The position numbers and the translations under genes were made by a program. The notes under the pieces were generated by a model. The model saw only the letters and a program-made list of their open reading frames with translations. It had not been told where the DNA came from and searched no databases. From a virus: 64,000 nucleotides of DNA. The DNA is taken from IMG/VR virus record IMGVR_UViG_3300023084_000004; one strand, written 5' to 3'. Positions 1 through 64,000 of this stretch are shown piece by piece; within the stretch, counting starts at the first letter, position 1, and each line of letters starts with the position of its first letter.

Positions 1-2
1 CT

Positions 3-161
3 GCTGAGGTTGCTGGTGTTGGTGGACCATATACATATGAATTTGCTGTTCCACTTCAAATGCCAGAAAAAACTGATATTGATGTTAGAGCAACAGTTCG
101 TTCAAATAACGCAAGAGTAACAGCAGCTTTTGATATAATATTAATTGATAATCCTGCTTAA
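3..161 (+). CDS. 3' end of a hypothetical protein running in from the left edge
   Basis: Open frame AEVAGVGGPYTYEFAVPLQMPEKTDIDVRATVRSNNARVTAAFDIILIDNPA* ending at TAA 159-161. Confidence 0.6.
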   Translation, partial: AEVAGVGGPYTYEFAVPLQMPEKTDIDVRATVRSNNARVTAAFDIILIDNPA

Positions 162-165
162 ATAG

Positions 166-194
166 TTGACATAACAACTTAAGTGTGTTATAAT
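166..194 (+). promoter_or_regulatory. sigma70-type early promoter
   Basis: TTGACA 166-171, 17-nt spacer, TATAAT 189-194. Confidence 0.8.
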
Positions 195-224
195 ATATAA
201 AATATAAATTATGGTTTGTGATGA

Positions 225-824
225 ATGCAAAACTATGTTGAAAATAAATCTATAGCAGTAGTAGGCAATGCTCAGTCATTGTTTGATTTTCAATATGGTA
301 GTGATATCGATGATCATCAGATAGTAATACGAATAAACAATTCTGCTATCTTCTACGACGATTTAAATCCTCGTCATTCTCACGGAACTAAAATAGACAT
401 TTGGGCTTTTTGGGAGTTTTGGCGTACTGCCACTTCTCACCATTCATATAAGACTCCACAGTTGGAGAAATATATTTACTCAAACAAATACAAATCTTTA
501 AATCTTGCTATGACAAATCGAAATAACGGATTTGTTTATAACAATAAAGAATTTGGTAAAGATATAAAATTGCAAATGTTATCTGAAATAGGAACACCTT
601 CATCAGGTATTTGTATTTTATATCTTTTAAATACAATGAATCCTTCTATTGTTAATGTATATGGAATGGATTTTAAAAGAACAAAAACTTTTCATAAAGC
701 ATATAATGATGTTGATAATAATAGATTTGATCCATTTAATAATTTAAACTTTGAGTTTGAAGAAGAGTATGCAATGAAACAATTTTTTTCTCAAGAACGT
801 TTTAATTTAAAAGGAGAAATATAA
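225..824 (+). CDS. Glycosyltransferase family 29 (sialyltransferase)-like protein
   Basis: Sialylmotif-L-like IAVVGNAQSL...DIDDHQIVIRIN; later PSSG and VYGMDF. Confidence 0.6.
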   Translation: MQNYVENKSIAVVGNAQSLFDFQYGSDIDDHQIVIRINNSAIFYDDLNPRHSHGTKIDIWAFWEFWRTATSHHSYKTPQLEKYIYSNKYKSLNLAMTNRNNGFVYNNKEFGKDIKLQMLSEIGTPSSGICILYLLNTMNPSIVNVYGMDFKRTKTFHKAYNDVDNNRFDPFNNLNFEFEEEYAMKQFFSQERFNLKGEI

Positions 825-1390
825 TGGGAAGAATACGTGATAGAGGTCATGATGGTGGAAACATTTGGAGATGGCACACTATTGAAAAATACGTTCGTAA
901 GAACGGTTGGACTAGAGGAGCCGAACTTGGAGTTTGGTTAGGTGAAACATTTAAGCATCTTGTTCGCACTTGTCATAATCTAACTTTATATGGTGTTGAT
1001 TTATATGAAGCACAACCTGGTTATGATGGACCTGAGCAATGGACTCCAGGAGAAAATGGACATGCTTGGAATCATGAAGCATATTATTACGATCTAACAA
1101 ATTTCTGTAAAGACTATTCAGATAGAGCTTTTATTATTAAAGATTATACAACTGAAGCCGCAAAGCAGATTGAAGACGAAAGTTTAGATTTTGTTTTTAT
1201 CGATGCTGACCATTCTTATAATGGTGTTATGAGAGATGTTGAAGCATGGGCTCCAAAAGTTCGTAAAGGTGGTATGATTATTGGACATGATATTCATTTT
1301 CCAACCGTGAAACAAGCAGTAGAAGAGTTATACGGAGAAGGTAATTATACTGTAGAAGATGATTTTTTATGGTTAGTTGAAAAGCAATAA
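824..1390 (+). CDS. Class I SAM-dependent methyltransferase (Methyltransf_24-like)
   Basis: GAELGVWLG motif I, YGVD, DFVFIDADHSY, GGMIIGHD. Confidence 0.85.
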   Translation: MGRIRDRGHDGGNIWRWHTIEKYVRKNGWTRGAELGVWLGETFKHLVRTCHNLTLYGVDLYEAQPGYDGPEQWTPGENGHAWNHEAYYYDLTNFCKDYSDRAFIIKDYTTEAAKQIEDESLDFVFIDADHSYNGVMRDVEAWAPKVRKGGMIIGHDIHFPTVKQAVEELYGEGNYTVEDDFLWLVEKQ

Positions 1391-1399
1391 GGAAATTTA

Positions 1400-1936
1400 G
1401 TGAAAACAACAGTGATTAATTTCTATGGTGGTCCGTCATCTGGTAAAAGTACGGCTGCCGCAGGATTATTTTATAAAATGAAAATGTTAGGACATAATGT
1501 TGAACTTACTGATGAGTTTGCAAAAGAATGTGTTTGGGAAGGAAACATTCCAATGCTTCAAGATCAATTGTGGGTATTAGCTCATCAACATAGAAAAATA
1601 TTAAGATTAGTAGGTAAGGTAGATTATATTATTACAGATAGTCCAGTACTATTAAGTCCATTATATAGAGAAAAATATTCTGGTCCATTATATAGTGATT
1701 TAATAGACAGAATTGCTTTAGAAATATATGACAAATATCATAACATTAATTTTATGCTTACCCGGCCAAAAAATTTCGAACAAAACGGTAGAGCTCAAGA
1801 CGAGGAATTAAGTAGAGAAATAGATAAAGAAATTATAGATCAATTTAGAAGATTAGGAATTCACTATAATAGACTTACTGAATTTGATCCGGCCGGAGAA
1901 GCTTTATCTCATATCACTTCAACAGTAACACATTAA
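1400..1936 (+). CDS. P-loop kinase/ATPase, AAA_28/NadR-kinase-like
   Basis: Walker A GGPSSGKST; IITDSP Walker-B-like; R-Q motif FEQNGRAQ. Confidence 0.7.
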   Translation: MKTTVINFYGGPSSGKSTAAAGLFYKMKMLGHNVELTDEFAKECVWEGNIPMLQDQLWVLAHQHRKILRLVGKVDYIITDSPVLLSPLYREKYSGPLYSDLIDRIALEIYDKYHNINFMLTRPKNFEQNGRAQDEELSREIDKEIIDQFRRLGIHYNRLTEFDPAGEALSHITSTVTH

Positions 1937-1945
1937 GGAAAAACA

Positions 1946-3088
1946 ATGCACACGATAATTGATAAGATTTATCAAAAAGAATTAAAGCGCCAACAAACAA
2001 CAATTGAGCTTATTGCATCTGAGAATTTCGCATCAGATGCTGTTATGAAATTATGTGGTTCTGAATTTACAAACAAATATGCCGAAGGTTATCCTGGTCG
2101 TAGATATTATAATGGCTGTGATCAAATGGATGAAATTGAATCATTAGCAATTCAAAAATTAATAGACATTTATGATTGTAAATTTGCAAACGTTCAACCA
2201 CACAGTGGTGCTAATGCTAATCTTGCAATCTATAATGCATTCCTTAAACCAGGTGATAAAATTCTTGGAATGGATTTAGCAAGTGGCGGTCATTTAACTC
2301 ATGGTGCTCCAGTTACAATTAGTGGTAAATTATATGATGCTTATTCTTATGGTGTTTCTGATGATGGTTGGTTAGATTATAATAAAATACGTGATATCGC
2401 ATTAAAAGTAAAACCAAAACTTATTATTGCTGGTGCATCAGCTTATCCGCGACAAATTGATTGGTATCTTTTTAGAGATATTGCAGATGAAGTTGGTGCA
2501 TATCTTATGGTTGATATGGCTCATTATTCTGGTTTAATTGCAGGTGGTGCTTATGTAAGTCCGATACCATGCGCAGATTTTGTAACATCAACAACGCATA
2601 AAACTCTTCGTGGGCCGCGAGGTGGAATTATATTATGGAATAATCCAGATTATACTAAAAAAATTAATAGTAGTATTTTTCCAGGCACTCAAGGTGGGCC
2701 ATTAATGAATATGATCGCAGGTAAAGCACAAGCATTTCTTGAAGCTGATACAAAAGAATTCGATATATATTCTAATAAAGTTGTACAAAATGCTCAAGCC
2801 ATGTGTGAAGTTTTTCATCATTCAAAAGATATATTAGTACAAACACATGGAACTGATTCACATATTATTTTGCTTGACTTAAGTAAATCAAAATATTCTG
2901 GAAGAGAAGCTGCGGATTTACTTGAAGAAAATGGTATTACTGTTAATAAAAATGGTATACCAAATGATCCACGACCTTTTATGGAAACAAGTGGTATTCG
3001 AATTGGTACAGCAGCAGAAACAACACGTGGAAAAACAAAAGAAGACTTTATAAAAATTGCGGAGAAGATTTTAGAGATACTTGACTGA
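1946..3088 (+). CDS. glyA: Serine hydroxymethyltransferase
   Basis: IELIASEN, NKYAEGYPGRRYYNG, QPHSGA, SGGHLTHG, PLP lysine in TSTTHKTLRGPRGG. Confidence 0.97.
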   Translation: MHTIIDKIYQKELKRQQTTIELIASENFASDAVMKLCGSEFTNKYAEGYPGRRYYNGCDQMDEIESLAIQKLIDIYDCKFANVQPHSGANANLAIYNAFLKPGDKILGMDLASGGHLTHGAPVTISGKLYDAYSYGVSDDGWLDYNKIRDIALKVKPKLIIAGASAYPRQIDWYLFRDIADEVGAYLMVDMAHYSGLIAGGAYVSPIPCADFVTSTTHKTLRGPRGGIILWNNPDYTKKINSSIFPGTQGGPLMNMIAGKAQAFLEADTKEFDIYSNKVVQNAQAMCEVFHHSKDILVQTHGTDSHIILLDLSKSKYSGREAADLLEENGITVNKNGIPNDPRPFMETSGIRIGTAAETTRGKTKEDFIKIAEKILEILD

Positions 3089-3747
3089 TGGAAACCTCTA
3101 TTGAAAAAAAGTTAAGTCATATATGGATTGGACCAAAACCAGCTCCTCTTAAATGGATGTATACTTGGAGAGATAAACATCCTGATTGGGAATACAGTAT
3201 ATTTACTGATGCAATGTTAAAAGAAAGAAGATGGTATAACCAACATCTTATTGAACATTATTATAATGCAAGAGCTTGGTGTGGAGTGTCTGATTTAATA
3301 AGATATGAATTACTATATGAACAAGGTGGATTTATAGCAGAAGCTGATATGATTTGTTTAGAGAATACAGATGAGTTATGGCAATCTCCAGAAGACCATG
3401 CTTATACATGTTATGAAAATGAAAAAGGTCGACCAGATTTTGTTCAACCTATTTTCGCATGTAATCCTGGCAATGAGTTTATTAAATTATTAATTGATAC
3501 GCTTCATACGTTAAAACCACATCAATTGCATCCACAACCTTTTGTGTCTACAGGAAATAGTTTTCTTTCAAAATTTGTTCCAAGCTTTAAACATAAATTG
3601 ACAATTTTTCCATCACATTATTTTATACCACAATTTTATATTAATGGTGCAAAAAGATATGATGGACCAGATAAAATTTACGCTGACCATAAGTGGGGTT
3701 CTACTGGAATGGGATATAATTGTGTAGATTATTCACAAGGAGTATAA
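3088..3747 (+). CDS. Glycosyltransferase, GT32/DXD sugar-binding-like
   Basis: HIWIGP N-terminus; SDLIRYELLYEQGGFIAEAD matches the SD-x-x-R...GG-x-Y-x-D pattern. Confidence 0.75.
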   Translation: METSIEKKLSHIWIGPKPAPLKWMYTWRDKHPDWEYSIFTDAMLKERRWYNQHLIEHYYNARAWCGVSDLIRYELLYEQGGFIAEADMICLENTDELWQSPEDHAYTCYENEKGRPDFVQPIFACNPGNEFIKLLIDTLHTLKPHQLHPQPFVSTGNSFLSKFVPSFKHKLTIFPSHYFIPQFYINGAKRYDGPDKIYADHKWGSTGMGYNCVDYSQGV

Positions 3748-4407
3748 ATGTACTTATCACACAAATACAAATTTCTCTTTTTACGTACTCCGAAAACTGC
3801 ATCAAGTAGTTTATCGGATTTTTTTATTCGCAATATCGATGATCCAGATGCTATCTATACAGAAGTTGAAGATAGTAAATTACCAGGAACATTAGATGAA
3901 AGTATCGTATCACGATACAGACCTTATGCTTTCTATCATTTTACTTTAAACCAATTAATTGCAGAAGGTGTTATAACAGAAGAACAAGCTCGTGAATATG
4001 ATGTATTCGCATTATTAAGAGACCCAATAGATAGAGCAAAAAGCTTTTACTATTTTTATAAGAAATTTAGAACACCTGGAAGAGAAGCATCTTTAGAAGA
4101 ATATAAATCGTGGACTACAAATGGTATATTTGATAATGATGCAAACTCTGCTATACGACAAACTGATTTATTAAAAATTGGTGAAGAACGAATAGGTCGT
4201 TTTTGGCTATACGAAAATTTAGAAGAAGAGTTATTTCAATTTTGCTATAATAATAAAATTTTAATTAACTATCCACTACCAAATCATAAAACAGACACAA
4301 GAAAAAATAGATCAAATGAAATAGAATTTGATATCGAAGCATTACAAGGAATTAATAATCACTTCAAAGAAGATTGTGAATTATATAATAAATTAAAAAA
4401 TGGATAA
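3748..4407 (+). CDS. Sulfotransferase family protein (Sulfotransfer_2-like)
   Basis: FLFLRTPKTASSS 5'-PAPS loop; LLRDPIDRAKSFY 3'-PAPS motif. Confidence 0.8.
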   Translation: MYLSHKYKFLFLRTPKTASSSLSDFFIRNIDDPDAIYTEVEDSKLPGTLDESIVSRYRPYAFYHFTLNQLIAEGVITEEQAREYDVFALLRDPIDRAKSFYYFYKKFRTPGREASLEEYKSWTTNGIFDNDANSAIRQTDLLKIGEERIGRFWLYENLEEELFQFCYNNKILINYPLPNHKTDTRKNRSNEIEFDIEALQGINNHFKEDCELYNKLKNG

Positions 4408-4567
4408 TAGTAATAATTACATGGAAACTGCAGTTGTATTAAAATGTCCTGAAGAAGGCCGTTATATTGTAGAATATAAAGGTGAATCTTGGGAGTTCGT
4501 AGATTTTTTACAAGCAAATGAAAAGATGCAATCATTAATACGACCGCCTCAAGGCGATCCTAAGTGA
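4400..4567 (+). CDS. Small hypothetical protein (55 aa; not in ORF track)
   Basis: ATG 4400 to TGA 4567 fills the gap and overlaps both neighbours. Confidence 0.55.
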   Translation: MDNSNNYMETAVVLKCPEEGRYIVEYKGESWEFVDFLQANEKMQSLIRPPQGDPK

Positions 4568-5247
4568 AAGCTTATATCTTAAAAATCAATACTCCTATCT
4601 CAACACAATATGCAAAAATATGTGCAGATAGTTGTGATAAAGTAGGTTTAAAAAGAGAATACGTTCAAGGTTATCAAAATATGACTGGACGTGCAGCTTG
4701 GTGTTTAACTGGTATTAAACAAAGTTTTTATGAACCTATAAGATATATAGCTAATCCTACACCTTCTCAAAAAGCAAATGCTTGTAGTGCAGGACATGGT
4801 AAAATATGGAAAATGATTGCAGAAGGTGATGATGATGTCGGTATTGTATTAGAACATGACGCTATCATATTGCATAAACCCAATATAGAAATACCTGATA
4901 ATTGCATTGTTGTATTAGGATATAAATTAACAGACCCATCAAGATATGATCATCAAAGAGCAGGTCCACCTGAAGAATTAATAGATATTGATGGACACGA
5001 AGGTGCGCATGCATATATGATGACAAAGAAAACTGCACAGTTTTTAGTAAATGAAATAGAACAAAGAGGCATTTTAGGTGCAGTAGATAATGCATATTTT
5101 ATTCGAGGACAACGACAAACAGCATTACCACTAAAAATTATGTCACCAACACCAGCTCTTGGTTGGTTAAGAGAATCAACAATCTGGTCACAAAGTGCTA
5201 ATGTTAACTATGAATTTATATCCAGTTTTTCAAAATATTATAAATAA
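4564..5247 (+). CDS. Glycosyltransferase family 25-like protein
   Basis: ACSAGHGKIWKMI...IVLEHDA and GAHAYMMTKKTA resemble GT25 motifs. Confidence 0.6.
   Translation: MKAYILKINTPISTQYAKICADSCDKVGLKREYVQGYQNMTGRAAWCLTGIKQSFYEPIRYIANPTPSQKANACSAGHGKIWKMIAEGDDDVGIVLEHDAIILHKPNIEIPDNCIVVLGYKLTDPSRYDHQRAGPPEELIDIDGHEGAHAYMMTKKTAQFLVNEIEQRGILGAVDNAYFIRGQRQTALPLKIMSPTPALGWLRESTIWSQSANVNYEFISSFSKYYK
5239..5246 (+). promoter_or_regulatory. T4-type late promoter
   Basis: TATAAATA about 40 nt upstream of the 785-aa ORF. Confidence 0.7.
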
Positions 5248-5284
5248 ACCAGAGTAGATTTAAATTTTAATTAGGATTTAATAA

Positions 5285-7642
5285 ATGAGTCAAACATTTC
5301 AAGAATTCTTGGATAGTGTATCGTCACTTCAGCTTGACGAGAAAACAACTGTGGCCGATCGAATCAGAGACTTAAGATCAAGATCAAAAGATGATGAAGA
5401 ACCTGTTGATGGCGAAAAACCAGCTGACAGTGAAGTTGATACAGACCAAGAACAACCAAATCCAGAACAAAGGGATAGAGTAAATCCCGATGACCCGTTT
5501 GCTGCCGAAAAAACACAAGACATGATGGATGATCTTGAAACAGCATTGGGTGATATTGCCTTAAAACTTAAAGCCGCAGAAAATATTAAAACAAATCCTG
5601 CATTAAGAAAAATCGGCAAGAAAAAATTAAATCCAAAGAATTATGTCAATATTAAACCTGTTGTAACCGAAGCACCACGCGGCGGTACAGCAGTTATCAG
5701 TTTTGGTCGTATGAATCCTGTGACAGTTGGTCATGAAAAATTGGTCAATAAAGTAATTTCTACTGCTTTGTCAATGGGTGGAACTCCGCTAATCTACTTA
5801 TCTCACTCCACAGATCCTAAGAAGAATCCACTCTCATACGACCAAAAACTTTTATTCGCAAAACGCGCATTCGGAACCAAGTTGATTGTTAAATCAAGAG
5901 CACGCACCATTATAGAGGTTGCTAAAGAATTACAACGTCAATATAAAGAACTTGTGCTCATTGTCGGTTCAGATCGTGTTAGTGAATTTGAGACACTACT
6001 TACCAAATATAACGGTAAGGATTTTACCTTTGATAAGGTATCTGTAATATCAGCAGGTGATAGAGATCCTGATGCTGATGACGTATCAGGAATGTCTGCT
6101 TCTAAAATGAGAAAAGCAGCTGCTGATGAAGACTTTGATTCTTTTAAGAAAGGACTTCCAAGAAAATTACAAAGTCAAGCTAAAGTTGTATATGACTCAG
6201 TAAGAGTTGGTATGGGACTTCAAGAAACAATGGAATTAGAATTCGAAGATTTTGATAACGAATTCTTAGATGAAATCTTTATGGATGAAGATTTAACTGA
6301 AGAGTTATTAGGCGAAGCACTTACACGTCAACAAAGACTCAAGCGCAAAATGTTAATGAAGCGTATGAGAAGTAAAATTCGTATGGGTAGAAGACGTGCA
6401 ATGAAAAGGGTTGCAACCGTTGAAGTAATCAAAAAACGTGCTCGTCGTTTAGTATATCGTATGTTGAAAAAGAGATTTGCAAAAGCAAATAGATATGCTG
6501 ATATGCCATATAGTGCAAGACAACGCATTGATGATCGTGTAGCAAGAATTCCTAAAAATAGAATTGAAATTCTTATGAGACGATTTATGCCTAAAGTAAA
6601 AGCGGCTGAAAGAGCAAGACTCGCTTCTAAAATCGCTTCAAAGAAACCAAAGAATCCTACGGTTCAAAAGAAAAAACCAGTAATTAAAAAAGTTGATACA
6701 TCTAAAGCTAAAAAAGAATCTTTAGATCAATTAGTTACTAATTACTTAAAAGAAAAAGTAGTTAATGGTAAATTAGATCCGTTATCACCAATGGGTAAAC
6801 AAAAACTTACTGGTCGAGAAGTTGCTCAGTATTATAGAGACAACCCTGCTGCAAAAAGAGCAGCACGAGATGAGAAGACAAAATTAGCAATTGAATTAGC
6901 TCTTGACTTAGCAGGTAATATGAATTACGCTATTAAAGAAATTGAAAAGATTAAAAAAGGATTATCTAGACATCCAGAAGTTAAAAAAGCTTTAAGATTT
7001 ACAAACGAAAATACAGAGAGTACATACAAAGAATATACTCTTGAACAAAGACTTTCAGAAGGTTCATCATATCATACTGGACTAGCAAAGTCAACTGCTG
7101 ATAAACGTAAAGCACAATTCAATAAACAAGCAAAAATGGCTGATGATAATCCAGATGCATATAAACCAGCACCTGGTGATGCAACTGCAGAAACAAAACC
7201 AAGTAAACATACTTCTAAATTTAAGAAAATGTTTGGTGAAACTAATTATGAACGAGCAGGTTTGAAAAAACCACACATGCTATTAGCACGCAATGGTTCA
7301 GTAGTTGTTGATAAACGGTTTAAAATTAATAAAAAAGGTTATGAAATAGAAGCAGAGCGAGAAGCAAAGCTTAAAGAATTATTAAGATTAGGGGAAGATC
7401 TTGAATTTGTATTCGAAAGTAATCCAGAAAAATCTCTTAGAAACAAAGCAGAAAAAACTGGAATCCCTTATGGTATTCTTAAAAAAGTATTTGACCGTGG
7501 AGTCGCTGCTTGGAAATCAGGTCATCGACCAGGAACAACTCCTACTCAATGGGGATTGGCAAGAGTTAATAGTTTTGCAACTGGTGGAAAAACACAAAAA
7601 ACAACCGATGCTGACTTGTGGAAACAACATAAGGGCAATTAA
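5285..7642 (+). CDS. Multidomain protein: cytidylyltransferase-like (HIGH) domain plus several small modules; probable virion/internal protein
   Basis: SFGRMNPVTVGHEK (HIGH-like), LIVGSDR, GMSASKMR (KMSKS-like); C-terminal KKVFDRGVAAWKSGHRPG...QWGLARVNSF domain; N-terminus MSQTFQEFL. Confidence 0.75.
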   Translation: MSQTFQEFLDSVSSLQLDEKTTVADRIRDLRSRSKDDEEPVDGEKPADSEVDTDQEQPNPEQRDRVNPDDPFAAEKTQDMMDDLETALGDIALKLKAAENIKTNPALRKIGKKKLNPKNYVNIKPVVTEAPRGGTAVISFGRMNPVTVGHEKLVNKVISTALSMGGTPLIYLSHSTDPKKNPLSYDQKLLFAKRAFGTKLIVKSRARTIIEVAKELQRQYKELVLIVGSDRVSEFETLLTKYNGKDFTFDKVSVISAGDRDPDADDVSGMSASKMRKAAADEDFDSFKKGLPRKLQSQAKVVYDSVRVGMGLQETMELEFEDFDNEFLDEIFMDEDLTEELLGEALTRQQRLKRKMLMKRMRSKIRMGRRRAMKRVATVEVIKKRARRLVYRMLKKRFAKANRYADMPYSARQRIDDRVARIPKNRIEILMRRFMPKVKAAERARLASKIASKKPKNPTVQKKKPVIKKVDTSKAKKESLDQLVTNYLKEKVVNGKLDPLSPMGKQKLTGREVAQYYRDNPAAKRAARDEKTKLAIELALDLAGNMNYAIKEIEKIKKGLSRHPEVKKALRFTNENTESTYKEYTLEQRLSEGSSYHTGLAKSTADKRKAQFNKQAKMADDNPDAYKPAPGDATAETKPSKHTSKFKKMFGETNYERAGLKKPHMLLARNGSVVVDKRFKINKKGYEIEAEREAKLKELLRLGEDLEFVFESNPEKSLRNKAEKTGIPYGILKKVFDRGVAAWKSGHRPGTTPTQWGLARVNSFATGGKTQKTTDADLWKQHKGN

Positions 7643-7662
7643 AAAGACAGGGATAACAAATA

Positions 7663-8148
7663 ATGAAAACTGTAAAAGGATCAATAAGAGAAGCATTAGC
7701 ACAGATTGCTACTTATAATAAACAACCTATTGCTGAACAAGACCTCGAAAAAGAATTAAATCAACATACTGAAGGCTCATTCTATGGCCGAGACGACTTA
7801 GTCAAGAAATGGTCTACACCTAAAAAGGATAGACACCTGTATATTAAGTTAGCTAAAGACGATGCAAGTGGACATCATCGTGCTTCAATGAAGCGTAAAG
7901 GTAATGAGAAGAAGATTGCTGACCTTAAGAGGCAAGGATATAAAGAAGTACCATTTGAATCAAAAGAAGAATTACAACAATGTATCGATGAAAGAGAAAC
8001 AGATAAATACGGCAATCCAAAACTAAGTGATGCCGATAAAGATAAGATTGGTAAACTCAGACAAAAAATTAAAGATCACGAAATTTTAGCTAATAGACTA
8101 AGAGACGAAATTAGTCAAATTAAAAAGAACGCAGGGATTGATAACTAA
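7663..8148 (+). CDS. Hypothetical protein (late block)
   Basis: 161-aa ORF in a tightly packed operon. Confidence 0.7.
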   Translation: MKTVKGSIREALAQIATYNKQPIAEQDLEKELNQHTEGSFYGRDDLVKKWSTPKKDRHLYIKLAKDDASGHHRASMKRKGNEKKIADLKRQGYKEVPFESKEELQQCIDERETDKYGNPKLSDADKDKIGKLRQKIKDHEILANRLRDEISQIKKNAGIDN

Positions 8149-9485
8149 TGAAAAAATTAACAGACTTAATTAACGAAAGTGGAGCAGGTTTCTGGGGAAC
8201 TACTTCAGCAAAAGATAAGCTTGCCTCAGATACTCCCGGCCAAGGTGTTAAGAAGAAAAAATTAACAGACATAGCTATAGAAAATTTTAATATGAATTTA
8301 GTAGAAATGACTGTATCATTTAAGTTTGAAACTCTTCAAGACGCAGCAAAAGCAGAAAGACGTGCAATGGCTATGGGTTTAGAAACAAGTTCAGAAAAAA
8401 TGAAAGGTCAAAAAGTTTGGTTGTTACATTTAACTGGTAAGTATACAGATATTACGAAATGGCTTAAGAGAACTCAACCTGAAAAACCAGTAGAAGAAGA
8501 ATTAAAACCAACAAGTAAAACAAAAACGATTAGTCCTCGTGATTATAAAATTAAAGGTCATACCGTGCGCGTAAAACCACAAAGTGGTAAGTTTCATTTA
8601 AGTATTGACGGAAAAGAAATTGGCGTATATAGTTCAGAAAAAAGTGCAATGCAAACTGCATCAAAACATATTTACGTAGGTTTAAAAGAAGAAAGAGATG
8701 ATTTTGATAGTCCTATTACTTCAAAAGATATTAAAATGGCAATCGGTATTGCTAATGACCCAAGATATAAGCAGGGTAATTATAGTGCAGCTTATCAAAA
8801 AATCTCAAGATTGAAAAAAGATTTACAAAAACATCCTCGAGTTAGAGACGCTTTAAGACAAGCGAATGAAAACTTCGATTTCGACATATTAGACGAAGGC
8901 GCAGTTGCTGTTTCTACTGTAGAAAAAGAAATTAGAAGCAATGGTGGAAAAATCATAAGACCAGAAACTAACGATAAGAAAATCACATTTACATATAATG
9001 GTGGTAAGAGAACTGTTCCTGTAGATAGAGGGTTTGTTCAAGATCACTATTATATGCAATTACAAAAAATGTTTGAAGAAGTTGAAATTGAAGAAGCAAC
9101 CTTAGCTGCTCGTAATGGTCAAGTTCTTGATCATATGCTCGGTTTACTTAAGACTAAGCTTATGAAAGATATGGAAAACGGCAATTTATCAGACGCTGAA
9201 GTGGTGGCTAAACTTGTTAAGAGACGTATTGAAAATGATACCAAACGTAAAGGTCACGCTAGATTAAAAAACGAAGATAGTCAGTGGGGCGTAGAAAATA
9301 GATTTATGAGATACGATAGTGAAAAATTAAAAGATATGCGTAAAAAGAAATTAAATTCTATTACAGCTTTAAAAGGACAGCATAGTACTATGACAGCTTT
9401 AGGAGGTAAGAATCCTAGAGGTGAAGAAATAAGAGAACTAGAAAAAGATATTAAAATGATCGATGCTGCGCTACAATCAAAATGA
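8148..9485 (+). CDS. Hypothetical modular protein, probable internal head protein
   Basis: 445 aa; MKKLTDLINES N-terminus; internal x-x-E/A or G motifs. Confidence 0.7.
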   Translation: MKKLTDLINESGAGFWGTTSAKDKLASDTPGQGVKKKKLTDIAIENFNMNLVEMTVSFKFETLQDAAKAERRAMAMGLETSSEKMKGQKVWLLHLTGKYTDITKWLKRTQPEKPVEEELKPTSKTKTISPRDYKIKGHTVRVKPQSGKFHLSIDGKEIGVYSSEKSAMQTASKHIYVGLKEERDDFDSPITSKDIKMAIGIANDPRYKQGNYSAAYQKISRLKKDLQKHPRVRDALRQANENFDFDILDEGAVAVSTVEKEIRSNGGKIIRPETNDKKITFTYNGGKRTVPVDRGFVQDHYYMQLQKMFEEVEIEEATLAARNGQVLDHMLGLLKTKLMKDMENGNLSDAEVVAKLVKRRIENDTKRKGHARLKNEDSQWGVENRFMRYDSEKLKDMRKKKLNSITALKGQHSTMTALGGKNPRGEEIRELEKDIKMIDAALQSK

Positions 9486-9856
9486 AAACCTTTAGAGAAT
9501 TTTTAGAAGAAAAGTTAAAAGTCTCTGATGGACTCGGAGCTTGGATTGATGATTTTATGAAATCAGATGCTCCACAATTCAAAGATGCTGACAAAGAAAA
9601 ACGTCGAGATATGGCAATAGCAGCCTTTACTGCTGCAGGTGGTAAACTTGACGAAGGATCTGAATCGTGGGAAGATGGATATAAGCGTAGAGTTGTAAAA
9701 ACGACCAAACCAGAACATAAAGAAAAAGGTTATAATTGGAGAATTAAAGGTAAAGATAAAGCACATCTTACTATTAAACTCTATAAGAATAAACCTTCAC
9801 AAGAAGAATTTAACAAACAAATGAAACGTGTTGCTGGACACGAGTTCGGAGGATAG
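9482..9856 (+). CDS. Hypothetical protein with capsid-targeting-like N-terminus
   Basis: MKTFREFLEE. Confidence 0.75.
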   Translation: MKTFREFLEEKLKVSDGLGAWIDDFMKSDAPQFKDADKEKRRDMAIAAFTAAGGKLDEGSESWEDGYKRRVVKTTKPEHKEKGYNWRIKGKDKAHLTIKLYKNKPSQEEFNKQMKRVAGHEFGG

Positions 9857-9864
9857 AAATAAAA

Positions 9865-11058
9865 ATGAAACGTTTTAAAAGTTTTAACGAAGCACAAGTT
9901 GATGATATTTCTGTTGGTGTTAAAAAGAAATTACCTGCAGGAGTTCAAGGTGATCCAAACTTAAAGGGATTTGCATATAACGAAAAAGTAAAGTTTAAGT
10001 TTAAAGGTAAAAATCCTTTTAAAATAAACTTAGAAGAAGTTGAATTAGAAGAAGGTCGTGGTGATGTTCTCAAATCTTTACAATCTCTTGTTAAGCGCGG
10101 TGGATATGATAAAGAAGATTTTCAAAAAGCATATGACCTTTATAGATCAGCAAAATACAAAGATCTTAGAAAGCATATCTATGGTTTAGATACAGATCCT
10201 AGTGAAACATTAGCAGCAATTATTGCACAAGGTGATGTTAAAGCGTTTACGAGTATGTATCCAAGAGCAAAAGCCGGTGATTACTTAAGAAGCATTGTTA
10301 TTCAACATGGTGAAAGTGTTGAAAACACATTTGATTCTATCGTTGAAGATATGATGGTTGAAATTGAATTAGATGAAGCACTATCTCCTAAAGAGAAAGA
10401 AAAGCGTCTACTCATGATTAAGAAAGCTGTTGAAAAACTCAATAAAGCAAATATTGATAAGATTAAAAAACAAGCCATGAGAGACATGAAAGCATCTGGT
10501 ATGTTTGACGATGTTATCGACGAAAATATTAAGGGCGGTGTTGATTCTTACATGGCTTTACAAAAGGCAAAAGAAAAAGCTAAAAAGATGGGTAAAGTTT
10601 GGAATCAAATGGGTCAGAACGAAAAAGATAGATTTATTGATAAAGAAATGAAAGATGCTGGTTACGAGAAAAAACCTGGCAATCAAATGTATACAAAAAT
10701 ACCAACTGATAAAGAAAAAGAATTTGCCGCTAAAGTAAGAGATGCTGATAAATCAGTAAATAAGATGTCCGATGATGACAAGGTAGCTTATTATAGTAAA
10801 AACACAAGTCTTTCTACAGCTGGTAAAGATATTTCTGCTCAAGGTAAGATTAAGATTGAAATAGCAAGACTAGAAAAACAAATGGATTCGATAGAGAAGC
10901 TCGCTCAAGAAGCCGATCGAAAAGCTGCTGCAGCTGAAGAAAAAGGTGACGATACAGCATTCGAAAAATTTCAAGATGAAGGAGAATATCATCTTGAAAG
11001 AGCTATGAAAATACAAAGTAAAATAGACGATTTAAAAGACGAATTAAAGAACAAATAA
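9865..11058 (+). CDS. Hypothetical modular protein, probable internal head protein
   Basis: MKRFKSFNEA; LEE-G and LDE-A motifs; coiled-coil C-terminus. Confidence 0.7.
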   Translation: MKRFKSFNEAQVDDISVGVKKKLPAGVQGDPNLKGFAYNEKVKFKFKGKNPFKINLEEVELEEGRGDVLKSLQSLVKRGGYDKEDFQKAYDLYRSAKYKDLRKHIYGLDTDPSETLAAIIAQGDVKAFTSMYPRAKAGDYLRSIVIQHGESVENTFDSIVEDMMVEIELDEALSPKEKEKRLLMIKKAVEKLNKANIDKIKKQAMRDMKASGMFDDVIDENIKGGVDSYMALQKAKEKAKKMGKVWNQMGQNEKDRFIDKEMKDAGYEKKPGNQMYTKIPTDKEKEFAAKVRDADKSVNKMSDDDKVAYYSKNTSLSTAGKDISAQGKIKIEIARLEKQMDSIEKLAQEADRKAAAAEEKGDDTAFEKFQDEGEYHLERAMKIQSKIDDLKDELKNK

Positions 11059-11062
11059 GACG

Positions 11063-11443
11063 ATGAAAGGATTTCGCGAGTTTATCAACGAATCAAACTT
11101 TGGCTTATATGAAGGAGTTACAGTTCCTTTAGAACAACCAATGATTGAATTTGAAGAAGAACAAGAGCCAGAATTAAATAAACCAAAACGTAGTTCTGGT
11201 AAAAAGAAATACGTTGTTTATGTAAGAGATCCTCAAACAGGTAATGTTAAAAAGATTAATTTTGGTGATGAAAAAGGCGGATTAACTGCAAAGATTAATG
11301 ATAGAGATGCCGCACGGTCTTTTGCAGCTCGTCATAATTGTGATACAAAAACAGATAAAATGAGTGCAGGTTATTGGGCATGTCGTTTACCAAGATATGC
11401 TAAATCACTTGGACTTAAAGGTGGCGGCAGTTACTGGTGGTAA
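11063..11443 (+). CDS. Conserved T4-like-phage protein with capsid-targeting-like N-terminus
   Basis: MKGFREFINE; KKINFGD...ARSFAARHNC...SAGYWAC motif. Confidence 0.75.
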   Translation: MKGFREFINESNFGLYEGVTVPLEQPMIEFEEEQEPELNKPKRSSGKKKYVVYVRDPQTGNVKKINFGDEKGGLTAKINDRDAARSFAARHNCDTKTDKMSAGYWACRLPRYAKSLGLKGGGSYWW

Positions 11444-11826
11444 TTATGAAAAATATTTTAATAGGATTATTTGCAGTATTAGCAGTAGGATGTTCATCTA
11501 TTGGTAAATTTGTACCAAGTGAATTTGATAATGTTGAATATGGCAAATTAGTAGAGCTCAATGTAATATCATTATCTCATGGTTCAACAGAAGAGTGGTG
11601 TAAAAGTTCAATGATTAGCCAAATGAATTATAGAGCTGAATATTTACACACTTATGCAAAGCATAGATTAAACGATAATATTGTAGAAATATATAAAGGT
11701 ATACACGATCTTACACTAGAATTAAAAGAAAAAGAAAATCCTAGTGAAGCATATTGCAAAATTAAAAGAACTAATATACACAACGTGACTAATAACGTAT
11801 TAAGTGTTTTTGGAGATAGGAAATGA
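11443..11826 (+). CDS. Putative lipoprotein
   Basis: MKNILIGLFAVLAVGC lipobox-like signal (track start 11437). Confidence 0.6.
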   Translation: MMKNILIGLFAVLAVGCSSIGKFVPSEFDNVEYGKLVELNVISLSHGSTEEWCKSSMISQMNYRAEYLHTYAKHRLNDNIVEIYKGIHDLTLELKEKENPSEAYCKIKRTNIHNVTNNVLSVFGDRK

Positions 11827-12041
11827 GCTTAGATAATTGGCAAGCACAAACAGAACAAAAAGTAATAGAATATAAAAGTCTATTAGAAGATGGCGATTTA
11901 ACTCAAGCAGAATACGAAGAATTAGTACAAGACTTGCTTGATATATCAAAAATTGAAGCTGATCTTGAATTAGAAGAAAATAAAATTTTGGCTGGAAAAA
12001 TAATTGATGGAATTAAGCTTTTAGCAGGCTTAATTAAGTAA
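11823..12041 (+). CDS. Hypothetical protein
   Basis: 72-aa ORF overlapping the previous stop. Confidence 0.65.
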   Translation: MSLDNWQAQTEQKVIEYKSLLEDGDLTQAEYEELVQDLLDISKIEADLELEENKILAGKIIDGIKLLAGLIK

Positions 12042-12048
12042 AGTAAAT

Positions 12049-12306
12049 ATGAATCCTTATCTTGACGTTAATGATCGTCGAGTATTTTTTGCTAATAGAC
12101 CAAACGAAGAATTTGTTTGGCATAGAGACGATGAAACAAGAGAAATAGAAATTCTCGAAGGTGATGGTTGGCAATTTCAATGGGAAGGTGCTTTACCTTG
12201 GCTTTTAAAACCAGGTATGAAATTTACTATAAAAGAAAATGAATACCACAGAATCATTAAAGGAGTTAATGATTTAATAATTAAAATAACTCCAAAAGAT
12301 AAATAG
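12049..12306 (+). CDS. Small cupin-like protein
   Basis: WHRD...E...G-x-GW and YHRIIKG resemble the two cupin metal motifs. Confidence 0.55.
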   Translation: MNPYLDVNDRRVFFANRPNEEFVWHRDDETREIEILEGDGWQFQWEGALPWLLKPGMKFTIKENEYHRIIKGVNDLIIKITPKDK

Positions 12307-12336
12307 TTTAATAATAATTTTATAAGGGAGACTGAA

Positions 12337-12978
12337 ATGTCATTTAAAGAAAAAATTGATATGGTAATGGAGGCGGCAATTCGCAAACCATTAGTTGAAG
12401 CTAATTTAAAAGTTAGCCACTTCACTGGTAAAATCGCAGATAAGAAAGGTTTTACTATGAAAAAGATTGGGAGTTCTAATCCTGGCGCTGTGGTAATGTT
12501 ACAAGGTGATGAAAAAGCTATTGTTGCTTATGCTAAAAAATATTTAGGTGCAGACGATGATGCTGAAACAGTTAGTGATGTTCAAGATGATGTATATCAT
12601 CCTCAAGCAGGTATTATATTATACAAAGACCAAAAGGATGAAGCTAAGAAAATGGACCCAGTCGGTCAAGCTGATGCAGATATCGACAATGATGGTGATG
12701 TAGATGATTCAGATGAGTATCTTAAAAAAAGAAGAGCTGCAATTAGTAAAGCAATGAAAAAAGAAGGCTATGAAAGTGTTGATGATACAGTCATTGCTAA
12801 AGAAATGAAAAAGCTTCATGCAAGTAATTGTTCAAAGGATGAAATGTATAAGCAACTTAATGCACAATACGGATGTTCTAAAGAAAAATTTGAACAGCTT
12901 TATGCATCTAATTGTATGGGCGAATCACTCACTGCAGAGAGACTTAAGACTAGAGCTCTTAGCAAAAGCTTTAAATAA
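12337..12978 (+). CDS. Hypothetical protein with EF-hand-like DxDxDG loop
   Basis: DADIDNDGDVDDSDEYLKKRR; GATAAATA late-type motif at 12298-12305. Confidence 0.7.
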   Translation: MSFKEKIDMVMEAAIRKPLVEANLKVSHFTGKIADKKGFTMKKIGSSNPGAVVMLQGDEKAIVAYAKKYLGADDDAETVSDVQDDVYHPQAGIILYKDQKDEAKKMDPVGQADADIDNDGDVDDSDEYLKKRRAAISKAMKKEGYESVDDTVIAKEMKKLHASNCSKDEMYKQLNAQYGCSKEKFEQLYASNCMGESLTAERLKTRALSKSFK

Positions 12979-13019
12979 AATTAATATATAATTAATTAGT
13001 AAAAAATATGGGAGATATT

Positions 13020-13256
13020 ATGAAAAAACTAATTGAATGGCTAAAATCTTTTTTTGGTGTTAAAACCGAAGAAGTAAAACCTACTCCAAAAAAGAGAGTA
13101 GTAAAAAAGGCTGCTAAAGCCGATGGAAAAGTTACATGCGATTTCGGCAAGTTAACAAAAGCACAATTGCTTAAAGAAGCAAAACACAGAGGTGTTAAAG
13201 TTAAATCAGGTGCTTTAAAGGCTGAAATTCTAGAACAATTAAATCAATTGAAATAA
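13020..13256 (+). CDS. Small basic protein with C-terminal HeH/SAP/Rho-N-like helix-extension-helix
   Basis: LTKAQLLKEAKHRGV...LKAEILEQL; GGAG RBS before ATG 13020. Confidence 0.55.
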   Translation: MKKLIEWLKSFFGVKTEEVKPTPKKRVVKKAAKADGKVTCDFGKLTKAQLLKEAKHRGVKVKSGALKAEILEQLNQLK

Positions 13257-13298
13257 TTTTTGTTATAATTTAACGTTAAATTAAACAGGAGAAATAAC

Positions 13299-13601
13299 AT
13301 GGCACTATGGGGAAAAACAGACGCTCCAGCTAGCGTACCTAAGTGGCTCGAGGACGATGCTAATAACACTAATAAGTCCAATGATAAAGACAACGCAGTA
13401 TTCGTTGACTTAACAGAGGCAGGTGTTGCATCTAACAGAGCTAAAGGTCTCACTGGTCCAGGTTGGTGGTTATACCACACTTCAAATGGAAGACACTTTG
13501 CAGAATGCTTGGTACCTATGAAGGTATCACAATCAGATGCAGGTGACTTGGGTGTTACTGGTAACACAGCAGTTGAAGATACAATCGTAGCCGACAGTTA
13601 A
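13299..13601 (+). CDS. Hypothetical protein
   Basis: Strong RBS (AGGAG); 100 aa. Confidence 0.75.
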   Translation: MALWGKTDAPASVPKWLEDDANNTNKSNDKDNAVFVDLTEAGVASNRAKGLTGPGWWLYHTSNGRHFAECLVPMKVSQSDAGDLGVTGNTAVEDTIVADS

Positions 13602-13632
13602 TAATAATTAACAACATAAACCTTTTTTCATT

Positions 13633-14007
13633 ATGAAGTTAACAGAATCAACCTTTCTGCTATATGCAATGAAGCATTACGACAACCCTCAGTGTACTGA
13701 GATGTCAGAATTTGAAGAAGATATGAAGAGGTTTCAATACCTCAGAAAATTATTCGGAAGATATAGATCAGACGGTGAACTTAAAGAAAGGTTGATATTA
13801 AACCATCTCATTGTATTATACAATGTGTTTGGTCCAATTGGAACTAATATGTTGTTTATGCGGTTACACGAGTTTCATGAATATTTAAAGCCTTTTGTGG
13901 AATATTTAAATTTCATGCCTCAAGTAATCATATATGACGACATTAGTATTAATTCTGATAGTATAATTTCAGATGAATTAATTACACAAAGGTTAAAGGA
14001 AATCTAA
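13633..14007 (+). CDS. Conserved T4-like-phage hypothetical protein
   Basis: YAMKHYDNPQC...FEEDMKRFQYL...ERLILNHLIVLYNVFG pattern recalled from marine T4-like phages. Confidence 0.75.
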   Translation: MKLTESTFLLYAMKHYDNPQCTEMSEFEEDMKRFQYLRKLFGRYRSDGELKERLILNHLIVLYNVFGPIGTNMLFMRLHEFHEYLKPFVEYLNFMPQVIIYDDISINSDSIISDELITQRLKEI

Positions 14008-14678
14008 TGGTAGTAGATTTATTTTTAGTTTTCAGTTTTATTAAAAGGCTTGTAAAGCCGTTTAAAAACTGGCCAGCTTATAAATTAGGAATCATAGACG
14101 GAAAAGGTAATATCCTTATTCGTCGTAGAGATTTTACTAAGGCTGAGCAGCGCAAAGCTTTTGGTATATTTGACCAACTAATTTTAAATCTTAAAAAGCT
14201 ATTAGCTAAATTACCAGGTGGTTCTACTAGACTTGCTACTTATGCTGCAGCTCTATGGTTAATTAAAGAATCAGAAAATTATAGAAATCAAAATGGTGTC
14301 TTATTAGAAGACGTTGATTTATCTGAAGATTTTCATAATTCTTTCTTAGACCGCTTCGTTGAAGAGTATGGAGATATACTCGCAAATGAAGAAATTAAAT
14401 TAGAAGAAGCTAAAAAGAAAGTTTCTCCTAAAGATAGAAAAGAACTCAGTAAATTGCTTATCGATTATAAAGTTCAAGGTAAGACAGGCACTGAAATACG
14501 AACAGCTGTAGAAGATTGGCTTAGACAAAAAGGTTATATGGACGAAGAACCAACTGTTAATGTTGGTGGTGGTGCTATTGCAGGATTAGGAGTTGGAGCA
14601 CAAGGTGAACCTGGCGTATCTAAGAAATCTCAAGGTAAATATAAAAAGAAAAATTTTATTGACTTTATGTCAAGATAG
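14007..14678 (+). CDS. Conserved T4-like-phage hypothetical protein
   Basis: FIKRLVKPF..WPAYKLGIID.KGN N-terminus; NVGGGAIAGLG tail. Confidence 0.75.
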   Translation: MVVDLFLVFSFIKRLVKPFKNWPAYKLGIIDGKGNILIRRRDFTKAEQRKAFGIFDQLILNLKKLLAKLPGGSTRLATYAAALWLIKESENYRNQNGVLLEDVDLSEDFHNSFLDRFVEEYGDILANEEIKLEEAKKKVSPKDRKELSKLLIDYKVQGKTGTEIRTAVEDWLRQKGYMDEEPTVNVGGGAIAGLGVGAQGEPGVSKKSQGKYKKKNFIDFMSR

Positions 14679-14688
14679 AGGTAAAACA

Positions 14689-15144
14689 ATGCAACAACAG
14701 AATAAAGACAATGTATTTGAACAATTAAAAATCGATGAGGGAGTAGTAAATGAAATCTATCTCGACCATCTCGGCTTACCTACCTTTGGAGTCGGTCACC
14801 TTATCCTCGAAAGTGATGAGGAATTCGGAAAACCAGTTGGTACAAGTGTTGACGAAGAAAGAGTCAGGACGTGTTTCGACAGAGATCTTGAAACTGCCAT
14901 CGGAGAATGTCACGCTCTATACGGAGAAGGGGAATTTGGAGATTTCCCAGGAGAGGTCCAAGAGATCGTGGTTAATATGATGTTCAACATGGGTCGTACT
15001 CGTTTGAGTGGATTTAAAAAGTTTAATGCTGCTGTATTAGAAGGTGATTGGAAAACTGCTGCAGTTGAAGGTAGAGATTCTAAATGGTATCGTCAAGTGA
15101 CAAACAGAGCAGAGCGCCTGATGTCACGAATGGAAGAAGTTTAA
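14689..15144 (+). CDS. Endolysin, T4-lysozyme (GH24) family
   Basis: EQLKIDEG..IYLDHLGLPTFGVGH catalytic E-D-T; NMMFNMG; S.WYRQVTNRA; start moved from 14593 to ATG 14689 (GAGG RBS). Confidence 0.9.
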   Translation: MQQQNKDNVFEQLKIDEGVVNEIYLDHLGLPTFGVGHLILESDEEFGKPVGTSVDEERVRTCFDRDLETAIGECHALYGEGEFGDFPGEVQEIVVNMMFNMGRTRLSGFKKFNAAVLEGDWKTAAVEGRDSKWYRQVTNRAERLMSRMEEV

Positions 15145-15178
15145 TAAATAAAAAAGATAATCTGTTAAAGGAATTAAA

Positions 15179-15787
15179 GTGTCATTGCATAAAATAATTC
15201 AACACGCGATTGATAACGATCCGTTAAAAATGAAAGAAGCATTCGATGAAGAAATGACTTCGCGTTTACGTGTTGCATTAGAAAATGCATATAATAGTAT
15301 TAATGAAGCAGAAGTCGAAGATGATGAAGAACCAGTAGATGATATGGAAGAGCCATTGGACATGGAACCAGAAATGGAAATGAGACAAGTGGCAATTCAA
15401 GTATCTGGTGCTAAAGATCTTAAAAAGATATTAGAAGCTTCAAATGAAAAAGGTAAAGTATCTTTAAGTGAAATGTTAGGTTTTGATTCTGGCGATGAAG
15501 ACCCTGAATATAAAGGTACAGATGCTGTTGTATATCCATCTTCACTTATAGATGAGGAAGGCTTAGAAGAAATTCAACAAAAATGTCAGTACCAAACTAA
15601 ATTATCAGAATTCACCGCAAAACGTATTGCGATACATTTAAAAACTGGTGGAAAAGTCTCTAACTGGAATCCAGATCAAGACAACGATAAAGAGATTGGG
15701 TTTGACGAATTATATTATAACGCTTTATTAACAAATACAGTTGAACCTAATGAATCAGGTTTTATATACAGAGCTAAGTTAATTTAA
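15179..15787 (+). CDS. gp67-like N-terminal domain fused to an extra domain
   Basis: First ~40 aa paralogous to the adjacent 15803 ORF. Confidence 0.55.
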   Translation: MSLHKIIQHAIDNDPLKMKEAFDEEMTSRLRVALENAYNSINEAEVEDDEEPVDDMEEPLDMEPEMEMRQVAIQVSGAKDLKKILEASNEKGKVSLSEMLGFDSGDEDPEYKGTDAVVYPSSLIDEEGLEEIQQKCQYQTKLSEFTAKRIAIHLKTGGKVSNWNPDQDNDKEIGFDELYYNALLTNTVEPNESGFIYRAKLI

Positions 15788-15802
15788 ATAGGAGAAATAG
15801 AA

Positions 15803-16069
15803 ATGTCTATTGAAAAAATAATTGCCGAAGCAATTGATAATAATCCTCTTAAAATGAAAGAGGCTTTTGAAGAAGAGATGAATGCTAGAATTCGTGCCTC
15901 TTTAGAAGAAAAATATAATGAAATGGCTGAAGGTAAAGTCAAAGAAGAAGACGAAGACGAAGACGAAGAAGATGAGTCTGATGAAGACGAATCTGATGAG
16001 GAAGAAGTCGAGTCTGACGACGAAGACGAAGACGAAGACGAGAAAGAAGAGTCTAAATCTAAAAAATAA
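15803..16069 (+). CDS. gp67: Prohead core protein gp67-like
   Basis: Short helical N-terminus (IAEAIDNN..MKEAFEEEMNARI) plus poly-D/E tail, the T4 gp67 architecture. Confidence 0.6.
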   Translation: MSIEKIIAEAIDNNPLKMKEAFEEEMNARIRASLEEKYNEMAEGKVKEEDEDEDEEDESDEDESDEEEVESDDEDEDEDEKEESKSKK

Positions 16070-16098
16070 CACTGCATTCTTATGCAAAGGAATAATCA

Positions 16099-16482
16099 GT
16101 GTTTAATCAGATATTTTTAACGTTGATTCTCGTGCTTGGTGGCGCGAGTTATTGGCTATGGAATGAAAATCAGACATTAAAAGAAAATAATGTCAAATTA
16201 GAATATGCGATTGAAGAGCAAGCTGCTGCATTCAACGCAATGAAAGAATCGTATGAGAAACAAGGTGAAGCATTAAATAACCTTTCTCGTGCGAACGCTG
16301 CTATTGAAGCAGAAAAAGATCGTTATCTAGATATTTTCAGAAGACACAATCTCGATAGGCTCGCTCTTATGAGGCCGGGCCTTATTGAGACGCGTATTAA
16401 TAATGGTACTAAAGCAGCATTTGAGGAGATTGAGAATGATACTAAAGCTATTAGCGAGCTCTCTAGCACTTCTTCTGATTAG
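16099..16482 (+). CDS. Putative inner-membrane spanin (Rz-like)
   Basis: N-terminal TM helix plus coiled coil; overlaps a downstream lipoprotein; near the endolysin. Confidence 0.65.
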   Translation: MFNQIFLTLILVLGGASYWLWNENQTLKENNVKLEYAIEEQAAAFNAMKESYEKQGEALNNLSRANAAIEAEKDRYLDIFRRHNLDRLALMRPGLIETRINNGTKAAFEEIENDTKAISELSSTSSD

Positions 16483-16975
16483 TGGATGTTCAATTCTTGG
16501 TTTAGGTACCAAAGAAGTTGAAATTGTAACTAAGCCAGTTCGTATAGAAATCATCCAACCTACATTACCAAGACCTATAAATTTAGAAGAACCTAAATGG
16601 TATGTAGTATCTGAAGCAGTTATAGCAAACCCATGTAAACAAATTCCAAGACTTGATGATCAGGGCAATCCTGTATTAAATGATGATGGAACTCCGCAAA
16701 CAACACGACCTAAAACGTGTGCATTAGAAGATAGAGATAATCCAGAGTGGCCAGAAGGATATACCTATTTAGATAGATTCATGGAAGATATCAAAGCCGC
16801 TAATGGTGGAGACGTCCTCTTTGTAGCCACTACAATTAAAGATTATGAGTTAATGTCAGCCAACATTCAAGAGCTCCGTAGGTACATCAGAGAGCTCGGA
16901 GAGGTGGTTGTGTACTATAGGAACGTTACAATTAATGACGAACCTGGTGCTGGTTTAGCTATAGAAAAAGATTAA
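16436..16975 (+). CDS. Putative outer-membrane spanin lipoprotein (Rz1-like)
   Basis: MILKLLASSLALLLISGC lipobox; Pro-rich; GAGGAG RBS before ATG 16436. Confidence 0.65.
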   Translation: MILKLLASSLALLLISGCSILGLGTKEVEIVTKPVRIEIIQPTLPRPINLEEPKWYVVSEAVIANPCKQIPRLDDQGNPVLNDDGTPQTTRPKTCALEDRDNPEWPEGYTYLDRFMEDIKAANGGDVLFVATTIKDYELMSANIQELRRYIRELGEVVVYYRNVTINDEPGAGLAIEKD

Positions 16976-17074
16976 AAAAACTTATAATATAATTCTTAAT
17001 AGAAGCCCATTTTCAAATAAATACAATTGTCAACATAATGCACTAAGTGATAATTTTTTTAGCTTGGAGGCACG

Positions 17075-17605
17075 ATGTCAGACGACACCGTTTCACATAT
17101 CAAAACAGACATAGCTCTTATAAAAAACGACCTCAAACAAATTGAAAGATTTTTTGATAAGGTTGATTCTGTTGTAGATGAAATCACTGCTTTATCGAAA
17201 GGCATGGCTGTACAACAGCAAATTATTGAGAGGTTTGATCAGAAACTCGATTACTTAGAAGAAAAAATCGACACTCAGTCACGCATCAATGTTGAGACTA
17301 AATTTGCTTTAAAAGAAGAACTTGACGATCACAAGCAGAACTTTAGAAGGGATATGCTTAAAGCTATGGAAGACGCAAGAAATAAACACTCCGAAGTCAA
17401 CGAGCGTAGCCGTGAATGGCATGAAGATAGACACAAAGAAACAATACGACTTATTGAAAATATTGCAAAAGATTTACAAGATAAGATTGATAACCAAGAA
17501 GTTCGTATAAGAGGAATTGAAAACCTTAAATGGTGGTTGATTGGTGCAATCGCAGTAGCCACATTTGTAGTGCAATTCTTAGATATCTCATTATTTCATA
17601 AATAA
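17075..17605 (+). CDS. Coiled-coil protein with a single C-terminal TM helix (XhlA/holin-like candidate)
   Basis: LKWWLIGAIAVATFVVQFL at C-terminus; follows the lysis genes. Confidence 0.5.
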   Translation: MSDDTVSHIKTDIALIKNDLKQIERFFDKVDSVVDEITALSKGMAVQQQIIERFDQKLDYLEEKIDTQSRINVETKFALKEELDDHKQNFRRDMLKAMEDARNKHSEVNERSREWHEDRHKETIRLIENIAKDLQDKIDNQEVRIRGIENLKWWLIGAIAVATFVVQFLDISLFHK

Positions 17606-17643
17606 CAGTTGACATTTCACATAAACTAGTATATAATAACAAT

Positions 17644-18261
17644 ATGATTAGGTTCCAAGAATATCTAGAAGAAAAAAAAGGTTCAAAAGGATTGACAATT
17701 TTTGATATTGATGATACAATGTTTATATCAAAAGCTAGTGTATTAGTACGTGATACTAAAACAAATAAGATTGTAAAATCTCTTACCCCTAAAACTTTTA
17801 ATAGTTATAAATTAAAAAAGGGTGAAGAGTATGATTATTCAGAATTTAAATCATCTAAATTGTTTTTTCAAACAGCAACACCCATTGGTAAAATTATAGC
17901 CAAAGCTAAAGCAATAATAAAGAATGCAGTAAAATCTGGTAGTAAAGTTATTATTGTAACAGCTCGTTCTGATATGGACGATAGAGATCTTTTTCTTAAA
18001 ACGTTTCAATCGCATGGTATAGACATTAAAAATGTTCATATCCATAGAGCTGGTAATCTTGGTAGTGGTTCTTCAGCTGAAAACAAAAAAGTCATATTCC
18101 GTAATTTTTTAAAGACTGGTGAATATGGTAGAATAAGACTATTTGATGATCATCTTGAAAATTTAAAAGCTCTCCTCGACCTTAAAAAAGACTTTCCAGA
18201 AGTCGATTTCTTTGCTTATAAGGTTGATCCAAAATCTGGTCGTACACAAACCGTTAAATAA
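17644..18261 (+). CDS. HAD-superfamily phosphatase (PNKP phosphatase-like)
   Basis: IFDIDDT motif I, IVTAR motif II, LFDD motif IV. Confidence 0.8.
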   Translation: MIRFQEYLEEKKGSKGLTIFDIDDTMFISKASVLVRDTKTNKIVKSLTPKTFNSYKLKKGEEYDYSEFKSSKLFFQTATPIGKIIAKAKAIIKNAVKSGSKVIIVTARSDMDDRDLFLKTFQSHGIDIKNVHIHRAGNLGSGSSAENKKVIFRNFLKTGEYGRIRLFDDHLENLKALLDLKKDFPEVDFFAYKVDPKSGRTQTVK

Positions 18262-18264
18262 TAG

Positions 18265-18293
18265 TTGACATCTATACCAACCTATGGTATAAT
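18265..18293 (+). promoter_or_regulatory. sigma70-type promoter for the primase-thyX-nrd operon
   Basis: TTGACA-17-TATAAT. Confidence 0.75.
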
Positions 18294-18324
18294 ATCTCAA
18301 CTATACTACAGATAGATTTATATT

Positions 18325-19338
18325 ATGATTGATTTTACTGACATACAGTATGCGCAGACACTCGGTGGACGCTTAGACCAGTTTCGTATTAGGTCTACTA
18401 ATCCATATAAAATTAACTTCAGATGCCCTCTCTGTGGTGACTCACAAAAGTCACGAACAAAAGCAAGGGGTTGGCTGCTTGAGAAAGAAAACAATTTGTT
18501 CTACTATTGTCACAATTGTGGAGCAAGTCAATCCTTTTCCTACTTTCTTAAGACGGTTGACCCTCTTGCATTTAAAGACTATGTTTCTGAAAAATTTATC
18601 AATAAATACAAAACTAAAGACAAGCCTATACTTGAAGGAATCAAATTTGAAGCGCCTCAGTTTACTAACAATAGTACACTAAAAAAGATTAAAAAAATCT
18701 CACAATTGGCTTGGAATCATCCCGTAAAAACATATATAGATAAGAGGAAGATTCCTTCGAATCATCATTATCGTCTTTACTATGCGCCAAAATTTAAGGC
18801 ATGGATTAATGGTATAATACCAGATAAATTCTCGAATATAGACAAAGATGAACCTCGATTAGTGATACCTTTTCTTGATGAGAATAAAAAAATATTCGGA
18901 GTGTCGGCCAGAGGATTTGATCCCGCGGGCATAAGGTACATTACTATCATGTTTGATGATCGACCTAAAATCTTTGGATTAGATAAGGTTGACTTCAAAC
19001 GACCATATTATGTTGTGGAAGGTGCTTTAGATAGCATGTTCCTCAAAAATTCTGTTGCAATGGCAGGAGCGGAAGGAAATACATCAGCGCTCAAACATGC
19101 AAATGAAAATGCGATATTCGTTTTCGATGCGGAACCTCGAAATAAAGAGATTCATAAACGTATGGAAAAAATTATAGAACAGGGCTATAAAATTTGTATA
19201 TGGCCTAAAGATGTTCCAGGTAAGGACATCAATGAAATGTTTCTTAATGGTCTTAATAACGTTGAAACAATTATTAGTCAAAACGTTTATAAAGGTCTAG
19301 AAGCAAAACTGAAATTCACTGAATGGAGAAAATTATAA
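18325..19338 (+). CDS. gp61: DNA primase, T4 gp61 family
   Basis: NFRCPLCGDS...YYCHNC Zn ribbon; VVEGALDSMFL TOPRIM; VFDAEPRN. Confidence 0.95.
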   Translation: MIDFTDIQYAQTLGGRLDQFRIRSTNPYKINFRCPLCGDSQKSRTKARGWLLEKENNLFYYCHNCGASQSFSYFLKTVDPLAFKDYVSEKFINKYKTKDKPILEGIKFEAPQFTNNSTLKKIKKISQLAWNHPVKTYIDKRKIPSNHHYRLYYAPKFKAWINGIIPDKFSNIDKDEPRLVIPFLDENKKIFGVSARGFDPAGIRYITIMFDDRPKIFGLDKVDFKRPYYVVEGALDSMFLKNSVAMAGAEGNTSALKHANENAIFVFDAEPRNKEIHKRMEKIIEQGYKICIWPKDVPGKDINEMFLNGLNNVETIISQNVYKGLEAKLKFTEWRKL

Positions 19339-20024
19339 TGCATGCTAAGCTGATTAGCTATTCACAACCTTCTGAAGAAATCTTAAAGGAAGGTTTATCT
19401 AATGTACAAGACCTTATTGCATTTGCAGCAAGAGTCTCAAATCCTTCTAATCAATTTAACACTGAAACCAGTGAAAAACTTCTTAACTATCTTTCTAAAC
19501 ATAAACATTGGTCTCCATTTGAAATGGCAAGTGCATGTATAGAAGTTGAAACTACAAGAGATATCGCAAGACAGTTTTTACGTCATAGATCATTTTCATT
19601 TCAAGAGTTTAGTCAAAGATATGCAAATCCTGTAGAAGATTTAGAATTCGTTACAAGAGATGCAAGACTACAAGATCAGACTAACAGACAAAATAGTATA
19701 GATATAGATTCCAGTAATGAAAATCATAGACGAATTAATGAAAATTTTAGAATGAAGCAAATGGAATTTATAAGAAAATCAAAAGAATTATATAATTGGG
19801 CAATTGATCAAGGTATCGCTAAAGAACAAGCGCGGGCAGTTCTTCCTGAAGGACTTACCGTATCAAGATTATATGTTAATGGAACACTTCGATCATGGAT
19901 TCATTTCATTGAATTACGAAGTGGAAATGGAACTCAAAAAGAACACATGGAACTAGCCAGAGAAATCGCATGCGTTATTGCTAAGATTTTTCCTATGGTT
20001 GGAAACTACGTACAAGTACACTAG
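19338..20024 (+). CDS. thyX: Flavin-dependent thymidylate synthase
   Basis: KHKHWSPFE; RHRSFSFQEFSQRY ThyX motif; KEQARAVLP. Confidence 0.95.
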   Translation: MHAKLISYSQPSEEILKEGLSNVQDLIAFAARVSNPSNQFNTETSEKLLNYLSKHKHWSPFEMASACIEVETTRDIARQFLRHRSFSFQEFSQRYANPVEDLEFVTRDARLQDQTNRQNSIDIDSSNENHRRINENFRMKQMEFIRKSKELYNWAIDQGIAKEQARAVLPEGLTVSRLYVNGTLRSWIHFIELRSGNGTQKEHMELAREIACVIAKIFPMVGNYVQVH

Positions 20025-20033
20025 GAGAATTAA

Positions 20034-21824
20034 ATGCAGCATTTAGGCATAGAAATCGACAGTAAAAGAGATAAAATATTGTCAGAGCAGTCTTTTAAAT
20101 TATTGAAAGACTATTATTGTAGAGAAGACGAAAAGTCACCTCAACACGCTTTTGCTCGAGCGGCTGTTGCTTTTTGTGGTAATAATTTAAATTTAGCACA
20201 ACGAATCTATGATTATGTTTCTAAAGGCTGGTTTATGTATGCTTCTCCTGTCCTCTCGAATGCCCCAATTAAAGGAGAAGAGGTAAAGGCATTACCTATT
20301 AGTTGTTTCCTTACCTATGTTCCAGACACACTAGAAGGTCTTATAGATCATACTGCTGAACTACGCTGGTTATCAGTGAAAGGTGGTGGTGTTGGTGGAC
20401 ATTGGAACGATATTCGTGCCGTTTCAAAGAAAGCTCCAGGACCTATGCCTTTTTTACATACAGTTGATGCTGATATGGTTGCATATCGTCAAGGTCGTAC
20501 AAGAAAAGGTTCATACGCGGCATATATGGATGTCGATCATCCTGATATAGTAGAATTTGTAAATATGCGTATTCCTACAGGTGATGTTAATCGTAAATGC
20601 CTTAATTTGCATCACGCTGTTAATATTACAGATAAGTTTATGGAAGCTGTTGAAAAAGGCGAGGATTGGAATTTATTAGATCCTAACGATAAATCAGTAC
20701 GTGATACAATGAAAGCTCGCAAACTATGGGAACATATTCTTGAAACAAGATATAGAACAGGTGAACCATATCTTAATTTTATTGATACTGCAAATCGTGC
20801 TTTACCTCAAACACAAAAAGATTTAGGTTTTACAATTAAAGGATCTAATTTATGTAATGAAATCCATCTCGTAACTAATGAAGAAAGAACTGCTGTGTGT
20901 TGTTTATCTTCAGTTAATTTAGAAATGTATGATGAGTGGAAAGATACAAATATGGTTAAAGACCTTATTGTATTTTTAGATAATGTATTACAGTTCTTTA
21001 TTGATCATGCAGGAGATGAAATTTCAAAAGCACGTTATAGTGCGCAACAAGAAAGATCATTAGGTTTAGGTGCGATGGGATTACATTCATTTTTCCAAAA
21101 ACATAATATTCCTTTTGAAAGTCAAGAAGCCGTAGCAGTTAATGATGAAATTTTTGAATACATTAAGCAACGTGCAGTCGAAGCAACAATGACTATGGGC
21201 AAACAACGCGGTGAAGCTCCTGATATGAAAGGTACAGGAAGACGTAATGCTCATATGTTAGCAATTGCTCCAAATGCAAATAGTTCTATGATTGTAAATA
21301 CAAGCCCAAGTATTGAACCTTGGAAAGCAAATGCATTTACTTCAAGAACAAGAGTAGGATCTCATCTAAATAAAAATCCATATCTTGAAAAAGTATTAGA
21401 AGAATTAGGCAAAAATACTGATGATGTATGGAGTTCCATTATTACAAATGGAGGAAGTGTTCAACACCTTGATTTTCTAGATGATCATCTTAAATCTGTA
21501 TTTAAGACAGCAATTGAATTAGATCAACATGTATTGATTAAGTTAGCAGGAGATCGTCAAAGATATCTATGCCAAGGTCAATCATTAAATATTTTCTTCC
21601 CTGCAGGTGCAGATAAAAAATATCTCCATTCAGTACATTATCAAGCATGGAAGCAAGGTTGTAAAGGATTATATTATTTAAGAACAGAGACATCTAATAG
21701 AGCAGAAAACGTGGCTGAGAAAATCAAGCGCGAAAAGTTAGATGATATTATTAACCCAAACGCAATTAATTTCAGCAACGGTACGGAGGAACAGCAGGAT
21801 GATTGCATCAACTGCCAAGGATAA
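20034..21824 (+). CDS. nrdA: Ribonucleotide reductase class Ia alpha subunit (no obvious ATP cone)
   Basis: GSNLCNEI, AIAPNANSS, GLYYLR, C-terminal CINC. Confidence 0.95.
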   Translation: MQHLGIEIDSKRDKILSEQSFKLLKDYYCREDEKSPQHAFARAAVAFCGNNLNLAQRIYDYVSKGWFMYASPVLSNAPIKGEEVKALPISCFLTYVPDTLEGLIDHTAELRWLSVKGGGVGGHWNDIRAVSKKAPGPMPFLHTVDADMVAYRQGRTRKGSYAAYMDVDHPDIVEFVNMRIPTGDVNRKCLNLHHAVNITDKFMEAVEKGEDWNLLDPNDKSVRDTMKARKLWEHILETRYRTGEPYLNFIDTANRALPQTQKDLGFTIKGSNLCNEIHLVTNEERTAVCCLSSVNLEMYDEWKDTNMVKDLIVFLDNVLQFFIDHAGDEISKARYSAQQERSLGLGAMGLHSFFQKHNIPFESQEAVAVNDEIFEYIKQRAVEATMTMGKQRGEAPDMKGTGRRNAHMLAIAPNANSSMIVNTSPSIEPWKANAFTSRTRVGSHLNKNPYLEKVLEELGKNTDDVWSSIITNGGSVQHLDFLDDHLKSVFKTAIELDQHVLIKLAGDRQRYLCQGQSLNIFFPAGADKKYLHSVHYQAWKQGCKGLYYLRTETSNRAENVAEKIKREKLDDIINPNAINFSNGTEEQQDDCINCQG

Positions 21825-21828
21825 GAAA

Positions 21829-23034
21829 ATGGAAGTTTTAATTTATACTAAATCAAATTGCCCTTTCTGCGAAAAGGCAAAGGCTTGGTTTACACAACAT
21901 GGATTTGGTTATACACAAATCGTTTTAGATGATGAGGAACAAAGACTCGCGTTTTATCAAAAGCACAGTAATGGTAAAGCAATAAGATCTGTACCACAGA
22001 TTTGGATTGATGATAAACATATTGGAACATATAACGATTTAATGGCAATTGCTGATACTCTTGTAAAGAAACAAGGTGGCCTTATGGAATTTAGTGAAAC
22101 ATATAAACCATTTCACTATCCTTGGGCTGTCGATATTACAACAAGACATGAAAAAGCACATTGGATTGAAGATGAATTAGATTTATCAGAAGATGTGTCT
22201 GATTGGAAAGGTGGAAAAATCATTCCAATCGAAAAAGAATATATTACAAATATCTTAAGATTGTTTACTCAGTCTGATGTTGCTGTAGGTCAAAACTATT
22301 ATGATCAATTTATTCCTAAGTTTAAGAATAATGAAATTCGTAATATGTTAGGTTCGTTTGCTGCTCGAGAAGGTATTCACCAAAGAGCGTATGCATTATT
22401 AAATGAAACTCTTGGATTACCTGATAGTGAATATCATGCATTCTTAGAATATTCAGAAATGGCAGATAAGATTGAATATATGCGTAAGGCAGATACAAAT
22501 ACTTTACGTGGTCTTGGGTTATCTCTCGCTAAATCTGTATTTAATGAAGGTGTTGCTCTCTTTGCATCTTTCGTTATGTTACTTAACTTTCAACGTTTCG
22601 GTAAAATGAAAGGTATGGGTAAAGTTGTTGAATGGTCTATTCGTGATGAGTCTATTCACGTTGAAGGCAATTCAAAACTATTTAAAGCTTTTTGTAAAGA
22701 ACATAGTCGTATTGTTGATAATGATTTCAAACGAGAAATTTATGAAATGTCAAAAGATATTGTAGATCTTGAAGATAAGTTTATTGATCTTGCATATGAG
22801 ATGGGAGAAATCGATGGTCTCCAAAAATCTGAAGTAAAACAATATATAAGATATATTACAGACAGAAGGCTGCTTCAGCTTGGTATGAAAACTAACTTTA
22901 AGGTAAAAGAAAATCCATTACCTTGGTTAGAGTGGGTTCTAAATGGAGCTGATCATACAAACTTCTTCGAAAACCGTGTAACTGAATATGAAGTTGCTGG
23001 CTTATCAGGAAATTGGGACGAAGCTTACGCCTAA
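21829..23034 (+). CDS. nrdB: Glutaredoxin fused to ribonucleotide reductase class Ia beta subunit
   Basis: N-terminal CPFC...SVPQIWID glutaredoxin, then HW..DE, E..H and RDE..H di-iron motifs, NFFE tail; start moved to ATG 21829. Confidence 0.93.
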   Translation: MEVLIYTKSNCPFCEKAKAWFTQHGFGYTQIVLDDEEQRLAFYQKHSNGKAIRSVPQIWIDDKHIGTYNDLMAIADTLVKKQGGLMEFSETYKPFHYPWAVDITTRHEKAHWIEDELDLSEDVSDWKGGKIIPIEKEYITNILRLFTQSDVAVGQNYYDQFIPKFKNNEIRNMLGSFAAREGIHQRAYALLNETLGLPDSEYHAFLEYSEMADKIEYMRKADTNTLRGLGLSLAKSVFNEGVALFASFVMLLNFQRFGKMKGMGKVVEWSIRDESIHVEGNSKLFKAFCKEHSRIVDNDFKREIYEMSKDIVDLEDKFIDLAYEMGEIDGLQKSEVKQYIRYITDRRLLQLGMKTNFKVKENPLPWLEWVLNGADHTNFFENRVTEYEVAGLSGNWDEAYA

Positions 23035-23044
23035 AAGGTGAGCG

Positions 23045-24253
23045 ATGATTGACAAAAATTATTTTCAAGATGTAATCGATACTCTTAAGCACGAAGGTAA
23101 GTATCGTGTTTTTAATGATATAGTACGAGAAAAAGGCAATTTTCCTAAAGCAACTTGGTATGGCAAATACTCTCCCAAGTCTATAGTTAATTGGTGTTCG
23201 AATGACTATCTTTGCATGGGTCAAAATCAATTTGTTATTGATGCCATGCAAACTGCATTAGATAAAACTGGAAGTGGTAGTGGAGGTACACGTAATATTG
23301 GTGGTACTTCTCATTTTCACGTAACACTCGAAAAAACTCTTGCACAATTGCATCAAAAAGAATCTGGACTTCTATTCACTTCTGCTTATGTAGCAAATGA
23401 ATGGACAATGATTGCTTTGTCTCGTATTATTCCAAATATTTGTTTTGTTTCTGATAATAAAAATCATGCATCTATTATTATGGGAATTAAACATTCTCGA
23501 GCTAATAAGATTATTTGGGAACACAATAATATGGAAGAGCTAGAATTGGCATTACAAACATGTCAAATGGCTGGTCAAACACCATGTATTGTATTTGAAA
23601 GCGTCTATAGTATGGACGGTGATATTGCACCTATCAAGAAAATTTGTGACCTCGCAGACAAATATAATGCAATTACATATATTGATGAAGTACATGCGGT
23701 TGGTTTATATGGAATAACAGGAGCAGGATATTGTGAAAAACTCGGACTCTCAGACAGAATCGACATCATCAACGGAACATTGGGTAAAGCGTTTGGCTGC
23801 CAAGGTGGATATATCGCCGGTGATGGAATTGTTCTTGATGCTATTCGTTCCGTTGCTTCTGGTTTTATATTTACTACTAGCATATCTCCGGTAATGTGTG
23901 CAGGAGCAATTGCTTCTATAAGATATTTACAGGAACATCATGAGTTAAGAGAACAACATCAAGAAAGAGCTCAAACACTGCGTGAACTTTTTATAGATAA
24001 TAATATAGAAGTACATGAAGCTTCTACAACGCATATTCTTCCCGTAATGGTAAGAAATGCAAAAGCATGTAAAGCAATGTCAGATAGGTTATTAAACGAT
24101 TATGGAATTTATATTCAACCAATTAATTATCCAACAGTCGATGTTGGTACTGAACGGCTTAGAATTACACCAACACCATTACACACCAATGGTATGATGG
24201 AGGATCTAGTTATTGCGTTAAGAAAAACGTTTAAACAAGAATTACAATTATGA
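23045..24253 (+). CDS. hemA: 5-aminolevulinate synthase (C4/Shemin pathway)
   Basis: [68 protein letters not shown]. Confidence 0.93.
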
Positions 24254-25074
24254 AATGGTTAACACTTTTCACTTCACTTACACTCGCAGGTACCGCTGCG
24301 TATTTTAGTATTATTGGTCTTATGACAATATTTAGTGGTGCTGCCTTATCAATTGCTTTTATGGCGAGTGTTTTAGAATTTGGTAAAATCGTATCAGCCG
24401 CATGGTTGCATTACGAATGGGATAGAATTAATAATTTAATAAGAGCATATTTTACTACAGCAGTACTGGTACTTATGCTCATTACAAGTATGGGTATTTT
24501 CGGATACTTATCAAAAGCACATATCGATAGTTCATTGACTTCAGATAGCTATTCACTTGAAGCAAGCATTGTTGATAAAAGATTAGAAGGAAAACAATTA
24601 CAGCTCAATAATTTAACAGGAAGATTAGAAAATTTAGATTATGTTCTTCAAACAAGTAGACCTGAAGATAGAAATTATGTGAACAGAGTACAAACAGAAG
24701 AACGAAATGAAATTAATGCGGAGATAGATATATTAGTTTCAGAAATAGTCTCTTTAAACGAACAAAAAATGCCTATTCAAAAACTTCAACTTGAACAAGA
24801 AGCTGAATTAGGCCCAGTAAAATATATTGCAGATATGATTTACGGAGAAGAAGCAGCATCGTATTATGACAACGCAGTACGATGGGTTATTCTTACAATC
24901 ATATTTGTATTTGATCCTCTTGCGATTATGTTGTTGATAGTTTCAACAGCAGCATTTAAAAGAGATCGTGAACGCCCTGCGAAACCTTTGGTTGACGAAA
25001 AACAAATAATGAATATGGAAATCGAAGAAAAACGTGGTGGATTAACAACAACAATGAGTAGGAGACCGATATAA
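24250..25074 (+). CDS. Multi-pass membrane protein with coiled-coil loop
   Basis: Three N-terminal TM segments, coiled coil, [20 protein letters not shown]. Confidence 0.75.
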
Positions 25075-25490
25075 TGAATTTGAAAAAAGCGGGTTGGCTG
25101 GGTTTAGGATTTTTAAGTTTAGGAGTAGCATACATTGGAGTCGTAATGCCAGGAATACCTTTTAGTATTCCAGCAGTATTTGCAGCATATTGTTTTGCAA
25201 AGAGTTCAGATAAAATGCATGCATGGTTATACAATCATAAATTGTTTGGACCATTCCTTACAAACTGGGAACAGAAAAAAGTGTTTCCACTTAAAGCAAA
25301 ATATGCTATGGTAAGCTTTATGACATTAGCATTAATTATCATGTGGTTCACCACAGGTAATATTAAAGCTTTAATGTGGTCGGGAGCCTTTATGGCATTT
25401 GGTGCATGGTGGGGTTGGCAATATCCGTCAAGTCCAGAAGAATATGATCAAAGAGTTAAAGAAGGCAAAAAGATAGGTCTATTTAAGTAA
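25074..25490 (+). CDS. ybaN: YbaN/DUF454 family membrane protein
   Basis: GVVMPGIP...A.YCFAKSS...WL.NHKLFGP...W...P.KAK. Confidence 0.8.
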   Translation: MNLKKAGWLGLGFLSLGVAYIGVVMPGIPFSIPAVFAAYCFAKSSDKMHAWLYNHKLFGPFLTNWEQKKVFPLKAKYAMVSFMTLALIIMWFTTGNIKALMWSGAFMAFGAWWGWQYPSSPEEYDQRVKEGKKIGLFK

Positions 25491-25504
25491 CAAGGAGAAA
25501 CGTC

Positions 25505-25729
25505 ATGCCTGAAGAACATTTCAGAGAACCTGGTAAGTTACCTGGTAAGATGACACCTTATGAATTTTACAAAGCATTACATAGAATGCATTATGCTCAT
25601 CGAATTGCCGATGAATTAGAAACACTCGACCAAATCGATGCAGTAGTTGATATGATGGATGATTATCCTGAAGCAGAATTTATAATTCAAAAAATATTAA
25701 GGAGATTATATAATGACAGACATTTTTGA
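25505..25729 (+). CDS. Hypothetical protein
   Basis: AGGAG RBS; 74 aa. Confidence 0.7.
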   Translation: MPEEHFREPGKLPGKMTPYEFYKALHRMHYAHRIADELETLDQIDAVVDMMDDYPEAEFIIQKILRRLYNDRHF

Positions 25730-25901
25730 AAGTCCTGATAAAGGAAAAACTGTTTATAAGCGGCCATTTGGTGCACCATACACAGAACGTGTTTTAGTAG
25801 AAACAAAAAGGCCAATTACAAATAATCGAGAAATTGAAAGCGGTAATGAGTTTGAATCAGCTCGCAACCAAAGTAAAACTTGGAGCATGGAGCAAGACTA
25901 A
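25713..25901 (+). CDS. Hypothetical protein
   Basis: IFESPDKGKTVYKRPFG motif; GGAG RBS. Confidence 0.7.
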   Translation: MTDIFESPDKGKTVYKRPFGAPYTERVLVETKRPITNNREIESGNEFESARNQSKTWSMEQD

Positions 25902-26022
25902 ATTGATAATTGATTACGAGAGAAAATCTTTTCGTAAAGATTTATTATTTGTTTGTTCTATTGGATTAAATATAGGGTTTATATTAGGTATCCTATACAT
26001 TTTATAATTATTGGAGTATATT

Positions 26023-26394
26023 ATGAAAGACAAATACGTTAAGGTCGATTTGATATCTTCTTTTCGACAAAGCTACATAATTCCTTATGAAGCTCTACAA
26101 GAAATGAACGAAAAGGTTCGTTTAACAGACGAGCTCGCTATGCAGTGGGCAGAAGAAAGTGTTATGTGTGAAGAAGTAAAAGAATTTTCCCAGAAATGGA
26201 TTGGTGAAAATGTTGTTGATGTAGATATCATCAATACAGAAAAAGCTTTAGAATTATTTAAAAGAGATAATAAGGTTTTATCAGAAGAGTGGAGTACTTC
26301 TAAACAATTAGACTATATCAATAATTGGAAAGATCCACTTAAAGATAAAATAAAAAAACCATCAGAAGAGAATGAGAAAAGAAGAACTGATTGA
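26023..26394 (+). CDS. Hypothetical protein
   Basis: GGAG RBS before ATG 26023. Confidence 0.7.
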   Translation: MKDKYVKVDLISSFRQSYIIPYEALQEMNEKVRLTDELAMQWAEESVMCEEVKEFSQKWIGENVVDVDIINTEKALELFKRDNKVLSEEWSTSKQLDYINNWKDPLKDKIKKPSEENEKRRTD

Positions 26395-26611
26395 ATTAAT
26401 CAACAACTTACATCCTGAAGATACAACAGGAGAACTAACAGGAGTATTCATTGGACGACATGGAGAAACTATTACTACCGATAGTATTCGCATTGATATG
26501 GACGGTGGTCGTGTTATACTTGCTCAAAAAGGAAGTGGAGAAGCGGAGACAAATAAAAGGAATTGGGAAAGAGAATTGGAGTTTGTTAGAAATGGCAGGA
26601 AAAGGAAGTAG
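26372..26611 (+). CDS. Hypothetical protein
   Basis: 79-aa ORF in operon. Confidence 0.65.
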   Translation: MRKEELIELINNLHPEDTTGELTGVFIGRHGETITTDSIRIDMDGGRVILAQKGSGEAETNKRNWERELEFVRNGRKRK

Positions 26612-26786
26612 ACCTAGACCTATACCAAATAGAGAAAAGTTTGAATCAGAATGGGATCGTATCTTTGGTAAGAATAAACCAAGTCATGATGCAATGGAAG
26701 TTGTTCATACAGTAGATTCCCGATTTGCACACCCAGCTTATACAAGATATCCTCATCTAAAAGAAAAAGAGGAAAATCAAGAGTGA
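26592..26786 (+). CDS. Hypothetical protein (MAGKGSRPRP...WDRIFGK)
   Basis: Start moved to ATG 26592 behind a GGAG RBS. Confidence 0.65.
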   Translation: MAGKGSRPRPIPNREKFESEWDRIFGKNKPSHDAMEVVHTVDSRFAHPAYTRYPHLKEKEENQE

Positions 26787-27025
26787 TAGTTACGATATAT
26801 GGTACCTCAAGCTGTGGTGCTTGTATTTCTGCAATGGAATTGTGTAAAAAGAAAGGCGTAAAATTTAGTTACAAAGATATTGGAATTAGTAAATATTATA
26901 TTGAACTACAAGAACATTTAGTAGGTACAGATATAGAAATGACAAAAATTCCTCACATAATGGTTGACAAACGCTACATTGGATGTTATAATAGACTCAA
27001 AGAATTTTTTTGGGAGTTAGTATAA
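26783..27025 (+). CDS. Glutaredoxin-like protein
   Basis: CGAC active site; KIPHIMVD..YIG. Confidence 0.75.
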   Translation: MIVTIYGTSSCGACISAMELCKKKGVKFSYKDIGISKYYIELQEHLVGTDIEMTKIPHIMVDKRYIGCYNRLKEFFWELV

Positions 27026-27306
27026 TGGGAAAGTGGCCTAAATCAGAACCTTGGCACGGAGGCGAAAGAAAGCATTGGAAATTTGATAATGGATATGAAA
27101 TTTCTTTAGTAAGATTTAAAGGTTCCTATGGTTATGCAGATAGGTTATGGGAACTTGCAATTATGTATGATGGTTTATTTGTAGATCCGCCTGCAGATAG
27201 AATGGAAAATATATTAGATGACTACCATAGAGCCGATGAAGGCATTTACGGGTGGTTAAAAGATCCTGATGCGGACAGGATTATAGAAATGGTAAGGAGA
27301 CTATGA
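27025..27306 (+). CDS. Hypothetical protein
   Basis: FDNGYEISLV...SYG....WELA motif; internal promoter TTGACA 26964 / TATAAT 26987 upstream. Confidence 0.65.
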   Translation: MGKWPKSEPWHGGERKHWKFDNGYEISLVRFKGSYGYADRLWELAIMYDGLFVDPPADRMENILDDYHRADEGIYGWLKDPDADRIIEMVRRL

Positions 27307-27518
27307 TGCCAATTAAAATAGGCAAATCGGCCAGGAAGGTCATAAGAGGAGCTGCAAGACCAAGTTTTGAATATACGCATGATTATATCAAAGAACATAC
27401 AACTGCAGATCTTATTGAAATGTATAATGGAAATACAATTCCAAAAAAGAAAAGAAAAATCAAAGTAGAGCTTGAAAGAAGAAATAAACTTGGAAAAGCA
27501 AACGTTGTTTTTAATTAA
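27303..27518 (+). CDS. Hypothetical basic protein
   Basis: 71 aa; GGAG RBS. Confidence 0.65.
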   Translation: MMPIKIGKSARKVIRGAARPSFEYTHDYIKEHTTADLIEMYNGNTIPKKKRKIKVELERRNKLGKANVVFN

Positions 27519-27536
27519 TTTTGTATATATAAGTGA

Positions 27537-27728
27537 ATGGATAATTTAATCGATAAAATCAATCTTTGGATATGGAACTTCCTCATTTGGTTTGGTGTAG
27601 GGTTTGCAGCGTTCATGGTTTGTTTTGGAATATATTCAATGATAACTTCTGAAGATAAAATAGTCGGTTATACATATCATGGAACACCAATATATTCAAG
27701 TGAGGTAGATGATGGCAGCGAAAAGTAG
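27537..27728 (+). CDS. Small membrane protein
   Basis: One TM helix. Confidence 0.6.
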   Translation: MDNLIDKINLWIWNFLIWFGVGFAAFMVCFGIYSMITSEDKIVGYTYHGTPIYSSEVDDGSEK

Positions 27729-27855
27729 TGCATTTCAATCAAAACATACACCTATTAAAAAAGGTACATCTATAGGAAATAGACCCAAAAGTCGCGCGAC
27801 TATGAATAAAGCTAAAAAAAGAAGCTTTAAGAAATATCGCGGCCAAGGTAGATGA
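27712..27855 (+). CDS. Small basic protein ending KKYRGQGR (not in ORF track)
   Basis: MAAKSSAFQSKHTPIKKGTSIG...RSFKKYRGQGR; GAGGT RBS. Confidence 0.7.
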   Translation: MAAKSSAFQSKHTPIKKGTSIGNRPKSRATMNKAKKRSFKKYRGQGR

Positions 27856-28439
27856 AAGCTCTTATTTTAGGTAATGGAGAATCTCGAAAGGGATTTGATT
27901 ATAGAAAAGAATATCCAAATGCATTCGTATATGGATGTAATGGTGCATATAAAGAAGAACCTGATGCACTTATTGTAACAGATATCGCAATGCAACAAAT
28001 AGTATACGACACCGGATATTGTAAAAATCACGTATGCTATTTCTCTCAGTGGAATCCTATTCCTGGAGACCTCGTAGAAAATCTTATAGAATCATTAGAT
28101 AAACCTATATCTCAAACCTCAAGAGGTAATAGAGATTTAGCAGTAGTTAATGGTGATGAAAAAAATACTTATATTACTTGGATTGATGACGAAGATGAAG
28201 TTGTCAGCGTAGAAGATGTGTCAATTTCTTCTGGAAGTCGTGCTTTATTAATAGCCTGTGAAGATGGAAGATTTGATGAAATCATTTTAATAGGTTTTGA
28301 TGGTATGGGAGCACGTAATTATTATCAAGACGATCCAGGTTATGAAAATTCAACACCACGAGATATATGGATAAAAGAAAGAATGATCATAAAAGGTTTA
28401 CATTCACACATAAAATTTCATGAAATTAACACCTTATAA
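27852..28439 (+). CDS. Rossmann-like protein (GT29/DUF115-like)
   Basis: ALILGNGESR..YGCNG..PDALIVTD..SSGS..LIGFD. Confidence 0.55.
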   Translation: MKALILGNGESRKGFDYRKEYPNAFVYGCNGAYKEEPDALIVTDIAMQQIVYDTGYCKNHVCYFSQWNPIPGDLVENLIESLDKPISQTSRGNRDLAVVNGDEKNTYITWIDDEDEVVSVEDVSISSGSRALLIACEDGRFDEIILIGFDGMGARNYYQDDPGYENSTPRDIWIKERMIIKGLHSHIKFHEINTL

Positions 28440-28530
28440 TAGATTGAGATCAGCAGCATACGGAGAAGGCAAAAGGTACTTTCGGTGGTGGTTACAATGG
28501 ACCGGAAGAAGATAGAAGATAAATAACCGT

Positions 28531-28977
28531 ATGCCTTATTCCAAGAAAGTATTAGACAGATTCGAAGCAGTAACTAATAATCCACAGGCACATGGAGTCG
28601 GAAGGTTTGATCCTAACGATCCTACTGTTGCAACTGGATTAACAGGTGCACCTGCGTGTGGCGATGTTATGAAATTGGATTTAAAATTAAATCCTGAGAC
28701 TGAAGTCATCGAAGACGTTAAATTTAAAACTTATGGATGTGGTTCTGCTATCGCTTCAAGCAGTATGTTCGTCGAAATGTTAAAAGGTAAAACTATTGAA
28801 GAAGCAAAATTAATTAAAGATAAAGAAATTGCGGAAGCTTTAGAATTGCCTCCAATTAAAATTCATTGTTCTGTATTGGCAGAAGATTCAATCAAAAGAG
28901 CAATACAAGATTGGGAAGAAAAGAAAGCAGGTCGTAACGAATCGTGGTTGGAAAAAATGACCAAAAAGGAAGATTAA
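28531..28977 (+). CDS. iscU: Fe-S cluster scaffold protein
   Basis: GAPACGDVM, KFKTYGCGSAIASSS, LELPPIKIHCSVLAED (all three conserved Cys). Confidence 0.95.
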   Translation: MPYSKKVLDRFEAVTNNPQAHGVGRFDPNDPTVATGLTGAPACGDVMKLDLKLNPETEVIEDVKFKTYGCGSAIASSSMFVEMLKGKTIEEAKLIKDKEIAEALELPPIKIHCSVLAEDSIKRAIQDWEEKKAGRNESWLEKMTKKED

Positions 28978-28979
28978 AA

Positions 28980-29450
28980 ATGTATGAATATAAAACAAAA
29001 TTATTAAAAGTTATTGATGGTGATACAGTCGATGTAGATATCGATTTAGGTTTTGGTGTATGGTTAAGAAATGAACGTGTACGTATTATGGGAATTGATA
29101 CTCCTGAAAGCAGAACTTCAGATAAAGTTGAAAAACTGTTTGGACTTGCTGCAAAGAAAAGACTAAAAGAATTATTGGGTCCAAATCCAGTTTTGAAAAC
29201 ACAAGTTGGAAAAGGTGGAGAAGACATGAAAGGTAAGTTCGGACGTATCTTAGGCGACTTTACTGTATTCGATGCCAAAAATGACAGATGGTGTTGTGCA
29301 ACAGAAGTTTTAATCGAAGAAGGCCATTGTGTAGAATACTGGGGTCAAGCTAAAGAAGACGTAGCAGATGAACATCTTAAAAATAGAGAAAAACTCTTAG
29401 AAGAAGGTGTCGTCGATAAGAAAGCATACTTTAAACTTTTACCTAAATGA
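28980..29450 (+). CDS. Thermonuclease (SNase)-like protein
   Basis: KVIDGDTVDV...RVRIMGIDTPESR...GKFGRILG. Confidence 0.85.
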   Translation: MYEYKTKLLKVIDGDTVDVDIDLGFGVWLRNERVRIMGIDTPESRTSDKVEKLFGLAAKKRLKELLGPNPVLKTQVGKGGEDMKGKFGRILGDFTVFDAKNDRWCCATEVLIEEGHCVEYWGQAKEDVADEHLKNREKLLEEGVVDKKAYFKLLPK

Positions 29451-29557
29451 GTATTGAAGCATTAGTAGCATATATCATAATTAGTTTGCTTATTCCATTC
29501 TCTTGGTGGGCAGCTGGTAAGCTTCAAGATCATTTTGACAATTAATGAAAAAAACAG

Positions 29558-29659
29558 TTGACATTTGTTATGAAATGATGTATAATAGTACAGTAAATGG
29601 AAATATACACAAAAATAATGAAAAAAACAGTTGACATTTACGAGAAACTGTGATATATT
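29558..29659 (+). promoter_or_regulatory. Two tandem sigma70-type promoters upstream of rpsU
   Basis: TTGACA 29558 / TATAAT 29581 and TTGACA 29631 / TATATT 29654, each with a 17-nt spacer and upstream A-tract. Confidence 0.75.
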
Positions 29660-29667
29660 AATAAAAT

Positions 29668-29961
29668 ATGAGATATAAAGATAACAATGTGCAGGGTACA
29701 AGTGTTTATTTAGCACCAAGGAGAAGGCACCCTAAAGATAAAAAACCTCCTCAACCGATGCCTTTTGATGTAGCATTAAGGAAATTTAAGAAAGCTGTTG
29801 AAAAAGCAGGTATACTTAAAGAGCTTAAGAAAAGAGAATACTACGAAAAACCTACAGCGGTAAGAAAGCGTAAAAAAGCTGAAGGTATTAAAAGACATCA
29901 AAAATCTAGAGCTAAAGATATGGCAATGAGTAATCTACCAAGAGGTTTTAGAAGATACTAA
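29668..29961 (+). CDS. rpsU: 30S ribosomal protein bS21 homolog
   Basis: [38 protein letters not shown]. Confidence 0.9.
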
Positions 29962-29967
29962 GTTACG

Positions 29968-30095
29968 GTTCAGTGGGAATAAACCATGACGGCGAGAGCA
30001 ATCTAGGACCCACGACGGCTACCGAGTCCGGGAGCAACTTTTGAACTACCGATATACTGAGTAGGAATATAACGCCAAAGGACCGACCACTGAAC
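29968..30095 (+). ncRNA. Candidate structured non-coding RNA of unknown family
   Basis: GC-rich island closed by perfect 9-bp helix GTTCAGTGG/CCACTGAAC with nested stems, followed by a T-rich run. Confidence 0.6.
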
Positions 30096-30119
30096 TCTTT
30101 TTAGAATGAAGTTTATATT

Positions 30120-30539
30120 ATGGCAATAATTCGTGGAATGACAACGCTTAACACTCGTAAGCGCAAATTAAAAATTACGAAAGCAAAATATAAAGAGCTT
30201 GAACTGCAATGGCGAGCTTATAATCGTAATATGAAAAGCAAAGGTATGCATAATCTACGATATGATACCCTTGAAGATTATATTGCATATTGCTATGGTT
30301 TGATCAAACATAAACCAGCTTTCGAAAGCAAACCTATTCCAAAACCAGAACCCTATCGAAGAGAAACTGTACATTATCCATCACTCGTTTCTAAAGAAGG
30401 TGGTGGCCACGGTACAAAGAAAGAATCACCTAAATATACTGGGACTCTTATCAAAGGCATTGCTACCATGCATAAAAGCAATGCTGTCCCAGTTATTAAT
30501 CAAAAAGAAGCTGAAGAAATCAGCAGGATGGCGAGATGA
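30120..30539 (+). CDS. Conserved phage hypothetical protein
   Basis: C-terminal YTGTLIKGIATMHKSNAVPV motif. Confidence 0.75.
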   Translation: MAIIRGMTTLNTRKRKLKITKAKYKELELQWRAYNRNMKSKGMHNLRYDTLEDYIAYCYGLIKHKPAFESKPIPKPEPYRRETVHYPSLVSKEGGGHGTKKESPKYTGTLIKGIATMHKSNAVPVINQKEAEEISRMAR

Positions 30540-30706
30540 AAATTGACTATCCTATCCACAAGTTTTCCTGCTCCATCTGCGGAAAACATTTCGAAATGTT
30601 ATTATATTATAAAGTAGAACCAAATGGGCACCACAGTCAAGTGTATTGTAGCCCAGAATGCAGTGTTAAAGGTCATGCTGTATTCTTAAGGAGACCTGAA
30701 CGATGA
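30536..30706 (+). CDS. Small Zn-finger-like protein (not in ORF track)
   Basis: CSICGKHF...YCSPEC, 56 aa. Confidence 0.6.
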   Translation: MKIDYPIHKFSCSICGKHFEMLLYYKVEPNGHHSQVYCSPECSVKGHAVFLRRPER

Positions 30707-30912
30707 GTGAAATTGATTTAAATGCGAGAATCCAAGAAAGAATGGATAAACTTGAAAATCTAATGAAAGCAAATAAGCATATTGGTCATGCAGAAGCTGC
30801 TATGGATTTTACAACTGAAATTACAAAGTTTTGGAGTATATTGTCAGAAGAAGATAGAGATTTTCTTCAAGGAGTACAATATGCTATAGAAGAACAAGTT
30901 CCTTGGGAGTAA
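30703..30912 (+). CDS. Hypothetical protein
   Basis: AAGGAG RBS. Confidence 0.7.
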   Translation: MSEIDLNARIQERMDKLENLMKANKHIGHAEAAMDFTTEITKFWSILSEEDRDFLQGVQYAIEEQVPWE

Positions 30913-30918
30913 TAAAAT

Positions 30919-31191
30919 ATGACGCAATATAAAGAAGAAGTGCAAAGACAAAAGGATTTGCTAAAAGCAGAAGAATGGGCAAACGGTGTTGAGTGTTTAC
31001 ATATTCATGGCCTTAGTTCAATGTGGTATGATAATAGACCAGAAGATACCGCAGATGGTAAAATGGTTACTGACAAAACATTCAATAGTGGTCTTATTGA
31101 AAGAACATTGGAAAATGGCTCAATTGTCCATTTTGGAAACAAATTACAAGGTGATGAATTAATTTGGAAATATAAAGCTGTTCACGCATAA
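30919..31191 (+). CDS. Hypothetical protein
   Basis: 90-aa ORF. Confidence 0.7.
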   Translation: MTQYKEEVQRQKDLLKAEEWANGVECLHIHGLSSMWYDNRPEDTADGKMVTDKTFNSGLIERTLENGSIVHFGNKLQGDELIWKYKAVHA

Positions 31192-31207
31192 TACAACGGA
31201 GGTTTGT

Positions 31208-31717
31208 ATGAAACGTTTATTATTATTGAACTTTTTAATTATATCTGGATTAGCATCAGGAATAGAACATGATGAACCATACGTTCTTTCAGAAGATGAA
31301 AGATGTATGGCACTAAACATTTATCATGAAAGTAGATCTGAAAATATGGCAGGAAAATTTGCCGTAGCTGATGTTGTTTTAAATAGAGTAAATGACAGAA
31401 GATATCCAAACACAATATGTGCTGTAGTAAAACAAGCAAAACTTTCAGAGTGGTGGTTAGAACAAGGACGAGAAGTTCCAGTAAGAAATGCTTGTCAATT
31501 TAGTTGGTATTGTGATGGTCTTAAAGACGATCCTACTGATAGTGATGCATGGAGAGATGCAGTATTAATTACATATCAAATTATGAATAACGATATGTAT
31601 AGAGGCATCACAGAAGGCAGTACTCATTACCATGCAGATTATATCAATCCTCATTGGGCTGATAGTTTACATTTAATTGGTAGAGTAGGATCTCATATTT
31701 TCTATCGACAAGATTAA
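31208..31717 (+). CDS. Cell wall hydrolase, SleB/Hydrolase_2 family
   Basis: CMALNIYHESR...AVADVVLNRV...YPNTICAVV...CQFSW...THYHA; signal peptide. Confidence 0.9.
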   Translation: MKRLLLLNFLIISGLASGIEHDEPYVLSEDERCMALNIYHESRSENMAGKFAVADVVLNRVNDRRYPNTICAVVKQAKLSEWWLEQGREVPVRNACQFSWYCDGLKDDPTDSDAWRDAVLITYQIMNNDMYRGITEGSTHYHADYINPHWADSLHLIGRVGSHIFYRQD

Positions 31718-31755
31718 ATAAATATCTCTATGAATGCTAAACATAGAGGTATATT

Positions 31756-32325
31756 ATGGTTATTGCAGGCATAGACTATAGTTTAACTAGTCCTGCACTT
31801 TGTATACATGAAGGCAAAGAATGGAGTTATGAAAATTGCACATTCTATTATCTTGTAAACAAAGAGAAACATCTCGAGCGTGAGGATAAAAAGTATATTC
31901 CAACTTTATATCCACAGTATAGAGATGATATGGAAAGATTTGAAAAATTATCTGAATGGACTTTAGGTAATTGTTTAAATCATGGAGTAGAACTTGTTGC
32001 TTTAGAAGGTTATGCTTTTGGAGCAGTTGGAAGAGTTTTCCAGATTGCAGAAAATGCAGGACTACTCAAGTATAAATTATGGGAACAAGAAATTATAGTA
32101 GATATTTTTGCTCCAACAATGATAAAAAAATATGCTACTGATAAAGGTAATGCGAATAAAGAACTTATGGTTGAAGCATTTGAACGTGAAACAAAGGTTG
32201 ACATTCGCGAGAAATGTGGTATAATAAACAAACAATGGAATCCTATAAGTGATATAGTTGATTCCTATTATATTGCAAAATTTGGATTTAAAGAAATTTT
32301 TAATAATTTGGAAAAAGAACTATGA
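31756..32325 (+). CDS. RuvC-like Holliday junction resolvase/nuclease
   Basis: IAGIDYS, VALEGYA, IKKYAT.KGNANK, SDIVDSY. Confidence 0.75.
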   Translation: MVIAGIDYSLTSPALCIHEGKEWSYENCTFYYLVNKEKHLEREDKKYIPTLYPQYRDDMERFEKLSEWTLGNCLNHGVELVALEGYAFGAVGRVFQIAENAGLLKYKLWEQEIIVDIFAPTMIKKYATDKGNANKELMVEAFERETKVDIREKCGIINKQWNPISDIVDSYYIAKFGFKEIFNNLEKEL

Positions 32326-32975
32326 TAGTAATTTTCAATGGCCCGCCCGGATCAGGTAAGGATGAAGCTGCTTCTTTATTTAAAGAAACATTTGGATTCC
32401 AAAATCTGAGTTTTAAATATCAATTGTTTAAAGAAACAATTGCACACTTCGAAGTAGATAAAGAATGGTTTATGGAAGGTTATGATAACCGAGAAGTAAA
32501 AGAAAAGAAAGAATTTGCTTTGAATGAAATGTCTCGAAGAGAAGCAATGATTCACGTGTCTGAAGATATTGTAAAACCTAAAAAAGGTTTAGATTATTTT
32601 GGCCGTATGGTTGCTGAAGAAATTGAAGAAGGTAAACATTACGCAATTGCAGATGGTGGATTCGTAGAAGAGCTCGAACCTCTTATCGAAAAAGTAGGAG
32701 CAGATAATATAGTACTCGTACAAATCACAAGAGAAGGACATGATTATTCAACAGATTCTAGAAGATATTTCAATGGAAGATTGTATAAAGAATTTACAAT
32801 TGGACATGAAACACCAATTGATAATGCTTATGTTTTAGATGAGTCATTCGATATTAAAACATATAGGATTCACAATAATGGTACACTTCGTGGTTTTCGT
32901 AATACACTTTTAAATATTTTTGGTGAATTAGACTTAGATAATGAATTCGAAACTCCAGAACATACCAAAGCCTAA
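32322..32975 (+). CDS. Deoxynucleoside monophosphate kinase-like (T4 gp1-like)
   Basis: IFNGPPGSGKD Walker A; IADGGF..E. Confidence 0.65.
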   Translation: MIVIFNGPPGSGKDEAASLFKETFGFQNLSFKYQLFKETIAHFEVDKEWFMEGYDNREVKEKKEFALNEMSRREAMIHVSEDIVKPKKGLDYFGRMVAEEIEEGKHYAIADGGFVEELEPLIEKVGADNIVLVQITREGHDYSTDSRRYFNGRLYKEFTIGHETPIDNAYVLDESFDIKTYRIHNNGTLRGFRNTLLNIFGELDLDNEFETPEHTKA

Positions 32976-33732
32976 CGTAATTAATCTTAAAGAGTGTCCT
33001 GATAGAAAACGCTATACAATTTCTGAATGGGAAAAGTATGGCGGAGAAACTCTTGAGATACATTCTTATGATCGTTATGTAGAAGGTGAATCGATTCCTT
33101 TTGCTGGTGATGAAGAATTACTTAAAAAGGCAACAAAAGGTGTAGCATCTTCTCATTTACTTACAATTAAAAAGTGGTATGAGACTACGGATGAACCGTA
33201 TGGTATTTTTTTAGAAGATGATGTTGATTATTCAACTATCGAACATTGGAATTTTACTCTATCAGAGTTTATAGAAAAATGTAATGATTATGCATGGAGT
33301 GCTTTACAACTTGGATTAGTATTTGAATATCCGTATGACATATATCGCGAATATCCTCTTATGGCTCCAAGACGTAGAAATATATGGGATCATGGATTAC
33401 AATGTTATGTCCTAAAAAGAGAATGCGCTCAAAAGATAGTACAATTTTATTTTAGTTTTGAAGAAGCATTAACTGGAAAACAGGTGATTAACTATAGTAT
33501 GCCATTAAATGCACCCGATGCGTTTGAAAATAATGTATTACATGGATTTGGAAAGGTAATTGTGTTTCCTCTGTTCAATCATAATGTTACAGACTTTAGA
33601 TCAAAGAATATATATTATTACAATCAAATGGCTGCAAGTGCTATCTACTCTTATGAGTTTTTAAAGGACTGGTGGGAAAAGAAAGGAAGTTCAAAATCCT
33701 TAGAAGAAATTTTTGAAAATGCTCAATTATAA
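32941..33732 (+). CDS. Glycosyltransferase family 25-like protein
   Basis: VINL....DR; GVASSHL..IK.W; IFLEDD; CYVLKRECAQK. Confidence 0.7.
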   Translation: MNSKLQNIPKPNVINLKECPDRKRYTISEWEKYGGETLEIHSYDRYVEGESIPFAGDEELLKKATKGVASSHLLTIKKWYETTDEPYGIFLEDDVDYSTIEHWNFTLSEFIEKCNDYAWSALQLGLVFEYPYDIYREYPLMAPRRRNIWDHGLQCYVLKRECAQKIVQFYFSFEEALTGKQVINYSMPLNAPDAFENNVLHGFGKVIVFPLFNHNVTDFRSKNIYYYNQMAASAIYSYEFLKDWWEKKGSSKSLEEIFENAQL

Positions 33733-33965
33733 TGGAGAAAAAAATGAATATTGATGAATTAACTAAACTAAAAGTAATATGGGAATTGATTGATGATCTT
33801 AAAGATCAAATTAAATTTCAAGCAAGTGGTCATATATACACGACTATTGGTGTACTAGAAAACGAAGCAAGTAAAGTAGAAAAAAATATTAAAGCTTCTT
33901 TGTCTCATAAAGATCCACATTTTGAAGATGCTGTTCAAAGCGTTGCTCCGGAGTTAGTACAATGA
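33732..33965 (+). CDS. Hypothetical protein
   Basis: 77-aa ORF. Confidence 0.6.
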   Translation: MEKKMNIDELTKLKVIWELIDDLKDQIKFQASGHIYTTIGVLENEASKVEKNIKASLSHKDPHFEDAVQSVAPELVQ

Positions 33966-34936
33966 GTGTAGTATATAAAGGTGAAATAATTAACTCTGAA
34001 ATCTCAAAGAATTCTAAAGGCGGAACTGAGATGATGCGTCAACGTTTAGTTGACAATGTTGATAAAGATCTTTTAAATCAAGTTGCTATTCATTTATCAA
34101 GACCACGTCAAGATTACGAAGATGTTCCTAATATTATGTGGTGCCATGATTTAGCAGAAGATCCTGAAAATAAAATTTTAGAGAATGGAGAATGGAATAA
34201 ATTTGATCATTTTGTTTTTGTAACTGCTTGGCAAAGAGATCAATATATTATTAGATATGGTATTCCATATAGTAAATGTTCGGTTATCCATAACGCAGTA
34301 GAAAAAGAATACAGTCCTACTGAAAAAGATATGGAAACTATTCGATTTGTTTATCATACTACACCACACCGTGGATTAGAACTTGTTGTTCCAATCTTTG
34401 ATGCTTTATGTAATGATTTCGACAACATTCATTTAGATGTATATAGTTCATTCGATATTTACGGTTGGCCACAAAGAGATGAGCCTTATTCTGGCTTATT
34501 TAAAAATATTGAAGCTCATGAAAAAATGACTTATCATGGTGCTGTTTCAAACGAAGAAGTTTTAGAAGCATTAAGTAAGTCTCATATTTTTATGTATCCT
34601 AACATTTGGAAAGAAACATCTTGTATTGCATTGATTGAAGCAATTAAATCACAGATGATCTGTATTCATCCAAATTATGGTGCATTACCAGAAACATCTT
34701 CAAATGCAACAATTATGTATGACTTTAATGAAAATAATCAAGCACATGCAAACTATTGTTATGCAGTCACAAAACAGGTGCTAAATAGTATGAAACAAGA
34801 TCCAAACTATTTTCACGGGTTTACTTTTTCAGATCGTTTTAACTTAGCTCGAAACAATATCGCTTCGTTTAAAGTTATGTGGGAAACGCTCTTAAGGAAT
34901 ATTATTCATGTCAAAGGACAAGAAGAAACCAAATAA
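33962..34936 (+). CDS. GT-B fold glycosyltransferase (GT4/Glycos_transf_1-like)
   Basis: GGTE, HTTPHRGLE, YPNIWKETSCIALIEA...YGALPE. Confidence 0.85.
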   Translation: MSVVYKGEIINSEISKNSKGGTEMMRQRLVDNVDKDLLNQVAIHLSRPRQDYEDVPNIMWCHDLAEDPENKILENGEWNKFDHFVFVTAWQRDQYIIRYGIPYSKCSVIHNAVEKEYSPTEKDMETIRFVYHTTPHRGLELVVPIFDALCNDFDNIHLDVYSSFDIYGWPQRDEPYSGLFKNIEAHEKMTYHGAVSNEEVLEALSKSHIFMYPNIWKETSCIALIEAIKSQMICIHPNYGALPETSSNATIMYDFNENNQAHANYCYAVTKQVLNSMKQDPNYFHGFTFSDRFNLARNNIASFKVMWETLLRNIIHVKGQEETK

Positions 34937-35306
34937 CGTTATAGAATTTCCTAAAATACATATTGATAATCCTCCTCTATCTCCTGAAGATGTTCAAGAT
35001 AGATTATTGAGATACAAAGAAAGTTATTCTACAGAATTAGCAGAAATACTATGGGAAAATGTACTAGGAGAAATGACACGATCCGGATGTGATTTTGATT
35101 CAGACATGGATAAGTATTTTCCAAGTATGATATTAGTATTCGAATCTATTAAATCACTTCATTCATTAACTATGGGCTTAGATCATCCTCTACAAAGGTT
35201 TGCAGAAGAAAATGTTGTCGTTATCGATAGTAATGAAATGCAAACTATGGGTGGTTTGAAAAAAGATTTGAAAAAAACAGTTGACAATGACGAAGAAATA
35301 GATTAA
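34908..35306 (+). CDS. Hypothetical protein
   Basis: NNVIEFPK N-terminus; 132 aa. Confidence 0.7.
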   Translation: MSKDKKKPNNVIEFPKIHIDNPPLSPEDVQDRLLRYKESYSTELAEILWENVLGEMTRSGCDFDSDMDKYFPSMILVFESIKSLHSLTMGLDHPLQRFAEENVVVIDSNEMQTMGGLKKDLKKTVDNDEEID

Positions 35307-35339
35307 AATATACTATTAAATTAAATTTGGACTTAAATT

Positions 35340-36197
35340 ATGATATTAGTTGACTACAATCAGATGATGCTTTCATCATTGTTTGCTCAGATTGGAAACC
35401 ATACTGACATTGATTTAGATGAAAATCTACTTCGTCATATGTTTCTAAACTCACTTCGTTTCAATAGGAAAAAATTCTATGAAGAATATGGTGAGATTGT
35501 AATATGCGCAGACAATAAAAATGTATGGAGACGTGATTATTTTCCGTATTATAAAGCAAATCGTAAAAAAAATCGAGATGAATCCGAAATGGATTGGAAC
35601 AAACTCTTTGAGTGTGTTCATAAAATACGTGATGAACTTGCTGAACACTTTCCTTATAAAGTACTTTATATAGATCGTTGTGAAGCCGATGACATTATTG
35701 CTACAATTGTTCATTCAGAAGGTCAGTTGCTTTATGGTGGTGGCGAAAAAATCTTAATCCTATCAGGAGATAAAGATTTTATGCAATTACATACATACGC
35801 AAATGTTGACCAATATAACCCAACTATGAAAAGATGGGTACGAACAGATGATCCTAATAAATATTTACAAGAACATATATTGAAAGGTGATGTAGGTGAC
35901 GGTATTCCAAATATTCTTAGTGCTGATAATTGTCTTGCTATTGGTGAACGCCAAAGGCCATTAACTAAGAAAAAGATTACTGCTTTTACTACTGAACCTT
36001 CATCTATGGACGAAGAAACAAAGTTACGTTTTAATCGTAATAAAAAGATGATTGATCTAGGTGAAATTCCACAAGAATACAAAGATAAAATTCTAGAGGA
36101 ATATCGTAAAGATAGTCCTGTAGGTAGAGAACATCTTTTTAATTTTTTCGTAAAAGCAAAATTGAAGAACTTAATTACTGATATACAGGATTTTTAA
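35340..36197 (+). CDS. rnh: T4-type RNase H / 5'-3' exonuclease
   Basis: WRRDYFPYYKANRKK, EADDIIA, ILSGDKDFMQL, LKGDVGDGIPN. Confidence 0.93.
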   Translation: MILVDYNQMMLSSLFAQIGNHTDIDLDENLLRHMFLNSLRFNRKKFYEEYGEIVICADNKNVWRRDYFPYYKANRKKNRDESEMDWNKLFECVHKIRDELAEHFPYKVLYIDRCEADDIIATIVHSEGQLLYGGGEKILILSGDKDFMQLHTYANVDQYNPTMKRWVRTDDPNKYLQEHILKGDVGDGIPNILSADNCLAIGERQRPLTKKKITAFTTEPSSMDEETKLRFNRNKKMIDLGEIPQEYKDKILEEYRKDSPVGREHLFNFFVKAKLKNLITDIQDF

Positions 36198-36198
36198 A

Positions 36199-36636
36199 AT
36201 GGCAATTAAATTATCAATTTCTGAGATTGTAACAAAATGCTCAGAATTTAAATCAAAAAAAGAAAAAATAGAATGGCTTCAAAAAAATGATGCAGTTCCA
36301 CTTCGTACAGTATTGAGACTCATTTATGATCAAGATATAGAGTTTTTAATACCTGACACACCACCTCCTTGGAAGAAAAATAACTATCCAGACGCTACAA
36401 CTATGCTTTATAGAGAAGCTCGTCGTCTCAAAATTTTCTTTAAGGGTGGAGGATATGACAACTTACAACAGGTAAAAAGAGAATCATTATTCATTTCTTT
36501 ACTAGAAGATATTGAAGATAATGATGCTGATCTTTTAGCAAATCATATGATTTCTCATACTCCAGTTAAAGGTGTTACTCGAAAAACTATAGAAGAAGCA
36601 TTTCCTACTTTATTCACTGACCCGTTACGGGTTTAA
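36199..36636 (+). CDS. Conserved T4-like-phage hypothetical protein
   Basis: LYREARRL..F..GG...KRE.LFI.LLE pattern downstream of rnh. Confidence 0.75.
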   Translation: MAIKLSISEIVTKCSEFKSKKEKIEWLQKNDAVPLRTVLRLIYDQDIEFLIPDTPPPWKKNNYPDATTMLYREARRLKIFFKGGGYDNLQQVKRESLFISLLEDIEDNDADLLANHMISHTPVKGVTRKTIEEAFPTLFTDPLRV

Positions 36637-36666
36637 CTTCCACTAGACAAAAGGACGATATGGTAA

Positions 36667-36840
36667 ATGTCACGCAAGAGATTTCGATCCTTCCGCGATA
36701 AGAATATGGACGAATGGAGTGAATACTCCAAAAGAGAAGACCGCAGGTCTGAGCGCAAGAAAAAGAATCGAAGAACTACACGAAAAGATCGTTTAAACGA
36801 AAAGTTTAAAAACTTTAAAGCTTGGAAAAATGATGAATAA
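36667..36840 (+). CDS. Small basic protein (57 aa; not in ORF track)
   Basis: MSRKRFRSFRDKNMDEWSEYSKREDRR...; co-oriented with neighbours. Confidence 0.6.
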   Translation: MSRKRFRSFRDKNMDEWSEYSKREDRRSERKKKNRRTTRKDRLNEKFKNFKAWKNDE

Positions 36841-36914
36841 ACTGTTGACATACTGAAAAAAGTGTGTTATAATATGTTTTTAAATGATGAAATGTTATGA
36901 GTACGTGGAGAAAT

Positions 36915-37496
36915 ATGGAATTAAGTGACAAGGTTATCCTTGTAGATTGTGATGGTGTTTTACTTGATTGGGAGTATAGCTTTTACAAATTTATGATTAG
37001 TAAAGGATATACAGTTAAAGAAGCAGGACATTATAAAATCAATGAAAGCTTTGGTATTCCATACGATGAAGGTAAAAGATTAATTACTCACTTTAATGAA
37101 AGTGCTAACATTGGTTTCTTATATCCTTTTAGAGATGCCGTTAAATATGTAAGAAAGCTTCATGAAGAACATGGGTACATATTTCATTGTATTACCTCAT
37201 TATCCACTGATCCGTTTGCTAAAAAACTTAGAATTCAAAACCTTGAAAATGTGTTTGGAAAAGGCATATTTGAAGAAGTGGTCTGTCTAGGTTGCGGAGA
37301 CGATAAAGATGAGGCTTTAGAGCCTTACAGAGACACTGGATGTTTTTGGATAGAGGATAAACCAGCAAACGCAGAACTAGGCCTCAGATTAGGTCTGGTG
37401 CCCTTTTTAATTGAACATGAACACAATAAAGATTACGTAAATGATAATTTTCAGAAAGTTAAAACCTGGAAAGAAATTTACGAATTTGTTGTATAA
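36915..37496 (+). CDS. HAD-family nucleotidase (T4 gp30.2-like)
   Basis: LVDCDGVLLDW; WIEDKP.NA..G; promoter TTGACA 36845 / TATAAT 36868. Confidence 0.8.
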   Translation: MELSDKVILVDCDGVLLDWEYSFYKFMISKGYTVKEAGHYKINESFGIPYDEGKRLITHFNESANIGFLYPFRDAVKYVRKLHEEHGYIFHCITSLSTDPFAKKLRIQNLENVFGKGIFEEVVCLGCGDDKDEALEPYRDTGCFWIEDKPANAELGLRLGLVPFLIEHEHNKDYVNDNFQKVKTWKEIYEFVV

Positions 37497-37528
37497 ATAA
37501 AGATATGATAGATTGGAATATTTAATTA

Positions 37529-37771
37529 ATGCCAACATACGAATTCAAAGACACCAATACAGGTGAAATCTTCGAGAAGATCCTCAAAATCTCGGAGCGA
37601 GAATCCTTCCTCGAAAAAAACCCTCATTTAAAACAAATTATTAGCGGACAAACTGTGATTGAGTCTGCGCGTCTTGGTCGTATGAAACCCGACCAAGGCT
37701 TTCGTGATTTGCTTTCTGATATGAAAAACAATAAAAGCTATACAGGAAATAAAATCAACGATTGGAAGTAA
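37529..37771 (+). CDS. FmdB-like regulatory protein
   Basis: MPTYEFK..TGEIFEK; TATAAATA late promoter at 37492-37499. Confidence 0.6.
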   Translation: MPTYEFKDTNTGEIFEKILKISERESFLEKNPHLKQIISGQTVIESARLGRMKPDQGFRDLLSDMKNNKSYTGNKINDWK

Positions 37772-37812
37772 CTCGTATATTATGATGTTGATTTGCCATA
37801 AGGAGGTTATAT

Positions 37813-38583
37813 ATGTCGAAACAACGTCGTATTTCTCAGAAGGAGAGACGAAGATTAGAACGTGAAGTGAGATCTGGAACATTAAATTCCAAGTTTAGTA
37901 TGAGGCCTATCAAACCAATTACAATCACACAAGAAGATATGTTTGATTCATATCGTGCAGGATATAATATTGCTGCAATTGGTACAGCTGGAACAGGTAA
38001 AACTATGTGCGCTATGTACTTAGGATTAAAGGATGTTCTTGAATCAGAAAAATACGAACAACTTATTATCGTTCGTTCTGCTGTACAAACAAGAGAACAA
38101 GGGTTCATGCCAGGAACTCAAGCTCAAAAAGAAGCAGTATATTCTACACCATACGCAGACATTACATGTGATTTATTTGGTAGAGGAGATGCTTGGGAAA
38201 TCCTAAAGCAAAAAAGGCAGGTTAAATTTATGACGTCTTCCTTTGTGAGAGGATTAACATTTGACAACTCTATTATTGTAGTTGATGAATGTCAATCTAT
38301 GACGTATCATGAACTTGATAGTATCATAACAAGAGTAGGAGAATCATCAAAGATTATATTCTGTGGAGATACTAAACAAGATGACTTAGCTGGTTCGAGA
38401 AATCGAAACGATGTTTCCGGCCTAGGTGGTTTTATAGATGTTATTAATAGAATGCATAAGTCTTTTAGGACTATAACATTTACAACAGATGACATTGTAA
38501 GATCAGGTCTAGTTAAAGAATATATAATAGCAAAGGAGACAATTAACACAAAAGGTTATGTTCCACAATTTGCTGTAGCATAA
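37813..38583 (+). CDS. phoH: PhoH-family ATPase
   Basis: GTAGTGKT, RSAV..REQGFMPG, RGLTFDN..IVVDECQ, TRVGESSKIIFCGD. Confidence 0.93.
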   Translation: MSKQRRISQKERRRLEREVRSGTLNSKFSMRPIKPITITQEDMFDSYRAGYNIAAIGTAGTGKTMCAMYLGLKDVLESEKYEQLIIVRSAVQTREQGFMPGTQAQKEAVYSTPYADITCDLFGRGDAWEILKQKRQVKFMTSSFVRGLTFDNSIIVVDECQSMTYHELDSIITRVGESSKIIFCGDTKQDDLAGSRNRNDVSGLGGFIDVINRMHKSFRTITFTTDDIVRSGLVKEYIIAKETINTKGYVPQFAVA

Positions 38584-38596
38584 CATAGGGGGAGAG

Positions 38597-38625
38597 TGGC
38601 GGAGTCCATCTCCGCCATTTCTTTT
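38597..38625 (+). terminator. Intrinsic terminator after phoH
   Basis: TGGCGGAG-TCCAT-CTCCGCCA followed by TTTCTTTT. Confidence 0.8.
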
Positions 38626-38639
38626 ATAGAGATAATATT

Positions 38640-38891
38640 ATGACACAAGAAATTCAAGATTACAAACTCAATTGGTTAAGGAAATCCTCTTATAGAGTAA
38701 AACTTCCTAAAGACCAAAATTCACAAGAGTGCTTAGCCTGGTGCACAGACACGCTCGAAGAAAAAGTATGGGATTATTCTTTAAATCCAGAAAATGAACA
38801 ATATACATTTTTCTTTAATTCACCATCATTAGCTGAAAGATTTAAATCAACATTCAAAAATGGAGATACACGAACAGTCGATTTAGCTTAA
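38640..38891 (+). CDS. Hypothetical protein
   Basis: 83-aa ORF. Confidence 0.65.
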   Translation: MTQEIQDYKLNWLRKSSYRVKLPKDQNSQECLAWCTDTLEEKVWDYSLNPENEQYTFFFNSPSLAERFKSTFKNGDTRTVDLA

Positions 38892-38913
38892 ACCTTTCCA
38901 AGGAAACTATATT

Positions 38914-39603
38914 ATGTTATTTGAACACTACGATCATCAGATCGAATTACCACCACTTACAAGAAAAACTACAGAAAATGGAAGAAGATATTTTACACCA
39001 ACAGGTGAAGCGTATCCTTCTGTAACCACTGTTTTAGGAATCTTAGGTAAAGCGTCATTAATGGCGTGGCGCAAAAGAGTTGGAGAAGAAGAAGCTAATC
39101 GTATTAGTTCTCAGGCAGCACGACGCGGTACAGCGGTTCATAAACTTTGTGAAAACTATTTAGATAATAAAGAAGATTATAAAGATGGTCAACAACCTGC
39201 AAATATCTTCATGTTTAATACAATTAAACCAGTATTAGACAAAAAGATAAATAATATATGGTTCCAGGAAGCTTTTCTCTATAGTGATGAATTACAAACT
39301 GCGGGCCAGGTAGATTGTATTGCAGAATACGATGGTAAACTGTCAGTGATTGATTTTAAAACATCGAGAAAGTTAAAATCAGTCGAACATATTCAAAATT
39401 ACTTTATGCAGGTTTCTTTTTATGCAAAAGCATTTGAAGAAAGAACAGGACAAGCAATACATCAAGGTGTTGTACTTATCGGTGTTGATGATGCTGAACC
39501 TCAAGAGTTTTTTATTGATCCCGATGATTACATCGAACACTTTAAAGCTGTAAGGGAGACATATAAAACTCTATATGAAAAAGACACGGTACATAATAAT
39601 TGA
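38914..39603 (+). CDS. PD-(D/E)XK (Cas4-like) exonuclease
   Basis: YPSVTTVLG, AGQVDCIA, IDFKTS, YFMQ..FYA. Confidence 0.88.
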   Translation: MLFEHYDHQIELPPLTRKTTENGRRYFTPTGEAYPSVTTVLGILGKASLMAWRKRVGEEEANRISSQAARRGTAVHKLCENYLDNKEDYKDGQQPANIFMFNTIKPVLDKKINNIWFQEAFLYSDELQTAGQVDCIAEYDGKLSVIDFKTSRKLKSVEHIQNYFMQVSFYAKAFEERTGQAIHQGVVLIGVDDAEPQEFFIDPDDYIEHFKAVRETYKTLYEKDTVHNN

Positions 39604-39922
39604 TAAAGATATGGGTGTCTTTTTAGGTACCTATGATGGTGCCTCATTAGGACAACATGACGATAATAGAATCTATGCATGCTTTGCTGCAAACAATCCA
39701 TTTGGATTGACAACAGCATGTTCTTTTAAAAGTGATAGAGCAGCAAATTTTTATATAAGAGATATGTTTCATGAAACAAAAAGAAGCGATCTTATAACAG
39801 TACCAGTTGAATGTGATACAGAATTTCCATCTGTAATTGATATAATCAAAGCAGGACATGCAGATAAAGTGCATGATATGTCAGATACTTTATTTGAAAT
39901 GGGTAACCAAACAGTTCATTAA
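39575..39922 (+). CDS. Hypothetical protein
   Basis: 115-aa ORF. Confidence 0.7.
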   Translation: MKKTRYIIIDKDMGVFLGTYDGASLGQHDDNRIYACFAANNPFGLTTACSFKSDRAANFYIRDMFHETKRSDLITVPVECDTEFPSVIDIIKAGHADKVHDMSDTLFEMGNQTVH

Positions 39923-39966
39923 AAAAACAGTTGACATTTACGAAGAACTGTGATAATATAAGAAAA

Positions 39967-40497
39967 ATGACAGATAAAAAATTAATTAGTGAAGCTCTCA
40001 TGTTTGCGGTAAAAGCACATGGAGATCAAAGAAGAAAATACACAGGTGAACCTTATATCGTTCATCCAGTTGGTGTCGCGAAAATTATAGAAGATTCCGT
40101 AGAACATACAACTGAAATGATAGTAGCAGCTTTACTTCATGATGTAGTAGAAGATACTGCAGTTACTTTCTCAGATATATCAGAAAAGTTCGGTACAAAA
40201 GTAGCTGAACTTGTCCACTATCTCACAAACGTCTCAGAAAAAGAAGATGGTAATCGTGCATTTCGAAAGAAAATGGATGCAGATCATTTTGCTTTGGGAC
40301 CAGCTGAGAGTCAAACTATAAAGGTCGCAGACCTTATTCATAACAGTGAAACGATCATCCCTCATGATCAAAAATTCTTTCACAAAGCATATAAACACGA
40401 AAAACAATACCTTTTAAGTGTATTGACAAAAGCAGACCCAATTTTATTGGATAGAGCACAAACAATCCTTTCAGATGCCTGGGATCCAGCAAATTAG
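39967..40497 (+). CDS. Stand-alone HD-domain (p)ppGpp hydrolase-like protein (SpoT/Mesh1-type)
   Basis: A.KAH..QRR..GEPYI.HP..VA, ALLHDVVEDT, IKVAD.IHN; start moved to ATG 39967. Confidence 0.85.
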   Translation: MTDKKLISEALMFAVKAHGDQRRKYTGEPYIVHPVGVAKIIEDSVEHTTEMIVAALLHDVVEDTAVTFSDISEKFGTKVAELVHYLTNVSEKEDGNRAFRKKMDADHFALGPAESQTIKVADLIHNSETIIPHDQKFFHKAYKHEKQYLLSVLTKADPILLDRAQTILSDAWDPAN

Positions 40498-40525
40498 TCA
40501 AAAAACCTTAAAATAAATTAGTAAT

Positions 40526-40569
40526 AAAATCAATAACTTAGATATGTGTGTTTCTAAGTGGTTGATTTT
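40526..40569. promoter_or_regulatory. Inverted pair of IHF-consensus sites
   Basis: AATCAA-TAAC-TTA at 40528-40540 and AATCAA-CCAC-TTA on the minus strand at 40555-40567 both match WATCAANNNNTTR. Confidence 0.5.
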
Positions 40570-40581
40570 AAAAGGAAAAAT

Positions 40582-40658
40582 AATTGAACTTTTTTCACAA
40601 AAAGGGTTGACATTTGCTTTGAGATGATGTACAATAGCTACATAAATTAGGAAAAGGA
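40582..40658 (+). repeat. 77-bp early-promoter/RBS cassette, copy 1
   Basis: Identical to 43846-43922; TTGACA-17-TACAAT and AGGAAAAGGA. Confidence 0.9.
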
Positions 40659-40665
40659 ATAAATT

Positions 40666-41031
40666 ATGAAAACATTTACAGTAAAGCAGATCAAGTTCAA
40701 CGAAGTAGAATCTGAGTATCCTAACGAGTTTGGTTGGGACGGTGCTGTTGCTCGTTCAGAGAAGTGGAGAGCAAAGATGGACTACATGCACTTTCAGGCA
40801 GATGAAGGTGATGTGTTCAAAGTAGAGGACATTGATCTGTACAACGATACGTTCCTAGTACAAGCAGAAGATTTGGACCATGTGTTCCATCTGACTAATG
40901 TGTGGAACGATATGGATAAAGTTCACATGTATGAGCAAGGTCATTCAACAAGTGTTGGTGACCTGATTGTTGATAACGATAGTGGCGATACATTTATGGT
41001 CGCTAGCTTTGGTTTTGATAAGGTAGCTTAA
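40666..41031 (+). CDS. Hypothetical early protein
   Basis: Directly behind the promoter cassette. Confidence 0.75.
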   Translation: MKTFTVKQIKFNEVESEYPNEFGWDGAVARSEKWRAKMDYMHFQADEGDVFKVEDIDLYNDTFLVQAEDLDHVFHLTNVWNDMDKVHMYEQGHSTSVGDLIVDNDSGDTFMVASFGFDKVA

Positions 41032-41032
41032 T

Positions 41033-41188
41033 ATGAAATTACAAGAATATTTTGATTTTTTAGATGCACTTCGTGAGAGTGGTTCGATTAATATGTTTGG
41101 AGCTCCTAAGGTGCTTCAAGAAGAGTTTGGTTTGAGTAAAGGAGAATCTTTTGAGATTTTCACTGCTTGGACAGAAAAATTTAAATAA
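41033..41188 (+). CDS. Small conserved phage protein (not in ORF track)
   Basis: YFDFLDALRESGSINMFGAPKVL, 51 aa. Confidence 0.7.
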   Translation: MKLQEYFDFLDALRESGSINMFGAPKVLQEEFGLSKGESFEIFTAWTEKFK

Positions 41189-41267
41189 AAGTGAAAAAAA
41201 CTGTTGACATTTGCTTTTAAATGATGTATAATAGTCTAGTAAATTAAATTAATGGAGAAAATTTGTT

Positions 41268-42224
41268 ATGGCACATAATATTGAAATAATCGATGGTCAA
41301 GCTCAAATGGCTTACCGTCTAAGCGCTGGAGTACCTTGGCATGGTCTTGGAGTTCCAGTAGAAGATGATATGACTCCTGCGGAGATGATGAAAGCTGCTG
41401 GTCTTGATTGGACTGTTAAGCTTGTTGATTCTTTTGTAGAGTCTAATGGAGTGAAAGTTCCTACTGGAATGCAATCACTTATTCGTGAAACTGACAACAA
41501 AATTCTCACCAATGTTGGTGGAAATTGGAATCCTTGTCAAAACGCTGAAGCTTTCGATTTCTTTTCGGATTTCGTAAAAGCAGGTGATATGGTAATGGAT
41601 ACTGCTGGTTCACTTAAAGATGGTCAAATCGTTTTTGCTGCTGCTGATGTGAAAGATGGTTTCACACTTTTTGGTGGCGACGAAGTGAAAGGTTACCTTC
41701 TTTTTTCTAATCCTCACAAATACGGACACTCTATCGATGTCAAATTCGTAATGACTCGAGTTGTTTGTAATAATACTCTCTCAATGGCATTGACTGAGCG
41801 TGGTCAACCTGCTATTAGAGTATCACACAGGAATCAATTTGACGCTGAAAAGGTTAAAGAACTTCTTGGTATTTCACACACAAGGATTGAACAGTTTAAA
41901 GGTGCTGCTGAGTTCCTTGGTTCTAAGCAATATAAAGATCAAACTTTCCAAGATTTTCTTGGTCAAGTATTTGGTACTTCATCTCAAGAAGGTAAAACTC
42001 TTAGTAGGACTGCTGAAAGAGCACTTGAAATTGTTGAAACACAACCTGGTGCAAACTTCAAACCTGGTTCTTGGTGGAATGCTTACAATGCAGTTACTTA
42101 CATGACTGACCATGAGCTTGGTAGAACTGCTGATGCTCGAGCTACTTCAGCTTGGTATGGTGTTAACGCAAAAAGAAAGCTTAAAGCTCTCGACCTTGCG
42201 GTAGAAATGGCGGAGGCTGCGTAA
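41268..42224 (+). CDS. DUF932 (phage/plasmid TIGR03299-like) protein
   Basis: PWHGLG, AGLDW.V, QNAEAF.F, TAGSL..G, RVVCNNTL, W.AYNAVT...DH. Confidence 0.85.
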   Translation: MAHNIEIIDGQAQMAYRLSAGVPWHGLGVPVEDDMTPAEMMKAAGLDWTVKLVDSFVESNGVKVPTGMQSLIRETDNKILTNVGGNWNPCQNAEAFDFFSDFVKAGDMVMDTAGSLKDGQIVFAAADVKDGFTLFGGDEVKGYLLFSNPHKYGHSIDVKFVMTRVVCNNTLSMALTERGQPAIRVSHRNQFDAEKVKELLGISHTRIEQFKGAAEFLGSKQYKDQTFQDFLGQVFGTSSQEGKTLSRTAERALEIVETQPGANFKPGSWWNAYNAVTYMTDHELGRTADARATSAWYGVNAKRKLKALDLAVEMAEAA

Positions 42225-42241
42225 GCAGCTTCCATTTTTTT
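42212..42241 (+). terminator. Intrinsic terminator overlapping the DUF932 stop codon
   Basis: GGAGGCTGC-GTAA-GCAGCTTCC followed by a T-run. Confidence 0.85.
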
Positions 42242-42264
42242 AATTATTAGGAAAAGGAAAAATT

Positions 42265-42594
42265 ATGGTAAAATTAGATAAAAAAGGAAAAATTAGAACT
42301 GACGCTTATGTTGGAACATTTGACACTGGTTGTGCTGGTGATATGTTAGAAGTAGAATCAATCAGAACTTTAGTCAAAGGTTTGAATCAAGAGCTTAAAA
42401 ATTCTGGTGCTGTTTGTAAGTACGGTAGAGATTTAAGGTTCAGAGTAGATGTAAAAGGTAGAAAGCCAATTCATAAACCAAGAAAAACTCCAGCTGGAAA
42501 CTATACTGGTTGGACTTGGGGTGGTGACGTCATTGGTGGTCTTTCAAACGCTGGTGCTGTTGATGTCTACATTCACAGAAGGTACACATGGTAA
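42265..42594 (+). CDS. Hypothetical protein
   Basis: AGGAAAAGGA RBS; 109 aa. Confidence 0.75.
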   Translation: MVKLDKKGKIRTDAYVGTFDTGCAGDMLEVESIRTLVKGLNQELKNSGAVCKYGRDLRFRVDVKGRKPIHKPRKTPAGNYTGWTWGGDVIGGLSNAGAVDVYIHRRYTW

Positions 42595-42904
42595 GTTGGT
42601 TGTTTGGCTGGTGTGATATCAGCTTTTTAAAAGATAAAGGAATTCTATGAAAATTAAAGTAGAAATCGAGCTTGACACAATAAGAGATAAAGAAGAGCTC
42701 GATGAACTGATAAGACTCATCAATAGCATCAGAAATAAAGATGATGATGATGAATATTATGATTAGTTATAAGGATATAACGAAATTGTATAAAAAAAGT
42801 CACACTTTTTGTGAAAAAAGTGAAAAAAACTGTTGACATTTCATTTTAGATGATGTATAATAGTTCTATAAATTGGTAATATAACGCAATACGGAGAAAA
42901 TACT

Positions 42905-43186
42905 ATGAACTTAACTCAAACTGAAATCAAAAAATTTACTGACATTGTAAACAAAATGGATAGTGAAGATTCTCAACTTCTGATTCAAATTTGGAAAAAT
43001 GCTCAAAACATGAAATCTGCCAATAAAGCTGCAGAGTTTAGGAAAGGAAATAACGTTCAATTCAAGAACAAATATGGTGAAAAGATTGTTGGTGTCGTAA
43101 CTAAAGTCAACAGAAAAACTATTGCTGTTTCGACTTCAGAAGGCAATTGGAAAGTATCACCTAATCTTCTTAGTTTAGCGAGTTAA
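42905..43186 (+). CDS. Hypothetical early protein (SH3-like C-terminus)
   Basis: Promoter TTGACA 42833 / TATAAT 42856; G.V.KVNRKT..V....W.VSP.LL. Confidence 0.7.
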   Translation: MNLTQTEIKKFTDIVNKMDSEDSQLLIQIWKNAQNMKSANKAAEFRKGNNVQFKNKYGEKIVGVVTKVNRKTIAVSTSEGNWKVSPNLLSLAS

Positions 43187-43189
43187 GTC

Positions 43190-43483
43190 GTGATCGAAAT
43201 TCTTCAGGAAATTACTGAGTGGGATAGTCCTGTGAAAAACGGGACTTACCACATAAATAGTGCAGGACATCTTGTCCAATTCAATGACACTATATTCAAA
43301 GCTCCTCTAAAAGGATTCAGCAAAGCAAGACGAAAATTTAAAAAAATTGGTGAAAGACCAGACATGTCAATGCCTACTATGAAAACTGTTGTAGGCTCAA
43401 CTGGAAAAATTTACGTTATCAATAATGGTGAATGCAGTTGTCCTGGCTTTCAATTTAGAGGAAAATGTAAACACATTCTATAA
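43190..43483 (+). CDS. SWIM zinc-finger protein
   Basis: CSCPGFQFRGKCKH. Confidence 0.8.
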   Translation: MIEILQEITEWDSPVKNGTYHINSAGHLVQFNDTIFKAPLKGFSKARRKFKKIGERPDMSMPTMKTVVGSTGKIYVINNGECSCPGFQFRGKCKHIL

Positions 43484-43492
43484 GGAGAAACT

Positions 43493-43660
43493 ATGGAAAA
43501 TTTAATAGCTTATTTAATTCTTGGTTTTATGTTACTATTGACATATATTGGATTTCATATGGCTTGTGAAAAAGATGCAGGAAAATACATTCCTTTGCTT
43601 TGGGAAAAAGGCGGAGCTTTAAACAAGACATATCATAAACTATTTGATAAGTGGAGATAA
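43493..43660 (+). CDS. Small membrane protein (not in ORF track)
   Basis: AAGGAG RBS; N-terminal TM helix. Confidence 0.65.
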   Translation: MENLIAYLILGFMLLLTYIGFHMACEKDAGKYIPLLWEKGGALNKTYHKLFDKWR

Positions 43661-43666
43661 CACTTG

Positions 43667-43846
43667 ATGAAATTTGAAATTTTATCCGATCGTAAAGTAC
43701 TAATGAAATGGGGAAAAATTGCATTAGTAATTCTTCCTGTACTTTTTTGGACTGCGTGGTACTACAGTATCAAATACATTTCAAAATTTAATGAGTTTGT
43801 TCAAAACTACGGTGATGAATGGCTTGAAGATTTTATGAGAGACTAA
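43667..43846 (+). CDS. Small membrane protein
   Basis: One TM helix. Confidence 0.55.
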   Translation: MKFEILSDRKVLMKWGKIALVILPVLFWTAWYYSIKYISKFNEFVQNYGDEWLEDFMRD

Positions 43847-43922
43847 ATTGAACTTTTTTCACAAAAAGGGTTGACATTTGCTTTGAGATGATGTACAATA
43901 GCTACATAAATTAGGAAAAGGA
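43846..43922 (+). repeat. 77-bp early-promoter/RBS cassette, copy 2
   Basis: Identical to 40582-40658. Confidence 0.9.
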
Positions 43923-44059
43923 GAAAATATGTATAAAGTGATAATAGGTGATATTGTTTATCTGTATGATAATATCAAAGATGCACGTAAAGCCTTTCAT
44001 ATTGCAGTCAGTAAGAATGGTATCAATAACGTGAAGGCGACCTATCAGAGTAAATAAAA

Positions 44060-45211
44060 ATGCGTATTGATAATGAAATCAAACTTGACTATAAAGATGT
44101 TTTGATTCGTCCAAAAAGATCAACACTTGGAAGCAGAAAAGAAGTAGATCTATATCGTGAGTTTAATTATAGGAATTCTGAGCATTATGAAATGAGTATG
44201 AATGCTTTACGACCTGAAATGCCAGATTATCGTGGTATTCCTATTATGGCTTCGAACATGGATGGAGTTGGTACATTTGAAATGGCAGATGTACTTTCGA
44301 AACATGGATTGTTTACCTGTCTTGTAAAAACTTATTCTAAAGAAGATCTAATTAAATTCTTTAATTCAGGAAAAATTCTTCGTACAGAACACTGTGCATA
44401 TAGCATGGGTATTTCAATTGAAGAGCTTACTAAGTTTATTGAAGTATATCAACATGACCGAGAAGCAATTAAGTATGTATGTGTAGATGTTGCCAATGGA
44501 TATAGTAATCGTTTTAGAGACTATATCGCAACACTAAGAGAAAAAGCACCACATATTGTGATTATTGCTGGTAATGTTGTAACTGGTGAAATGACAGAAG
44601 AACTTATACTGAGTGGAGCAGATATTGTTAAAGTTGGAATTGGACCTGGTAGTGTTTGCACTACTCGTATTCAAACTGGTGTGGGTTATCCTCAACTTTC
44701 AGCGGTCATTGAATGCGCTGATGCTGCACATGGTCTTGGTGGACATATTATTGCTGATGGTGGTTGTGTATCACCTGGTGATGTAGCAAAGGCATTTGCC
44801 GCAGGAGCAGATTTTGTAATGTTGGGTGGAATGCTCGCAGGACATGATGAAGGTGGTGGTAATGTAATTACTGAATCTATTATTTCAAACGTGCAGGCGC
44901 CCGCTACGTCCGCGGGGATTGGTAAACGTATTGAGAAACAATTTGTAGAGTTTTATGGTATGAGTTCTAAATCTGCTAATGATAAACACTTTGGTGGTCT
45001 TAAAGACTACAGATCCTCAGAAGGTCGTACAGTGGTGGTACCATATAAAGGACCAGTACTTAATACAGTACAGGACATTCTAGGTGGTTTACGTAGTGCG
45101 TGTACATATGCTGGTGCAGAAAAGCTTAAAAATTTAAGTAAATGTACAACCTTTGTTCGCTGCACTCAAACGCACAATCAAGTTTATGAAAGTTCAACAA
45201 TAGGAGTATAA
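44060..45211 (+). CDS. guaC: GMP reductase
   Basis: KLDYKDVLIRPKRSTL.SR, MASNMD, DVANGYS, KVGIGPGSVCTTR, FYGMSS..A, YRSSEG. Confidence 0.93.
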   Translation: MRIDNEIKLDYKDVLIRPKRSTLGSRKEVDLYREFNYRNSEHYEMSMNALRPEMPDYRGIPIMASNMDGVGTFEMADVLSKHGLFTCLVKTYSKEDLIKFFNSGKILRTEHCAYSMGISIEELTKFIEVYQHDREAIKYVCVDVANGYSNRFRDYIATLREKAPHIVIIAGNVVTGEMTEELILSGADIVKVGIGPGSVCTTRIQTGVGYPQLSAVIECADAAHGLGGHIIADGGCVSPGDVAKAFAAGADFVMLGGMLAGHDEGGGNVITESIISNVQAPATSAGIGKRIEKQFVEFYGMSSKSANDKHFGGLKDYRSSEGRTVVVPYKGPVLNTVQDILGGLRSACTYAGAEKLKNLSKCTTFVRCTQTHNQVYESSTIGV

Positions 45212-45212
45212 T

Positions 45213-45422
45213 ATGGATAGAGCTACAGTAATGGAGTTGCAATTGTCTAGAGCATTAGGCAGAGAAATTCAATGGGTGATTGATTCAGGTGGAGTTATGC
45301 CAGTTCAAATTCGTAAAAAATATGACGAATTGAAAGCATTTTATGATACTCAAATCGCTAATGAAGAGTATAAACAAACAACTTTGTTTCCTGAATACGA
45401 ACAAACTGAATTGTTTTCGTAA
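45213..45422 (+). CDS. Hypothetical protein
   Basis: AGGAG RBS. Confidence 0.7.
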   Translation: MDRATVMELQLSRALGREIQWVIDSGGVMPVQIRKKYDELKAFYDTQIANEEYKQTTLFPEYEQTELFS

Positions 45423-45522
45423 TTGTAACAAAATATATGACTTTTTTATAACGTATTATAAAAATTTCGTATATATATTATCGTATAACTTTTGTTTTGT
45501 TATACTAACTGGGATGATCTAA

Positions 45523-45693
45523 TTGAAAAGAGAAACAGCACTAAAAATAATGAACCTCTCACCAGGAGTACACCCTATTGAGAAGTTAGTTGATATGCAC
45601 CCAATGCGTCAAGTCGTATATGCTTCAATCTTACAAGTAGTTGTATTAGGATTTATGTTAGGCACGATGGCATTAGTAAATCTTTTTGTTTGA
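45523..45693 (+). CDS. Small membrane peptide (TTG start; 56 aa)
   Basis: HPIEKLVDMHPMRQVVYASILQVVVLGFMLGTMALVNLFV. Confidence 0.55.
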   Translation: MKRETALKIMNLSPGVHPIEKLVDMHPMRQVVYASILQVVVLGFMLGTMALVNLFV

Positions 45694-45715
45694 TTATTCT
45701 ATTATAAGGAACACA

Positions 45716-45970
45716 ATGAATAACAAATTTATGATAGCAATTGCTGCTTGCTTAATTGCAGCACCAGCATATGCTGACTGGAGAATGGAACGATTCGATT
45801 TGAATGGTGACAAACTAATCAGCATAGAAGAACTTAAAGCATCCGAGTGCACCGTTAAAAAAGGTCTTTGGAAGCATGCAGATAAAAACAAAGATGGATT
45901 TTTAAATGTGAAAGAAGCAAGAAATGCTTCTGAGTATATTTTTAGAGCCAACTGTCCTAAAAAGGTATAA
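45716..45970 (+). CDS. Secreted two-EF-hand protein
   Basis: Signal peptide ending PAYA; loops DLNGDKLISIEE and DKNKDGFLNVKE; two Cys; AAGGA RBS before ATG 45716. Confidence 0.75.
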   Translation: MNNKFMIAIAACLIAAPAYADWRMERFDLNGDKLISIEELKASECTVKKGLWKHADKNKDGFLNVKEARNASEYIFRANCPKKV

Positions 45971-46371
45971 TGAACGATATAGAAAGATTAAAAGAGAAAT
46001 TAGAAGTTGTACTTTTATGTGCAATATTTCTTGTTACATTATATGGAGTAAACCCAGTATAATGAATACATTTTTCAAATATTGGATTCTACCTTGGTGT
46101 GGACTAATTCGTAAAAACTAATGGAATATTTAATAATACCTCTGGCTTTGCTTGTAACCTATGGCTTTTTAAAATTTGCACCTATGCACGACATAAAGTA
46201 CGCGCTTTATGCAGAAAAAGTTCGTAAACTCAACAAACACAATCAATAAGGAACACTGTTATGAGAGCAATCATCAAAGGATTGCGATTGAACGGCGAGA
46301 TTTGTGTTGAATGCTTGTTAGTAACCACTTTCTTAGGAATGATGGTCTACAGCGTTAGTACGATAGTCTAG
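45970..46371 (+). CDS. Chain of four micro-ORFs (30, 19, 42, 36 aa), mostly hydrophobic
   Basis: 45970-46062, 46062-46121 and 46121-46249 linked by TAATG overlaps; 46261-46371 with AAGGA RBS. Confidence 0.55.
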
Positions 46372-46396
46372 ACTTCAAAACTGCAATCCAAACAGC

Positions 46397-46418
46397 AAGG
46401 GACTCGAAAGGGTCCCTT
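46397..46418. terminator. Bidirectional terminator between convergent operons
   Basis: AAGGGACT-CGAAAG-GGTCCCTT. Confidence 0.7.
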
Positions 46419-46968
46419 ATCTTTTATTACAATGTTTTTTTGCTTTTTCGAGTACTCTAAGATTACTGTGAACAACAACAGAAGTTAACATAAGTGTAGG
46501 CATCAAGATTTCATTTGTGATTGTTTGTCTTTTTTGAATCTCTGGTAATATAGATCCAAATATTGCTGTTTTAAGAAGTACCATTTCATGTATCTCTGGC
46601 ACTCTTGGTAATAAAGGATTCAATTCATATACACAATCGTAAGCGAGGGCTTTTTTGGTAGACCAGATATCTGCAGCTTGAACGAGAAAAAAGATCGTCC
46701 AGGTGGCTAAGCTGGCAGGTTCCTCCTCTGTTATTTTAAATTCAGGAAAAATTAATGTTGATTGAATGTGAGATGGATGTGGTAAATTAACAATTGAGCC
46801 ATTAGGCATTATTCTTGCTTGACCTATAATAACTCTTTGAACATATTCGTCATTGTATGGTGCAGTATAACCTGCTTCAAACATTACTCTTTGTATATCA
46901 GTGTACCCTGCATATACTGGAAAACTTAAAAAAAGTAATCCGATAAGTAATTTATTTAGTAGTCGCAA
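46417..46968 (-). CDS. Exported/membrane hypothetical protein
   Basis: Signal peptide; AADIWST..AL...ELNPLL motif. Confidence 0.7.
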   Translation of the reverse strand: MRLLNKLLIGLLFLSFPVYAGYTDIQRVMFEAGYTAPYNDEYVQRVIIGQARIMPNGSIVNLPHPSHIQSTLIFPEFKITEEEPASLATWTIFFLVQAADIWSTKKALAYDCVYELNPLLPRVPEIHEMVLLKTAIFGSILPEIQKRQTITNEILMPTLMLTSVVVHSNLRVLEKAKKHCNKR

Positions 46969-48991
46969 TGAAAATCCCGTCCCAATCTTTGGGTAGATCT
47001 TGCGTTTTCATATATTCACAACGCTCTATCCACATGGTATAATATCCAGCCATCTGACCTTCAAAACATTCCATTAAATCATTACATATTTTTATGGCTT
47101 TATCAAAGTTTTGTTTTCTATAATTCATATGCATAGCTTCATGCATCTCAGCCGGTTTAATATATTTATCCTTATTTAAATCTAAAACTGTGTATATCTC
47201 AATGCCTACTGATTTGCCCTTTACAGCAAGATCATCTACTTTCAAAAAGAAAAAGTCATTTCGACATCTTTCAACAGTTGCGCCACCTACTAAAAGCAAA
47301 CAACCATATTCTTTACATTTAGATTCTATTCGTGCTGCTGTTGATACTGCATCTCCAAGAACATCATAACTATGTCGCTCTGTAGAACCCATTTCACCAA
47401 GATATCCGAGACCAGTATTAATACCGGCACCCATACCAATTGGTGGTCTTCCTTCAGCAATAATCTTTTTATTAAATTCTTCTACAGATTTAAGCATGTT
47501 CAATCCAGTTTGAACAGCAGTTTTAGGGTGGTCAGGATCTTCTATAGGTGCGTTGTGGATGTGCATCGACGCATCGCCTATATATTTAATAATCATTCCA
47601 TCAGCGTTAAGGACAGGCTCAGTGATTGAATCCATATATCCATTCATTAATTTCGTTAATCCTTGTACGTCATCTCCAAAGCTTTCACCTAAAGGTGTAA
47701 ATCCTCTTAAATCAGAAAAACAAATACTAATTTCTTTTTTCATTCCCTCTTTAACGAGAGAAGGATTCTCTTGGAGTAAACGAACGACTGTAGGAGAAGC
47801 ATACCCAGCAAATTGTTTTGCTAGTTGACGTTTCTCTAAAAACGTGATAAAATACTTGTTAAAACTTGATTGAGCAAATACTACTAAGGAAGCAAATGAA
47901 CTCATTGTGGCGTCAACGAATAGCAGCGAATCAGTCCATAAATAATATGATATTAATGAAGAGGAAGCGAGCAGAAATAAACTCGTTGTCAATCCAAGAA
48001 TTGTGGGCAAAATATAGACCGCTCCAAGGATACCTAGACTCAGTAAGACCAGAAGAAGCAGCTCGACTATTGGCTGCCAGTCGGGAATCTGTATTTCAAC
48101 TCCTGAAAGGACGGTCTGAACCAGGTGTGCTTGAACTTCGTGAGGATACTTTGCACCCGTTGGGGTTGCGACTGGATTAGCATATCCTTCTGCTGTAATA
48201 CCAAATATTAATACCTTTCCATCTGGTAAAGGATCAAGTATACTTACTTGTTCAAATTCGTTCCAGAAAGCAATTGGTATTTCGGCAAAACTATTTGTTG
48301 TGATAGGATCTTGACGACCCATACGAATCCACTCAACTCCGAGTGGACCTACTTTCATTTGATAACTGGGTTCTCCTGTGAACACTCGTAATGTATCGAG
48401 TGCGAGAGATGGATAGGGATTCCCGGCTGCTCTGACCACGAGTGGTGCTCTACGCACAACTCCTGTTGGTTCATCAGGAACAGCAACGGTGGCACCAACA
48501 CCAAAAGCGTAATCAGCAAGAGGTTGAATAGGGTACAATAATCCTGGAAATTCATAAAGCCAATTTTCATTTTGTTCTCCAAAGGTAGCAACACCAACAA
48601 AGGTGCCAACTCCATCTGATGTTTGTTGAGTAGGAGCAGAAGATAATACAACAGCTTTTTGTGCCATTGCTTCTGCAAGTTGATTATCTCCTCCGAACCT
48701 ATCAGATTCGGAATAGATCATATTTAAGACATAAAGAGAATTAGGAGAATTGTTATTAAGGTACTTAGCAACAATATCCCGAGGCCACGGATATTGGCCT
48801 TCAGCTGCGATAGCTCTTTCGTCAATGTTGACGAGGACAATATCGGTTGATTGTATTTTTTCTTGTTCTGATTGAAGATAGTCATAATATGCATATTCTA
48901 TACTTTGAATAAAGTTTGGATTAGAAATTGATAAGGTTGCAAATCCAGCAATTGTTATTAATACTGTCCACCACTTTGTTAACCATTTCAT
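46952..48991 (-). CDS. CHASE2-domain membrane class III adenylate cyclase
   Basis: IVLVNIDE..I...GQYPWPR and PTGVVRR (CHASE2); three TM helices; FSDLRGFT, KYIGDA, GAGINTG, YDVLGDAV..AARIE; TPR-like tail. Confidence 0.92.
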   Translation of the reverse strand: MKWLTKWWTVLITIAGFATLSISNPNFIQSIEYAYYDYLQSEQEKIQSTDIVLVNIDERAIAAEGQYPWPRDIVAKYLNNNSPNSLYVLNMIYSESDRFGGDNQLAEAMAQKAVVLSSAPTQQTSDGVGTFVGVATFGEQNENWLYEFPGLLYPIQPLADYAFGVGATVAVPDEPTGVVRRAPLVVRAAGNPYPSLALDTLRVFTGEPSYQMKVGPLGVEWIRMGRQDPITTNSFAEIPIAFWNEFEQVSILDPLPDGKVLIFGITAEGYANPVATPTGAKYPHEVQAHLVQTVLSGVEIQIPDWQPIVELLLLVLLSLGILGAVYILPTILGLTTSLFLLASSSLISYYLWTDSLLFVDATMSSFASLVVFAQSSFNKYFITFLEKRQLAKQFAGYASPTVVRLLQENPSLVKEGMKKEISICFSDLRGFTPLGESFGDDVQGLTKLMNGYMDSITEPVLNADGMIIKYIGDASMHIHNAPIEDPDHPKTAVQTGLNMLKSVEEFNKKIIAEGRPPIGMGAGINTGLGYLGEMGSTERHSYDVLGDAVSTAARIESKCKEYGCLLLVGGATVERCRNDFFFLKVDDLAVKGKSVGIEIYTVLDLNKDKYIKPAEMHEAMHMNYRKQNFDKAIKICNDLMECFEGQMAGYYTMWIERCEYMKTQDLPKDWDGIFIATTK

Positions 48992-49731
48992 TATTGGCCC
49001 TGCGTTACTGATACACTACAACCACCTACAGTATAACAGGTTTGATTGAGTGAATATGATTTATTTAAAGTCGAATCTTGTAAAAGTGTTATATCAGTTC
49101 CGTATGTTCCGTCAAGTCTTATCCATGCATAATGACTTCCACTATTTTTTTGAACAACATCAACAATATTACCATCATTGTAAATATCTAAATCTAATGT
49201 ATGTCCACCACCTTCTCTTTGAATAGTAGATATATCATTATAATCTCCTTCAATATGTAAACCATACCAATGACCTGAAGAAGTACTGTTTGTTCGTTGA
49301 GTCATTTCTATATTGTTGTAATCACCAGTGACATTGATATGAGCAAAGGTATCACCATATTCATCATTGTCTATAGAAAAACTTCCGTCTCCATTAATGA
49401 TATATCCTTGAGCAAGTTTTAGATCGTTTCCTATTCCCCAAACTCTACGAATCTCTATGATGTTTTTATCAGTAGAACTACCATAGTTCTTATTTTGTGC
49501 AATAGAGATAGTATTGTCTGCACCATCTATTCCTTCTGTTGATGACCATTGTTTAATGATATTGCTATAACCTATTTGTGTTATATTTAGATCAAAATTG
49601 TCACCAGTCTGTTCTATTGTGATTTCATTATCTGCATAGGCTTTACCGGCTGCCAAAAGAAAATACATTCCTAATAGGCACCAACTAAATCCTAATAACC
49701 ATTTATCTAATTTTCTATCAAATTCGTCCAT
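48991..49731 (-). CDS. Secreted curlin-like repeat protein
   Basis: Signal/TM segment; repeated I-x-Q-x-G-x-x-N units (ITIEQTGDN, LNITQIGYSN). Confidence 0.65.
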   Translation of the reverse strand: MDEFDRKLDKWLLGFSWCLLGMYFLLAAGKAYADNEITIEQTGDNFDLNITQIGYSNIIKQWSSTEGIDGADNTISIAQNKNYGSSTDKNIIEIRRVWGIGNDLKLAQGYIINGDGSFSIDNDEYGDTFAHINVTGDYNNIEMTQRTNSTSSGHWYGLHIEGDYNDISTIQREGGGHTLDLDIYNDGNIVDVVQKNSGSHYAWIRLDGTYGTDITLLQDSTLNKSYSLNQTCYTVGGCSVSVTQGQ

Positions 49732-49739
49732 AAACTTAT

Positions 49740-50903
49740 TTATCCACCCTGTCTTATAATTACTGTTGAGTTATTACCGCCATTTAGATCAATGATCCCA
49801 CTATATCCTTCTACTTCTGTATTTACTTTTACTGAAGCATCTACGGCAAATGCTAATTGAATCTTTCCATTTGCCAAACGATAAAAAATTATTTTACCGT
49901 TATCTTCATAAATGTTATATTGAGAATCTGAATTTAAACCAAATCCTGCACCTTTTAATTCTGCGCCCATCGCATTATTTGATACTGCACTATCATCTAA
50001 TGAAGCTGTTGTTTTTACGAGATCATCAATTACATTTAATAAATCAACAAGAAAATCTACATCTAAAAAATCAATATCAAGTTCTGAAAATTCTAATTCG
50101 TCTTCCGCTAATGCATCATATTCTAATTCGTTAAATTCTAAAAAGTCAACATCAAGCAATCCTTGATCATCATTATTTTCATCGTTATATTCTTCTTCTA
50201 ATGCTCTTTTTACTTCAGGAGGTGGAGACACAATGAACATATTATCAATAACATTTGCTGTTATATTTGAAATATTAATCTGTCTTGTTGGCGGATCATC
50301 TAATGTAGAAACCATTGTTGCTGCGTAAGCTTCTTCTAAAGTAATCGTACCTCCTAAATTAGATACTTCAATTGTTCCTGATGGATTACCATATTGATCT
50401 GGTAAAAGTATGACCAGTGATCTTCCAAGCTCATCTATGGTGGTTGTGAAATCTGTTCCGCGTACCGCAATACTTGCAGTAGGTGTTTGTATGTCTATAT
50501 TACTTTTATTTACCATACCCAAACGACCTGATGCAAATCGTGCAGTGCCTAATGCCATACGCATTGCCATTTTGGATTTACTTGGATCAGGATCGTAGTA
50601 TACACTATCAATGTATACTTTGGTATTTTCGGTAAGACTGAGTTCTGCTTTATCTAAGAATTCGATAAGCATTCGGCCATTCTCAGTTTCGGCCGTATCA
50701 TTAATGACAATGTCAGGTACTTGTTGGTCTGACACCTCAAGAGTTGCACCTGCTTCTCTTGTAATAGAACCAGTTCCTGTGTGTTCAACAATATTGCCAA
50801 TTGGGTCTGCTGCAGACAAACCCAATGGCAACAAAGTGAAAACACTAAGTATCGTTAGACGAATCTTTTTGATTAATCTGGATAGTAGCATTGTCAGAAT
50901 CAA
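49740..50903 (-). CDS. FecR-domain protein
   Basis: Signal peptide; DTAET.NG..., L.ENT, G..RF.SG, TPTASIAVRGTDF; start may be 50891. Confidence 0.8.
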   Translation of the reverse strand: MILTMLLSRLIKKIRLTILSVFTLLPLGLSAADPIGNIVEHTGTGSITREAGATLEVSDQQVPDIVINDTAETENGRMLIEFLDKAELSLTENTKVYIDSVYYDPDPSKSKMAMRMALGTARFASGRLGMVNKSNIDIQTPTASIAVRGTDFTTTIDELGRSLVILLPDQYGNPSGTIEVSNLGGTITLEEAYAATMVSTLDDPPTRQINISNITANVIDNMFIVSPPPEVKRALEEEYNDENNDDQGLLDVDFLEFNELEYDALAEDELEFSELDIDFLDVDFLVDLLNVIDDLVKTTASLDDSAVSNNAMGAELKGAGFGLNSDSQYNIYEDNGKIIFYRLANGKIQLAFAVDASVKVNTEVEGYSGIIDLNGGNNSTVIIRQGG

Positions 50904-51576
50904 TGTCTAAAGTTATAATCCCATTACAGGTTGATACACCTGTAGGACATGTTCCACTTAATTGATTGATATCTATATCGGCACTATCTCCAACGTGAGT
51001 CATATTGATTTCGTGCTCAGCACCATCTTTTTGCATTGTGTTAATGTTATTTGAATCTCCAGTAATATCGAAGTTCCAAATCGCATCATCAACATCAATG
51101 TCAATATCAAATACGTTAGTTGAACCGAGAACAGATAAATCAAAATCCAATCTCTCGGCACTTGCGTTATAACCTAGATCGAAATCCATAGTGTTGCTAT
51201 CACCAGTTATATCAGACAAAATGTTTGCTGAATCTGATGAACCAACATAACCAATGTTCCAATCCCAACTATTACTATCTCCAGTCCAAGTAAGATCTAT
51301 TGTTGAACTGTCTAATGTAATAGGACCAAAAAGCAAATTGCTATTACCAATTTGATTAATGTCAATATTCAAAGTTGCACCAATAATAGACATTGCTGAA
51401 ACTGATCCTGAAGAAGCGTTATCTCCTCCAACTTTGTTTCCATATCCATATTGGTCAATATATAAAGTCAATGTATCACCTTGTTGGTCAATATTGATTT
51501 CGTTATCGTCCGTTGCTTGCGCAAATGCGAAAGTAGAAACAAAAACTAAACTTAGGCCTAATAGTTTTTTAATCAT
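50845..51576 (-). CDS. Secreted curlin-like beta-solenoid repeat protein
   Basis: Signal peptide ending AFA; NEINIDQQGD, IDINQIGNSN, ITGDSN repeats. Confidence 0.65.
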   Translation of the reverse strand: MIKKLLGLSLVFVSTFAFAQATDDNEINIDQQGDTLTLYIDQYGYGNKVGGDNASSGSVSAMSIIGATLNIDINQIGNSNLLFGPITLDSSTIDLTWTGDSNSWDWNIGYVGSSDSANILSDITGDSNTMDFDLGYNASAERLDFDLSVLGSTNVFDIDIDVDDAIWNFDITGDSNNINTMQKDGAEHEINMTHVGDSADIDINQLSGTCPTGVSTCNGIITLDIDSDNATIQINQKDSSNDT

Positions 51577-52487
51577 TCTTCTTCCCCGTTATTTTGTTTG
51601 TTTATTTTCCAGAAACCACGACGATCTCCTTGATAAACCATTTCCAATACGGCAGCTTCAATTGCTGTTCGTACTGCATACGTCACACTTTCATTATTTC
51701 CTACACCGTCTTCATATTCAATCAACTGCGTTCCCTGCTCGATGAATCTAAAAACATCGCCTCCGGCACCATAACTTAAAATTGTTTTTTTCGTTTGTAC
51801 ATTAAGTAATACTTCACCAGTTAAAACTGATACTGCTCTTAATGAAATAGTAACTTGATCTTGTCTATATTGACGAGTAATACCTAATCCTAGCGTCCTT
51901 GCTCCGATACCGCCCGTTCTTAAGTTACTATCATATCCAATAATACCGCCTTCAATTATCATTCCTGCGAATAAAAGTGGTCCAAGATTTGGAGCATCTT
52001 CTCCAGTTATCTTTGCGGCTTCTTCTCGACCACTACGAATAATTTGTCTTTCTCTAACAAGAGCATCAATCCCTTGTCTTTCAGCAACTCTAAACCATTT
52101 ACCATCTCCTGCAGTTTTGAGTGCATCAATTAATAATTCTGTTCCACCTTGTGTTACCGCAGTGGAGAAACTTTGTCCTGTGACTGAATCTTTACGTTGT
52201 CCTGTTTTATCTAAAAAGTTATATACAGCAACCACCGGCATTTGTTCGGCTGGCGGTAAATTTAATAATTCTATATAAGATGGTAATCTTACAACTTCAG
52301 GATTATCTGCGCATATTAATTGTTGTGCATAAAACTTTCTTACGCCTGTATAAACGTCTCTTCCAAATCCTTCTGAATATTTACCTTTACCATATTCACA
52401 TTGACCAGGATTTTCATTCCATTGCGGAATAGATGCACAACCTGTAATAAGAAGTAATAGACTAACCGCCGTCAGGATTCGAGTCAT
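51573..52487 (-). CDS. csgG: Curli secretion channel lipoprotein CsgG
   Basis: Lipobox LITGC; VAVYNF.DKTGQRK, FSTAVTQGG, WFRVAERQG, EGGIIGYD, YRQDQVT..LR.VS..TGEVL; start moved to 52487. Confidence 0.92.
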   Translation of the reverse strand: MTRILTAVSLLLLITGCASIPQWNENPGQCEYGKGKYSEGFGRDVYTGVRKFYAQQLICADNPEVVRLPSYIELLNLPPAEQMPVVAVYNFLDKTGQRKDSVTGQSFSTAVTQGGTELLIDALKTAGDGKWFRVAERQGIDALVRERQIIRSGREEAAKITGEDAPNLGPLLFAGMIIEGGIIGYDSNLRTGGIGARTLGLGITRQYRQDQVTISLRAVSVLTGEVLLNVQTKKTILSYGAGGDVFRFIEQGTQLIEYEDGVGNNESVTYAVRTAIEAAVLEMVYQGDRRGFWKINKQNNGEEE

Positions 52488-52992
52488 CAGTTCCTCCGCC
52501 GAAGTTACCACTACCAATAGGTATTTCAATCACGGTCGTTGTCCCATCTTCCCCGACAATCGTCATCTTAATATATTCAGTACCATCTGTGTTTGTAATT
52601 ACTTCATATGTTACTGTTGATCCTTCCAATACAAAGGATCCATACCTTACAGGATTATCATTAGAGAACATATTGTCTACTAACTGTTTTGCTAATTGAG
52701 CATAAATCCTGCTTTCAAGATTTCTTATAAACTTTGCTAAAATTGTATTATCTGCTTCTCGTTCTGCTGCCTTTCTTGCAGCTTCCATTGCATCTTCGAT
52801 TTGTTTCTTTCTACTAAATTCTTGGTTCTCAATAGTTAAATAATGAGCACCAGTTCCAATTCCGCTGAATGATGGATTTTTAAATTTTTGTACTATAGGT
52901 TCACCATATACTTTTCCTGTTGCAAGTAAAAGATATGTAATAAGTATTACCCAACCAATAGCAAGTAAACCTCTATCATCAGTTTTTTTCAT
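52462..52992 (-). CDS. csgF: Curli assembly component CsgF
   Basis: FKNPSFSG....HYL..ENQE; FIRNLESRIY.QL. Confidence 0.85.
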   Translation of the reverse strand: MKKTDDRGLLAIGWVILITYLLLATGKVYGEPIVQKFKNPSFSGIGTGAHYLTIENQEFSRKKQIEDAMEAARKAAEREADNTILAKFIRNLESRIYAQLAKQLVDNMFSNDNPVRYGSFVLEGSTVTYEVITNTDGTEYIKMTIVGEDGTTTVIEIPIGSGNFGGGTDDSNPDGG

Positions 52993-53254
52993 TATTTTTA
53001 GAATCCTCTTTTAATCTTTCAATTTCTCTATATTTTAATACGACATCTACTTTTTGTTGTAAACGAATGAGGTCTTGATCTAACATTCTCATGCGATCAA
53101 TTACTTTGATAAGTTGCATGTGCATTTTATCTATTGTAGGAATAATATTTTCGTTTATAAAATTCCACACAAAATACACAAAATATCCTAAACCAATTAC
53201 CATCACTGTAGGAAAGCCATATTCAGATACGGCAGTAACTATATCAAATTCCAT
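52979..53254 (-). CDS. Small membrane/coiled-coil protein
   Basis: YGFP followed by a TM helix and heptads. Confidence 0.75.
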   Translation of the reverse strand: MEFDIVTAVSEYGFPTVMVIGLGYFVYFVWNFINENIIPTIDKMHMQLIKVIDRMRMLDQDLIRLQQKVDVVLKYREIERLKEDSKNNEKN

Positions 53255-53456
53255 CGAACAAATCCAATTGTTTTGGATTATATGGTTTCCTATTAGTCCT
53301 TATCAAAGCGGCGGCACCGTTGTAATGTTCCATCGCAACAAATTTATCACCAGCTTTCCAATTCAATTTTTCTAGTGTTAATTCACCGTCAGATTCGTCA
53401 AATATTAGTAAATCTCCACCGGGTATTACCGTGAAATGATAACCACAATATAGCAT
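53244..53456 (-). CDS. Hypothetical protein (AbrB/SpoVT-like pattern)
   Basis: LEKLNWKAGDKF; fills the operon gap exactly. Confidence 0.5.
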   Translation of the reverse strand: MLYCGYHFTVIPGGDLLIFDESDGELTLEKLNWKAGDKFVAMEHYNGAAALIRTNRKPYNPKQLDLFDGI

Positions 53457-53752
53457 TAATCTCTCCTTACGTCGAGTTTTCCGTCTTCTATAAAATTTTC
53501 CGCTCGAGCAATTCGCTCAATATCAGGATTTAATCCAAGTGCGCTAGAAACGAGTAAATCTATTTTAACCATCTCATTTGACATAGTTCTCGCTCTGTTT
53601 TCTAGGCTTTCACAGAACATATTCAACGTATTAATGCTATCAACTATTCCTTCAAAAATTTGTTTAATAATAATAAAGAGGAATGCTCCCATTACTAATG
53701 CACCTGCTATAGGTAAGCCTAAATCAGCTATTAGCTGGAGTATAGATTCCAT
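53456..53752 (-). CDS. Small membrane/coiled-coil protein, paralog of 52979-53254
   Basis: LGLP followed by a TM helix and heptads. Confidence 0.75.
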   Translation of the reverse strand: MESILQLIADLGLPIAGALVMGAFLFIIIKQIFEGIVDSINTLNMFCESLENRARTMSNEMVKIDLLVSSALGLNPDIERIARAENFIEDGKLDVRRD

Positions 53753-53801
53753 ATTATCCTTTTATTTTTTTTATAATGATACAATAAAAACTGTATCGTA
53801 C

Positions 53802-53809
53802 TATTTATA
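53802..53809 (-). promoter_or_regulatory. T4-type late promoter for the csg-cyclase operon
   Basis: TATAAATA on the minus strand about 50 nt before the first ORF. Confidence 0.6.
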
Positions 53810-53940
53810 ATATAACTGTACACAATAAAGCAATTTAATATATGCCACCAGAGCCTCTCAGATCACTCAGATTACACGGAAATCTTATACCATTTAGATA
53901 TACTTACTTTTTTCAGGGGCTTTCTGGTGTAAATTTTGTG

Positions 53941-54022
53941 AAAAAAAGTGAAAAAAAGTGAAAAAAAGGGTTGACATTTGCTTTGAGATGATGTATAATG
54001 GTAACATAAATTAGGAAAAGGA
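53941..54022 (+). repeat. Early-promoter cassette copy 3 with phased A-tracts
   Basis: (A7GTG)x2 then A7GGG TTGACATTTGCTTTGAGATGATGTATAAT...CATAAATTAGGAAAAGGA. Confidence 0.85.
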
Positions 54023-54030
54023 GTTAAATT

Positions 54031-54384
54031 ATGGCTGATTATTCTTACTGGGGTGGAACAGGAAAGTTTCAAGACCTCGCCGATAAAATGCAAAACATGG
54101 TTCCAGTATCTGGTCCTTGTTACAACATACCTGATGATGATACTTCAGGAATCAATAAGCCTCTTGACACATTTCGTCAAGTTGTCAACGCATACTACGA
54201 CATCTTCAACAATGGTGGATGTAATAACGATACTCGTAAAGTTTCAAAATTCTTCCCAGGTGTAATGCAACATCTTCGTGGACGTAATTTCAATAATCCT
54301 GATTGGGATACTATCTCTTCTAAAGCTGATGCTCTTATGGATAAGCATGTCCAACGAGCTGCTAAGTCTATGGATTTACTTTAA
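54031..54384 (+). CDS. Hypothetical early protein
   Basis: Behind cassette; YYDIFNNGGCN motif. Confidence 0.75.
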   Translation: MADYSYWGGTGKFQDLADKMQNMVPVSGPCYNIPDDDTSGINKPLDTFRQVVNAYYDIFNNGGCNNDTRKVSKFFPGVMQHLRGRNFNNPDWDTISSKADALMDKHVQRAAKSMDLL

Positions 54385-54419
54385 AAGTGAAAAAAGTGCA
54401 ACTTTTTTGCAAAAAACAG

Positions 54420-54472
54420 TTGACATTTGCTTTGAGATGATGTATAATGGTAACATAAATTAGGAAAAAGGA
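54420..54472 (+). repeat. Early-promoter cassette copy 4
   Basis: TTGACATTTGCTTTGAGATGATGTATAATGGTAACATAAATTAGGAAAA identical to copy 3. Confidence 0.85.
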
Positions 54473-54481
54473 AAAAAGAAT

Positions 54482-54739
54482 ATGTTTAGAATCCCTCATT
54501 TTTATCAAGAAGACAACCTGGACTTCAACGTTGCAGCTGACTGCATCACAAGGTTTGGTGGTGGTGACTTGTTGACTGGCATGAAGAAAATGGACCAACT
54601 TTGGTCAGATTATGTAAACTTACCAGGTGAAGAGCAAGACGATGATGAGTTCTTCGGTGGTTGGTGTTATGAAGTCAATGCTTATAATGTAGTTTACGAA
54701 GGTATGGCGAAGTTGTTTGCCCCCAAAGAAGCCGCATAA
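54482..54739 (+). CDS. Hypothetical early protein
   Basis: Behind cassette. Confidence 0.75.
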   Translation: MFRIPHFYQEDNLDFNVAADCITRFGGGDLLTGMKKMDQLWSDYVNLPGEEQDDDEFFGGWCYEVNAYNVVYEGMAKLFAPKEAA

Positions 54740-54814
54740 AAAAAGTAAAAAAAGGTTGACATTTACTCGAGACTGTAGTATAATGTTAACCTCAATGGAG
54801 AAAGGTGATATATT

Positions 54815-55309
54815 ATGAAAATCGTTATTCAAACTCAATACTGCGAAAACTACGCTTGGAATGAGGACGGTACTTTAGGTACTGGTCCTGATGCTTATTG
54901 GAAGTTCAAGGGTGGTTCTGGGTATGTGGTTGATTGTAACCTAGAACAGGCGCAATCAAAAGATTTCTGGCAAATGCTAGAAGATCATGTGTGTTATGCT
55001 AACGATGCTTCAAAGGAGTATATCCTTTCTATGGAGTTGTTCGATGAATGTGATTTCAAAATGGAAGACCACTTCCAGGAGTGGGAAACTCCAATCATGA
55101 TAACTCCAACTTCTTTTGGTCTCATTGCCAGTAAGAAATACATTAATGATGAATTTGGTTATATGAGGCCTGAGATTAAGTCCAAGTTTGAATCTTGGTC
55201 TATGCTTCCAGGACAAGAGAGAAAGGGTTACTCTTGTTCTTTCACTATGGAAGATGGATTGATTCTATCTTCTGATGAACTATCAACCTATCTTAATAAA
55301 GCCGCTTAA
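54815..55309 (+). CDS. Hypothetical early protein
   Basis: TQY.ENY...YWKFKGG motif; promoter TTGACA 54756 / TATAAT 54779. Confidence 0.75.
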   Translation: MKIVIQTQYCENYAWNEDGTLGTGPDAYWKFKGGSGYVVDCNLEQAQSKDFWQMLEDHVCYANDASKEYILSMELFDECDFKMEDHFQEWETPIMITPTSFGLIASKKYINDEFGYMRPEIKSKFESWSMLPGQERKGYSCSFTMEDGLILSSDELSTYLNKAA

Positions 55310-55323
55310 AGAGGAAACATATA

Positions 55324-55542
55324 ATGATCCATACATATTCGCCTAAAATCGATGCTGATGAAATTGTATCTCGAAAGTCTATCGAAGAAGCGATTGCTTG
55401 GAGGCAAAATAAACTTGAAACTCTAAATGAATTTTTACCGTATGCTGATGGACAAGCATACTATCAAGATAAAGAAAAAATCCGTGGGCTTACTTTAGAG
55501 CTTGCGGAATTAAAGGAACACTTAGCTAATCTCGAAGAATGA
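55324..55542 (+). CDS. Hypothetical protein
   Basis: GAGGA RBS. Confidence 0.65.
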   Translation: MIHTYSPKIDADEIVSRKSIEEAIAWRQNKLETLNEFLPYADGQAYYQDKEKIRGLTLELAELKEHLANLEE

Positions 55543-56105
55543 ATATTTTTGTACTAGACGAAAATCCTATTACAGCAGCACAAATGTGCTGTGATAGACA
55601 TGTGCCTAAAATGATTATCGAGTCTGCACAAATGTTGTCAACTGTCCATCGTCTCCTTGATGGTACACCTGAAAGACGACCTTCTAAGTCTGGTAAAACA
55701 ATGCAACAATATTATTCATTTGGTGATGAACGTGATGATATGTACTATTTAGCAGTACATAAATTTCACCCATGCACAACGTGGACAAAAGAAAGTAAAA
55801 CAAACTATGAATGGCACTACGAACATTTTCGTGGATTAGCTAACGAATTTGAATATAGACGTGGAAAACCACACGCAACCTGGTTAAAGCTTGGTATGTT
55901 ATTATCTAAACCGCCAAAGAATATACCAGACATAGGATTAACTGAATTCGCTCAGGCGATGAACCATTTCCCAGAATGTAAAGTAAAAGGAAATGCTGTA
56001 AAAGCTTATAGAAATTATTATCATGCATCTAAACCATTCGCAAAATGGGAATGGGGTAGACCTGCACCAGATTGGTGGGAAGGATACCAAGGTACGAGTA
56101 TATAA
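55539..56105 (+). CDS. Pyrimidine-dimer glycosylase/endonuclease V-like family protein
   Basis: MNIF.LD..P..AA...CD.HV.KM..ESAQMLST; HPCT.W; AYR.YY. Confidence 0.65.
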   Translation: MNIFVLDENPITAAQMCCDRHVPKMIIESAQMLSTVHRLLDGTPERRPSKSGKTMQQYYSFGDERDDMYYLAVHKFHPCTTWTKESKTNYEWHYEHFRGLANEFEYRRGKPHATWLKLGMLLSKPPKNIPDIGLTEFAQAMNHFPECKVKGNAVKAYRNYYHASKPFAKWEWGRPAPDWWEGYQGTSI

Positions 56106-56144
56106 TTTTTATAATTAATACTATAACCAATAAGGAGAAAACAC

Positions 56145-56393
56145 ATGTCAAATTCGAAAGAGCTTGTAGAACAGCTTTTAGATGACGTTAACAGAGGATT
56201 AATCGGTAAAGATCATCTTCTAAGAGTATGCTTAGAGACATTAGACAAACTAGATTCTAATGTTCTCTTTGAAATGGCCATTGAATATGGTTTTATTGAA
56301 GATGCAAATGACGATGATGAAGAGTTCGTTGATTATGAACTTGATGCTCCTCAAAAAATTATCGAAAAAGTCTTACGAAGGCATGGAGAATAA
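56145..56393 (+). CDS. Hypothetical protein
   Basis: AAGGAG RBS. Confidence 0.7.
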   Translation: MSNSKELVEQLLDDVNRGLIGKDHLLRVCLETLDKLDSNVLFEMAIEYGFIEDANDDDEEFVDYELDAPQKIIEKVLRRHGE

Positions 56394-56394
56394 C

Positions 56395-56592
56395 ATGGAT
56401 TATTGGATGTTTTGGATTACTGCATCCATCTTTACTATATTAGGTTATTATTTTGGAAAAAACGAACCAGTACCATTAGAACATTCTAAAAAAATAACCG
56501 AAAATGTAATAGATACCTTAATAAAAGATGGTTATCTCAAAACTCGAGGTTCTGGTGAAAACACAGAGATTCTTAAATATGATGAATTATAG
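56395..56592 (+). CDS. Small membrane protein
   Basis: Start moved to ATG 56395 (GGAG RBS); N-terminal TM. Confidence 0.65.
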   Translation: MDYWMFWITASIFTILGYYFGKNEPVPLEHSKKITENVIDTLIKDGYLKTRGSGENTEILKYDEL

Positions 56593-56725
56593 AGCATTTA
56601 AAGTTACAGCACTTGATAATTCAAAACTTGTTGCTGAATATATCTTTGACTCATTAAAAGCAGCATTAAGCTTCCATCATGGAATGGTAGCAAAAGGGTA
56701 TGTTGTAAATATCGAAAGATTGTAA
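56579..56725 (+). CDS. Small hypothetical protein
   Basis: Start moved to ATG 56579. Confidence 0.5.
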   Translation: MMNYRAFKVTALDNSKLVAEYIFDSLKAALSFHHGMVAKGYVVNIERL

Positions 56726-56799
56726 TAAATAATATTACGAGCTAATCAGACTAGTATCTAGCCTTGAAACCCCGTATATAATTAAAGGAGAGATACTAT

Positions 56800-57501
56800 A
56801 TGTCATTTTTTGGTCCACAGATACGCTACCAATCAAACTTTAAATCAGATTATTCTGCAGATAAAAAAGCCATAGATCATCTGATTATACCACACCCTGA
56901 GATTAGAGAAGATAAAGATTTTATTAAATTGAGTAAAGTCTTAGCATCACTTATTGAAAGTGGAATTACTAAAATGGGTGAAGGATATTGTATTAGCGTA
57001 TCAGATATTATTTTTAATTATCTGAATCAGATTGGAATTAAATGCCATCTTGAAGAAGTAAAGCTTAGTATATTTGACCAAGAATCTCAAAAAGCTGAAA
57101 TGATTGGTCATAATACAGTATGGACTAAAAACTCTCATCAAGCTGTTTCAACACATATTGTAGTTATTACAGATACAGATATTCCAATGCTTATTGATTT
57201 ATCTATTGCTCATAAACTTCCAAATAATAGACAAGGAATTGTTGCTAAAGCAGAAAACTTAGGAAGTAAACTAATGGCGAGCTTCGAATATGGTAAACAT
57301 GGGTTTATGTATCAAGAAAAAATAGATGGAATTGGTGTTCCTCAATTGCACCAAATTAGTATTTTAGATCGCATTGGAACAGACAGACGAATTTTTAGTG
57401 CTATGAAAAGATTGGAAATAATGAATATTATTGGAATCTTTTTAAGCACTTTTGCCTTAATTAACGTTATAGGCAAAATATGGTTGGATTGGTGGAATTA
57501 A
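56800..57501 (+). CDS. Hypothetical protein with C-terminal TM (transglutaminase-like C...H..D pattern possible)
   Basis: AAGGAG RBS; GYCI, THIVV, LIDL. Confidence 0.7.
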   Translation: MSFFGPQIRYQSNFKSDYSADKKAIDHLIIPHPEIREDKDFIKLSKVLASLIESGITKMGEGYCISVSDIIFNYLNQIGIKCHLEEVKLSIFDQESQKAEMIGHNTVWTKNSHQAVSTHIVVITDTDIPMLIDLSIAHKLPNNRQGIVAKAENLGSKLMASFEYGKHGFMYQEKIDGIGVPQLHQISILDRIGTDRRIFSAMKRLEIMNIIGIFLSTFALINVIGKIWLDWWN

Positions 57502-57545
57502 ACTAATCCTTTTTACACACAGACATTACACACAGGAGAAATATT

Positions 57546-57758
57546 ATGTCTAATAAAACAGGCTTTGAAATCAGAGCAAATCTATTGTCCCAAGCAGAGG
57601 GACTTCTTATGTCCAACATTGATAGAGAGTATCAAACTATCTTTGAATGGAATCAAAACCACCCTGAAAACAAGAAAGATTTACCGTTACGTCAGGTAAG
57701 TCCAGCTGATGTAATTCAGGTTGCAAAACAACTTAATGAATTTGTTAACGAAAAATAA
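57546..57758 (+). CDS. Conserved phage hypothetical protein
   Basis: KTGFEIR..LL..A...DVI..AKQLNEFV. Confidence 0.75.
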   Translation: MSNKTGFEIRANLLSQAEGLLMSNIDREYQTIFEWNQNHPENKKDLPLRQVSPADVIQVAKQLNEFVNEK

Positions 57759-57831
57759 TTAAACTTTTTTCACAAAAATGGTTGACATTTGCGTGAAACT
57801 GTGTTATAATATATTTTTATTATGGAGAAAG

Positions 57832-57954
57832 ATGTATTATTTCATCGTTGAACAAATCTCAGATAGCATAATGAAAATCATTCCTGAGAGTGATTCTCAC
57901 TTATTGCAATCTGGTGGATTGAGATTAATCGAAAGAGTTTTCATTCCACTATAA
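57832..57954 (+). CDS. Small hypothetical protein (40 aa)
   Basis: Promoter TTGACA 57782 / TATAAT 57805; GGAG RBS. Confidence 0.55.
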   Translation: MYYFIVEQISDSIMKIIPESDSHLLQSGGLRLIERVFIPL

Positions 57955-58208
57955 GTTATAATAATAGGGGCTTCTAGCTCGGGGTAGCGGCAGGACTATG
58001 ATTAACAATTCTACACTAATTAACGAATTACGTTAACAAAATCCACCGCCCCAATTTTTAGGTAATTTGAAACACTAAGTTAGTCACTTAGGCTTTTAGA
58101 AAAGCGCAAAGAACAAATGACGATTGTGACTGCGGAGTTCAATACTTAGGCGGATCTTTACATACCTTTGATTGGTGTATATGGAAGGTCCGCCGTTTTT
58201 TTATGTAT

Positions 58209-58283
58209 GGCCCGTTCGTCTAGTGGTTAGGACACATGGTTTTCATCCATGCAACAGGAGTTCGATTCTCCTACGGGCTGCCA
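58209..58283 (+). tRNA. trnE: tRNA-Glu (anticodon UUC) with encoded CCA
   Basis: Acceptor GGCCCGT/ACGGGCT, D arm, anticodon stem CATGG/CCATG with loop TTTTCAT, T arm AGGAG-TTCGATT-CTCCT, CCA end. Confidence 0.95.
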
Positions 58284-58296
58284 ACTGAATAATATT

Positions 58297-58527
58297 ATGA
58301 ATATAAGCGAAAGAACCAAAAGAATACACAGAGAAACAGGAACACAAGTTGGGACTGGATTGTTAGTCAATTATCCACTTAACTTATCTTTGTTGTATAT
58401 TTTTATTGAAAAGGTTGGTATTAATGATCCTTTATTATTAGGAACAATGGTTACTTGCGTGATGACTATTGTTGCTTACACAAGAATCTTTCTGATTCGA
58501 TCATACTTTGATAAACACCCCAAATAA
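58297..58527 (+). CDS. Small two-TM membrane protein
   Basis: Start moved to ATG 58297 because the track start lies inside the tRNA. Confidence 0.65.
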   Translation: MNISERTKRIHRETGTQVGTGLLVNYPLNLSLLYIFIEKVGINDPLLLGTMVTCVMTIVAYTRIFLIRSYFDKHPK

Positions 58528-58554
58528 AAAAAGGGACCCTGAAAGGATCCCTTT
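58525..58554 (-). terminator. Intrinsic terminator of the capsid operon (probably bidirectional)
   Basis: Minus strand GGGATCCT-TTC-AGGGTCCC followed by T7. Confidence 0.85.
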
Positions 58555-58608
58555 AAAGATTGGTAGGTGAACCCTACTCTTCTTATTGATGAAAAGTTTT
58601 TTCTAAGC

Positions 58609-59931
58609 TTAGAATAAGTTAGAAACAATAACTTTTCTGTAGTACTGGTTAAGGTCTGCAGTAAGAGCACCAAGACCTTGAGCTGTACCATGAGCAAATG
58701 GATTAGCAACCATGCCATAACGAGTTTTGAACCCGATTTTTGGCTGGAAGCTATTCTCACCAACTGCTCTAACCATTTGTAATGGAACGTATGGGCAATA
58801 GAATAAACCTGCGTCAAAAGCAGATGAACCTTTGTACCCAACTACTAAGTAGTTTGCGCCTGCGAATGGATCAACATACACTCTGAAACGTCCGTTAAGA
58901 ACACCAGCAAAAGTATTACCAGTATCATCAACTTCTAAAGAGTTGCTGTTAAGAGCAGGAGCGTAATCCAATACACCAGCCATTTGCAATGCAGAAGCTA
59001 CGTCTGAAGAACAAATAACGATGTTACCTTTCCCTCTACGTGTTCCTTTTGCAATAGCGTTAGCTTCTTGTTCAATCTGGAACATAAGTCCTTTGAACTT
59101 CTCAACTGACCATCTGCCGTTAGCATCAACGTCTAAGTCGAAAGTACCTGGAACTGCTGTTCCTGTTGCACCTGGAAACGCTGTGCTATAGATTGTTCTA
59201 ACAACTTCTCTGTTGATTTCTGTTAAGATTTCAGACTGAAGAATGTTAGCAAGTTCTGTTTCAGCGTCTAAGCCATGAACTGCTCTTAAGTCTTGAGCAA
59301 GTTCAGTTGTGTATTCAGCTTTCAAAGCACGTGTTTTCGCTGATACTGTAACTTTCTCAATTGAGAATGCCATTTCAGCAAAGTTTGTACCTTGACCATC
59401 ACCTAGAGCTTCTGCAGCTGCAGTAGTCATACCAGTACCAGTTGTAATTAACTGAGTATTAGCATTTGGTAATGTGTTAGCGTGAGCTCCTGTACCTGAG
59501 AAGTCTGTATCAGCTTCGTTGTACATAGCTTCAGCGCCACCTTGTGAACCATACTTAGCTCTCATCGCGAAGATAAGACCTGTAGGACCAGTCATAGGCT
59601 GAACACCACAGATATCGTAAGCGATAAGGTTAGGAATAGCTCTTCTTACTAATGAGATCAAAATAGGGTCGTAACCAGCTGTTGGACCAGCTGCTGCATT
59701 TCCTGGAGATACACTTGCAGAGAAACCACCTGTACCAGCGTCGTTAGCTGGTGCTTCAGAAAGAAGACTTGTCATGTTTGCAGACAAGTCACCTGTTTCA
59801 GCAAGTGCTCTTTCAGTGTTTTCAAGAATAGTCGCAGTTACGGCTTTTCTATGTTGATCGTTAATTGGTGAAAAAGATTCGTGATCCAAAATTGGAGTCC
59901 ACTTTTCCACTAAGGCTTGATAATTAGACAT
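58609..59931 (-). CDS. gp23: Major capsid protein gp23
   Basis: DICGVQPMTGPTGLIFAMR, EMAFSIEK.TV.AK.RALKAEYT.ELAQDL.A.HGLDAE, YCPYVPL, FQPKIGFKTRYG. Confidence 0.98.
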   Translation of the reverse strand: MSNYQALVEKWTPILDHESFSPINDQHRKAVTATILENTERALAETGDLSANMTSLLSEAPANDAGTGGFSASVSPGNAAAGPTAGYDPILISLVRRAIPNLIAYDICGVQPMTGPTGLIFAMRAKYGSQGGAEAMYNEADTDFSGTGAHANTLPNANTQLITTGTGMTTAAAEALGDGQGTNFAEMAFSIEKVTVSAKTRALKAEYTTELAQDLRAVHGLDAETELANILQSEILTEINREVVRTIYSTAFPGATGTAVPGTFDLDVDANGRWSVEKFKGLMFQIEQEANAIAKGTRRGKGNIVICSSDVASALQMAGVLDYAPALNSNSLEVDDTGNTFAGVLNGRFRVYVDPFAGANYLVVGYKGSSAFDAGLFYCPYVPLQMVRAVGENSFQPKIGFKTRYGMVANPFAHGTAQGLGALTADLNQYYRKVIVSNLF

Positions 59932-59981
59932 TTTTGTCTCCTTTATTTAATTAACGTTTATTATTAAAAAAAACCAATTTA

Positions 59982-60983
59982 TTAATTATTCTTTTTTCTG
60001 TCGAGTGCTTCAACAAGAGCATTAATAGAAGCGTAATCAGAAGCTGGTTTTTTAACTTCCTGTTCTTCTAGAATAATTTCGTCTTCTTCGACTTCTTCTA
60101 CTTTAGGTGCGGCAACTTTGCCTTCGCTAAAGAAAGATTCTTTGATTACTTGAAGATTATCTGCATAAGCTTCTAAATCTTCAACATCGAGTTTTTCAGA
60201 AAGTACTTTAAATCTTTCTTTTTGATTTTCAGAAAGACCTTCAGTCATTTCTTCGAAAACTCTTTCAGCTTTAATAGAAGAAATTGCTCTTTGAAGCTCA
60301 ATGTTCTCGTTAACGAGTTCATTTGATTTCTCTTCTAAGTCTGAAACTTGTGTTTCCAAGTCAGCTACTACGTCGAATGTTTCGTCGTCAATAGTAACAT
60401 TGTGTTCTGCGAAAAGAGTTTTAAGACCATTCATTAAAGACTCTGCCATTTCTACTTTAATGCCAGCTTCTACAGCGATCTTGTTCTCTTCCATCCACTC
60501 GCCAACTACGTAATCAAGATACTTGTCTACATTTTCAACAACATCTTTCATACGAGTTTCAATTGACTCGCTTAATTCTACTTCAAGCTTTTCTTCAAGC
60601 TCTGAACGAATAGCTTCTACTTGGGTTTTGACCTGTTCGTTTACTGCTGCTTCAAAAACAACTTCGATTTTGTTTTTGAATTCTTCAGAAAGTTCTTCTC
60701 CATCGATGATAGAAGCAATAGATTCTGCTACAACAACTTCTTCTACAGTTTCAGTTTCTTCTTCAACTGCATCTTCAGCGATTGCTACTTCTTCTGTTTC
60801 TACTTCTTCAGCTGTAGGAACTTTTTCTCCGGCCTTTTCTTGACCAGGAGTTTTTACGTCATGCTCTTTAGGCTTGTCGTCTTTTTTAGGCTTTCTGTTA
60901 CCTTCACCACCCTCAGGGGCTTGAGGTGTAGGGACAGTTGAAATACCGTCGTCAGCAACGAATGTATTTTTGTCGTCTGCCAT
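59982..60983 (-). CDS. gp22: Prohead core scaffold protein gp22
   Basis: LSEEFK.KI..VFEAAV, VDKYLDYVV.EW, acidic coiled coil; located between gp21 and gp23. Confidence 0.92.
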   Translation of the reverse strand: MADDKNTFVADDGISTVPTPQAPEGGEGNRKPKKDDKPKEHDVKTPGQEKAGEKVPTAEEVETEEVAIAEDAVEEETETVEEVVVAESIASIIDGEELSEEFKNKIEVVFEAAVNEQVKTQVEAIRSELEEKLEVELSESIETRMKDVVENVDKYLDYVVGEWMEENKIAVEAGIKVEMAESLMNGLKTLFAEHNVTIDDETFDVVADLETQVSDLEEKSNELVNENIELQRAISSIKAERVFEEMTEGLSENQKERFKVLSEKLDVEDLEAYADNLQVIKESFFSEGKVAAPKVEEVEEDEIILEEQEVKKPASDYASINALVEALDRKKNN

Positions 60984-61048
60984 AATGTTTTCTCCTTTAA
61001 TATGTTTTAGTACAAAATTAATCTGACTGCAAATTATTTATTAAAAAG

Positions 61049-61732
61049 TTATTTTCTCAAAGAACGAACGAATGTTGTAAACATTCTTGCTGCCGTTTCT
61101 TCATCAATTTTTCTTACCACTCGATTGATTTTTTTCTCAACTTCTTCTACAATCTCTTCGATTACCTGCTCAACTTCTTGAGCTCTCCAAGATGCAGAAG
61201 CAATGTCGTAGTAATACTCTCTATTCTCCATAATGCCGTTCACAAAAGCATTAGGAGCTGAAGGATCAGTTACAATATCAACTGTTGCTAAATGGAAATC
61301 CTTTTGAACTTCCATAACACCGTCCTTCAATTGCTTTACCGAGCCTAAACCTCTTGTTGAAACGCCGATTTTAACTCCTTCGTCAAGCAATGATTTAACA
61401 ATTTCACCCATAGGAGTTGTTAAAATTTTTGCTTTACCGTAAAAGTCATTACCTTCACGTTTCATACTAGTGATCAAGTGAGAAACACGATCTCCGTTGA
61501 TTGTTGGACCGTCAGGATGTCCTAATTCACCAAGAGATCTTTTTTGTTCAATGAAATCCTTTTGATAACGATTCATTTCACCTTCTAAAGTATCACTTGG
61601 GTAAATTCTTCCATTGCGGTTTTTGATATTACCTTGCATGAAGATACCTTCGATAAAATAATTCTTTTTACCGTCTTCTTTTGCTTCGGTAATAACTTCG
61701 CAAGTTTCGTTTACTTCAGTTATTAGTTTCAT
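61049..61732 (-). CDS. gp21: Prohead protease gp21
   Basis: FIEGIFMQ..KNRNGR.YP, LGELGHP, GVSTRG.GS, VDIV.DPSAPNAFV; late promoter at 61763-61770. Confidence 0.97.
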   Translation of the reverse strand: MKLITEVNETCEVITEAKEDGKKNYFIEGIFMQGNIKNRNGRIYPSDTLEGEMNRYQKDFIEQKRSLGELGHPDGPTINGDRVSHLITSMKREGNDFYGKAKILTTPMGEIVKSLLDEGVKIGVSTRGLGSVKQLKDGVMEVQKDFHLATVDIVTDPSAPNAFVNGIMENREYYYDIASASWRAQEVEQVIEEIVEEVEKKINRVVRKIDEETAARMFTTFVRSLRK

Positions 61733-61773
61733 GTTTCTTACCCTATCTATAAATCTTTTAAATATTTATAACT

Positions 61774-62013
61774 TTAAGGAATACCATTAGCATTCCTATT
61801 ATCATAGAAATTTTTTGATAGTTCTCCCCGCTCTGCGGTTTCTCCTACCTTTCTAACCTTTACATAGGTGTATTGAGCATTTCCACCTGTAGGAGTATAT
61901 GTTCTTACTCCTAAAGCTGTAGTGCCATTAGCATCTGAATAAGTATCTGATGCTGTAGCGGCATTGTCGTATTCCCAAATTCCGTTAGAACCGAGAACAG
62001 AAACCCATGCCAT
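61774..62013 (-). CDS. Small hypothetical protein in the head cluster
   Basis: 79 aa; stop/start overlap with the upstream gene. Confidence 0.65.
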   Translation of the reverse strand: MAWVSVLGSNGIWEYDNAATASDTYSDANGTTALGVRTYTPTGGNAQYTYVKVRKVGETAERGELSKNFYDNRNANGIP

Positions 62014-63143
62014 TATACACCTGCTGTTTTAGCAAAATCTAAAATTTCTTTAAACCCTTTTTCATCTCTCATGAAAATAGTTTGCATTTCTTCTTTGTTC
62101 TTTCTGTCTTTTAAACCTTTGAATAAATCATTTAAGAGCTTAGAATCTTGTGGAGTAACTCTTACTCTCTTTTTATTATTTAATTGCATAAACCCAGGCT
62201 TTACTACCACTGGTTTAAAAGCTGCTTCTTCAACGTTTTCTACTTCTTCTTTAAACTTTTGCTTATATTGAGATTTGAGTTGACTCATTAGAACATTTGC
62301 TTCGTCTTCATCTTTAACCATTCTAAAGATAATATCGCCACCATCATAATCAAAGAAACGCTCTACATCACGCTTTGATTTCATATTTTCTTTTTCGGCA
62401 GCTTTTCTTACTGCTGCACTAACAGCAGCTCTATCATAAGCTTCGGCTACTTTTCCTTTGCCGCCACAATGTGGACAATCTTCATCACATCCACAACCTT
62501 CTTTAGTAATTTCATTTCCGCAACATTCACATTTTTCTTCATGAAGAAGGCTTGCAATTTCTTCGTCAACAGACTCGTATGTTTCTTCCATATCATCGTC
62601 ATCGACATCAATATCTTTTTCAGCTTCTGCTGCTTTCTTTGAACCTACTGCATAAGCATGTAATGATTTAACATTACCGAATACTTGTGCTAATTTATTT
62701 TGCCACCATTCTTCTGGATCTAAATCGTCTGTTGCTAAAAATTCCATAAGATCTTCTGCTGCATAACAGATATAATGAAGTTGCTTCATCATCATTGGAA
62801 TTTCTTCTTGGGGACTTTCAAGAAGATCTTCTTCTGAAGTGATTTTGTTCATTAAATCTTTAAAAGAAACTTGAGTATTTTCTTTTCTTAATGCACCACC
62901 GCCAATATCTCTTGGCATTTTAAATGGCTTGTCTTGTTTTTCTAAATGAGGATCGTAATTAGTATCGCCTTCTTGATCGGCTGGTCTTGGTTTACGCTCT
63001 ACACCTTCGATCTCACCTGTAAATTGACTATCAGGAGCGACTGGGTGTTTAATCAATTCGATCTTATGTAGATCTTTAAATTTCTTCTCGTCGCCACTTT
63101 TCGGCTGGGCGATTTCTGAGAGAATATCTTTAAAGTTTTTCAT
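62013..63143 (-). CDS. Prohead core-associated protein (occupies the gp67/gp68 position)
   Basis: Between gp20 and gp21; MKNFKDILSE N-terminus; late promoter TATAAATA at 63177-63184. Confidence 0.65.
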   Translation of the reverse strand: MKNFKDILSEIAQPKSGDEKKFKDLHKIELIKHPVAPDSQFTGEIEGVERKPRPADQEGDTNYDPHLEKQDKPFKMPRDIGGGALRKENTQVSFKDLMNKITSEEDLLESPQEEIPMMMKQLHYICYAAEDLMEFLATDDLDPEEWWQNKLAQVFGNVKSLHAYAVGSKKAAEAEKDIDVDDDDMEETYESVDEEIASLLHEEKCECCGNEITKEGCGCDEDCPHCGGKGKVAEAYDRAAVSAAVRKAAEKENMKSKRDVERFFDYDGGDIIFRMVKDEDEANVLMSQLKSQYKQKFKEEVENVEEAAFKPVVVKPGFMQLNNKKRVRVTPQDSKLLNDLFKGLKDRKNKEEMQTIFMRDEKGFKEILDFAKTAGV

Positions 63144-63184
63144 TGTTAAGTCCCTATTTTATTTGATATTATTTTTTATTTATA

Positions 63185-64000
63185 TTAAAATGGATTACCT
63201 GAGTCCATGTCTTCGTCGCCTTCATCAGGTGCCGCCGCTTTTTCTGCTTCCATCTGATCCGTCATTTCATTAAATTCTTCTTCTGACATTTGAAGAACAT
63301 TTCTTATTACCCATTCTCTTGAATAATATTTTCCAATTTGTTCTTCAACATCTCTAAGAGTATTTAATCTTTCTCTTAAAATTTCAGCATTTTTCAATTC
63401 GTCATAATAACTATCTCTAGCAAAATCATAACGAATATCATTTCTAATTTCATCGAACTCTTCAGGTGTTAAAATACCTTTAAGTACCAATTGTTTTTCT
63501 AGCATAATAGTAAATATCCAAGAAAAACGTGATCTGATACGTTTAATAAACTTTCCAAACTTTAACTCGTCTCTGGTAATTTCAGATGTTCTACCAAAGT
63601 TCGCCATTGTTTCAGGCTCTAAACGCGTTAAAGGTACTTTCAACGCTTTATATAATTTACGTTGAAAATACGTCATGTTTTCGTCGTTGCTTAAACCTTG
63701 AGCACTACCACCTGCTAATGTATCAACCTCTGTGGTACGCTCACCGCCTCGACGTGGGAACCAAAAGTCCTCAGTCATTGTCAACATTTTACGAGAATCT
63801 GTAATCTCACCTGTTGACGAATTATATTGAAGTTTATTCTTATGGCGAGTCATCATATCTCTAAGATATTGTTCCGCCTTATTCTTAGGTAAATTACCTA
63901 CATCAATATAAAAAATTCTTCTTTCAGGAGCTCTAGTCAATGTATAAATGACTGTTGCGTCCTCCAGCATTCTTAACTGATTCAATGGCTTAATTGCTGG
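63185..64000 (-). CDS. gp20: Portal protein gp20 (3' part; 5' end beyond window)
   Basis: NQLRMLEDA..IY.L.RAPERRIFYIDVGNLPK.KAEQYL, EDFW.PRR.G...TEV.TL.G, ITRDELKF. Confidence 0.97.
   Translation of the reverse strand, partial: PAIKPLNQLRMLEDATVIYTLTRAPERRIFYIDVGNLPKNKAEQYLRDMMTRHKNKLQYNSSTGEITDSRKMLTMTEDFWFPRRGGERTTEVDTLAGGSAQGLSNDENMTYFQRKLYKALKVPLTRLEPETMANFGRTSEITRDELKFGKFIKRIRSRFSWIFTIMLEKQLVLKGILTPEEFDEIRNDIRYDFARDSYYDELKNAEILRERLNTLRDVEEQIGKYYSREWVIRNVLQMSEEEFNEMTDQMEAEKAAAPDEGDEDMDSGNPF

Follow-up and report, generated by a model that had tools for sequence, protein, structure and literature searches.

T4-type capsid-targeting leaders on block and head-cluster proteins of an uncultured marine myovirus: a candidate set of head-loaded proteins

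Gene content of the locus

The source genome belongs to an uncultured marine myovirus of the T4 superfamily, and its full record measures 137 kb. The window, that is the whole stretch of 64,000 nucleotides analysed here, holds 151 open reading frames (ORFs), eight of which are candidates for a short N-terminal leader of the T4 capsid-targeting type (Table 1). Seven of these N-termini had been quoted in an initial annotation of this DNA and each was found at the coordinate given, as was the promoter box reported ahead of the first gene; the 161-aa protein was absent from that list.

Table 1. Coordinates of the leader-bearing candidates, promoters and head-assembly genes in the window
Feature	Coordinates	Strand	Details
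T4-type late promoter box TATAAATA	5239..5246	+	38 nt upstream of the ATG of the first leader gene
785-aa fusion protein	5285..7642	+	leader MSQTFQEFLD shifted by one residue, L-D-E at 17-19
161-aa basic protein, weak candidate	7663..8148	+	MKT, I-R-E at 8-10, pI 9.1; no aromatic at 4/7
445-aa basic orphan protein	8148..9485	+	MKKLTDLINE, Leu at 4 and 7, I-N-E at 8-10
124-aa small basic protein	9482..9856	+	MKTFREFLEE, pI 9.6
397-aa highly charged protein	9865..11058	+	MKRFKSFNE, Phe at 4 and 7
126-aa basic protein	11063..11443	+	MKGFREFINE, acidic linker, score 25, phrog_7595
HAD gene promoter region	17597..17637	+	late-type CATAAATA at 17597-17604, then perfect TTGACA-17-TATAAT at 17609-17637
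205-aa HAD-superfamily phosphatase	17644..18261	+	MIRFQEYLEE, score 18, PF03767 2.7e-6, phrog_415
gp23-type major capsid protein	58609..59931	-	L-S-E|A at residues 57-59
gp22-type scaffolding core protein	59982..60983	-	phrog_237, 1.3e-71
gp21-type prohead protease	61049..61732	-	phrog_207, 3.7e-75
376-aa acidic protein	62013..63143	-	MKNFKDILSE, score 19, pI 4.9

The region 5285-18261 had been described as one late block of leader-bearing genes. Leaders were indeed observed at both of its ends, but the interval 11446-17605 is mostly occupied by genes without leaders, including those for a lipoprotein, a head protein, a lysozyme and spanins. In the same way, the late character of the block stands at 5239, where a late promoter opens it, but not for the HAD gene, which is not purely late since it lies directly behind a perfect sigma-70-type promoter. 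No perfect sigma-70 promoter was found between 195 and 17608, and the whole window contains 13 of them against 0.18 expected. In the 137-kb record, nine of the 11 copies of TATAAATA are intergenic, correctly oriented and 29-61 nt before a start codon, mostly that of a structural gene; the protease gene (box at 61763-61770) and the 376-aa gene (63177-63184) each possess one. Late expression of the leader genes is predicted from the boxes before 5285 and 63143.

The 785-aa protein is composed of the leader, an acidic linker, an HxGH-type nucleotidyltransferase domain (residues ~130-320), a basic module (346-455), a module in common with the 445-aa protein (E = 2e-7) and a C-terminal DUF5824, with profile matches to phrog_3041 (2.8e-96) and DUF5824 (2.9e-15). 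The nucleotidyltransferase domain gave weak matches to PDB and Pfam by sequence alone, and its structural model (pLDDT 87.6) had PPAT and the NaMN/NMN adenylyltransferases as nearest folds, with TM 0.6-0.7 by target. T-x-G-H and M-S-A-x-K-x-R were invariant across 31 homologues. The predicted Rossmann-like fold, together with the (H/T)xGH and ISSTxxR-like motifs, places the domain in the HxGH (cytidylyltransferase-like) nucleotidyltransferase superfamily. The 205-aa protein is a HAD-superfamily phosphatase by its DxDxT motif I, since D-I-D-D-T stands immediately behind the leader and is conserved among homologues; its PF03767 match is just above the cut-off of that family.

Leader sequences

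In T4, the internal proteins IPI, IPII and IPIII carry a capsid targeting sequence (Mullaney & Black 1996, as reviewed in PMC9026906 and PMC3012670), in which residues 4 and 7 were found by genetics to act in targeting and residues 8 and 10 in processing (PMC9026906). Residues 2-10 of each ORF were compared with the IPII/IPIII leader taken from the T4 record. The N-termini of the 124-, 126-, 205- and 376-aa proteins scored 18-31, while a score of at least 18 was reached by a fraction of 1.8e-4 of the 39,874 internal 9-mers used as background; four ORFs among 151 were observed at this threshold for 0.03 expected. The best match, the 124-aa protein, scored 31, a value that no internal 9-mer reaches, and the leader of the 785-aa protein scored ~25 by hand when a shift of one residue was allowed. 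The 445-aa (score 11) and 397-aa (score 9) proteins were not significant by score, but the key positions are retained in both and their genes belong to the same operon; the 161-aa protein (score 14) was not significant on score alone either. No further strong leader was detected when every ATG, GTG and TTG of the 137-kb record was scanned.

Positions 4 and 7 are both Phe or Tyr in the 124-, 126-, 205- and 397-aa proteins, and in the 785-aa protein after the shift. They are Phe and Ile in the 376-aa protein, and Val4 with Ser7 in the 161-aa protein does not give the aromatic or hydrophobic pair. Six of the eight candidates close their leader with an [LI]xE whose Glu is residue 10, the exceptions being the 397-aa protein, with F-N-E ending at 9, and the 785-aa protein, with L-D-E ending at 19. 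In the latter, Asp and Ser stand where T4 has the cut-site Glu, and the reading of a 19-residue leader is suggested by likeness to T4 IPI. The shifted leader is kept in the L008/L009 orthologue, and F-N-E-E style leaders like that of the 397-aa protein also head nucleotidyltransferases in relatives. By a measure independent of T4, [LI]xE ending exactly at residue 10 was present in 8/151 ORFs versus ~2 at other positions, and seven of these eight ORFs are in the block or the head cluster. By location, candidates make up 7/20 ORFs of the block and 1/131 elsewhere (Fisher p = 2e-6).

Such resemblance could in principle lack any targeting function and reflect codon bias in AT-rich start regions, a preference in translation initiation or the spread by recombination of a cassette made of promoter and start, an explanation to which we give next to no credence. 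The genome has 33% G+C and Met-Lys is a common ORF start. Nevertheless, the motif is missing from 50 early-region ORFs of equal base composition, whereas under a fixed motif criterion it is present in 4/20 ORFs of the block (p = 0.005). Moreover, the leaders are encoded with different synonymous codons and six of these eight genes lack an individual promoter box, which means that they do not share a DNA cassette. Because the codons differ and the cargo bodies behind the leaders show no homology to each other, the similarity of the leaders is selected at the peptide level.

Conservation and modularity

Among 68 related contigs, 63 of 1037 ORFs scored at least 18 and these fall into at least 18 unrelated families, while [LI]xE ended at residue 10 in 94 ORFs versus roughly 5-45 at other positions. 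The leader was also seen in Melnitz, HTVC008M and the cyanophages S-RIM8 and S-SM1. In the HAD protein it is kept in all 120 closest homologues, in which positions 2, 3, 5 and 9 vary and the residue class is kept at 4 (F/Y), 6 (E/D), 7 (F/Y), 8 (L/I) and 10 (E), the only departure being a Lys at 10 after realignment of 14 entries that begin at an upstream start. This substitution pattern matches T4 genetics: conservation is strongest at exactly the residues that matter there for targeting and processing, which again argues against N-termini that are alike without function.

Leader presence also tracks the type of phage. Two non-T4-type phages were compared, Roseobacter phage CRP-902 and Pelagibacter phage Aegir, and in both the cargo domain of the 126-aa protein is leaderless; in T4-type phages it is preceded by a leader and an acidic linker. 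With these controls an origin of the motif without targeting function is already largely refuted, and the claim that the block contains T4-type capsid-targeting leaders holds, the leaders being non-random and conserved at the protein level.

Gene fusion was observed as well. In ~15 relatives, the basic module of the 785-aa protein (346-455) is encoded by a stand-alone gene that has a leader, the cut site of which is placed by BLAST on an internal L-G-E of the 785-aa protein, and a fusion in Melnitz has kept a relic leader at the junction. Relatives also encode a 76-aa homologue of the 124-aa protein with its own leader. In this marine lineage the leader would thus be a portable tag, one per polypeptide, with modules that are fused in the 785-aa protein existing in relatives as separate leader-bearing genes. 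With L-x-E sites retained at the junctions, it is possible that the 785-aa protein is split into several parts within the head.

Head-assembly machinery and destination

This class of capsid-targeting sequence requires a protease and a scaffold in the same genome, and both are encoded, together with the capsid protein and a portal. The gp21-type protease is the enzyme expected to cut off the leaders, and the gp22-type scaffold is their expected docking partner. The capsid protein, which is 39% identical to T4 gp23, has a conserved L-x-E|A cut site aligned with the known gp23 maturation site L-T-E|A. The gene of the 376-aa protein is found between portal and protease, in the slot of T4 gp67/gp68, and this post-portal gene has kept the leader in 69/69 related loci while its body ranges in length from 123 to 561 aa.

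It may be asked whether the leader is instead a tag for the tail or baseplate, the cell membrane or a replication compartment, which resembles T4 by convergence. We consider this very unlikely, since the tag closes with the head protease's cut motif, also found at the capsid maturation site, since one leader gene lies inside the head cluster at every locus compared, and since no tail gene of the 137-kb record has a leader. Two points in its favour come from the proteomics of cyanophage S-SM1 described below, where some virion proteins of the block are leaderless and head is not separable from tail.

Virion content

The leader-bearing orthologous nucleotidyltransferase was detected in purified S-SM1 virions with 25 peptide counts, above the portal (PMC3037559 Table S8). 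It belongs to the cyanophage family T4-GC190, reported as 'cytidylyltransferase' (Sullivan et al. 2010, PMC3037559), which shows 45-49% identity to the homologous residues 134-316 of the 785-aa protein and has the same leader type and the same slot before the primase. Unlike the 785-aa protein, it measures ~385 aa and is devoid of the extra modules. Alongside the virion detection, no mention of internal proteins or prohead was found in PMC3037559. The S-SM1 virions also contained SSM1_188, 191, 192, 195 and 197 of the syntenic block (PMC3037559). Of these six virion-detected block proteins, four have no clear leader, which indicates that the leader is not the sole route into the virion. The published data give no N-terminal peptides and do not distinguish head from tail, and virion detection in S-SM1 does not prove a location inside the head.

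A further possibility is that the leaders do target the prohead but that most of these proteins are core or scaffold components, chopped up and expelled at maturation like gp22, gp67 and gp68 and not delivered. The acidic 376-aa protein fits such a fate by its position and variable body length, and no member of its family figures in the virion protein lists of S-SM1, S-PM2 or Syn9; a prohead-core component of the gp67/gp68 kind is for this protein more likely than injected cargo. In addition, the 397-aa and 445-aa proteins, both highly charged, are orphans whose folds were poorly predicted, and for the 445-aa protein neither a family nor a fold was found. For the block as a whole, however, this fate is improbable. 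The mature forms of its seven candidates are basic and not acidic (pI 8.2-9.9, K+R 17-23% versus 9.8% for the genome). They contain 1.3-1.9 [LI]xE sites per 100 aa, near the genome mean of 1.07, as opposed to 3.3 in the scaffold (11 sites) and 3.5 in the protease. Finally, two of them are folded enzymes with conserved catalytic motifs, and mature S-SM1 virions contain the orthologous nucleotidyltransferase in abundance.

Comparison with known systems

The candidates share with the T4 internal proteins a leader of 10 (IPII/III) or 19 (IPI) residues with aromatic residues at 4 and 7 and an [LI]xE cut site, basic mature proteins with unrelated bodies, predicted late promoters, a gp21-type protease and a gp22-type scaffold. 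They differ in that they belong to a distant marine lineage and include large multi-domain proteins and enzymes, none homologous to IPI-III, and in that they form one operon between replication genes whereas the T4 genes are scattered; packaging and ejection are predictions here.

T4 also loads Alt, gp67 and gp68 via N-terminal propeptides (PMC5694885), and their N-termini were read in the T4 sequences. The set of five to eight proteins found here is therefore not much larger than that of T4, contrary to what had been proposed from a count of three internal proteins. The ADP-ribosyltransferase Alt is a large enzyme with a short propeptide ending in F-D-E that is removed by gp21 before injection with the DNA, and the leader of the 397-aa protein likewise ends in F-N-E. 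No ADP-ribosyltransferase domain is present here, the enzymes being of the HxGH nucleotidyltransferase and HAD phosphatase types. The 376-aa protein resembles gp67/gp68 in its gene position, acidity and N-terminal protease-type site, but it has no detected sequence similarity to them, is much longer and carries an IP-type leader. Phages phiKZ, 201phi2-1 and SPN3US also possess many head-internal ejection proteins processed after Glu by a gp21-related protease; their propeptides mostly exceed 100 residues and their cut motif is A/S-x-E (PMC5694885), in contrast to the short T4-type leaders described here. The leaders are an extension of the known T4 mechanism and not a new one.

Proposed mechanism and significance

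Sequence features, conservation, promoters, head machinery and orthologues in the virions of one cultured relative are shown by the data, and head loading of the leader-bearing proteins is likely. Very probably these proteins use the T4 head-assembly pathway, in which the leader docks, a gp21-type cut follows and the cargo is left in the head. At least five proteins (5285, 9482, 11063, 17644 and 62013) would carry a T4-type propeptide of 9-19 residues, and three more (7663, 8148 and 9865) probably carry the same. Their hydrophobic or aromatic residues 4 and 7 would dock the protein on the gp22-type core during prohead assembly. Once the shell is closed, the gp21-type protease would cut after the Glu of [LI/F]-x-E at residues 8-10, or at L-D-E 17-19 in the 785-aa protein as in T4 IPI. 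The basic block proteins, two of them with enzyme domains, would then stay in the head with the DNA like the T4 internal proteins and probably exit with it at infection. For this phage we infer docking, cleavage, copy number, retention, location inside the head and ejection; by analogy, the block proteins may be injected and play an anti-defence or takeover role.

The capsid-targeting sequence is textbook knowledge for T4 and its close coliphage relatives, and marine T4-type phages are among the most abundant viruses of the ocean. No link between the two was found in full-text literature searches. A broader view, which we advance tentatively and hold to be somewhat less probable than its negation, is that marine T4-type myoviruses (cyanophages, pelagiphages, OM43 phages and uncultured kin) have a conserved head-addressed kit consisting of the HxGH nucleotidyltransferase, the HAD phosphatase, DUF6267, a P-loop protein and small basic proteins. 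This kit might be injected pre-made to reprogramme nucleotide or cofactor metabolism or to blunt defences before phage gene expression, with the leader doubling as a polyprotein linker that allows rapid fusion, fission and cargo exchange. If the leaders work as in T4, they would explain the detection in 2010 of a 'cytidylyltransferase' in cyanophage virions and would provide a sequence rule predicting the capsid-carried proteins of uncultured T4-type phages; they would also point to conserved enzymes that may be at work during the first seconds after infection of Synechococcus, SAR11 or OM43.

Probable capsid-targeting leaders in the window

The initial annotation had proposed that this phage bears N-terminal capsid-targeting sequences of T4 type (leaders), and the seven N-termini that it quoted were all found in the window. 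The T4 leaders were taken from the T4 record itself, in which the IPI leader counts 19 residues and ends in I-T-E. The 10-residue leader common to IPII and IPIII served as reference, and residues 2-10 of each ORF in the 137-kb record were scored against it. The genes at 9482, 11063, 62013 and 17644 scored 31, 25, 19 and 18, respectively. The presence of such leaders is confirmed, four N-termini scoring at least 18 against 0.03 expected (1.8e-4 of 39,874 internal 9-mers reach 18). In the 785-aa protein (5285), the identical core is shifted one residue downstream (score of about 25 by hand), L-D-E at 17-19 corresponds to the length of the IPI leader, and the orthologue in the nearest contigs keeps the shifted leader. 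The genes at 8148 and 9865 score weakly, yet in both, positions 4 and 7 are hydrophobic and the site ends in Glu. The gene at 7663, absent from the initial list, shows just M-K-T and I-R-E at 8-10. Scanning of alternative starts revealed no additional strong leader.

In a test independent of T4, 8 of 151 ORFs had an [LI]xE ending exactly at residue 10, against about 2 at any other position, and seven of these eight are leader candidates or a block neighbour. Leader candidates are commoner in the block (5285-18261) than in the rest of the genome (p = 2e-6, all candidates), and a fixed motif criterion gave 4/20 in the block versus 0/50 in the early region (p = 0.005). A shared DNA cassette spread by recombination was also considered as the origin of the leaders and rejected, since they differ in synonymous codons. 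The bodies behind them are mutually unrelated, save one module common to the 785- and 445-aa proteins.

Head machinery

The 137-kb IMG/VR record, of which the window is the end, was judged 64% complete. Between the window and the stored genome copy there are 25 single-base differences within 140-57495 (e.g. 9832, 9862, 14489), none of them in leaders. The major capsid protein shares 62-66% identity with its counterparts in Sinorhizobium phages phiM12/phiN3, T4-like cyanophages and the OM43 phage Melnitz; its identity to T4 gp23 is 39%. L-S-E|A at residues 57-59 of the capsid protein aligns with the T4 gp23 maturation site L-T-E|A, and on this alignment the cutting specificity of the protease appears conserved relative to T4. 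In the favoured reading, which is likely, the five strong members carry T4-type capsid-targeting leaders that this protease would remove.

The 79-aa gene beside the protease may represent another small head-associated family. Similar small genes adjoin DUF6267 or nucleotidyltransferase genes in relatives (contigs L008:3564-3797 and L012:10015-10236).

Features of the window and of related genomes (L004, phage Melnitz; L008 and L009, related contigs)
Feature	Coordinates	Strand	Remarks
Major capsid protein	58609-59931	-	head cluster
gp22-type scaffold	59982-60983	-	phrog_237, 1.3e-71
gp21-type protease	61049-61732	-	phrog_207, 3.7e-75
79-aa gene, start MAWVSV	61774-62013	-	beside protease
376-aa leader gene	62013-63143	-	head cluster, then portal
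Portal	next to 376-aa gene	-	head cluster
Predicted lipoprotein	11446-11826		signal peptide ending LAVGC; directly after leader operon; conserved in L008/L009
T4-lysozyme-like gene	14689-15144		
Rz-like i-spanin	16099-16482		
Rz1-like o-spanin	16385/16403-16975		lipobox-bearing; overlaps i-spanin
Perfect TTGACA/TATAAT promoters, examples	18265-18293, 41204-41232, 53971-53999	+	sequence match
P-loop (GGPGSGKS) protein	L008:1283-2326		leader-bearing
DUF6267 protein	L008:2326-3564		leader-bearing
Melnitz gene 18, 650 aa	L004:5915-7867		fuses nucleotidyltransferase, DUF5824 and 126-aa domain

Conservation of the leader in relatives

Among 68 contigs carrying a homologue of the 785-aa protein (1037 ORFs), 63 ORFs from at least 18 sequence families scored at least 18, and [LI]xE peaked at residue 10 (94 versus roughly 5-45 at other positions). 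In the cultured phages Melnitz, HTVC008M, S-RIM8 and S-SM1, syntenic genes begin with the same leaders. The leader of the HAD protein (17644) is kept in 120/120 closest homologues, after realignment of 14 entries with an upstream start. Its positions 2, 3, 5 and 9 are variable and the residue class is kept at 4 (F/Y), 6 (E/D), 7 (F/Y), 8 (L/I) and 10 (E, with one exceptional Lys). In T4 genetics, positions 4 and 7 serve targeting and 8 and 10 processing (PMC9026906). The post-portal gene starts with the same leader in all 69 loci having both portal and protease, in front of a body of 123-561 aa.

Many phages that do not belong to the T4 group encode the domain of the 126-aa protein (11063). 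Of these, Roseobacter phage CRP-902 and Pelagibacter phage Aegir were examined: in both, the protein begins directly with the domain, and in T4-type versions a leader and an acidic linker are added in front.

The nearest contig, L008, has two extra leader genes upstream of the stretch that is homologous to the window start. Both would fall past the contig end here, and the leader-bearing set is probably larger than that seen in this record. Megablast of the block against phage records gave no match, and no close relatives of the 445-aa protein were found in the viral contigs searched.

Fusion and fission of the 785-aa protein

The 785-aa protein is a fusion: about 15 relatives encode its basic module (346-455) on its own, as a gene of 113-159 aa headed by a leader. 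BLAST places the cut site of these leaders on the internal L-G-E at 342-344, and four [LI]xE sites are clustered at 314-344. In addition, of all internal stretches in the genome, residues 579-587 rank second in similarity to the T4 leader. Melnitz gene 18 displays a relic leader-like stretch (YYEFFNE) at its last junction. Together, fusion, fission and the relic suggest that there is one tag per polypeptide, with polyprotein-style cutting as a possibility.

Putative cargo proteins

Without their leaders, the seven block proteins have a pI of 8.2-9.9 and 17-23% K+R versus 9.8% genome-wide; the pI of the 376-aa protein is 4.9. The nucleotidyltransferase domain of the 785-aa protein has a confident predicted fold (pLDDT 87.6), nearest to phosphopantetheine and NaMN/NMN adenylyltransferases. 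Its T-x-G-H and M-S-A-x-K-x-R motifs are invariant; matches in sequence-only PDB searches were too weak for substrate assignment. The 205-aa protein is a HAD phosphatase. The 161-, 445-, 124-, 397- and 376-aa proteins had no match in Pfam, PHROGs or NCBIfam. Likewise, tblastn of the 376-aa protein against phage records gave no match, and an ESM Atlas search with the 445-aa protein yielded a poor model and no hit above threshold.

Other genes of the block and promoters

The range 5285-18261 is not a leader block throughout as initially described, and holds a lysis cassette (14689-16975) and other leaderless genes. Two adjacent paralogues (15179-15787 and 15803-16069) have a common N-terminus of about 45 residues (KII..AIDN.PLKMKEAF.EEM) and go on with acidic stretches, the second closing with an extremely acidic Asp/Glu tail; searches with 15179-15787 gave no family.

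As a bare word, the late-type box TATAAATA is not enriched (5 seen versus 9.8 expected), and only its placement is informative: 9 of the record's 11 copies lie between genes, correctly oriented and 29-61 nt upstream of a start, preceding protease, sheath and tail genes, the gene at 5285 and the 376-aa gene. Downstream of the box at 5239, the genes 5285-11443 are tightly packed head to tail. Of the eight leader genes, six lack an individual promoter box.

Perfect TTGACA-N16-18-TATAAT promoters number 13 in the window versus 0.18 expected. They lie on the plus strand only (166-57810) and mark early regions; none lies in 195-17608. Several have a common extended spacer (TTGACATTTGC...ATGATGTATAAT). 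The HAD gene has one directly upstream as well as the late-type CATAAATA, and from these two promoter types it may be expressed early as well as late.

Block proteins in virions of a relative

Purified virions of cyanophage S-SM1 contained 41 detected proteins, among which the putative cytidylyltransferase T4-GC190, orthologue of the nucleotidyltransferase domain, was remarked on (Sullivan et al. 2010, PMC3037559). Table S8 gives it 25 peptide counts versus 18 for the portal, and also contains GC1453, GC1454, GC1455, GC425 and GC426 (PMC3037559). In the S-SM1 record these six virion proteins are SSM1_188, 190, 191, 192, 195 and 197, between helicase/MazG genes and primase, the same slot as that of the window block, which ends at primase (18325). 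The leader is clear in SSM1_190, weaker in SSM1_192 and absent from the other four; the S-SM1 leader census covered the genome on either side of its middle (50-130 kb). Another S-SM1 virion protein, T4-GC15, was tried as a DUF6267 member and rejected, as the S-SM1 record puts it among baseplate genes.

The initial claim of a set much larger than the three small T4 internal proteins is overstated: T4 too loads Alt, gp67 and gp68 into the head in the same way, via N-terminal propeptides (PMC5694885), so the set of the window is not unusually large. Full-text literature searches returned no paper tying the capsid-targeting sequence to marine T4-type phages. By analogy, the leader proteins would be injected and might play an anti-defence role. 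Since six proteins of the S-SM1 block are found in virions and four of them are leaderless, virion proteins are encoded across the block, and there must be routes into the virion besides the leader.

Follow-up and report, generated by a model that had tools for sequence, protein, structure and literature searches.

Why does a T4-like phage carry a gene for 5-aminolevulinate synthase (ALAS) among its nucleotide-metabolism genes, and what does the gene say about the host? The locus lies in a 64,000-nucleotide stretch of viral DNA (hereafter, the window), in which a preliminary description placed a phage-encoded ALAS directly after nrdB, took the host to be an alphaproteobacterium, and proposed that the phage boosts tetrapyrrole supply during replication. 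Viral alaS genes have been found in marine and freshwater phage contigs, in some cases on their own and in others accompanied by hemO and pcyA/X (Wegner et al., 2024, Nat Commun 15:8783; PMC11480375). The same study defined a virus-only ALAS clade that is about 55% identical to alphaproteobacterial ALAS, and showed that a freshwater viral homolog (CB_2) rescued an E. coli ALA auxotroph and made 5-aminolevulinate (ALA). The remark that this is a rarely discussed auxiliary gene is therefore out of date, the class having been described and shown to be active in 2024, and the boost to tetrapyrrole supply is itself a published hypothesis (PMC11480375). The alaS gene of the window is a further example of this published, active gene class. 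The paper and its supplements make no mention of a position after grx-nrdB, an early-type promoter, a DUF454 partner, or insertions of alternative oxidase (AOX), Cpn10 and 2OG-oxygenase genes, and it is this context that we describe here.

The contig is an uncultured T4-like myovirus

The window makes up the final 64 kb of a 137,426-bp IMG/VR virus record, rated 64% complete by CheckV; it differs from the reverse-complemented contig positions 73427-137426 in 25 of the 64,000 letters. The contig encodes a T4-type major head protein, scaffold, portal, terminase, primase and PhoH. It is an uncultured T4-like myovirus, and the claim that the ALAS is phage-encoded stands on these genes and on the classification of the record as a virus. 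A profile search for psbA gave no match on the contig. The GC content ranges from 0.31 to 0.39 across the window and is 0.34 at alaS, which fits any AT-rich aquatic host. The stretch recurs in many salt-marsh metagenomes and in one marine metagenome, and reaches a depth of about 90x in salt-marsh samples.

The ORF behind nrdB appears to encode a functional ALAS

The viral ALAS gene (valaS or alaS; 23045-24253, + strand) begins with ATG and encodes 402 amino acids. It follows the gene for a glutaredoxin-NrdB fusion (21742-23034, + strand; PF00462 and PF00268; NCBIfam PRK12759, 685 bits vs. a cut-off of 649), whose TAA stop codon occupies 23032-23034. The 10-nt spacer between the two genes (23035-23044, + strand) contains, as read from the sequence, a Shine-Dalgarno-like AAGGTGA, and the placement of the ORF directly behind nrdB was thus confirmed. 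The PRK12759 alignment begins at residue 30 of the listed grx-NrdB ORF, and the true start of that protein is probably near this residue.

The alaS product matched the NCBIfam ALAS equivalog model (TIGR01821) over its full length with 557.5 bits, more than 200 bits above the cut-off of 338.55. Models for the sister enzymes scored under their own cut-offs (Kbl, 314 vs. 460; BioF, 311 vs. 426; SPT, 234 vs. 640), and a CqsA-type model was likewise well under its own. The best matches in the PDB were two bacterial ALAS, 7x98 (434 bits) and that of Rhodobacter capsulatus (2bwn, 388 bits), followed by eukaryotic ALAS, with Kbl structures scoring at most 211 bits. When aligned to 2bwn, the protein keeps the PLP lysine (Lys248), Arg21, Asn53 (R. 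capsulatus 54), His141 (R. capsulatus 142), Asp214, His217, Thr245, an 11-residue loop and an arginine equivalent to R. capsulatus Arg374. All of the residues that contact PLP, glycine or succinyl-CoA in the R. capsulatus enzyme (R21, N54, T83, N85, H142, D214, H217, T245, K248 and R374) are present, and these catalytic columns do not vary across the 77 viral and 109 bacterial ALAS compared. The earlier reading of the ORF as a full-length ALAS with PLP-binding and ALAS-specific motifs is borne out by the model score and by the intact catalytic residues. Judged from these features of the sequence, the ORF is apparently a true and functional ALAS, not Kbl, BioF or SPT, and the window's own protein is predicted to be active.

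The position of the R. capsulatus heme-site residue His342 is occupied by Ala in the viral protein, and no Cys follows residue 342, leaving no equivalent of Cys400. It has been suggested that viral ALAS escapes heme feedback because these two residues are missing (PMC11480375). We considered loss of the heme-feedback site as a virus-specific adaptation and rejected it, because most of the sampled bacterial ALAS share the loss: His is found at the 342 position in 2 of 109 bacterial sequences, and a Cys in the tail in 15 of 109.

Viral ALAS group in one clade

The preliminary description had named BioF and Kbl as the families from which its ALAS should be separated by phylogeny. In an IQ-TREE analysis of 72 rows (45 viral representatives, 25 bacterial sequences and a Kbl/BioF outgroup), the protein groups with ALAS, and Kbl and BioF fall far outside (split support 99, branch length at least 5); SPT is absent from the tree and is excluded by HMM scores only. 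All 45 viral ALAS fall together (SH-aLRT 100, stem 1.35) inside the alphaproteobacterial ALAS, in a tree without an identified SAR11 ALAS, and the viral label changes once (support 100). This monophyly is partly the product of selection, since patterns derived from the alaS product of the window were used to retrieve the viral loci. Relatives with 65-90% identity occur in 119 IMG/VR stretches, and the best identity to a bacterial ALAS is 57%. An ALAS-like match was found in 298 of 401 sampled genomes from the class of genome G003 (presumably Alphaproteobacteria; the tally includes one unpublished genome, G245, from which no conclusion is drawn). Among 50,697 GenBank records, no clearly cultured phage carried ALAS or DUF454.

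alaS sits in a block of nucleotide genes with early-type signals

Upstream of alaS, the block consists of genes for DNA primase (18325-19338; PHROG 47, 246 bits), the thymidylate synthase ThyX (19323-20024; PF02511, 147 bits), the ribonucleotide reductase large subunit NrdA (20034-21824; PF02867, 379 bits; NCBIfam PRK09102, 800 bits) and grx-NrdB. These genes and alaS are all on the + strand and abut or overlap one another. Two more genes follow on the same strand: ORF274 (24250-25074), encoding a 274-aa membrane and coiled-coil protein, whose start overlaps the alaS stop (ATGA), and a gene for a small inner-membrane protein of the DUF454/YbaN family (25074-25490; PF04304, 97 bits), which at its start shares 1 nt with the stop codon of ORF274. 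The order primase-thyX-nrdA-grx/nrdB-alaS-ORF274-DUF454 is conserved in about 50 IMG/VR loci. PHROGs holds no family for ALAS, ORF274 or DUF454.

Perfect sigma-70 consensus promoters (12/12) on the + strand at 17609-17637, 18265-18293 and 26964-26992 frame the early gene block. The second of them (TTGACA-17-TATAAT with TG) is a candidate for the promoter of the operon. T4-type late TATAAATA sites are found in the window only at 5239, 37492, 53802, 61763 and 63177, with none from 5247 to 37491, and the interval between the 18265-18293 promoter and alaS contains neither a late promoter nor a strong or convincing terminator. This combination of a sigma-70 promoter with no late promoter or terminator before alaS makes it likely that the gene is expressed early or in the middle of infection, together with the nucleotide genes. 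In three metatranscriptome libraries, contigs span the nrdB/alaS junction; they are compatible with co-transcription and also with DNA carry-over, strand and timing not being given, and gaps in their cover (e.g. 23512-23845) carry no meaning.

The spot behind nrdB is a variable island. Relatives have insertions here: between alaS and ORF274, either an alternative oxidase of 187 aa (PF01786, 238 bits) or a 2OG-Fe(II) oxygenase, and between ORF274 and DUF454 a Cpn10 co-chaperonin (AOX, Cpn10 and 2OG-oxygenase island loci: L014:7200-7763, L026, L033, L034, L040, L043, L048; L017:8024-8287; L033:7196-7792). ORF274 gave no match in Pfam or PHROG searches, and its neighbours in the ESM Atlas are viral ‘putative DUF4407’ clusters (score 0.97). 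It was considered as a heme-related partner of alaS and set aside, being DUF4407-like, confined to the one sub-clade that includes the window, and, in relatives, moved out of place by inserted AOX or Cpn10 genes. It is probably an unrelated passenger.

The window also carries glyA (1946-3088, + strand; PF00464, 470.6 bits), which encodes serine hydroxymethyltransferase, so that glyA and thyX share the window with alaS; in a relative (G411), glyA lies downstream of the alaS island. Serine hydroxymethyltransferase makes glycine, the substrate of ALAS, and methylene-THF for ThyX, and glyA and alaS may be functionally linked in this way.

DUF454 accompanies alaS in viruses

Among viral alaS loci with enough downstream sequence, DUF454 lies downstream on the same strand within 2.6 kb in 49 of 62, and these 49 include a sub-clade with a different ribonucleotide reductase and no ORF274. 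Conversely, alaS lies upstream in 64 of 68 viral DUF454 loci (linkage loci L002-L063 and L203-L282). The idea that another heme gene replaces alaS at the four ALAS-less viral DUF454 loci was rejected, as the upstream genes there are unrelated (PAAR/CHAP, aldolase-like). The pairing is virus-specific in our sample, because none of 95 bacterial ALAS loci has a DUF454 neighbour. In GenBank, the DUF454 matches in ‘phage’ records all resemble bacterial contigs or unannotated fragments. Much of this linkage could reflect shared descent, so any functional tie between DUF454 and alaS is putative.

To our knowledge, DUF454/YbaN has no assigned function. The E. coli ybaN gene belongs to the conserved Fur regulon (PMC7157518, PMC10164565), iron starvation induces DUF454 in Avibacterium (PMC7970244), and DUF454 is found together with heme oxygenase in the vicinity of T11SS hemophore loci (bioRxiv 10.1101/2024.09.26.615229). 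The virus-only pairing with ALAS thus offers a concrete handle on an iron-regulated, uncharacterised family.

Host affinities of the contig are mosaic

The major capsid protein is 65.6% identical to that of Sinorhizobium phage phiN3, 64% to that of Melnitz, and 61.6% to that of HTVC008M. The capsid, portal and terminase proteins are all closest to the Sinorhizobium phiM12-group phages (53-66%), with further similarity to Caulobacter phage Cr30 and a Rhizobium phage; for portal and terminase, the phiM12 group was best and no pelagiphage appeared among the 14 matches listed. In these sequence comparisons the core proteins are not closest to HTVC008M or Mosig, as would be expected of a pelagimyophage, and a SAR11 host would still be compatible. 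The nrdAB genes are closest to those of the OM43 phage Melnitz (73% in nucleotides; NrdA 72.5% and NrdB 79.7% in amino acids), with pelagiphages and pelagipodophages also among their relatives. The affinities of the contig are therefore a mosaic of phiM12-like structural genes and Melnitz/pelagiphage-like nucleotide-metabolism genes.

The alaS gene itself says little about the present host, because it belongs to its own long-stemmed viral clade and is at most 57% identical to bacterial ALAS. Phages with valaS have also been predicted on gammaproteobacteria, and marine valaS contigs were placed with pelagimyophages by gp13 (PMC11480375). The host is thus not to be inferred from a phage alaS alone. 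An alphaproteobacterial host, as the preliminary description had it, is plausible and in our judgement somewhat favoured: the phiM12-like structural genes speak for it, whereas the nearest nrdAB are those of an OM43 phage and the ALAS clade is virus-only.

Relatives carry hemO and bilin reductase genes, and the contig a giant fibre

Profile searches for heme oxygenase (hemO) and bilin reductase (pcyX) found no match on the 137-kb contig; nothing follows from this absence, since the place where synteny would put them is past the end of the contig. The close relative G411, in which alaS is 83% identical, aligns collinearly with the window starting at G411 position 14331 (window position 824). 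There, hemO (205 aa) and FDBR (233 aa) genes abut with a shared stop/start (L198:2284-3602), adjoin a class-3 lipase, gp59 and gp32, and lie 31 kb upstream of the alaS locus. Nothing on the window's contig corresponds to this 14-kb block, not even to its core gene gp32, and the closest large contig (G456) is truncated in a similar manner.

Outside the window, the same contig encodes a giant fibre protein, a 3379-aa ORF with 11 KCxRD sites (G000:C1:24439-34578, locus L201). When one KCxRD domain was compared with the PDB, 15 of the 16 best matches were to phycocyanin alpha; the alignment keeps register across the bilin site at Cys84, but the E-values are weak (0.025-0.6). Homologous arrays were present in all five large alaS-bearing viral contigs tested (six with the window's contig), three of which also carry hemO and FDBR. 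Among cultured phages, the array matched only tail fibres of Synechococcus phages. Phycobilisome-family profiles, including Pfam PF00502, had no match on the contig.

Alternative explanations

The protein might be another alpha-oxoamine synthase (Kbl, BioF, SPT or CqsA-like), or the gene might derive from a host through a mis-binned or chimeric contig. The family does share one fold, and all of its members match PF00155, but the ALAS model alone passes its cut-off, by the wide margin given above, and the long branches of the tree set Kbl and BioF apart. Phage genes flank alaS on both sides, on one strand and with a phage-like GC content, and alaS turns up beside these neighbours in over 100 viral contigs, so this explanation is already effectively refuted. 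Another explanation concerns the host. OM43 is not an alphaproteobacterium, and like other non-alphaproteobacteria it uses the C5 route, for which Glu-tRNA is the substrate. In such a host, the phage ALAS would replace ALA synthesis, not boost it, and would free Glu-tRNA for translation, as Wegner et al. proposed for gammaproteobacterial hosts (PMC11480375). We hold this as a tentative possibility. The genes beside alaS, nrdA and nrdB, are nearest Melnitz (73% in nucleotides, 72-80% in amino acids), the 34% GC fits OM43 as well as SAR11, and the window has its own tRNA-Glu(UUC) (58209-58283), which may be coincidence. However, the capsid, portal and terminase proteins are nearest those of alphaproteobacterial phages, none of thyX, alaS, ORF274 and DUF454 is present at the corresponding position in Melnitz, and the gp13 grouping of marine valaS contigs with pelagimyophages (PMC11480375) also points away from OM43.

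A further explanation concerns the fate of the ALA, which could mainly feed a phage heme-to-bilin route, with the chromophore loaded onto the 11 phycocyanin-alpha-like domains of the giant fibre and DUF454 assisting at the membrane with the handling of iron or tetrapyrroles. We consider this unlikely. The contig itself encodes the array, its domain aligns in register with phycocyanin alpha at Cys84, and arrays accompany ALAS in every large contig tested, with hemO and FDBR in three of these five and also in G411; the restriction of cultured-phage matches to Synechococcus tail fibres points the same way, and the 2024 study, which mentions paralogs of phycobiliproteins, does not settle what viral bilins are for (PMC11480375). 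Yet each phycocyanin match is weak, PF00502 has no match on the contig, no bilin lyase was found, the contig carries neither hemO nor pcyX, and the five array contigs are not independent because they are related to each other. Moreover, pelagiphage Mosig has hemO and pcyX (PMC11480375), but no Pelagibacter phage record matched the array. Since alaS looks early and the fibre late, a link between them would be only metabolic. That alaS, DUF454 and the hemO/pcyX of relatives make up one phage programme that produces bilin for the 11 Cys domains of the fibre is similarly improbable. If true, phage particles in a non-cyanobacterial system would be pigmented and might respond to light, and DUF454/YbaN would acquire its first function, in the handling of tetrapyrroles or iron. 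That alaS and phycocyanin-like domain arrays occur together in all large contigs examined suggests a testable answer to a question that the 2024 study left open: the use to which phages of heterotrophs put heme and bilins.

Discussion

The identity of the enzyme, its intact active site, its phage context, its clade membership, the conserved synteny and its presence in RNA libraries are directly supported; we infer the activity of the protein, the timing of its expression and its physiological purpose. The explanation that we prefer, and consider very probably correct, is that alaS encodes a functional PLP-dependent ALAS of a virus-specific clade and has long been part of the accessory gene set of an uncultured T4-like myovirus of estuarine and marine waters, where it is expressed early with the nucleotide genes and raises the supply of ALA. 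Transcription would start at a host-type (sigma-70) early promoter that also serves primase, thyX and nrdAB, and translation would be coupled to that of two membrane-protein genes, including the one for the conserved partner DUF454. Early in infection, the phage enzyme would convert glycine and succinyl-CoA to ALA, CoA and CO2 and so raise the supply of ALA, the rate-limiting entry to tetrapyrroles. The HemB-to-HemH enzymes of the host may then turn the extra ALA into heme, which could serve respiration or become bilin via phage hemO/pcyX, as seen in relatives. The value of the locus lies in its context, in that the DUF454 pairing and the phycocyanin-like arrays sharpen two open questions.

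Comparison with known systems

The viral protein resembles R. capsulatus ALAS (2BWN) and the 7X98 ALAS in length, aligns with them from end to end, and shares the PLP lysine K248 and the contact residues. It differs from the R. capsulatus enzyme in having Ala for the heme-binding His342 and no equivalent of Cys400. The gene downstream is a clear member (97 bits) of the family of E. coli YbaN (Pfam DUF454), which is linked to iron in bacteria; in contrast to bacterial DUF454, the ALAS neighbourhood is seen only on the viral side.

Methylophilales phage Melnitz (MZ577097) and the pelagimyophages share the backbone of primase, nrdA, nrdB and small ORFs, followed by an S21 gene. Because Melnitz has this backbone without thyX, alaS, ORF274 and DUF454, we regard these four genes as insertions into it.

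The closest parallel is with the viral alaS genes of Wegner et al., which likewise encode full-length ALAS on T4-like marine or estuarine contigs, form a virus-only clade with intact catalytic residues, lack the R. capsulatus heme-site residues, and have relatives with distant hemO and pcyA/X (a ‘broken cassette’). In contrast to those cases, alaS is alone on this contig, with the hemO/pcyX slot beyond the contig end, and the structural genes resemble those of Sinorhizobium phiM12-type phages more than those of HTVC008M.

Follow-up and report, generated by a model that had tools for sequence, protein, structure and literature searches.

A conserved, modular structured RNA beside the bS21 gene of marine T4-like phages

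Two lines of earlier work provide background. T4-type phages carry cassettes composed of a promoter and a stem-loop, termed PeSL, which act as terminators and as recombination sites (Arbiol et al. 2010, PMC2839356). Furthermore, the ribosomal protein bS21 binds a structured RNA that is not part of the ribosome, namely, OLE RNA (Wencker, Lyon and Breaker 2025, PMC12054373), and the bS21 site on this RNA mimics the Shine-Dalgarno/anti-Shine-Dalgarno duplex (PMC12054373). A published survey of pelagimyophages detected no regulatory RNAs with a riboswitch scanner (PMC7029224). Phages of this type infect SAR11, which is among the most abundant bacteria of the ocean. The stretch of phage DNA analyzed here (64,000 nucleotides, hereafter the window) belongs to a 137-kb IMG/VR virus record, and its gene content, including bS21 and T4-type genes, fits the pelagimyophages of that survey (PMC7029224).

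Comparative sequence data indicate that the 128-base island following the bS21 gene of this window encodes a real, conserved folded RNA. The element (29968-30095) is present as a single copy in the virus record, begins six bases 3' of the bS21 stop codon and ends 24 bases before the start of an ORF of 139 amino acids. A preliminary description, made from the letters of this DNA, had called it a GC-rich island, which agrees with a GC content of 0.49-0.50 for positions 29950-30099 as compared to 0.24-0.41 in the flanks. The same description had excluded a tRNA and an ORF, and both exclusions stand: ARAGORN identified no tRNA or tmRNA at the element, its sole call in the window being a tRNA-Glu at 58209-58283, the Rfam tRNA models are silent here, and no ORF of at least 30 amino acids overlaps the element on either strand. 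The two promoters that it had placed before the bS21 gene were also recovered. The features surrounding the RNA are the following, where P1 is the helix that closes the RNA.

29558-29586, plus strand: first sigma-70-type promoter before the bS21 gene, 12 of 12 consensus matches, 17-nt spacer
29631-29659, plus strand: second sigma-70-type promoter before the bS21 gene, 11 of 12 consensus matches, TG before the -10 box
29668-29961, plus strand: bS21 gene (97 aa), Pfam Ribosomal_S21, E value 1.2e-16
30098-30102, plus strand: U-run two bases after P1, terminator-like together with P1; 4-7 T follow P1 in nearly all relatives
30120-30539, plus strand: gene for a basic protein of 139 aa, phrog_27048, PHROGs E value 1.6e-22

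The two bS21 promoters (29548-29660) are near-duplicate cassettes about 73 nt apart that have the A-rich lead-in and the -35 region in common; no promoter was found between the bS21 stop codon and P1 in this genome. Upstream of bS21, at 28531-29450, are NifU/IscU-like and staphylococcal-nuclease-like genes, and the order IscU, SNase, bS21, RNA, phrog_27048 is common to many relatives. The 139-aa protein encoded downstream has no Pfam match, and its AlphaFold model (pLDDT 68) is mostly of low confidence or disordered. It has a very basic N terminus and a strongly conserved C-terminal block at residues ~105-125. The phrog_27048 family is widespread, with at least 590 relatives or loci in IMG/VR that have many different upstream genes, and relatives are also present in Delftia, Acidovorax, Synechococcus and Methylophilales phages.

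As a single sequence, the element has an unexceptional fold (minimum free energy of -32.8 kcal/mol, z-score of -0.75), and the case for a real RNA is based on comparative data rather than on folding energy. Of 18 loci recovered in a bS21-based search, 8 have the element behind the bS21 gene. Scanning IMG/VR and JGI metagenomes for its pattern, and filtering the matches with a covariance model for which 16 sequences were used, brought the set to about 40 distinct homologues, all on contigs of marine T4-like phages; most matches of the loose pattern scan were unrelated coding DNA that was removed by the covariance model. In a MAFFT alignment that was constructed without reference to any structure and subsequently scored for pairing, 97.5% of the model cells were paired, as compared to 88.8% in shuffles, and pairing fell to 26-43% when partners were slid by 1-3 columns. 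A second scoring, of 36 distinct sequences aligned to the model, gave 95.3% paired cells versus 84.3% in shuffles. Thirteen pairs were changed on both sides in the MAFFT alignment, and 13-15 over the two scorings, a number reached by none of 500 shuffles. The compensatory changes among the collected homologues are located in P1, P5 and P4, for which six, three and four double-changed pairs, respectively, were counted in the 36 sequences aligned to the model.

The proposal that the element is a non-coding structured RNA thus receives support from covariation, and further data are in line with it. Among seven bS21-linked loci, the mean nucleotide identity is 0.90 for the RNA and 0.78 for the adjacent gene. 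The variants differ in length by 4, 20 or 34-35 nt, in hairpin tips and peripheral stems; these indels are not multiples of three, and together with the lack of an ORF of 30 amino acids or more they are not those of a protein-coding gene. More than 50 unpaired positions are invariant, and both modules of the RNA are retained among phages with protein identities of 45-70%. The features of the fold, in order of position, are as follows.

29968-29976, plus strand: 5' strand of P1, pairs with 30087-30095; six of ten pairs double-changed among 36 distinct sequences
29977-29994, plus strand: conserved junction of the 5' domain, drawn without a partner; its 3' two thirds are almost invariant in ~35 sequences
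29995-30004, plus strand: P2 hairpin with GNRA loop, a peripheral stem of variable length; closing pair swaps between G-C, C-G and U-A
30005-30015, plus strand: conserved P2-P3 junction, nearly invariant
30016-30024, plus strand: tentative P3 mini-hairpin (3 bp; 30016-30018/30022-30024); changes from G-C to G-U only, variable loop length
30026-30029, plus strand: 5' strand of P5, opens the 3' rod domain; covaries with 30080-30083, three of four pairs double-changed
30030-30045, plus strand: 5' side of the conserved rod internal loops; exchange C30035/G30074, and 30041-30042 covary with 30069-30070
30046-30064, plus strand: P4 hairpin (30046-30049/30061-30064 plus 30050-30051/30058-30059); four pairs double-changed
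30065-30079, plus strand: 3' side of the conserved rod internal loops, including 30073-30076; covariation with the 30030-30045 side
30080-30083, plus strand: 3' strand of P5, covaries with 30026-30029
30087-30095, plus strand: 3' strand of P1, pairs with 29968-29976

Several helices had been proposed from the single sequence, and the homologues distinguish among them. The outer helix, P1, shows compensatory changes; its top four pairs are nearly invariant, and in the relative L380 an otherwise invariant U-A pair of P1 is replaced by C-G. The GNRA-capped hairpin is present as P2 and corresponds to a variable peripheral stem, since relatives have either a 5-bp stem with other GNRA loops or a hairpin that is about 20 nt longer. 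The long P2 insert (~30 nt, e.g., L261:150-180), which takes the place of the GNRA hairpin in many members, is almost invariant, with one change in more than 20 sequences; it is more constant than expected of a spacer stem and may be a functional module of its own. The hairpin at 30046-30049/30061-30064 was confirmed by compensatory changes and extended by two pairs to form P4, the loop of which takes up three different inserted hairpins of ~20-35 nt in relatives. The small hairpin at 30016-30018/30022-30024 (P3) is plausible but unproven and weakly supported, its changes being of the G-C to G-U type.

Two of the initially drawn pairings were not borne out. That between 30006-30009 and 30026-30029 is contradicted by P5, in which 30026-30029 covaries with 30080-30083, whereas 30006-30009 hardly varies; P5 shows four pair types at one position, is paired in 100% of the 36 sequences and is also present in the single-sequence minimum free energy fold. 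The inner helix 29991-29994/30073-30076, considered also as a pseudoknot across P5, shows no compensated change and forms C:A in four divergent relatives; 30073-30076 changes from G to A in relatives whose 29991-29994 stays unchanged, and G30074 exchanges with C30035 instead (C:G in 32 sequences, U:A in 2 and G:A in 3). Next to this exchange in the rod, positions 30041-30042 and 30069-30070 form non-canonical U:U and U:C in most sequences and C:G in 12-14.

As judged from these alignments, the RNA is modular: P1 provides a frame, within which positions 29977-30024 form a 5' domain and positions 30026-30083 a 3' rod. The modules also occur in other combinations. An RNA of about 99 nt consisting only of the rod, i.e., of P1 plus P5/P4, is found in three relatives (L384:1085-1183, also L385 and L389), where it has its own promoter and occupies the usual junction between bS21 and phrog_27048. 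In L219:1069-1290, a promoter is followed by a slightly degenerate rod unit, a 5'-domain unit, a U-run and the bS21 gene, and each of the tandem units is closed by its own copy of P1; this arrangement resembles an RNA that is naturally 'split'. The divergent members L374, L379, L380 and L382 have kept one domain well and the other poorly.

The RNA is found in several genomic contexts. In the commonest, the order is bS21, promoter, RNA and phrog_27048 gene. In a second context, that of this window and about five relatives, the RNA directly follows the bS21 stop codon. Other T4-like phages represent a third context, with a promoter, the RNA and a 70-aa three-helix membrane ORF, adjoining a gp4-type head-completion gene, and L219, in which the RNA is upstream of bS21, represents a fourth. 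In one phage group, the RNA is located apart from bS21. The membrane ORF that follows the RNA (70-87 aa, three helices) is located at L244:1407-1619 (minus strand), L330:1259-1483 (minus strand) and L449:833-1096, and in L449 it is directly upstream of a phrog_27048 gene without an RNA. In the ESM-Atlas, the clusters closest to it are those of viral 'PnuC family' proteins (score 0.95), and the E value for Pfam NMN_transporter is 0.08. The phrog_27048 gene follows the RNA in almost all bS21-linked relatives, and among the best 80 of at least 590 loci of this family the RNA is found only where bS21 is the upstream neighbor. In the closest bS21 relatives (L002-4), bS21 adjoins the next gene and the RNA is absent, and their 30-34-kb contigs contain no copy elsewhere. 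Locus L231, with a promoter, the RNA, a terminator and then DNA without clear ORFs, was left out as possibly chimeric.

No indication of a host origin was obtained: 150 further alphaproteobacterial genomes gave no match to the covariance model. Among bacterial records, model matches were limited to a metagenome-assembled genome (MAG) bin that also contains several phage-type contigs. This MAG (G001, behind L173) is labelled Rhodobacteraceae and contains two copies of the RNA and several phrog_27048 and phage-type bS21 genes; its phage-type contigs, with T4-like phage genes, are C47, C57, C76, C105, C116, C132 and C183. The bin appears to be contaminated with phage contigs and carries little information on the host. 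The other 59 pattern matches in genome contigs were dismissed as chance matches in G+C-rich genomes. Records of cultured phages, in a collection from which close relatives may be absent, gave no blastn match, and the Methylophilales phage Melnitz does not have the RNA.

A perfect sigma-70 promoter, with its -35 and -10 boxes 17 nt apart, precedes the RNA in 32 of the 36 distinct members; it ends at a distance of 4-7 nt from the start of the model, so that the predicted transcription start, ~7 nt past the -10 box, coincides with the first base of the P1 helix. A second phage group has a P1 that is longer by 6-7 bp, and its promoter is shifted outwards by ~7 nt accordingly. At the other end, P1 (9-16 bp, enclosing ~110-180 nt) is followed within 0-5 nt by a run of 4-7 U in nearly all members, and the ORF that follows begins 15-35 nt past this run in most loci and has no separate promoter there. 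The element had been described as not being a simple terminator. The simple terminator scan makes no call at P1 and the U-run of this window, because the 'loop' is about 110 nt; P1 together with the U-run looks like an intrinsic terminator. Based on these predicted signals, the element is probably a small RNA gene that has its own promoter and terminator in most related phages.

The suggested co-transcription with bS21 is plausible for this window, where no promoter intervenes and where contigs from RNA libraries bridge bS21, the RNA and the next ORF, but most relatives have a separate promoter for the RNA; with regard to co-transcription, this genome and a few others are exceptional. Assembled contigs of four salt-marsh metatranscriptomes match the region with an identity of at least 99%; such contigs cannot reveal transcript ends, strand or abundance and may derive from DNA carry-over. 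One RNA-library contig spans 29510-30178 at a depth of 20, as compared to 3.9 for the next contig downstream, and in one run the k-mer depth over bS21 and the RNA is about five times that of genes further downstream. Contigs 29740-30460 and 30021-30309 bridge the RNA and the next ORF. An 83-nt contig with a depth two to three times that of its neighbors starts exactly at 29968, a start that may be due to strain variation and not to an RNA end. These contigs document presence in RNA libraries and are compatible with read-through; given that they bridge into a next ORF that has no promoter of its own, P1 and the U-run would be read through at least partly.

The order of promoter, structured RNA, U-run, ribosome site and ORF in most members is that of a cis-acting 5' leader, i.e., of a riboswitch, a protein-dependent attenuator or a put-like antitermination or stabilizing element, the fold of which would determine if RNA polymerase halts at the U-run or continues into the downstream early genes. 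The long invariant junctions are reminiscent of a pocket for a ligand or a protein, one phage group has a weakly PnuC-like membrane ORF downstream, a gene type that is often controlled by riboswitches, and the bridging contigs and promoterless next ORFs point in the same direction. In addition, the 5' strand of P1 pairs alternatively with 30009-30013 (5 bp) in all predicted folds of partial transcripts. The homologues, however, do not support this alternative pairing as a switch, since compensatory changes are absent and L380 has a mismatch. A separate expression platform is also not apparent, and a P1 of 9-16 bp that is G+C-rich at its top appears too stable to be tipped by a ligand. The rod-only versions retain the P1 frame, and the genes downstream are of three unrelated types across the loci. 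In at least five distinct members (L022, L112, L379, L380 and L382), the RNA and the gene that follows are set apart by a small hairpin plus a promoter. Here and in some relatives, the RNA is located at the 3' end of the bS21 message. A leader function, the main rival of the explanation favored below, is consequently regarded as possible, although on the unlikely side.

This 3' position introduces another possibility, namely, that the element is the terminal structure of the bS21 message: a terminator, insulator or nuclease block within a mobile cassette of the PeSL type, which would shuffle early genes and have no further function. Where the RNA is linked to bS21, its promoter or P1 itself comes within 6-70 nt of the bS21 stop codon, and inspection by eye revealed no hairpin in between, so that a bS21 transcript would probably end at P1 and the U-run. 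Exchange of cassettes is suggested by the disagreement between the similarity patterns of the RNA and of the next gene (0.98 versus 0.78 in one pair, 0.84 versus 0.90 in another), and the PeSL elements provide a precedent in T4-type phages (PMC2839356). For such a role, however, a hairpin alone would suffice, and more than 50 invariant unpaired positions and two conserved modules would be left unexplained. The stem-loop of PeSL is simple, and some members are not downstream of bS21. We therefore consider it improbable that the element is a terminator or cassette structure and nothing else.

A new catalytic RNA, self-cleaving or other, with a role in processing early transcripts would fit the multi-helix junction, the invariant junction nucleotides, the dispensable peripheral stems and the presence of the element as an optional intergenic insert in phages, all of which are also seen in small ribozyme classes. 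No known ribozyme model matches, however, no conserved candidate cleavage site was recognized, and a promoter at the base of P1 combined with a terminal U-run leaves no reason for cleavage. Catalysis is accordingly seen as very improbable.

The explanation that we tentatively favor is a discrete small RNA that acts in trans, perhaps with bS21 or with the adjacent basic protein. The element would be the gene for a discrete, highly structured small RNA carried by marine pelagimyophage-type T4-like phages. Its long closing helix, P1, would join the 5' and 3' ends and frame a 5' domain that combines long invariant junctions with two small hairpins, and an irregular 3' rod composed of P5, internal loops and P4. 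In most phages an early sigma-70 promoter dedicated to the RNA would start transcription at the base of P1, and the transcript would end at the U-run after P1; in this window that promoter appears to have been lost, and the RNA would ride on the bS21 transcript, closed by P1 and the U-run. Since the RNA would form the 3' end of one message and the 5' part of others and is cut off from its neighbors elsewhere, we infer that it is a molecule of its own and not the switch of a single gene.

The invariant unpaired bases and the rod rich in internal loops suggest a protein-binding RNA, which would act in trans and most likely within a translation-related early module. Candidate partners would be bS21 and/or the product of the adjacent gene, which is basic and largely disordered; the tie to bS21 and to translation is deduced from the gene neighborhood. 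The view that this is a novel non-coding RNA linked to bS21 holds, whereas nothing supports its being a tRNA-like decoy. A more specific and rather unlikely version of the trans-acting RNA is a ribosome-directed phage ribonucleoprotein (RNP), in which the RNA would bind phage bS21 and perhaps its disordered neighbor as a subunit or decoy of a translation-takeover particle. Such a particle would load bS21 onto SAR11 ribosomes, or withhold it from them, early in infection and, if true, would constitute a new class. A new class of riboswitch or ribozyme would be equally novel. Mimicry of the platform helices of 16S rRNA was rejected, as local alignment to an alphaproteobacterial 16S rRNA was no better than that of shuffles.

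The RNA combines more than 50 invariant unpaired positions with a covarying fold, swappable modules and a strong early promoter, and constraint of this degree is typically seen in ribozymes, ligand sensors or RNP cores. The recurrent position beside phage bS21 provides a testable handle on how phage-encoded ribosomal proteins are used.

Among catalogued RNAs, no counterpart was identified. At the gathering score, Rfam 15 returned only the tRNA at 58209 for the whole window. With permissive filters and E values up to 10, three variants (the copy of this window, the long form and that of another locus) gave nothing relevant in a search that covered manA, wcaG, 6S, SRP, tmRNA, riboswitches and ribozymes, and the novelty with respect to Rfam that had been anticipated is thereby sustained. 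By these comparisons, the RNA is an uncatalogued family and a candidate for a new Rfam entry. It resembles manA and wcaG (RF01745, RF01761) in that all are carried by marine T4-like phages and have a conserved multi-stem fold and no known function; it differs from them in sequence and structure, with a P1 frame, two modules and a promoter at the base of P1. The small stable RNAs rnaC and rnaD of phage T4 likewise belong to a T4-type phage and are of unknown function. Unlike the present RNA, they are located within the tRNA cluster and are not framed by a promoter and a terminator, and homology was rejected, as the family model, with filters off, scored less than 10 bits on the T4 region.

Riboswitch and attenuator leaders share with this RNA the order of promoter, conserved fold, U-run, ribosome site and ORF, the invariant junctions and, as expected of a riboswitch aptamer, a conserved fold supported by covariation. 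In contrast to such leaders, the present RNA has a very long P1 and no apparent separate terminator/antiterminator platform, and some copies are 3'-terminal or separated from the next gene by a promoter; whereas a riboswitch would always be the 5' leader of functionally related genes, this RNA is followed by three unrelated ones. The PeSL cassettes (Arbiol et al. 2010, PMC2839356) are similar in combining a strong early sigma-70 promoter with a terminator-type stem and in their location in a plastic early region with signs of exchange between phages. PeSL consist of a promoter and a simple terminator hairpin, whereas here the promoter stands in front of a large multi-helix structure, a covarying RNA of 130-200 nt with two modules. 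With regard to OLE RNA, a duplex of the Shine-Dalgarno/anti-Shine-Dalgarno type was not found in the present RNA, in which P4 covaries freely and the alignments of which, inspected by eye, revealed no copy of the 16S tail; what the two have in common is that each is a structured RNA linked to bS21, in the present case through its genomic neighborhood with the phage bS21 gene.

Follow-up and report, generated by a model that had tools for sequence, protein, structure and literature searches.

The pelagiphage viral type VIII secretion (T8SS) region is documented by Zaragoza-Solas et al. 2020 (PMC7029224), Buchholz et al. 2022 (PMC9004378) and Wittmers et al. 2022 (PMC9599517), and is represented by HTVC008M gp011-019 and Melnitz gp97-104. 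In these marine T4-like phages, the region lies between the replication and structural modules and encodes, in order, two small proteins, CsgF, CsgG, a curlin, a FecR protein, a second curlin and an adenylate cyclase. The module has been published together with its expression in metatranscriptomes (PMC9599517). The three papers name the two small proteins histidine kinases, and CHASE2, promoters and the catalytic variant described below are unmentioned in them.

Here, we analysed a locus of this kind in a 64,000-nucleotide stretch of viral DNA (IMG/VR record IMGVR_UViG_3300023084_000004), hereafter the window. Here the pelagiphage 'viral type VIII secretion (curli)' module is present intact, with the same gene order and genomic setting, in an uncultured T4-like marine phage, a relative of HTVC008M (Pelagibacter) and Melnitz (Methylophilales). 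This copy differs from the described region in an extra 70-aa ORF and a DUF5658-like tenth gene. The gene composition is not new, having been described in SAR11 phages by Wittmers et al. 2022 (PMC9599517) and being contained in the HTVC008M and Melnitz records; nor is the signalling and export idea, as the same authors gave the same gene set with similar hypotheses. Our study adds a composite origin of the block, an Asp543/Ser550 variant of the cyclase, a possible swap of its catalytic domain and the finding that the 'histidine kinase' label is unsupported. We find the block to be genuine and strongly conserved; its role in the infected cell, as judged from sequence, is a proposal.

Gene content of the block

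The minus-strand run at 46417-53809 consists of ten tightly packed ORFs; adjacent ones share 1-47 nt or are separated by an 8-nt gap. A previous sequence-only reading of this DNA had counted nine ORFs; every ORF that it named is present on the minus strand. Its list of parts and predicted export signals was also correct, as judged by Pfam and by the signal peptides, lipobox and transmembrane (TM) segments read from the sequences: the CsgG, CsgF, FecR, CHASE2 and Guanylate_cyc profiles all matched, and Curlin_rpt fell just under its cut-off.

That reading also placed a late-type promoter upstream and a terminator at the end of the block, and each holds in part. A T4-type late-promoter motif, TATAAATA, lies at 53802..53809 on the minus strand, with the memA ATG about 50 nt downstream. 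Of 81 distinct related loci, 49 also have it in the 150 nt preceding their first gene, often directly after a terminator hairpin, but it is a motif match without enrichment (5 found in the window against 9.8 expected). The hairpin at 46397..46418, with a 9-bp GC-rich stem and a GAAA loop, is real and overlaps the last stop codon; however, it has a good T-run on the plus strand only, the tail on the module's own strand being GCTGTTTGG. It is better read as an element that is shared or bidirectional than as a clean operon terminator.

The first genes encode memA (53456..53752, minus strand; 98 aa, TM residues 3-38) and memB (52979..53254, minus strand; 91 aa), each with a single TM segment and a charged coiled-coil tail. 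They are paralogs, since both match phrog_18771 (1.9e-23 and 6.7e-27, respectively), and no Pfam family matched memA. The published histidine kinase label is unsupported, as memA of the window contains no histidine and none is conserved across the family alignment. Between them lies an accessory insert, a 70-aa ORF without a TM segment (53244..53456, minus strand), for which BLAST matches were confined to the closest relatives (L003, L005 and L025), with weak profile matches at the equivalent position in a distant lineage. At the other end, the DUF5658-like membrane protein (46417..46968, minus strand; Pfam DUF5658 4.1e-4, below cut-off) is a frequent tenth gene, following the cyclase in 31 of 37 loci and absent from the HTVC008M/Melnitz group.

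The CsgF homologue (52462..52992, minus strand; Pfam CsgF 6e-13) carries a signal peptide, and its mature N-terminus bears an F-x-N-P-x-F-x-G motif; its sequence gave no match in the PDB. The outer-membrane channel subunit, CsgG (51573..52487, minus strand; Pfam CsgG 1.1e-53), is a lipoprotein that likely starts at the ATG at 52487, giving MTRILTAVSLLLLITGC with the lipobox LITG/C. As in E. coli curli (csgBAC/csgDEFG), the channel protein is a recognisable CsgG, matching the E. coli structures domain-wide at 6e-50, whereas at the constriction the Phe is kept and both the Tyr and the Asn are replaced by Ser. Also unlike E. coli, the viral block is without CsgE, CsgC and CsgD: CsgC and CsgD were not among the Pfam matches to the module's ORFs, and CsgE was not found in the record. 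All three are likewise missing from alphaproteobacterial curli systems (PMC9599517).

Curlin 1 (50845..51576, minus strand), a conserved acidic secreted beta-solenoid subunit, has a signal peptide ending AFA/Q, and curlin 2 (48991..49731, minus strand) is its fast-evolving paralog (hhalign 99.6%, E 2.7e-24, between the two families). Against Curlin_rpt, the window's two proteins score 19.5 and 14.1 bits (cut-off 20.7), and the domain is detected in 28/32 members of the curlin 1 family and 18/32 of the curlin 2 family. The AlphaFold2 model of curlin 1 is all-beta (pLDDT 82), and its second-best structural match is Pontibacter CsgA 8c50 (VIA-align Z 16.9, 19% identity, rmsd 8.9 Å), although generic beta-helices score as high as CsgA. 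Curlin 2 ranges from 217 to 487 aa and shows 30-46% identity in loci whose adjoining genes are 65-88% identical.

The exported FecR-fold protein (49740..50891, minus strand; Pfam FecR 2e-10), likely starting at the ATG at 50891, comprises a signal peptide, a FecR/PupR-type domain, an acidic disordered linker and a small C-terminal beta domain. Over residues 27-225, its model aligns with the C-terminal cell-surface signalling domain (CCSSD) of PupR at Z 15.0 (rmsd 2.8 Å over 135 residues), the next unrelated match having Z 6.3; pLDDT is below 50 at 242-277 and 289-304. The protein thus shares the periplasmic fold of FecR/PupR anti-sigma signalling, but it has neither the cytoplasmic anti-sigma domain nor a membrane anchor, and an STN-domain partner was not found in the record.

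The cyclase (46952..48991, minus strand) combines a CHASE2 sensor (Pfam 2.4e-30), TM segments, a class III catalytic domain (Guanylate_cyc 3e-16) and a C-terminal extension of about 80 aa. Residues D427, D473, K469 and R554 are retained. However, the canonical transition-state Asn is replaced by Ser (S550), and Asp (D543) stands in place of the class IIIb Ser/Thr; the canonical residues occupy these positions in 79/79 cellular homologues and 37/55 distinct viral sequences. Asp543 and Ser550 occur strictly together, in 14 of 150 representative clusters and, among loci with readable context, in viral loci only. Between the window and loci L017-L020, CHASE2 is 34-36% identical whereas the cyclase domain is 78-83% identical, a pattern in which the catalytic domain could have been exchanged by recombination independently of the sensor domain.

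Conservation and composite origin

The genes are packed as a unit that is linked across at least three phage lineages. All eight core genes were present in 18/18 cyclase-seeded loci with enough DNA, and CsgG-seeded loci extending 5.5 kb or more downstream all contained curlin 1, FecR, curlin 2 and the cyclase (37/37). Both memA and memB were found in 76 of 77 loci with upstream DNA. In a third lineage (25 loci) the order is changed, with memA and memB inverted and placed downstream of the cyclase in 23, still adjacent. The unit is therefore strongly co-conserved, and the possibility that its genes might not stay together in relatives, which the sequence-only reading itself had named as a refutation, does not hold against that reading.

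In the cellular loci compared, by contrast, the curli and FecR/cyclase sets are separate. The alphaproteobacterial loci with the closest CsgG share the csgF, csgG, curlin order (7/7) and curlin-repeat subunits with the phage block, but none of the seven has a FecR or cyclase gene within 10 kb of csgG. Among 80 cellular cyclase homologues, a FecR-domain gene is nearby in 23-24, HlyD and an ABC transporter in about 21, and CsgG or CsgF in none. These comparisons suggest that the viral block is a composite, its curli part and its FecR-cyclase part each resembling a different kind of cellular locus.

Proposed role and alternatives

We consider it reasonably probable that the block is a late-transcribed curli module that exports the curlins and in which a FecR-fold/CHASE2 pair gates the cyclase. 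The T4-type late promoter would drive the whole unit; Sec would export the subunits, with CsgG and CsgF forming the outer-membrane channel, and the curlins would traverse it and polymerise on the surface of the infected cell, curlin 1 as the conserved core or nucleator and curlin 2 as the variable exposed subunit. Together, the FecR-fold protein and the CHASE2 domain in the periplasm may form an envelope sensor pair, possibly derived from alphaproteobacterial loci in which such a cyclase neighbours genes for giant FecR-domain adhesins and for type I secretion. If this pair gates the cytoplasmic cyclase, the enzyme would report on, or feed back to, export or the state of the envelope. Candidate pay-offs for the phage are cell aggregation or capture, superinfection blocking and lysis timing; in the work of Buchholz et al. 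(PMC9004378), cells infected with Melnitz were not seen to clump. The sequence-only reading of a complete chain from outer membrane through periplasm to cAMP is supported in its parts, export signals and co-conservation. It is only partly supported overall because we infer every coupling between the parts, and the unanchored FecR-fold protein, the missing STN partner, the S. meliloti case described below, in which the FecR-domain neighbour is not required for perception, the missing canonical Asn and the lack of an encoded cNMP-binding domain, both in this record and in the complete genomes of Melnitz and HTVC008M, count against it.

The last two points also underlie an alternative that we regard as distinctly improbable, namely that the coupled Asp543/Ser550 change leaves the window's cyclase weak, inactive or producing something other than cAMP, in which case the earlier reading would be wrong about cAMP. 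The cellular homologues are all canonical, as are most of the distinct viral sequences, but the two metal Asp residues show no variation, nor do Lys469 and Arg554, the conservation of the variant domain between distant modules argues for function, and M. avium Ma1120, which naturally has Lys/Asp with Ala for the Asn, is active (PMC4215837). A role in lysis timing, with the CsgG/CsgF pore and holin-like memA and memB acting as a gated secretin/pinholin triggered by the cyclase, was put forward for Melnitz by Buchholz et al. (PMC9004378) and is, in our view, unlikely. The conserved upstream late-promoter motif, the TM-plus-tail architecture of memA and memB, their linkage even where relocated and a weak memA match to the holin family phrog_4898 (E 0.008) are consistent with it; nonetheless, no holin family match reached significance, the CsgG channel is narrow and in the outer membrane, and two conserved secreted curlin paralogs and CsgF are left unexplained.

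It is also quite unlikely that the block serves against superinfection, either by surface fibres that block adsorption of rival phages or by CHASE2/FecR sensing of a second infection in the periplasm, a function served by RI in T4. The extracytoplasmic parts, including CHASE2 and curlin 2, evolve fast around a conserved catalytic domain, but exposed repeat proteins do so for many possible reasons and the catalytic-domain pattern could stem from recombination rather than constraint; the exclusion idea was raised by Wittmers et al. (PMC9599517). The same authors and Zaragoza-Solas et al. (PMC7029224) suggested an open import pore, in which CsgG without its CsgE gate admits nutrients or cofactors and the remaining genes are accessory. 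We find this very unlikely: the missing CsgE fits, yet alphaproteobacterial curli systems lack it too (PMC9599517), and the idea does not account for why CsgF, two curlins, the FecR protein and the cyclase are so strictly conserved together. Least of all do we expect the curlin-like proteins to be virion fibres independent of CsgG, an objection that the sequence-only reading had raised itself. Beta-solenoids are common in phage fibres and tailspikes, and the curlins lie under a late-type promoter motif; still, this role is extremely improbable because both carry predicted Sec-type signal peptides and the beta-solenoid model has a CsgA match. In addition, they always lie within the csgF-csgG block, and their profiles retrieve genuine Curlin_rpt proteins adjoining alphaproteobacterial csgG.

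Comparison with cyclase and FecR systems

For the favoured reading of an export module with a gated cyclase, three cellular systems are informative. The Burkholderia/Pseudomonas 'BiofilmReg' operon, tied to biofilm formation, resembles the block in having a periplasmic FecR-domain gene directly before a CHASE2 sensor, but differs in its histidine kinase and response regulator output, its LysM domain and the absence of a secretion channel (PMC5192318). In the S. meliloti CyaD1/CyaD2/CyaK-Clr system (PMC5498481), the single bacterial analogue that has been studied, as in the phage, a CHASE2 receptor adenylate cyclase lies beside a FecR-domain extracytoplasmic protein (cyaD1, smc02177). A CyaD1 construct without CHASE2 is constitutively active in cAMP synthesis, and the domain therefore appears inhibitory. 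The bacterial system includes Clr, a receptor of the Crp type, of which none was found in the phages, and it has no link to curli; SMc02177 is an output gene that is dispensable for signal perception (PMC5498481).

The closest cellular cyclases belong to uncharacterised alphaproteobacterial loci that encode a giant FecR-cadherin/RTX-like protein, an ABC transporter, HlyD and the CHASE2 cyclase. These loci use type I rather than type VIII secretion, their FecR domain is fused to the giant adhesin-like protein, their catalytic residues are canonical and some of their HlyD proteins carry a cNMP-binding domain. Nevertheless, their cyclases share the full-length architecture of the phage enzyme, including the C-terminal extension, at 26-31% identity, and genes for an exported FecR-domain protein and for the secretion of a large repeat protein lie next to them as well.

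Layout and conservation of the gene block

The virus record containing the window is 137 kb long in IMG/VR; among named phages, Methylophilales phage Melnitz and Pelagibacter phage HTVC008M are the most closely related. Ten consecutive ORFs occupy 46417-53809 on the minus strand, joined by overlaps of 1-47 nt or separated by an 8-nt gap, and the GC skew changes sign across this region. In order of transcription they encode two small membrane proteins, memA and memB, with a 70-aa ORF between them, followed by CsgF, CsgG, curlin 1, a FecR-fold protein, curlin 2, a CHASE2 cyclase and a DUF5658-like protein. The sequence-only reading had described nine ORFs as a complete signalling chain from the outer membrane to cAMP that also exports fibre subunits. 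Its gene identities were borne out by Pfam matches and inspection of the N-termini, while the count was raised to ten and two start codons were corrected; the block itself was confirmed, and its interpretation stood only in part. Sec-type signal peptides could be read at the N-termini of CsgF, both curlins, the FecR protein and the last ORF, whose Pfam match to DUF5658 is weak (4.1e-4, below the cut-off).

About 50 nt 5' of the first ATG, the minus strand carries the T4-type late-promoter motif TATAAATA (53802-53809). This octamer is not enriched within the window (5 found, 9.8 expected). Of 81 distinct upstream regions from related loci, 49 also have it 5' of the first gene, commonly just 3' of a GC-rich hairpin and T-run that terminate the preceding unit. 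Such recurrence is the best available evidence that the block would be read as a separate late transcription unit. At the other end, a hairpin at 46397-46418 overlaps the last stop codon and has a good T-run in the plus direction only, and internal terminators show no excess over shuffled sequences (6 versus 4.8). The unit converging on the block includes a 383-aa dehydrogenase-like gene (44060-45211, plus strand; phrog_9582, 1e-115). Perfect matches to the sigma-70 promoter consensus (TTGACA, 17 nt, TATAAT) occur twice on the plus strand, at 53971-53999 and 54420-54448, in a region that contains repeated CACTTTTTTT motifs; both are directed away from the block.

We surveyed synteny in three viral sets, in which the genes remained together as a unit, as the earlier reading had expected. 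A search seeded with the cyclase returned 24 viral loci; in this set, supplemented with Melnitz and HTVC008M, all eight core genes (memA, memB, CsgF, CsgG, curlin 1, FecR, curlin 2 and cyclase) were present in 18 of the 18 loci reaching far enough upstream, with the cyclase inverted in one. The CsgG-seeded search recovered at least 595 viral contigs with a close CsgG relative in IMG/VR, and 80 were kept for analysis. Among these, memA and memB were found in 76 of 77 loci, and curlin 1, FecR, curlin 2 and cyclase in all 37 loci with at least 5.5 kb downstream, 31 of which also carried the DUF5658-like gene. A third, distant lineage comprises 25 loci on contigs of up to 383 kb, where CsgF, CsgG, curlin, FecR, curlin and cyclase all share one strand and memB and memA are inverted directly 3' of the cyclase in the 23 loci that extend that far. 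Linkage that outlasts rearrangement in this way argues that all eight genes work together.

Individual loci show further variation. On the HTVC008M-like contig L017 (5096-13027), the inverted cyclase gene sits between memB and csgF. Contigs of the third lineage (L221-L245; for example L229:3783-12762) range from 5 to 383 kb with a GC content of about 0.40 and keep the whole block, with a very long second curlin that can reach 764 aa. One relative carries a 2.7-kb insert between curlin 2 and the cyclase (L032:13551-16284) that encodes a small ORF, a uroporphyrinogen decarboxylase (URO-D, 3.3e-70), a family 2 glycosyltransferase and a calcineurin-like phosphoesterase, indicating that the block tolerates cargo insertions.

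Secretion channel, curlins and small membrane proteins

CsgG is matched both by Pfam (1.1e-53) and by E. coli CsgG (6e-50, residues 66-297), and it has a lipobox (LITG↓C) if translation starts at the ATG at 52487. CsgF also scores above the Pfam cut-off (6e-13). No match to the gammaproteobacterial-type periplasmic gate CsgE (PF10627) was found in the 137-kb record or among the ORFs of the block. The phage CsgG (51573-52487, minus strand) contains, after the lipobox Cys and ahead of the conserved domain, an extra segment of about 50 residues (18-65) that includes two cysteines, and its constriction loop keeps the Phe and has Ser in place of both Tyr and Asn.

Assignment of the curlins draws on their families and on structure. 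The window's own proteins score below the Pfam cut-off for Curlin_rpt (19.5 and 14.1 bits versus 20.7), and the repeat is detected in 28 of 32 family members of curlin 1 and 18 of 32 of curlin 2. The two proteins are paralogs (hhalign 99.6%, E 2.7e-24), and phage curlin profiles retrieve nine proteins adjoining alphaproteobacterial csgG, all nine of which carry Curlin_rpt above the cut-off. The AlphaFold2 model of curlin 1 (pLDDT 82) is an all-beta protein with a beta-solenoid fold. An exhaustive VIA-align search with this model placed Pontibacter CsgA second (Z 16.9, 19% identity, rmsd 8.9 Å), surrounded by generic beta-helices among the top matches; CsgA came near the top in this search only, as Foldseek gave no match at E <= 0.001, and the curlin 1 profile found chance-level matches only among PDB sequences. 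Curlin 2 ranges from 217 to 487 aa and is 30-46% identical in loci whose other genes are 65-88% identical, and it evolves much faster than its neighbours.

The genes preceding csgF have been labelled histidine kinases (PMC9599517). We find this label unsupported, because memA of the window has no His, the family alignment contains no conserved His position and the His of memB is not conserved; moreover, the proteins are only 91-98 aa long and have no HisKA, HATPase or other Pfam match. Both memA (98 aa) and memB (91 aa) match phrog_18771 and consist of one transmembrane segment and a coiled coil, and in the Atlas they fall in viral clusters only, with no family assigned. Their layout (small, membrane-bound, with a charged C-terminal tail) is holin-like. 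The single holin match, phrog_4898, came at E 0.008 without an aligned stretch, and neither Pfam nor the Atlas returned a holin family for them.

A variant cyclase and a FecR-fold protein

The cyclase is a single 679-aa protein that combines CHASE2 (2.4e-30, residues 19-319) with a Guanylate_cyc domain (3e-16; both Pfam). Its hydrophobic N-terminus and hydrophobic segments at 304-343 and 355-373 place CHASE2 between an N-terminal transmembrane segment and a C-terminal transmembrane bundle. The metal-binding Asp427 and Asp473 are invariant wherever a viral or cellular homologue extends over the site, and Lys469 and Arg554 are invariant too. Alignment with P. aeruginosa CyaB and Synechocystis Cya2 places Ser550 at the site of the transition-state Asn and Asp543 at the class IIIb Thr/Ser site. 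The adenine-specifying Lys469 is retained with a class IIIa-like partner, Asp543, at a position that is Ser or Thr in all cellular homologues, and the transition-state Asn-Arg pair is incomplete, with Arg554 kept and the Asn replaced by Ser550.

Among 55 distinct viral sequences, 18 carried the Asp543/Ser550 pair; none of 79 cellular homologues did. The pair was strictly coupled in 14 of 150 representative clusters. All 23 third-lineage loci with a readable cyclase motif have it; overall, the variant domain occurs in every viral locus of two lineages and in part of one other. Against the window, the related loci L017-L020 are 34-36% identical in CHASE2 and 78-83% in the catalytic domain, whereas L024 and L026 are 69-72% identical in CHASE2 and 39-40% in a catalytic domain that has the canonical residues and lacks the C-terminal extension. 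From these identities, the domain is a mosaic element that appears to have moved between modules without regard to the sensor domain to which it is joined. The substitutions are not necessarily inactivating, since Ma1120 is a natural active cyclase with Lys/Asp and with Ala in place of the Asn (PMC4215837).

The FecR protein (Pfam 2e-10) has a confidently modelled N-terminal domain whose top structural matches are the PupR periplasmic cell-surface signalling domain (Z 15.0, rmsd 2.8 Å) and the Parabacteroides anti-sigma factor BDI_1681 (Z 13.4), with the next match at only 6.3. A disordered, very acidic linker follows, and the C-terminus forms a small beta domain with no convincing structural match. 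We considered this C-terminal domain as a curlin-like, fibre-templating rung and rejected the idea (hhalign probability 5%, no Atlas match). The signal peptide leads directly into the FecR domain, with neither a cytoplasmic anti-sigma domain nor a transmembrane anchor, and the STN signalling domain of TonB-dependent transducers (PF07660) has no match in the 137-kb record. The protein has the FecR/CCSSD fold but is not a FecR-type regulator.

For the proposed signalling chain, the FecR fold, the CHASE2 sensor and the cyclase are all present. However, in S. meliloti the FecR-domain protein SMc02177, encoded beside cyaD1, is not required for signal perception (PMC5498481), which cautions against FecR as a relay in the phage block, and no cNMP-binding domain was detected in the 137-kb record, the complete Melnitz and HTVC008M genomes or three further viral records. 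A more elaborate reading takes the Asp543/Ser550 cyclases as a phage-specific lineage with an altered product or altered kinetics and a phage or host target other than a classical cNMP-binding protein, and the FecR-CHASE2 pair, derived from adhesin-secretion loci, as a monitor of curlin export or envelope state that would inform a choice late in infection, for example when to lyse or how to respond to superinfection; we consider this combination unlikely.

Composite origin and comparison with known systems

The closest cellular cyclases are 26-31% identical over their full length and come mostly from Alphaproteobacteria. No CsgG or CsgF was found near them, and no CsgG in the four cellular genomes with the closest cyclases. 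Their neighbours include a FecR-domain gene in about one quarter of cases and HlyD with an ABC transporter in about one quarter, and at some alphaproteobacterial loci the HlyD protein is fused to a cNMP-binding domain. In Bradyrhizobium, the gene that ends 79 nt 5' of the cyclase encodes a 1,692-aa protein, which matches FecR, cadherin-like and Big_9 domains and, weakly and below threshold, the serralysin C-terminal domain. Conversely, a close CsgG was present in seven of the 401 alphaproteobacterial genomes sampled; in these seven, csgF, csgG and curlin follow one another as in the phage, and no FecR or cyclase gene lay within 10 kb of csgG. Cyclases without CsgG/CsgF and csgG loci without FecR or cyclase indicate that the phage block was assembled from two separate cellular systems, in agreement with the reported absence of FecR and cyclase from bacterial curli operons (PMC9599517). 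A cluster of a giant FecR-cadherin-like protein with a weak RTX-type C-terminal match, an ABC transporter, HlyD and a CHASE2 adenylate cyclase recurs in Alphaproteobacteria (L117:2835-10223, L127:844-10127 and L132:4059-10301) and appears to be uncharacterised.

The gene block is already known and is not a new discovery. The HTVC008M and Melnitz records are annotated with the same gene order, CsgF and CsgG were discussed by Zaragoza-Solas et al. (2020; PMC7029224) and Buchholz et al. (2022; PMC9004378), and Wittmers et al. (2022; PMC9599517) described all of the genes, FecR and the adenylate cyclase among them, in both myoviruses and podoviruses and reported their expression and global distribution, finding the set at 65 of the 65 ocean stations examined. 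New here are the composite origin, the coupled Asp/Ser variant and its exchange at the domain level, the conserved late-promoter motif, the lack of support for the kinase label and the tenth gene. The contribution of our study is limited to a sharper parts list, evidence for a derivation from two separate alphaproteobacterial systems and a concrete biochemical question about the variant cyclase. The block is abundant: near-identical cyclases number in the thousands in metagenomes, and the carriers are phages of some of the sea's most numerous bacteria, which have no curli genes themselves. If its role is to make infected cells adhere, to keep out other phages or to set the time of lysis, the block would influence carbon flow through the surface ocean.

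Set against type VIII secretion, the curli pathway, the phage block contains the CsgG channel lipoprotein, CsgF and curlin-repeat subunits; it is, by its gene content, a type VIII secretion gene set for which fibre export and assembly are predicted. Bacterial precedents also exist for FecR-domain proteins encoded beside CHASE2 sensors: a FecR-domain gene (smc02177) adjoins the CHASE2 cyclase gene cyaD1 in S. meliloti (PMC5498481), and a FecR-domain protein adjoins a CHASE2 sensor in Burkholderia and Pseudomonas (PMC5192318).
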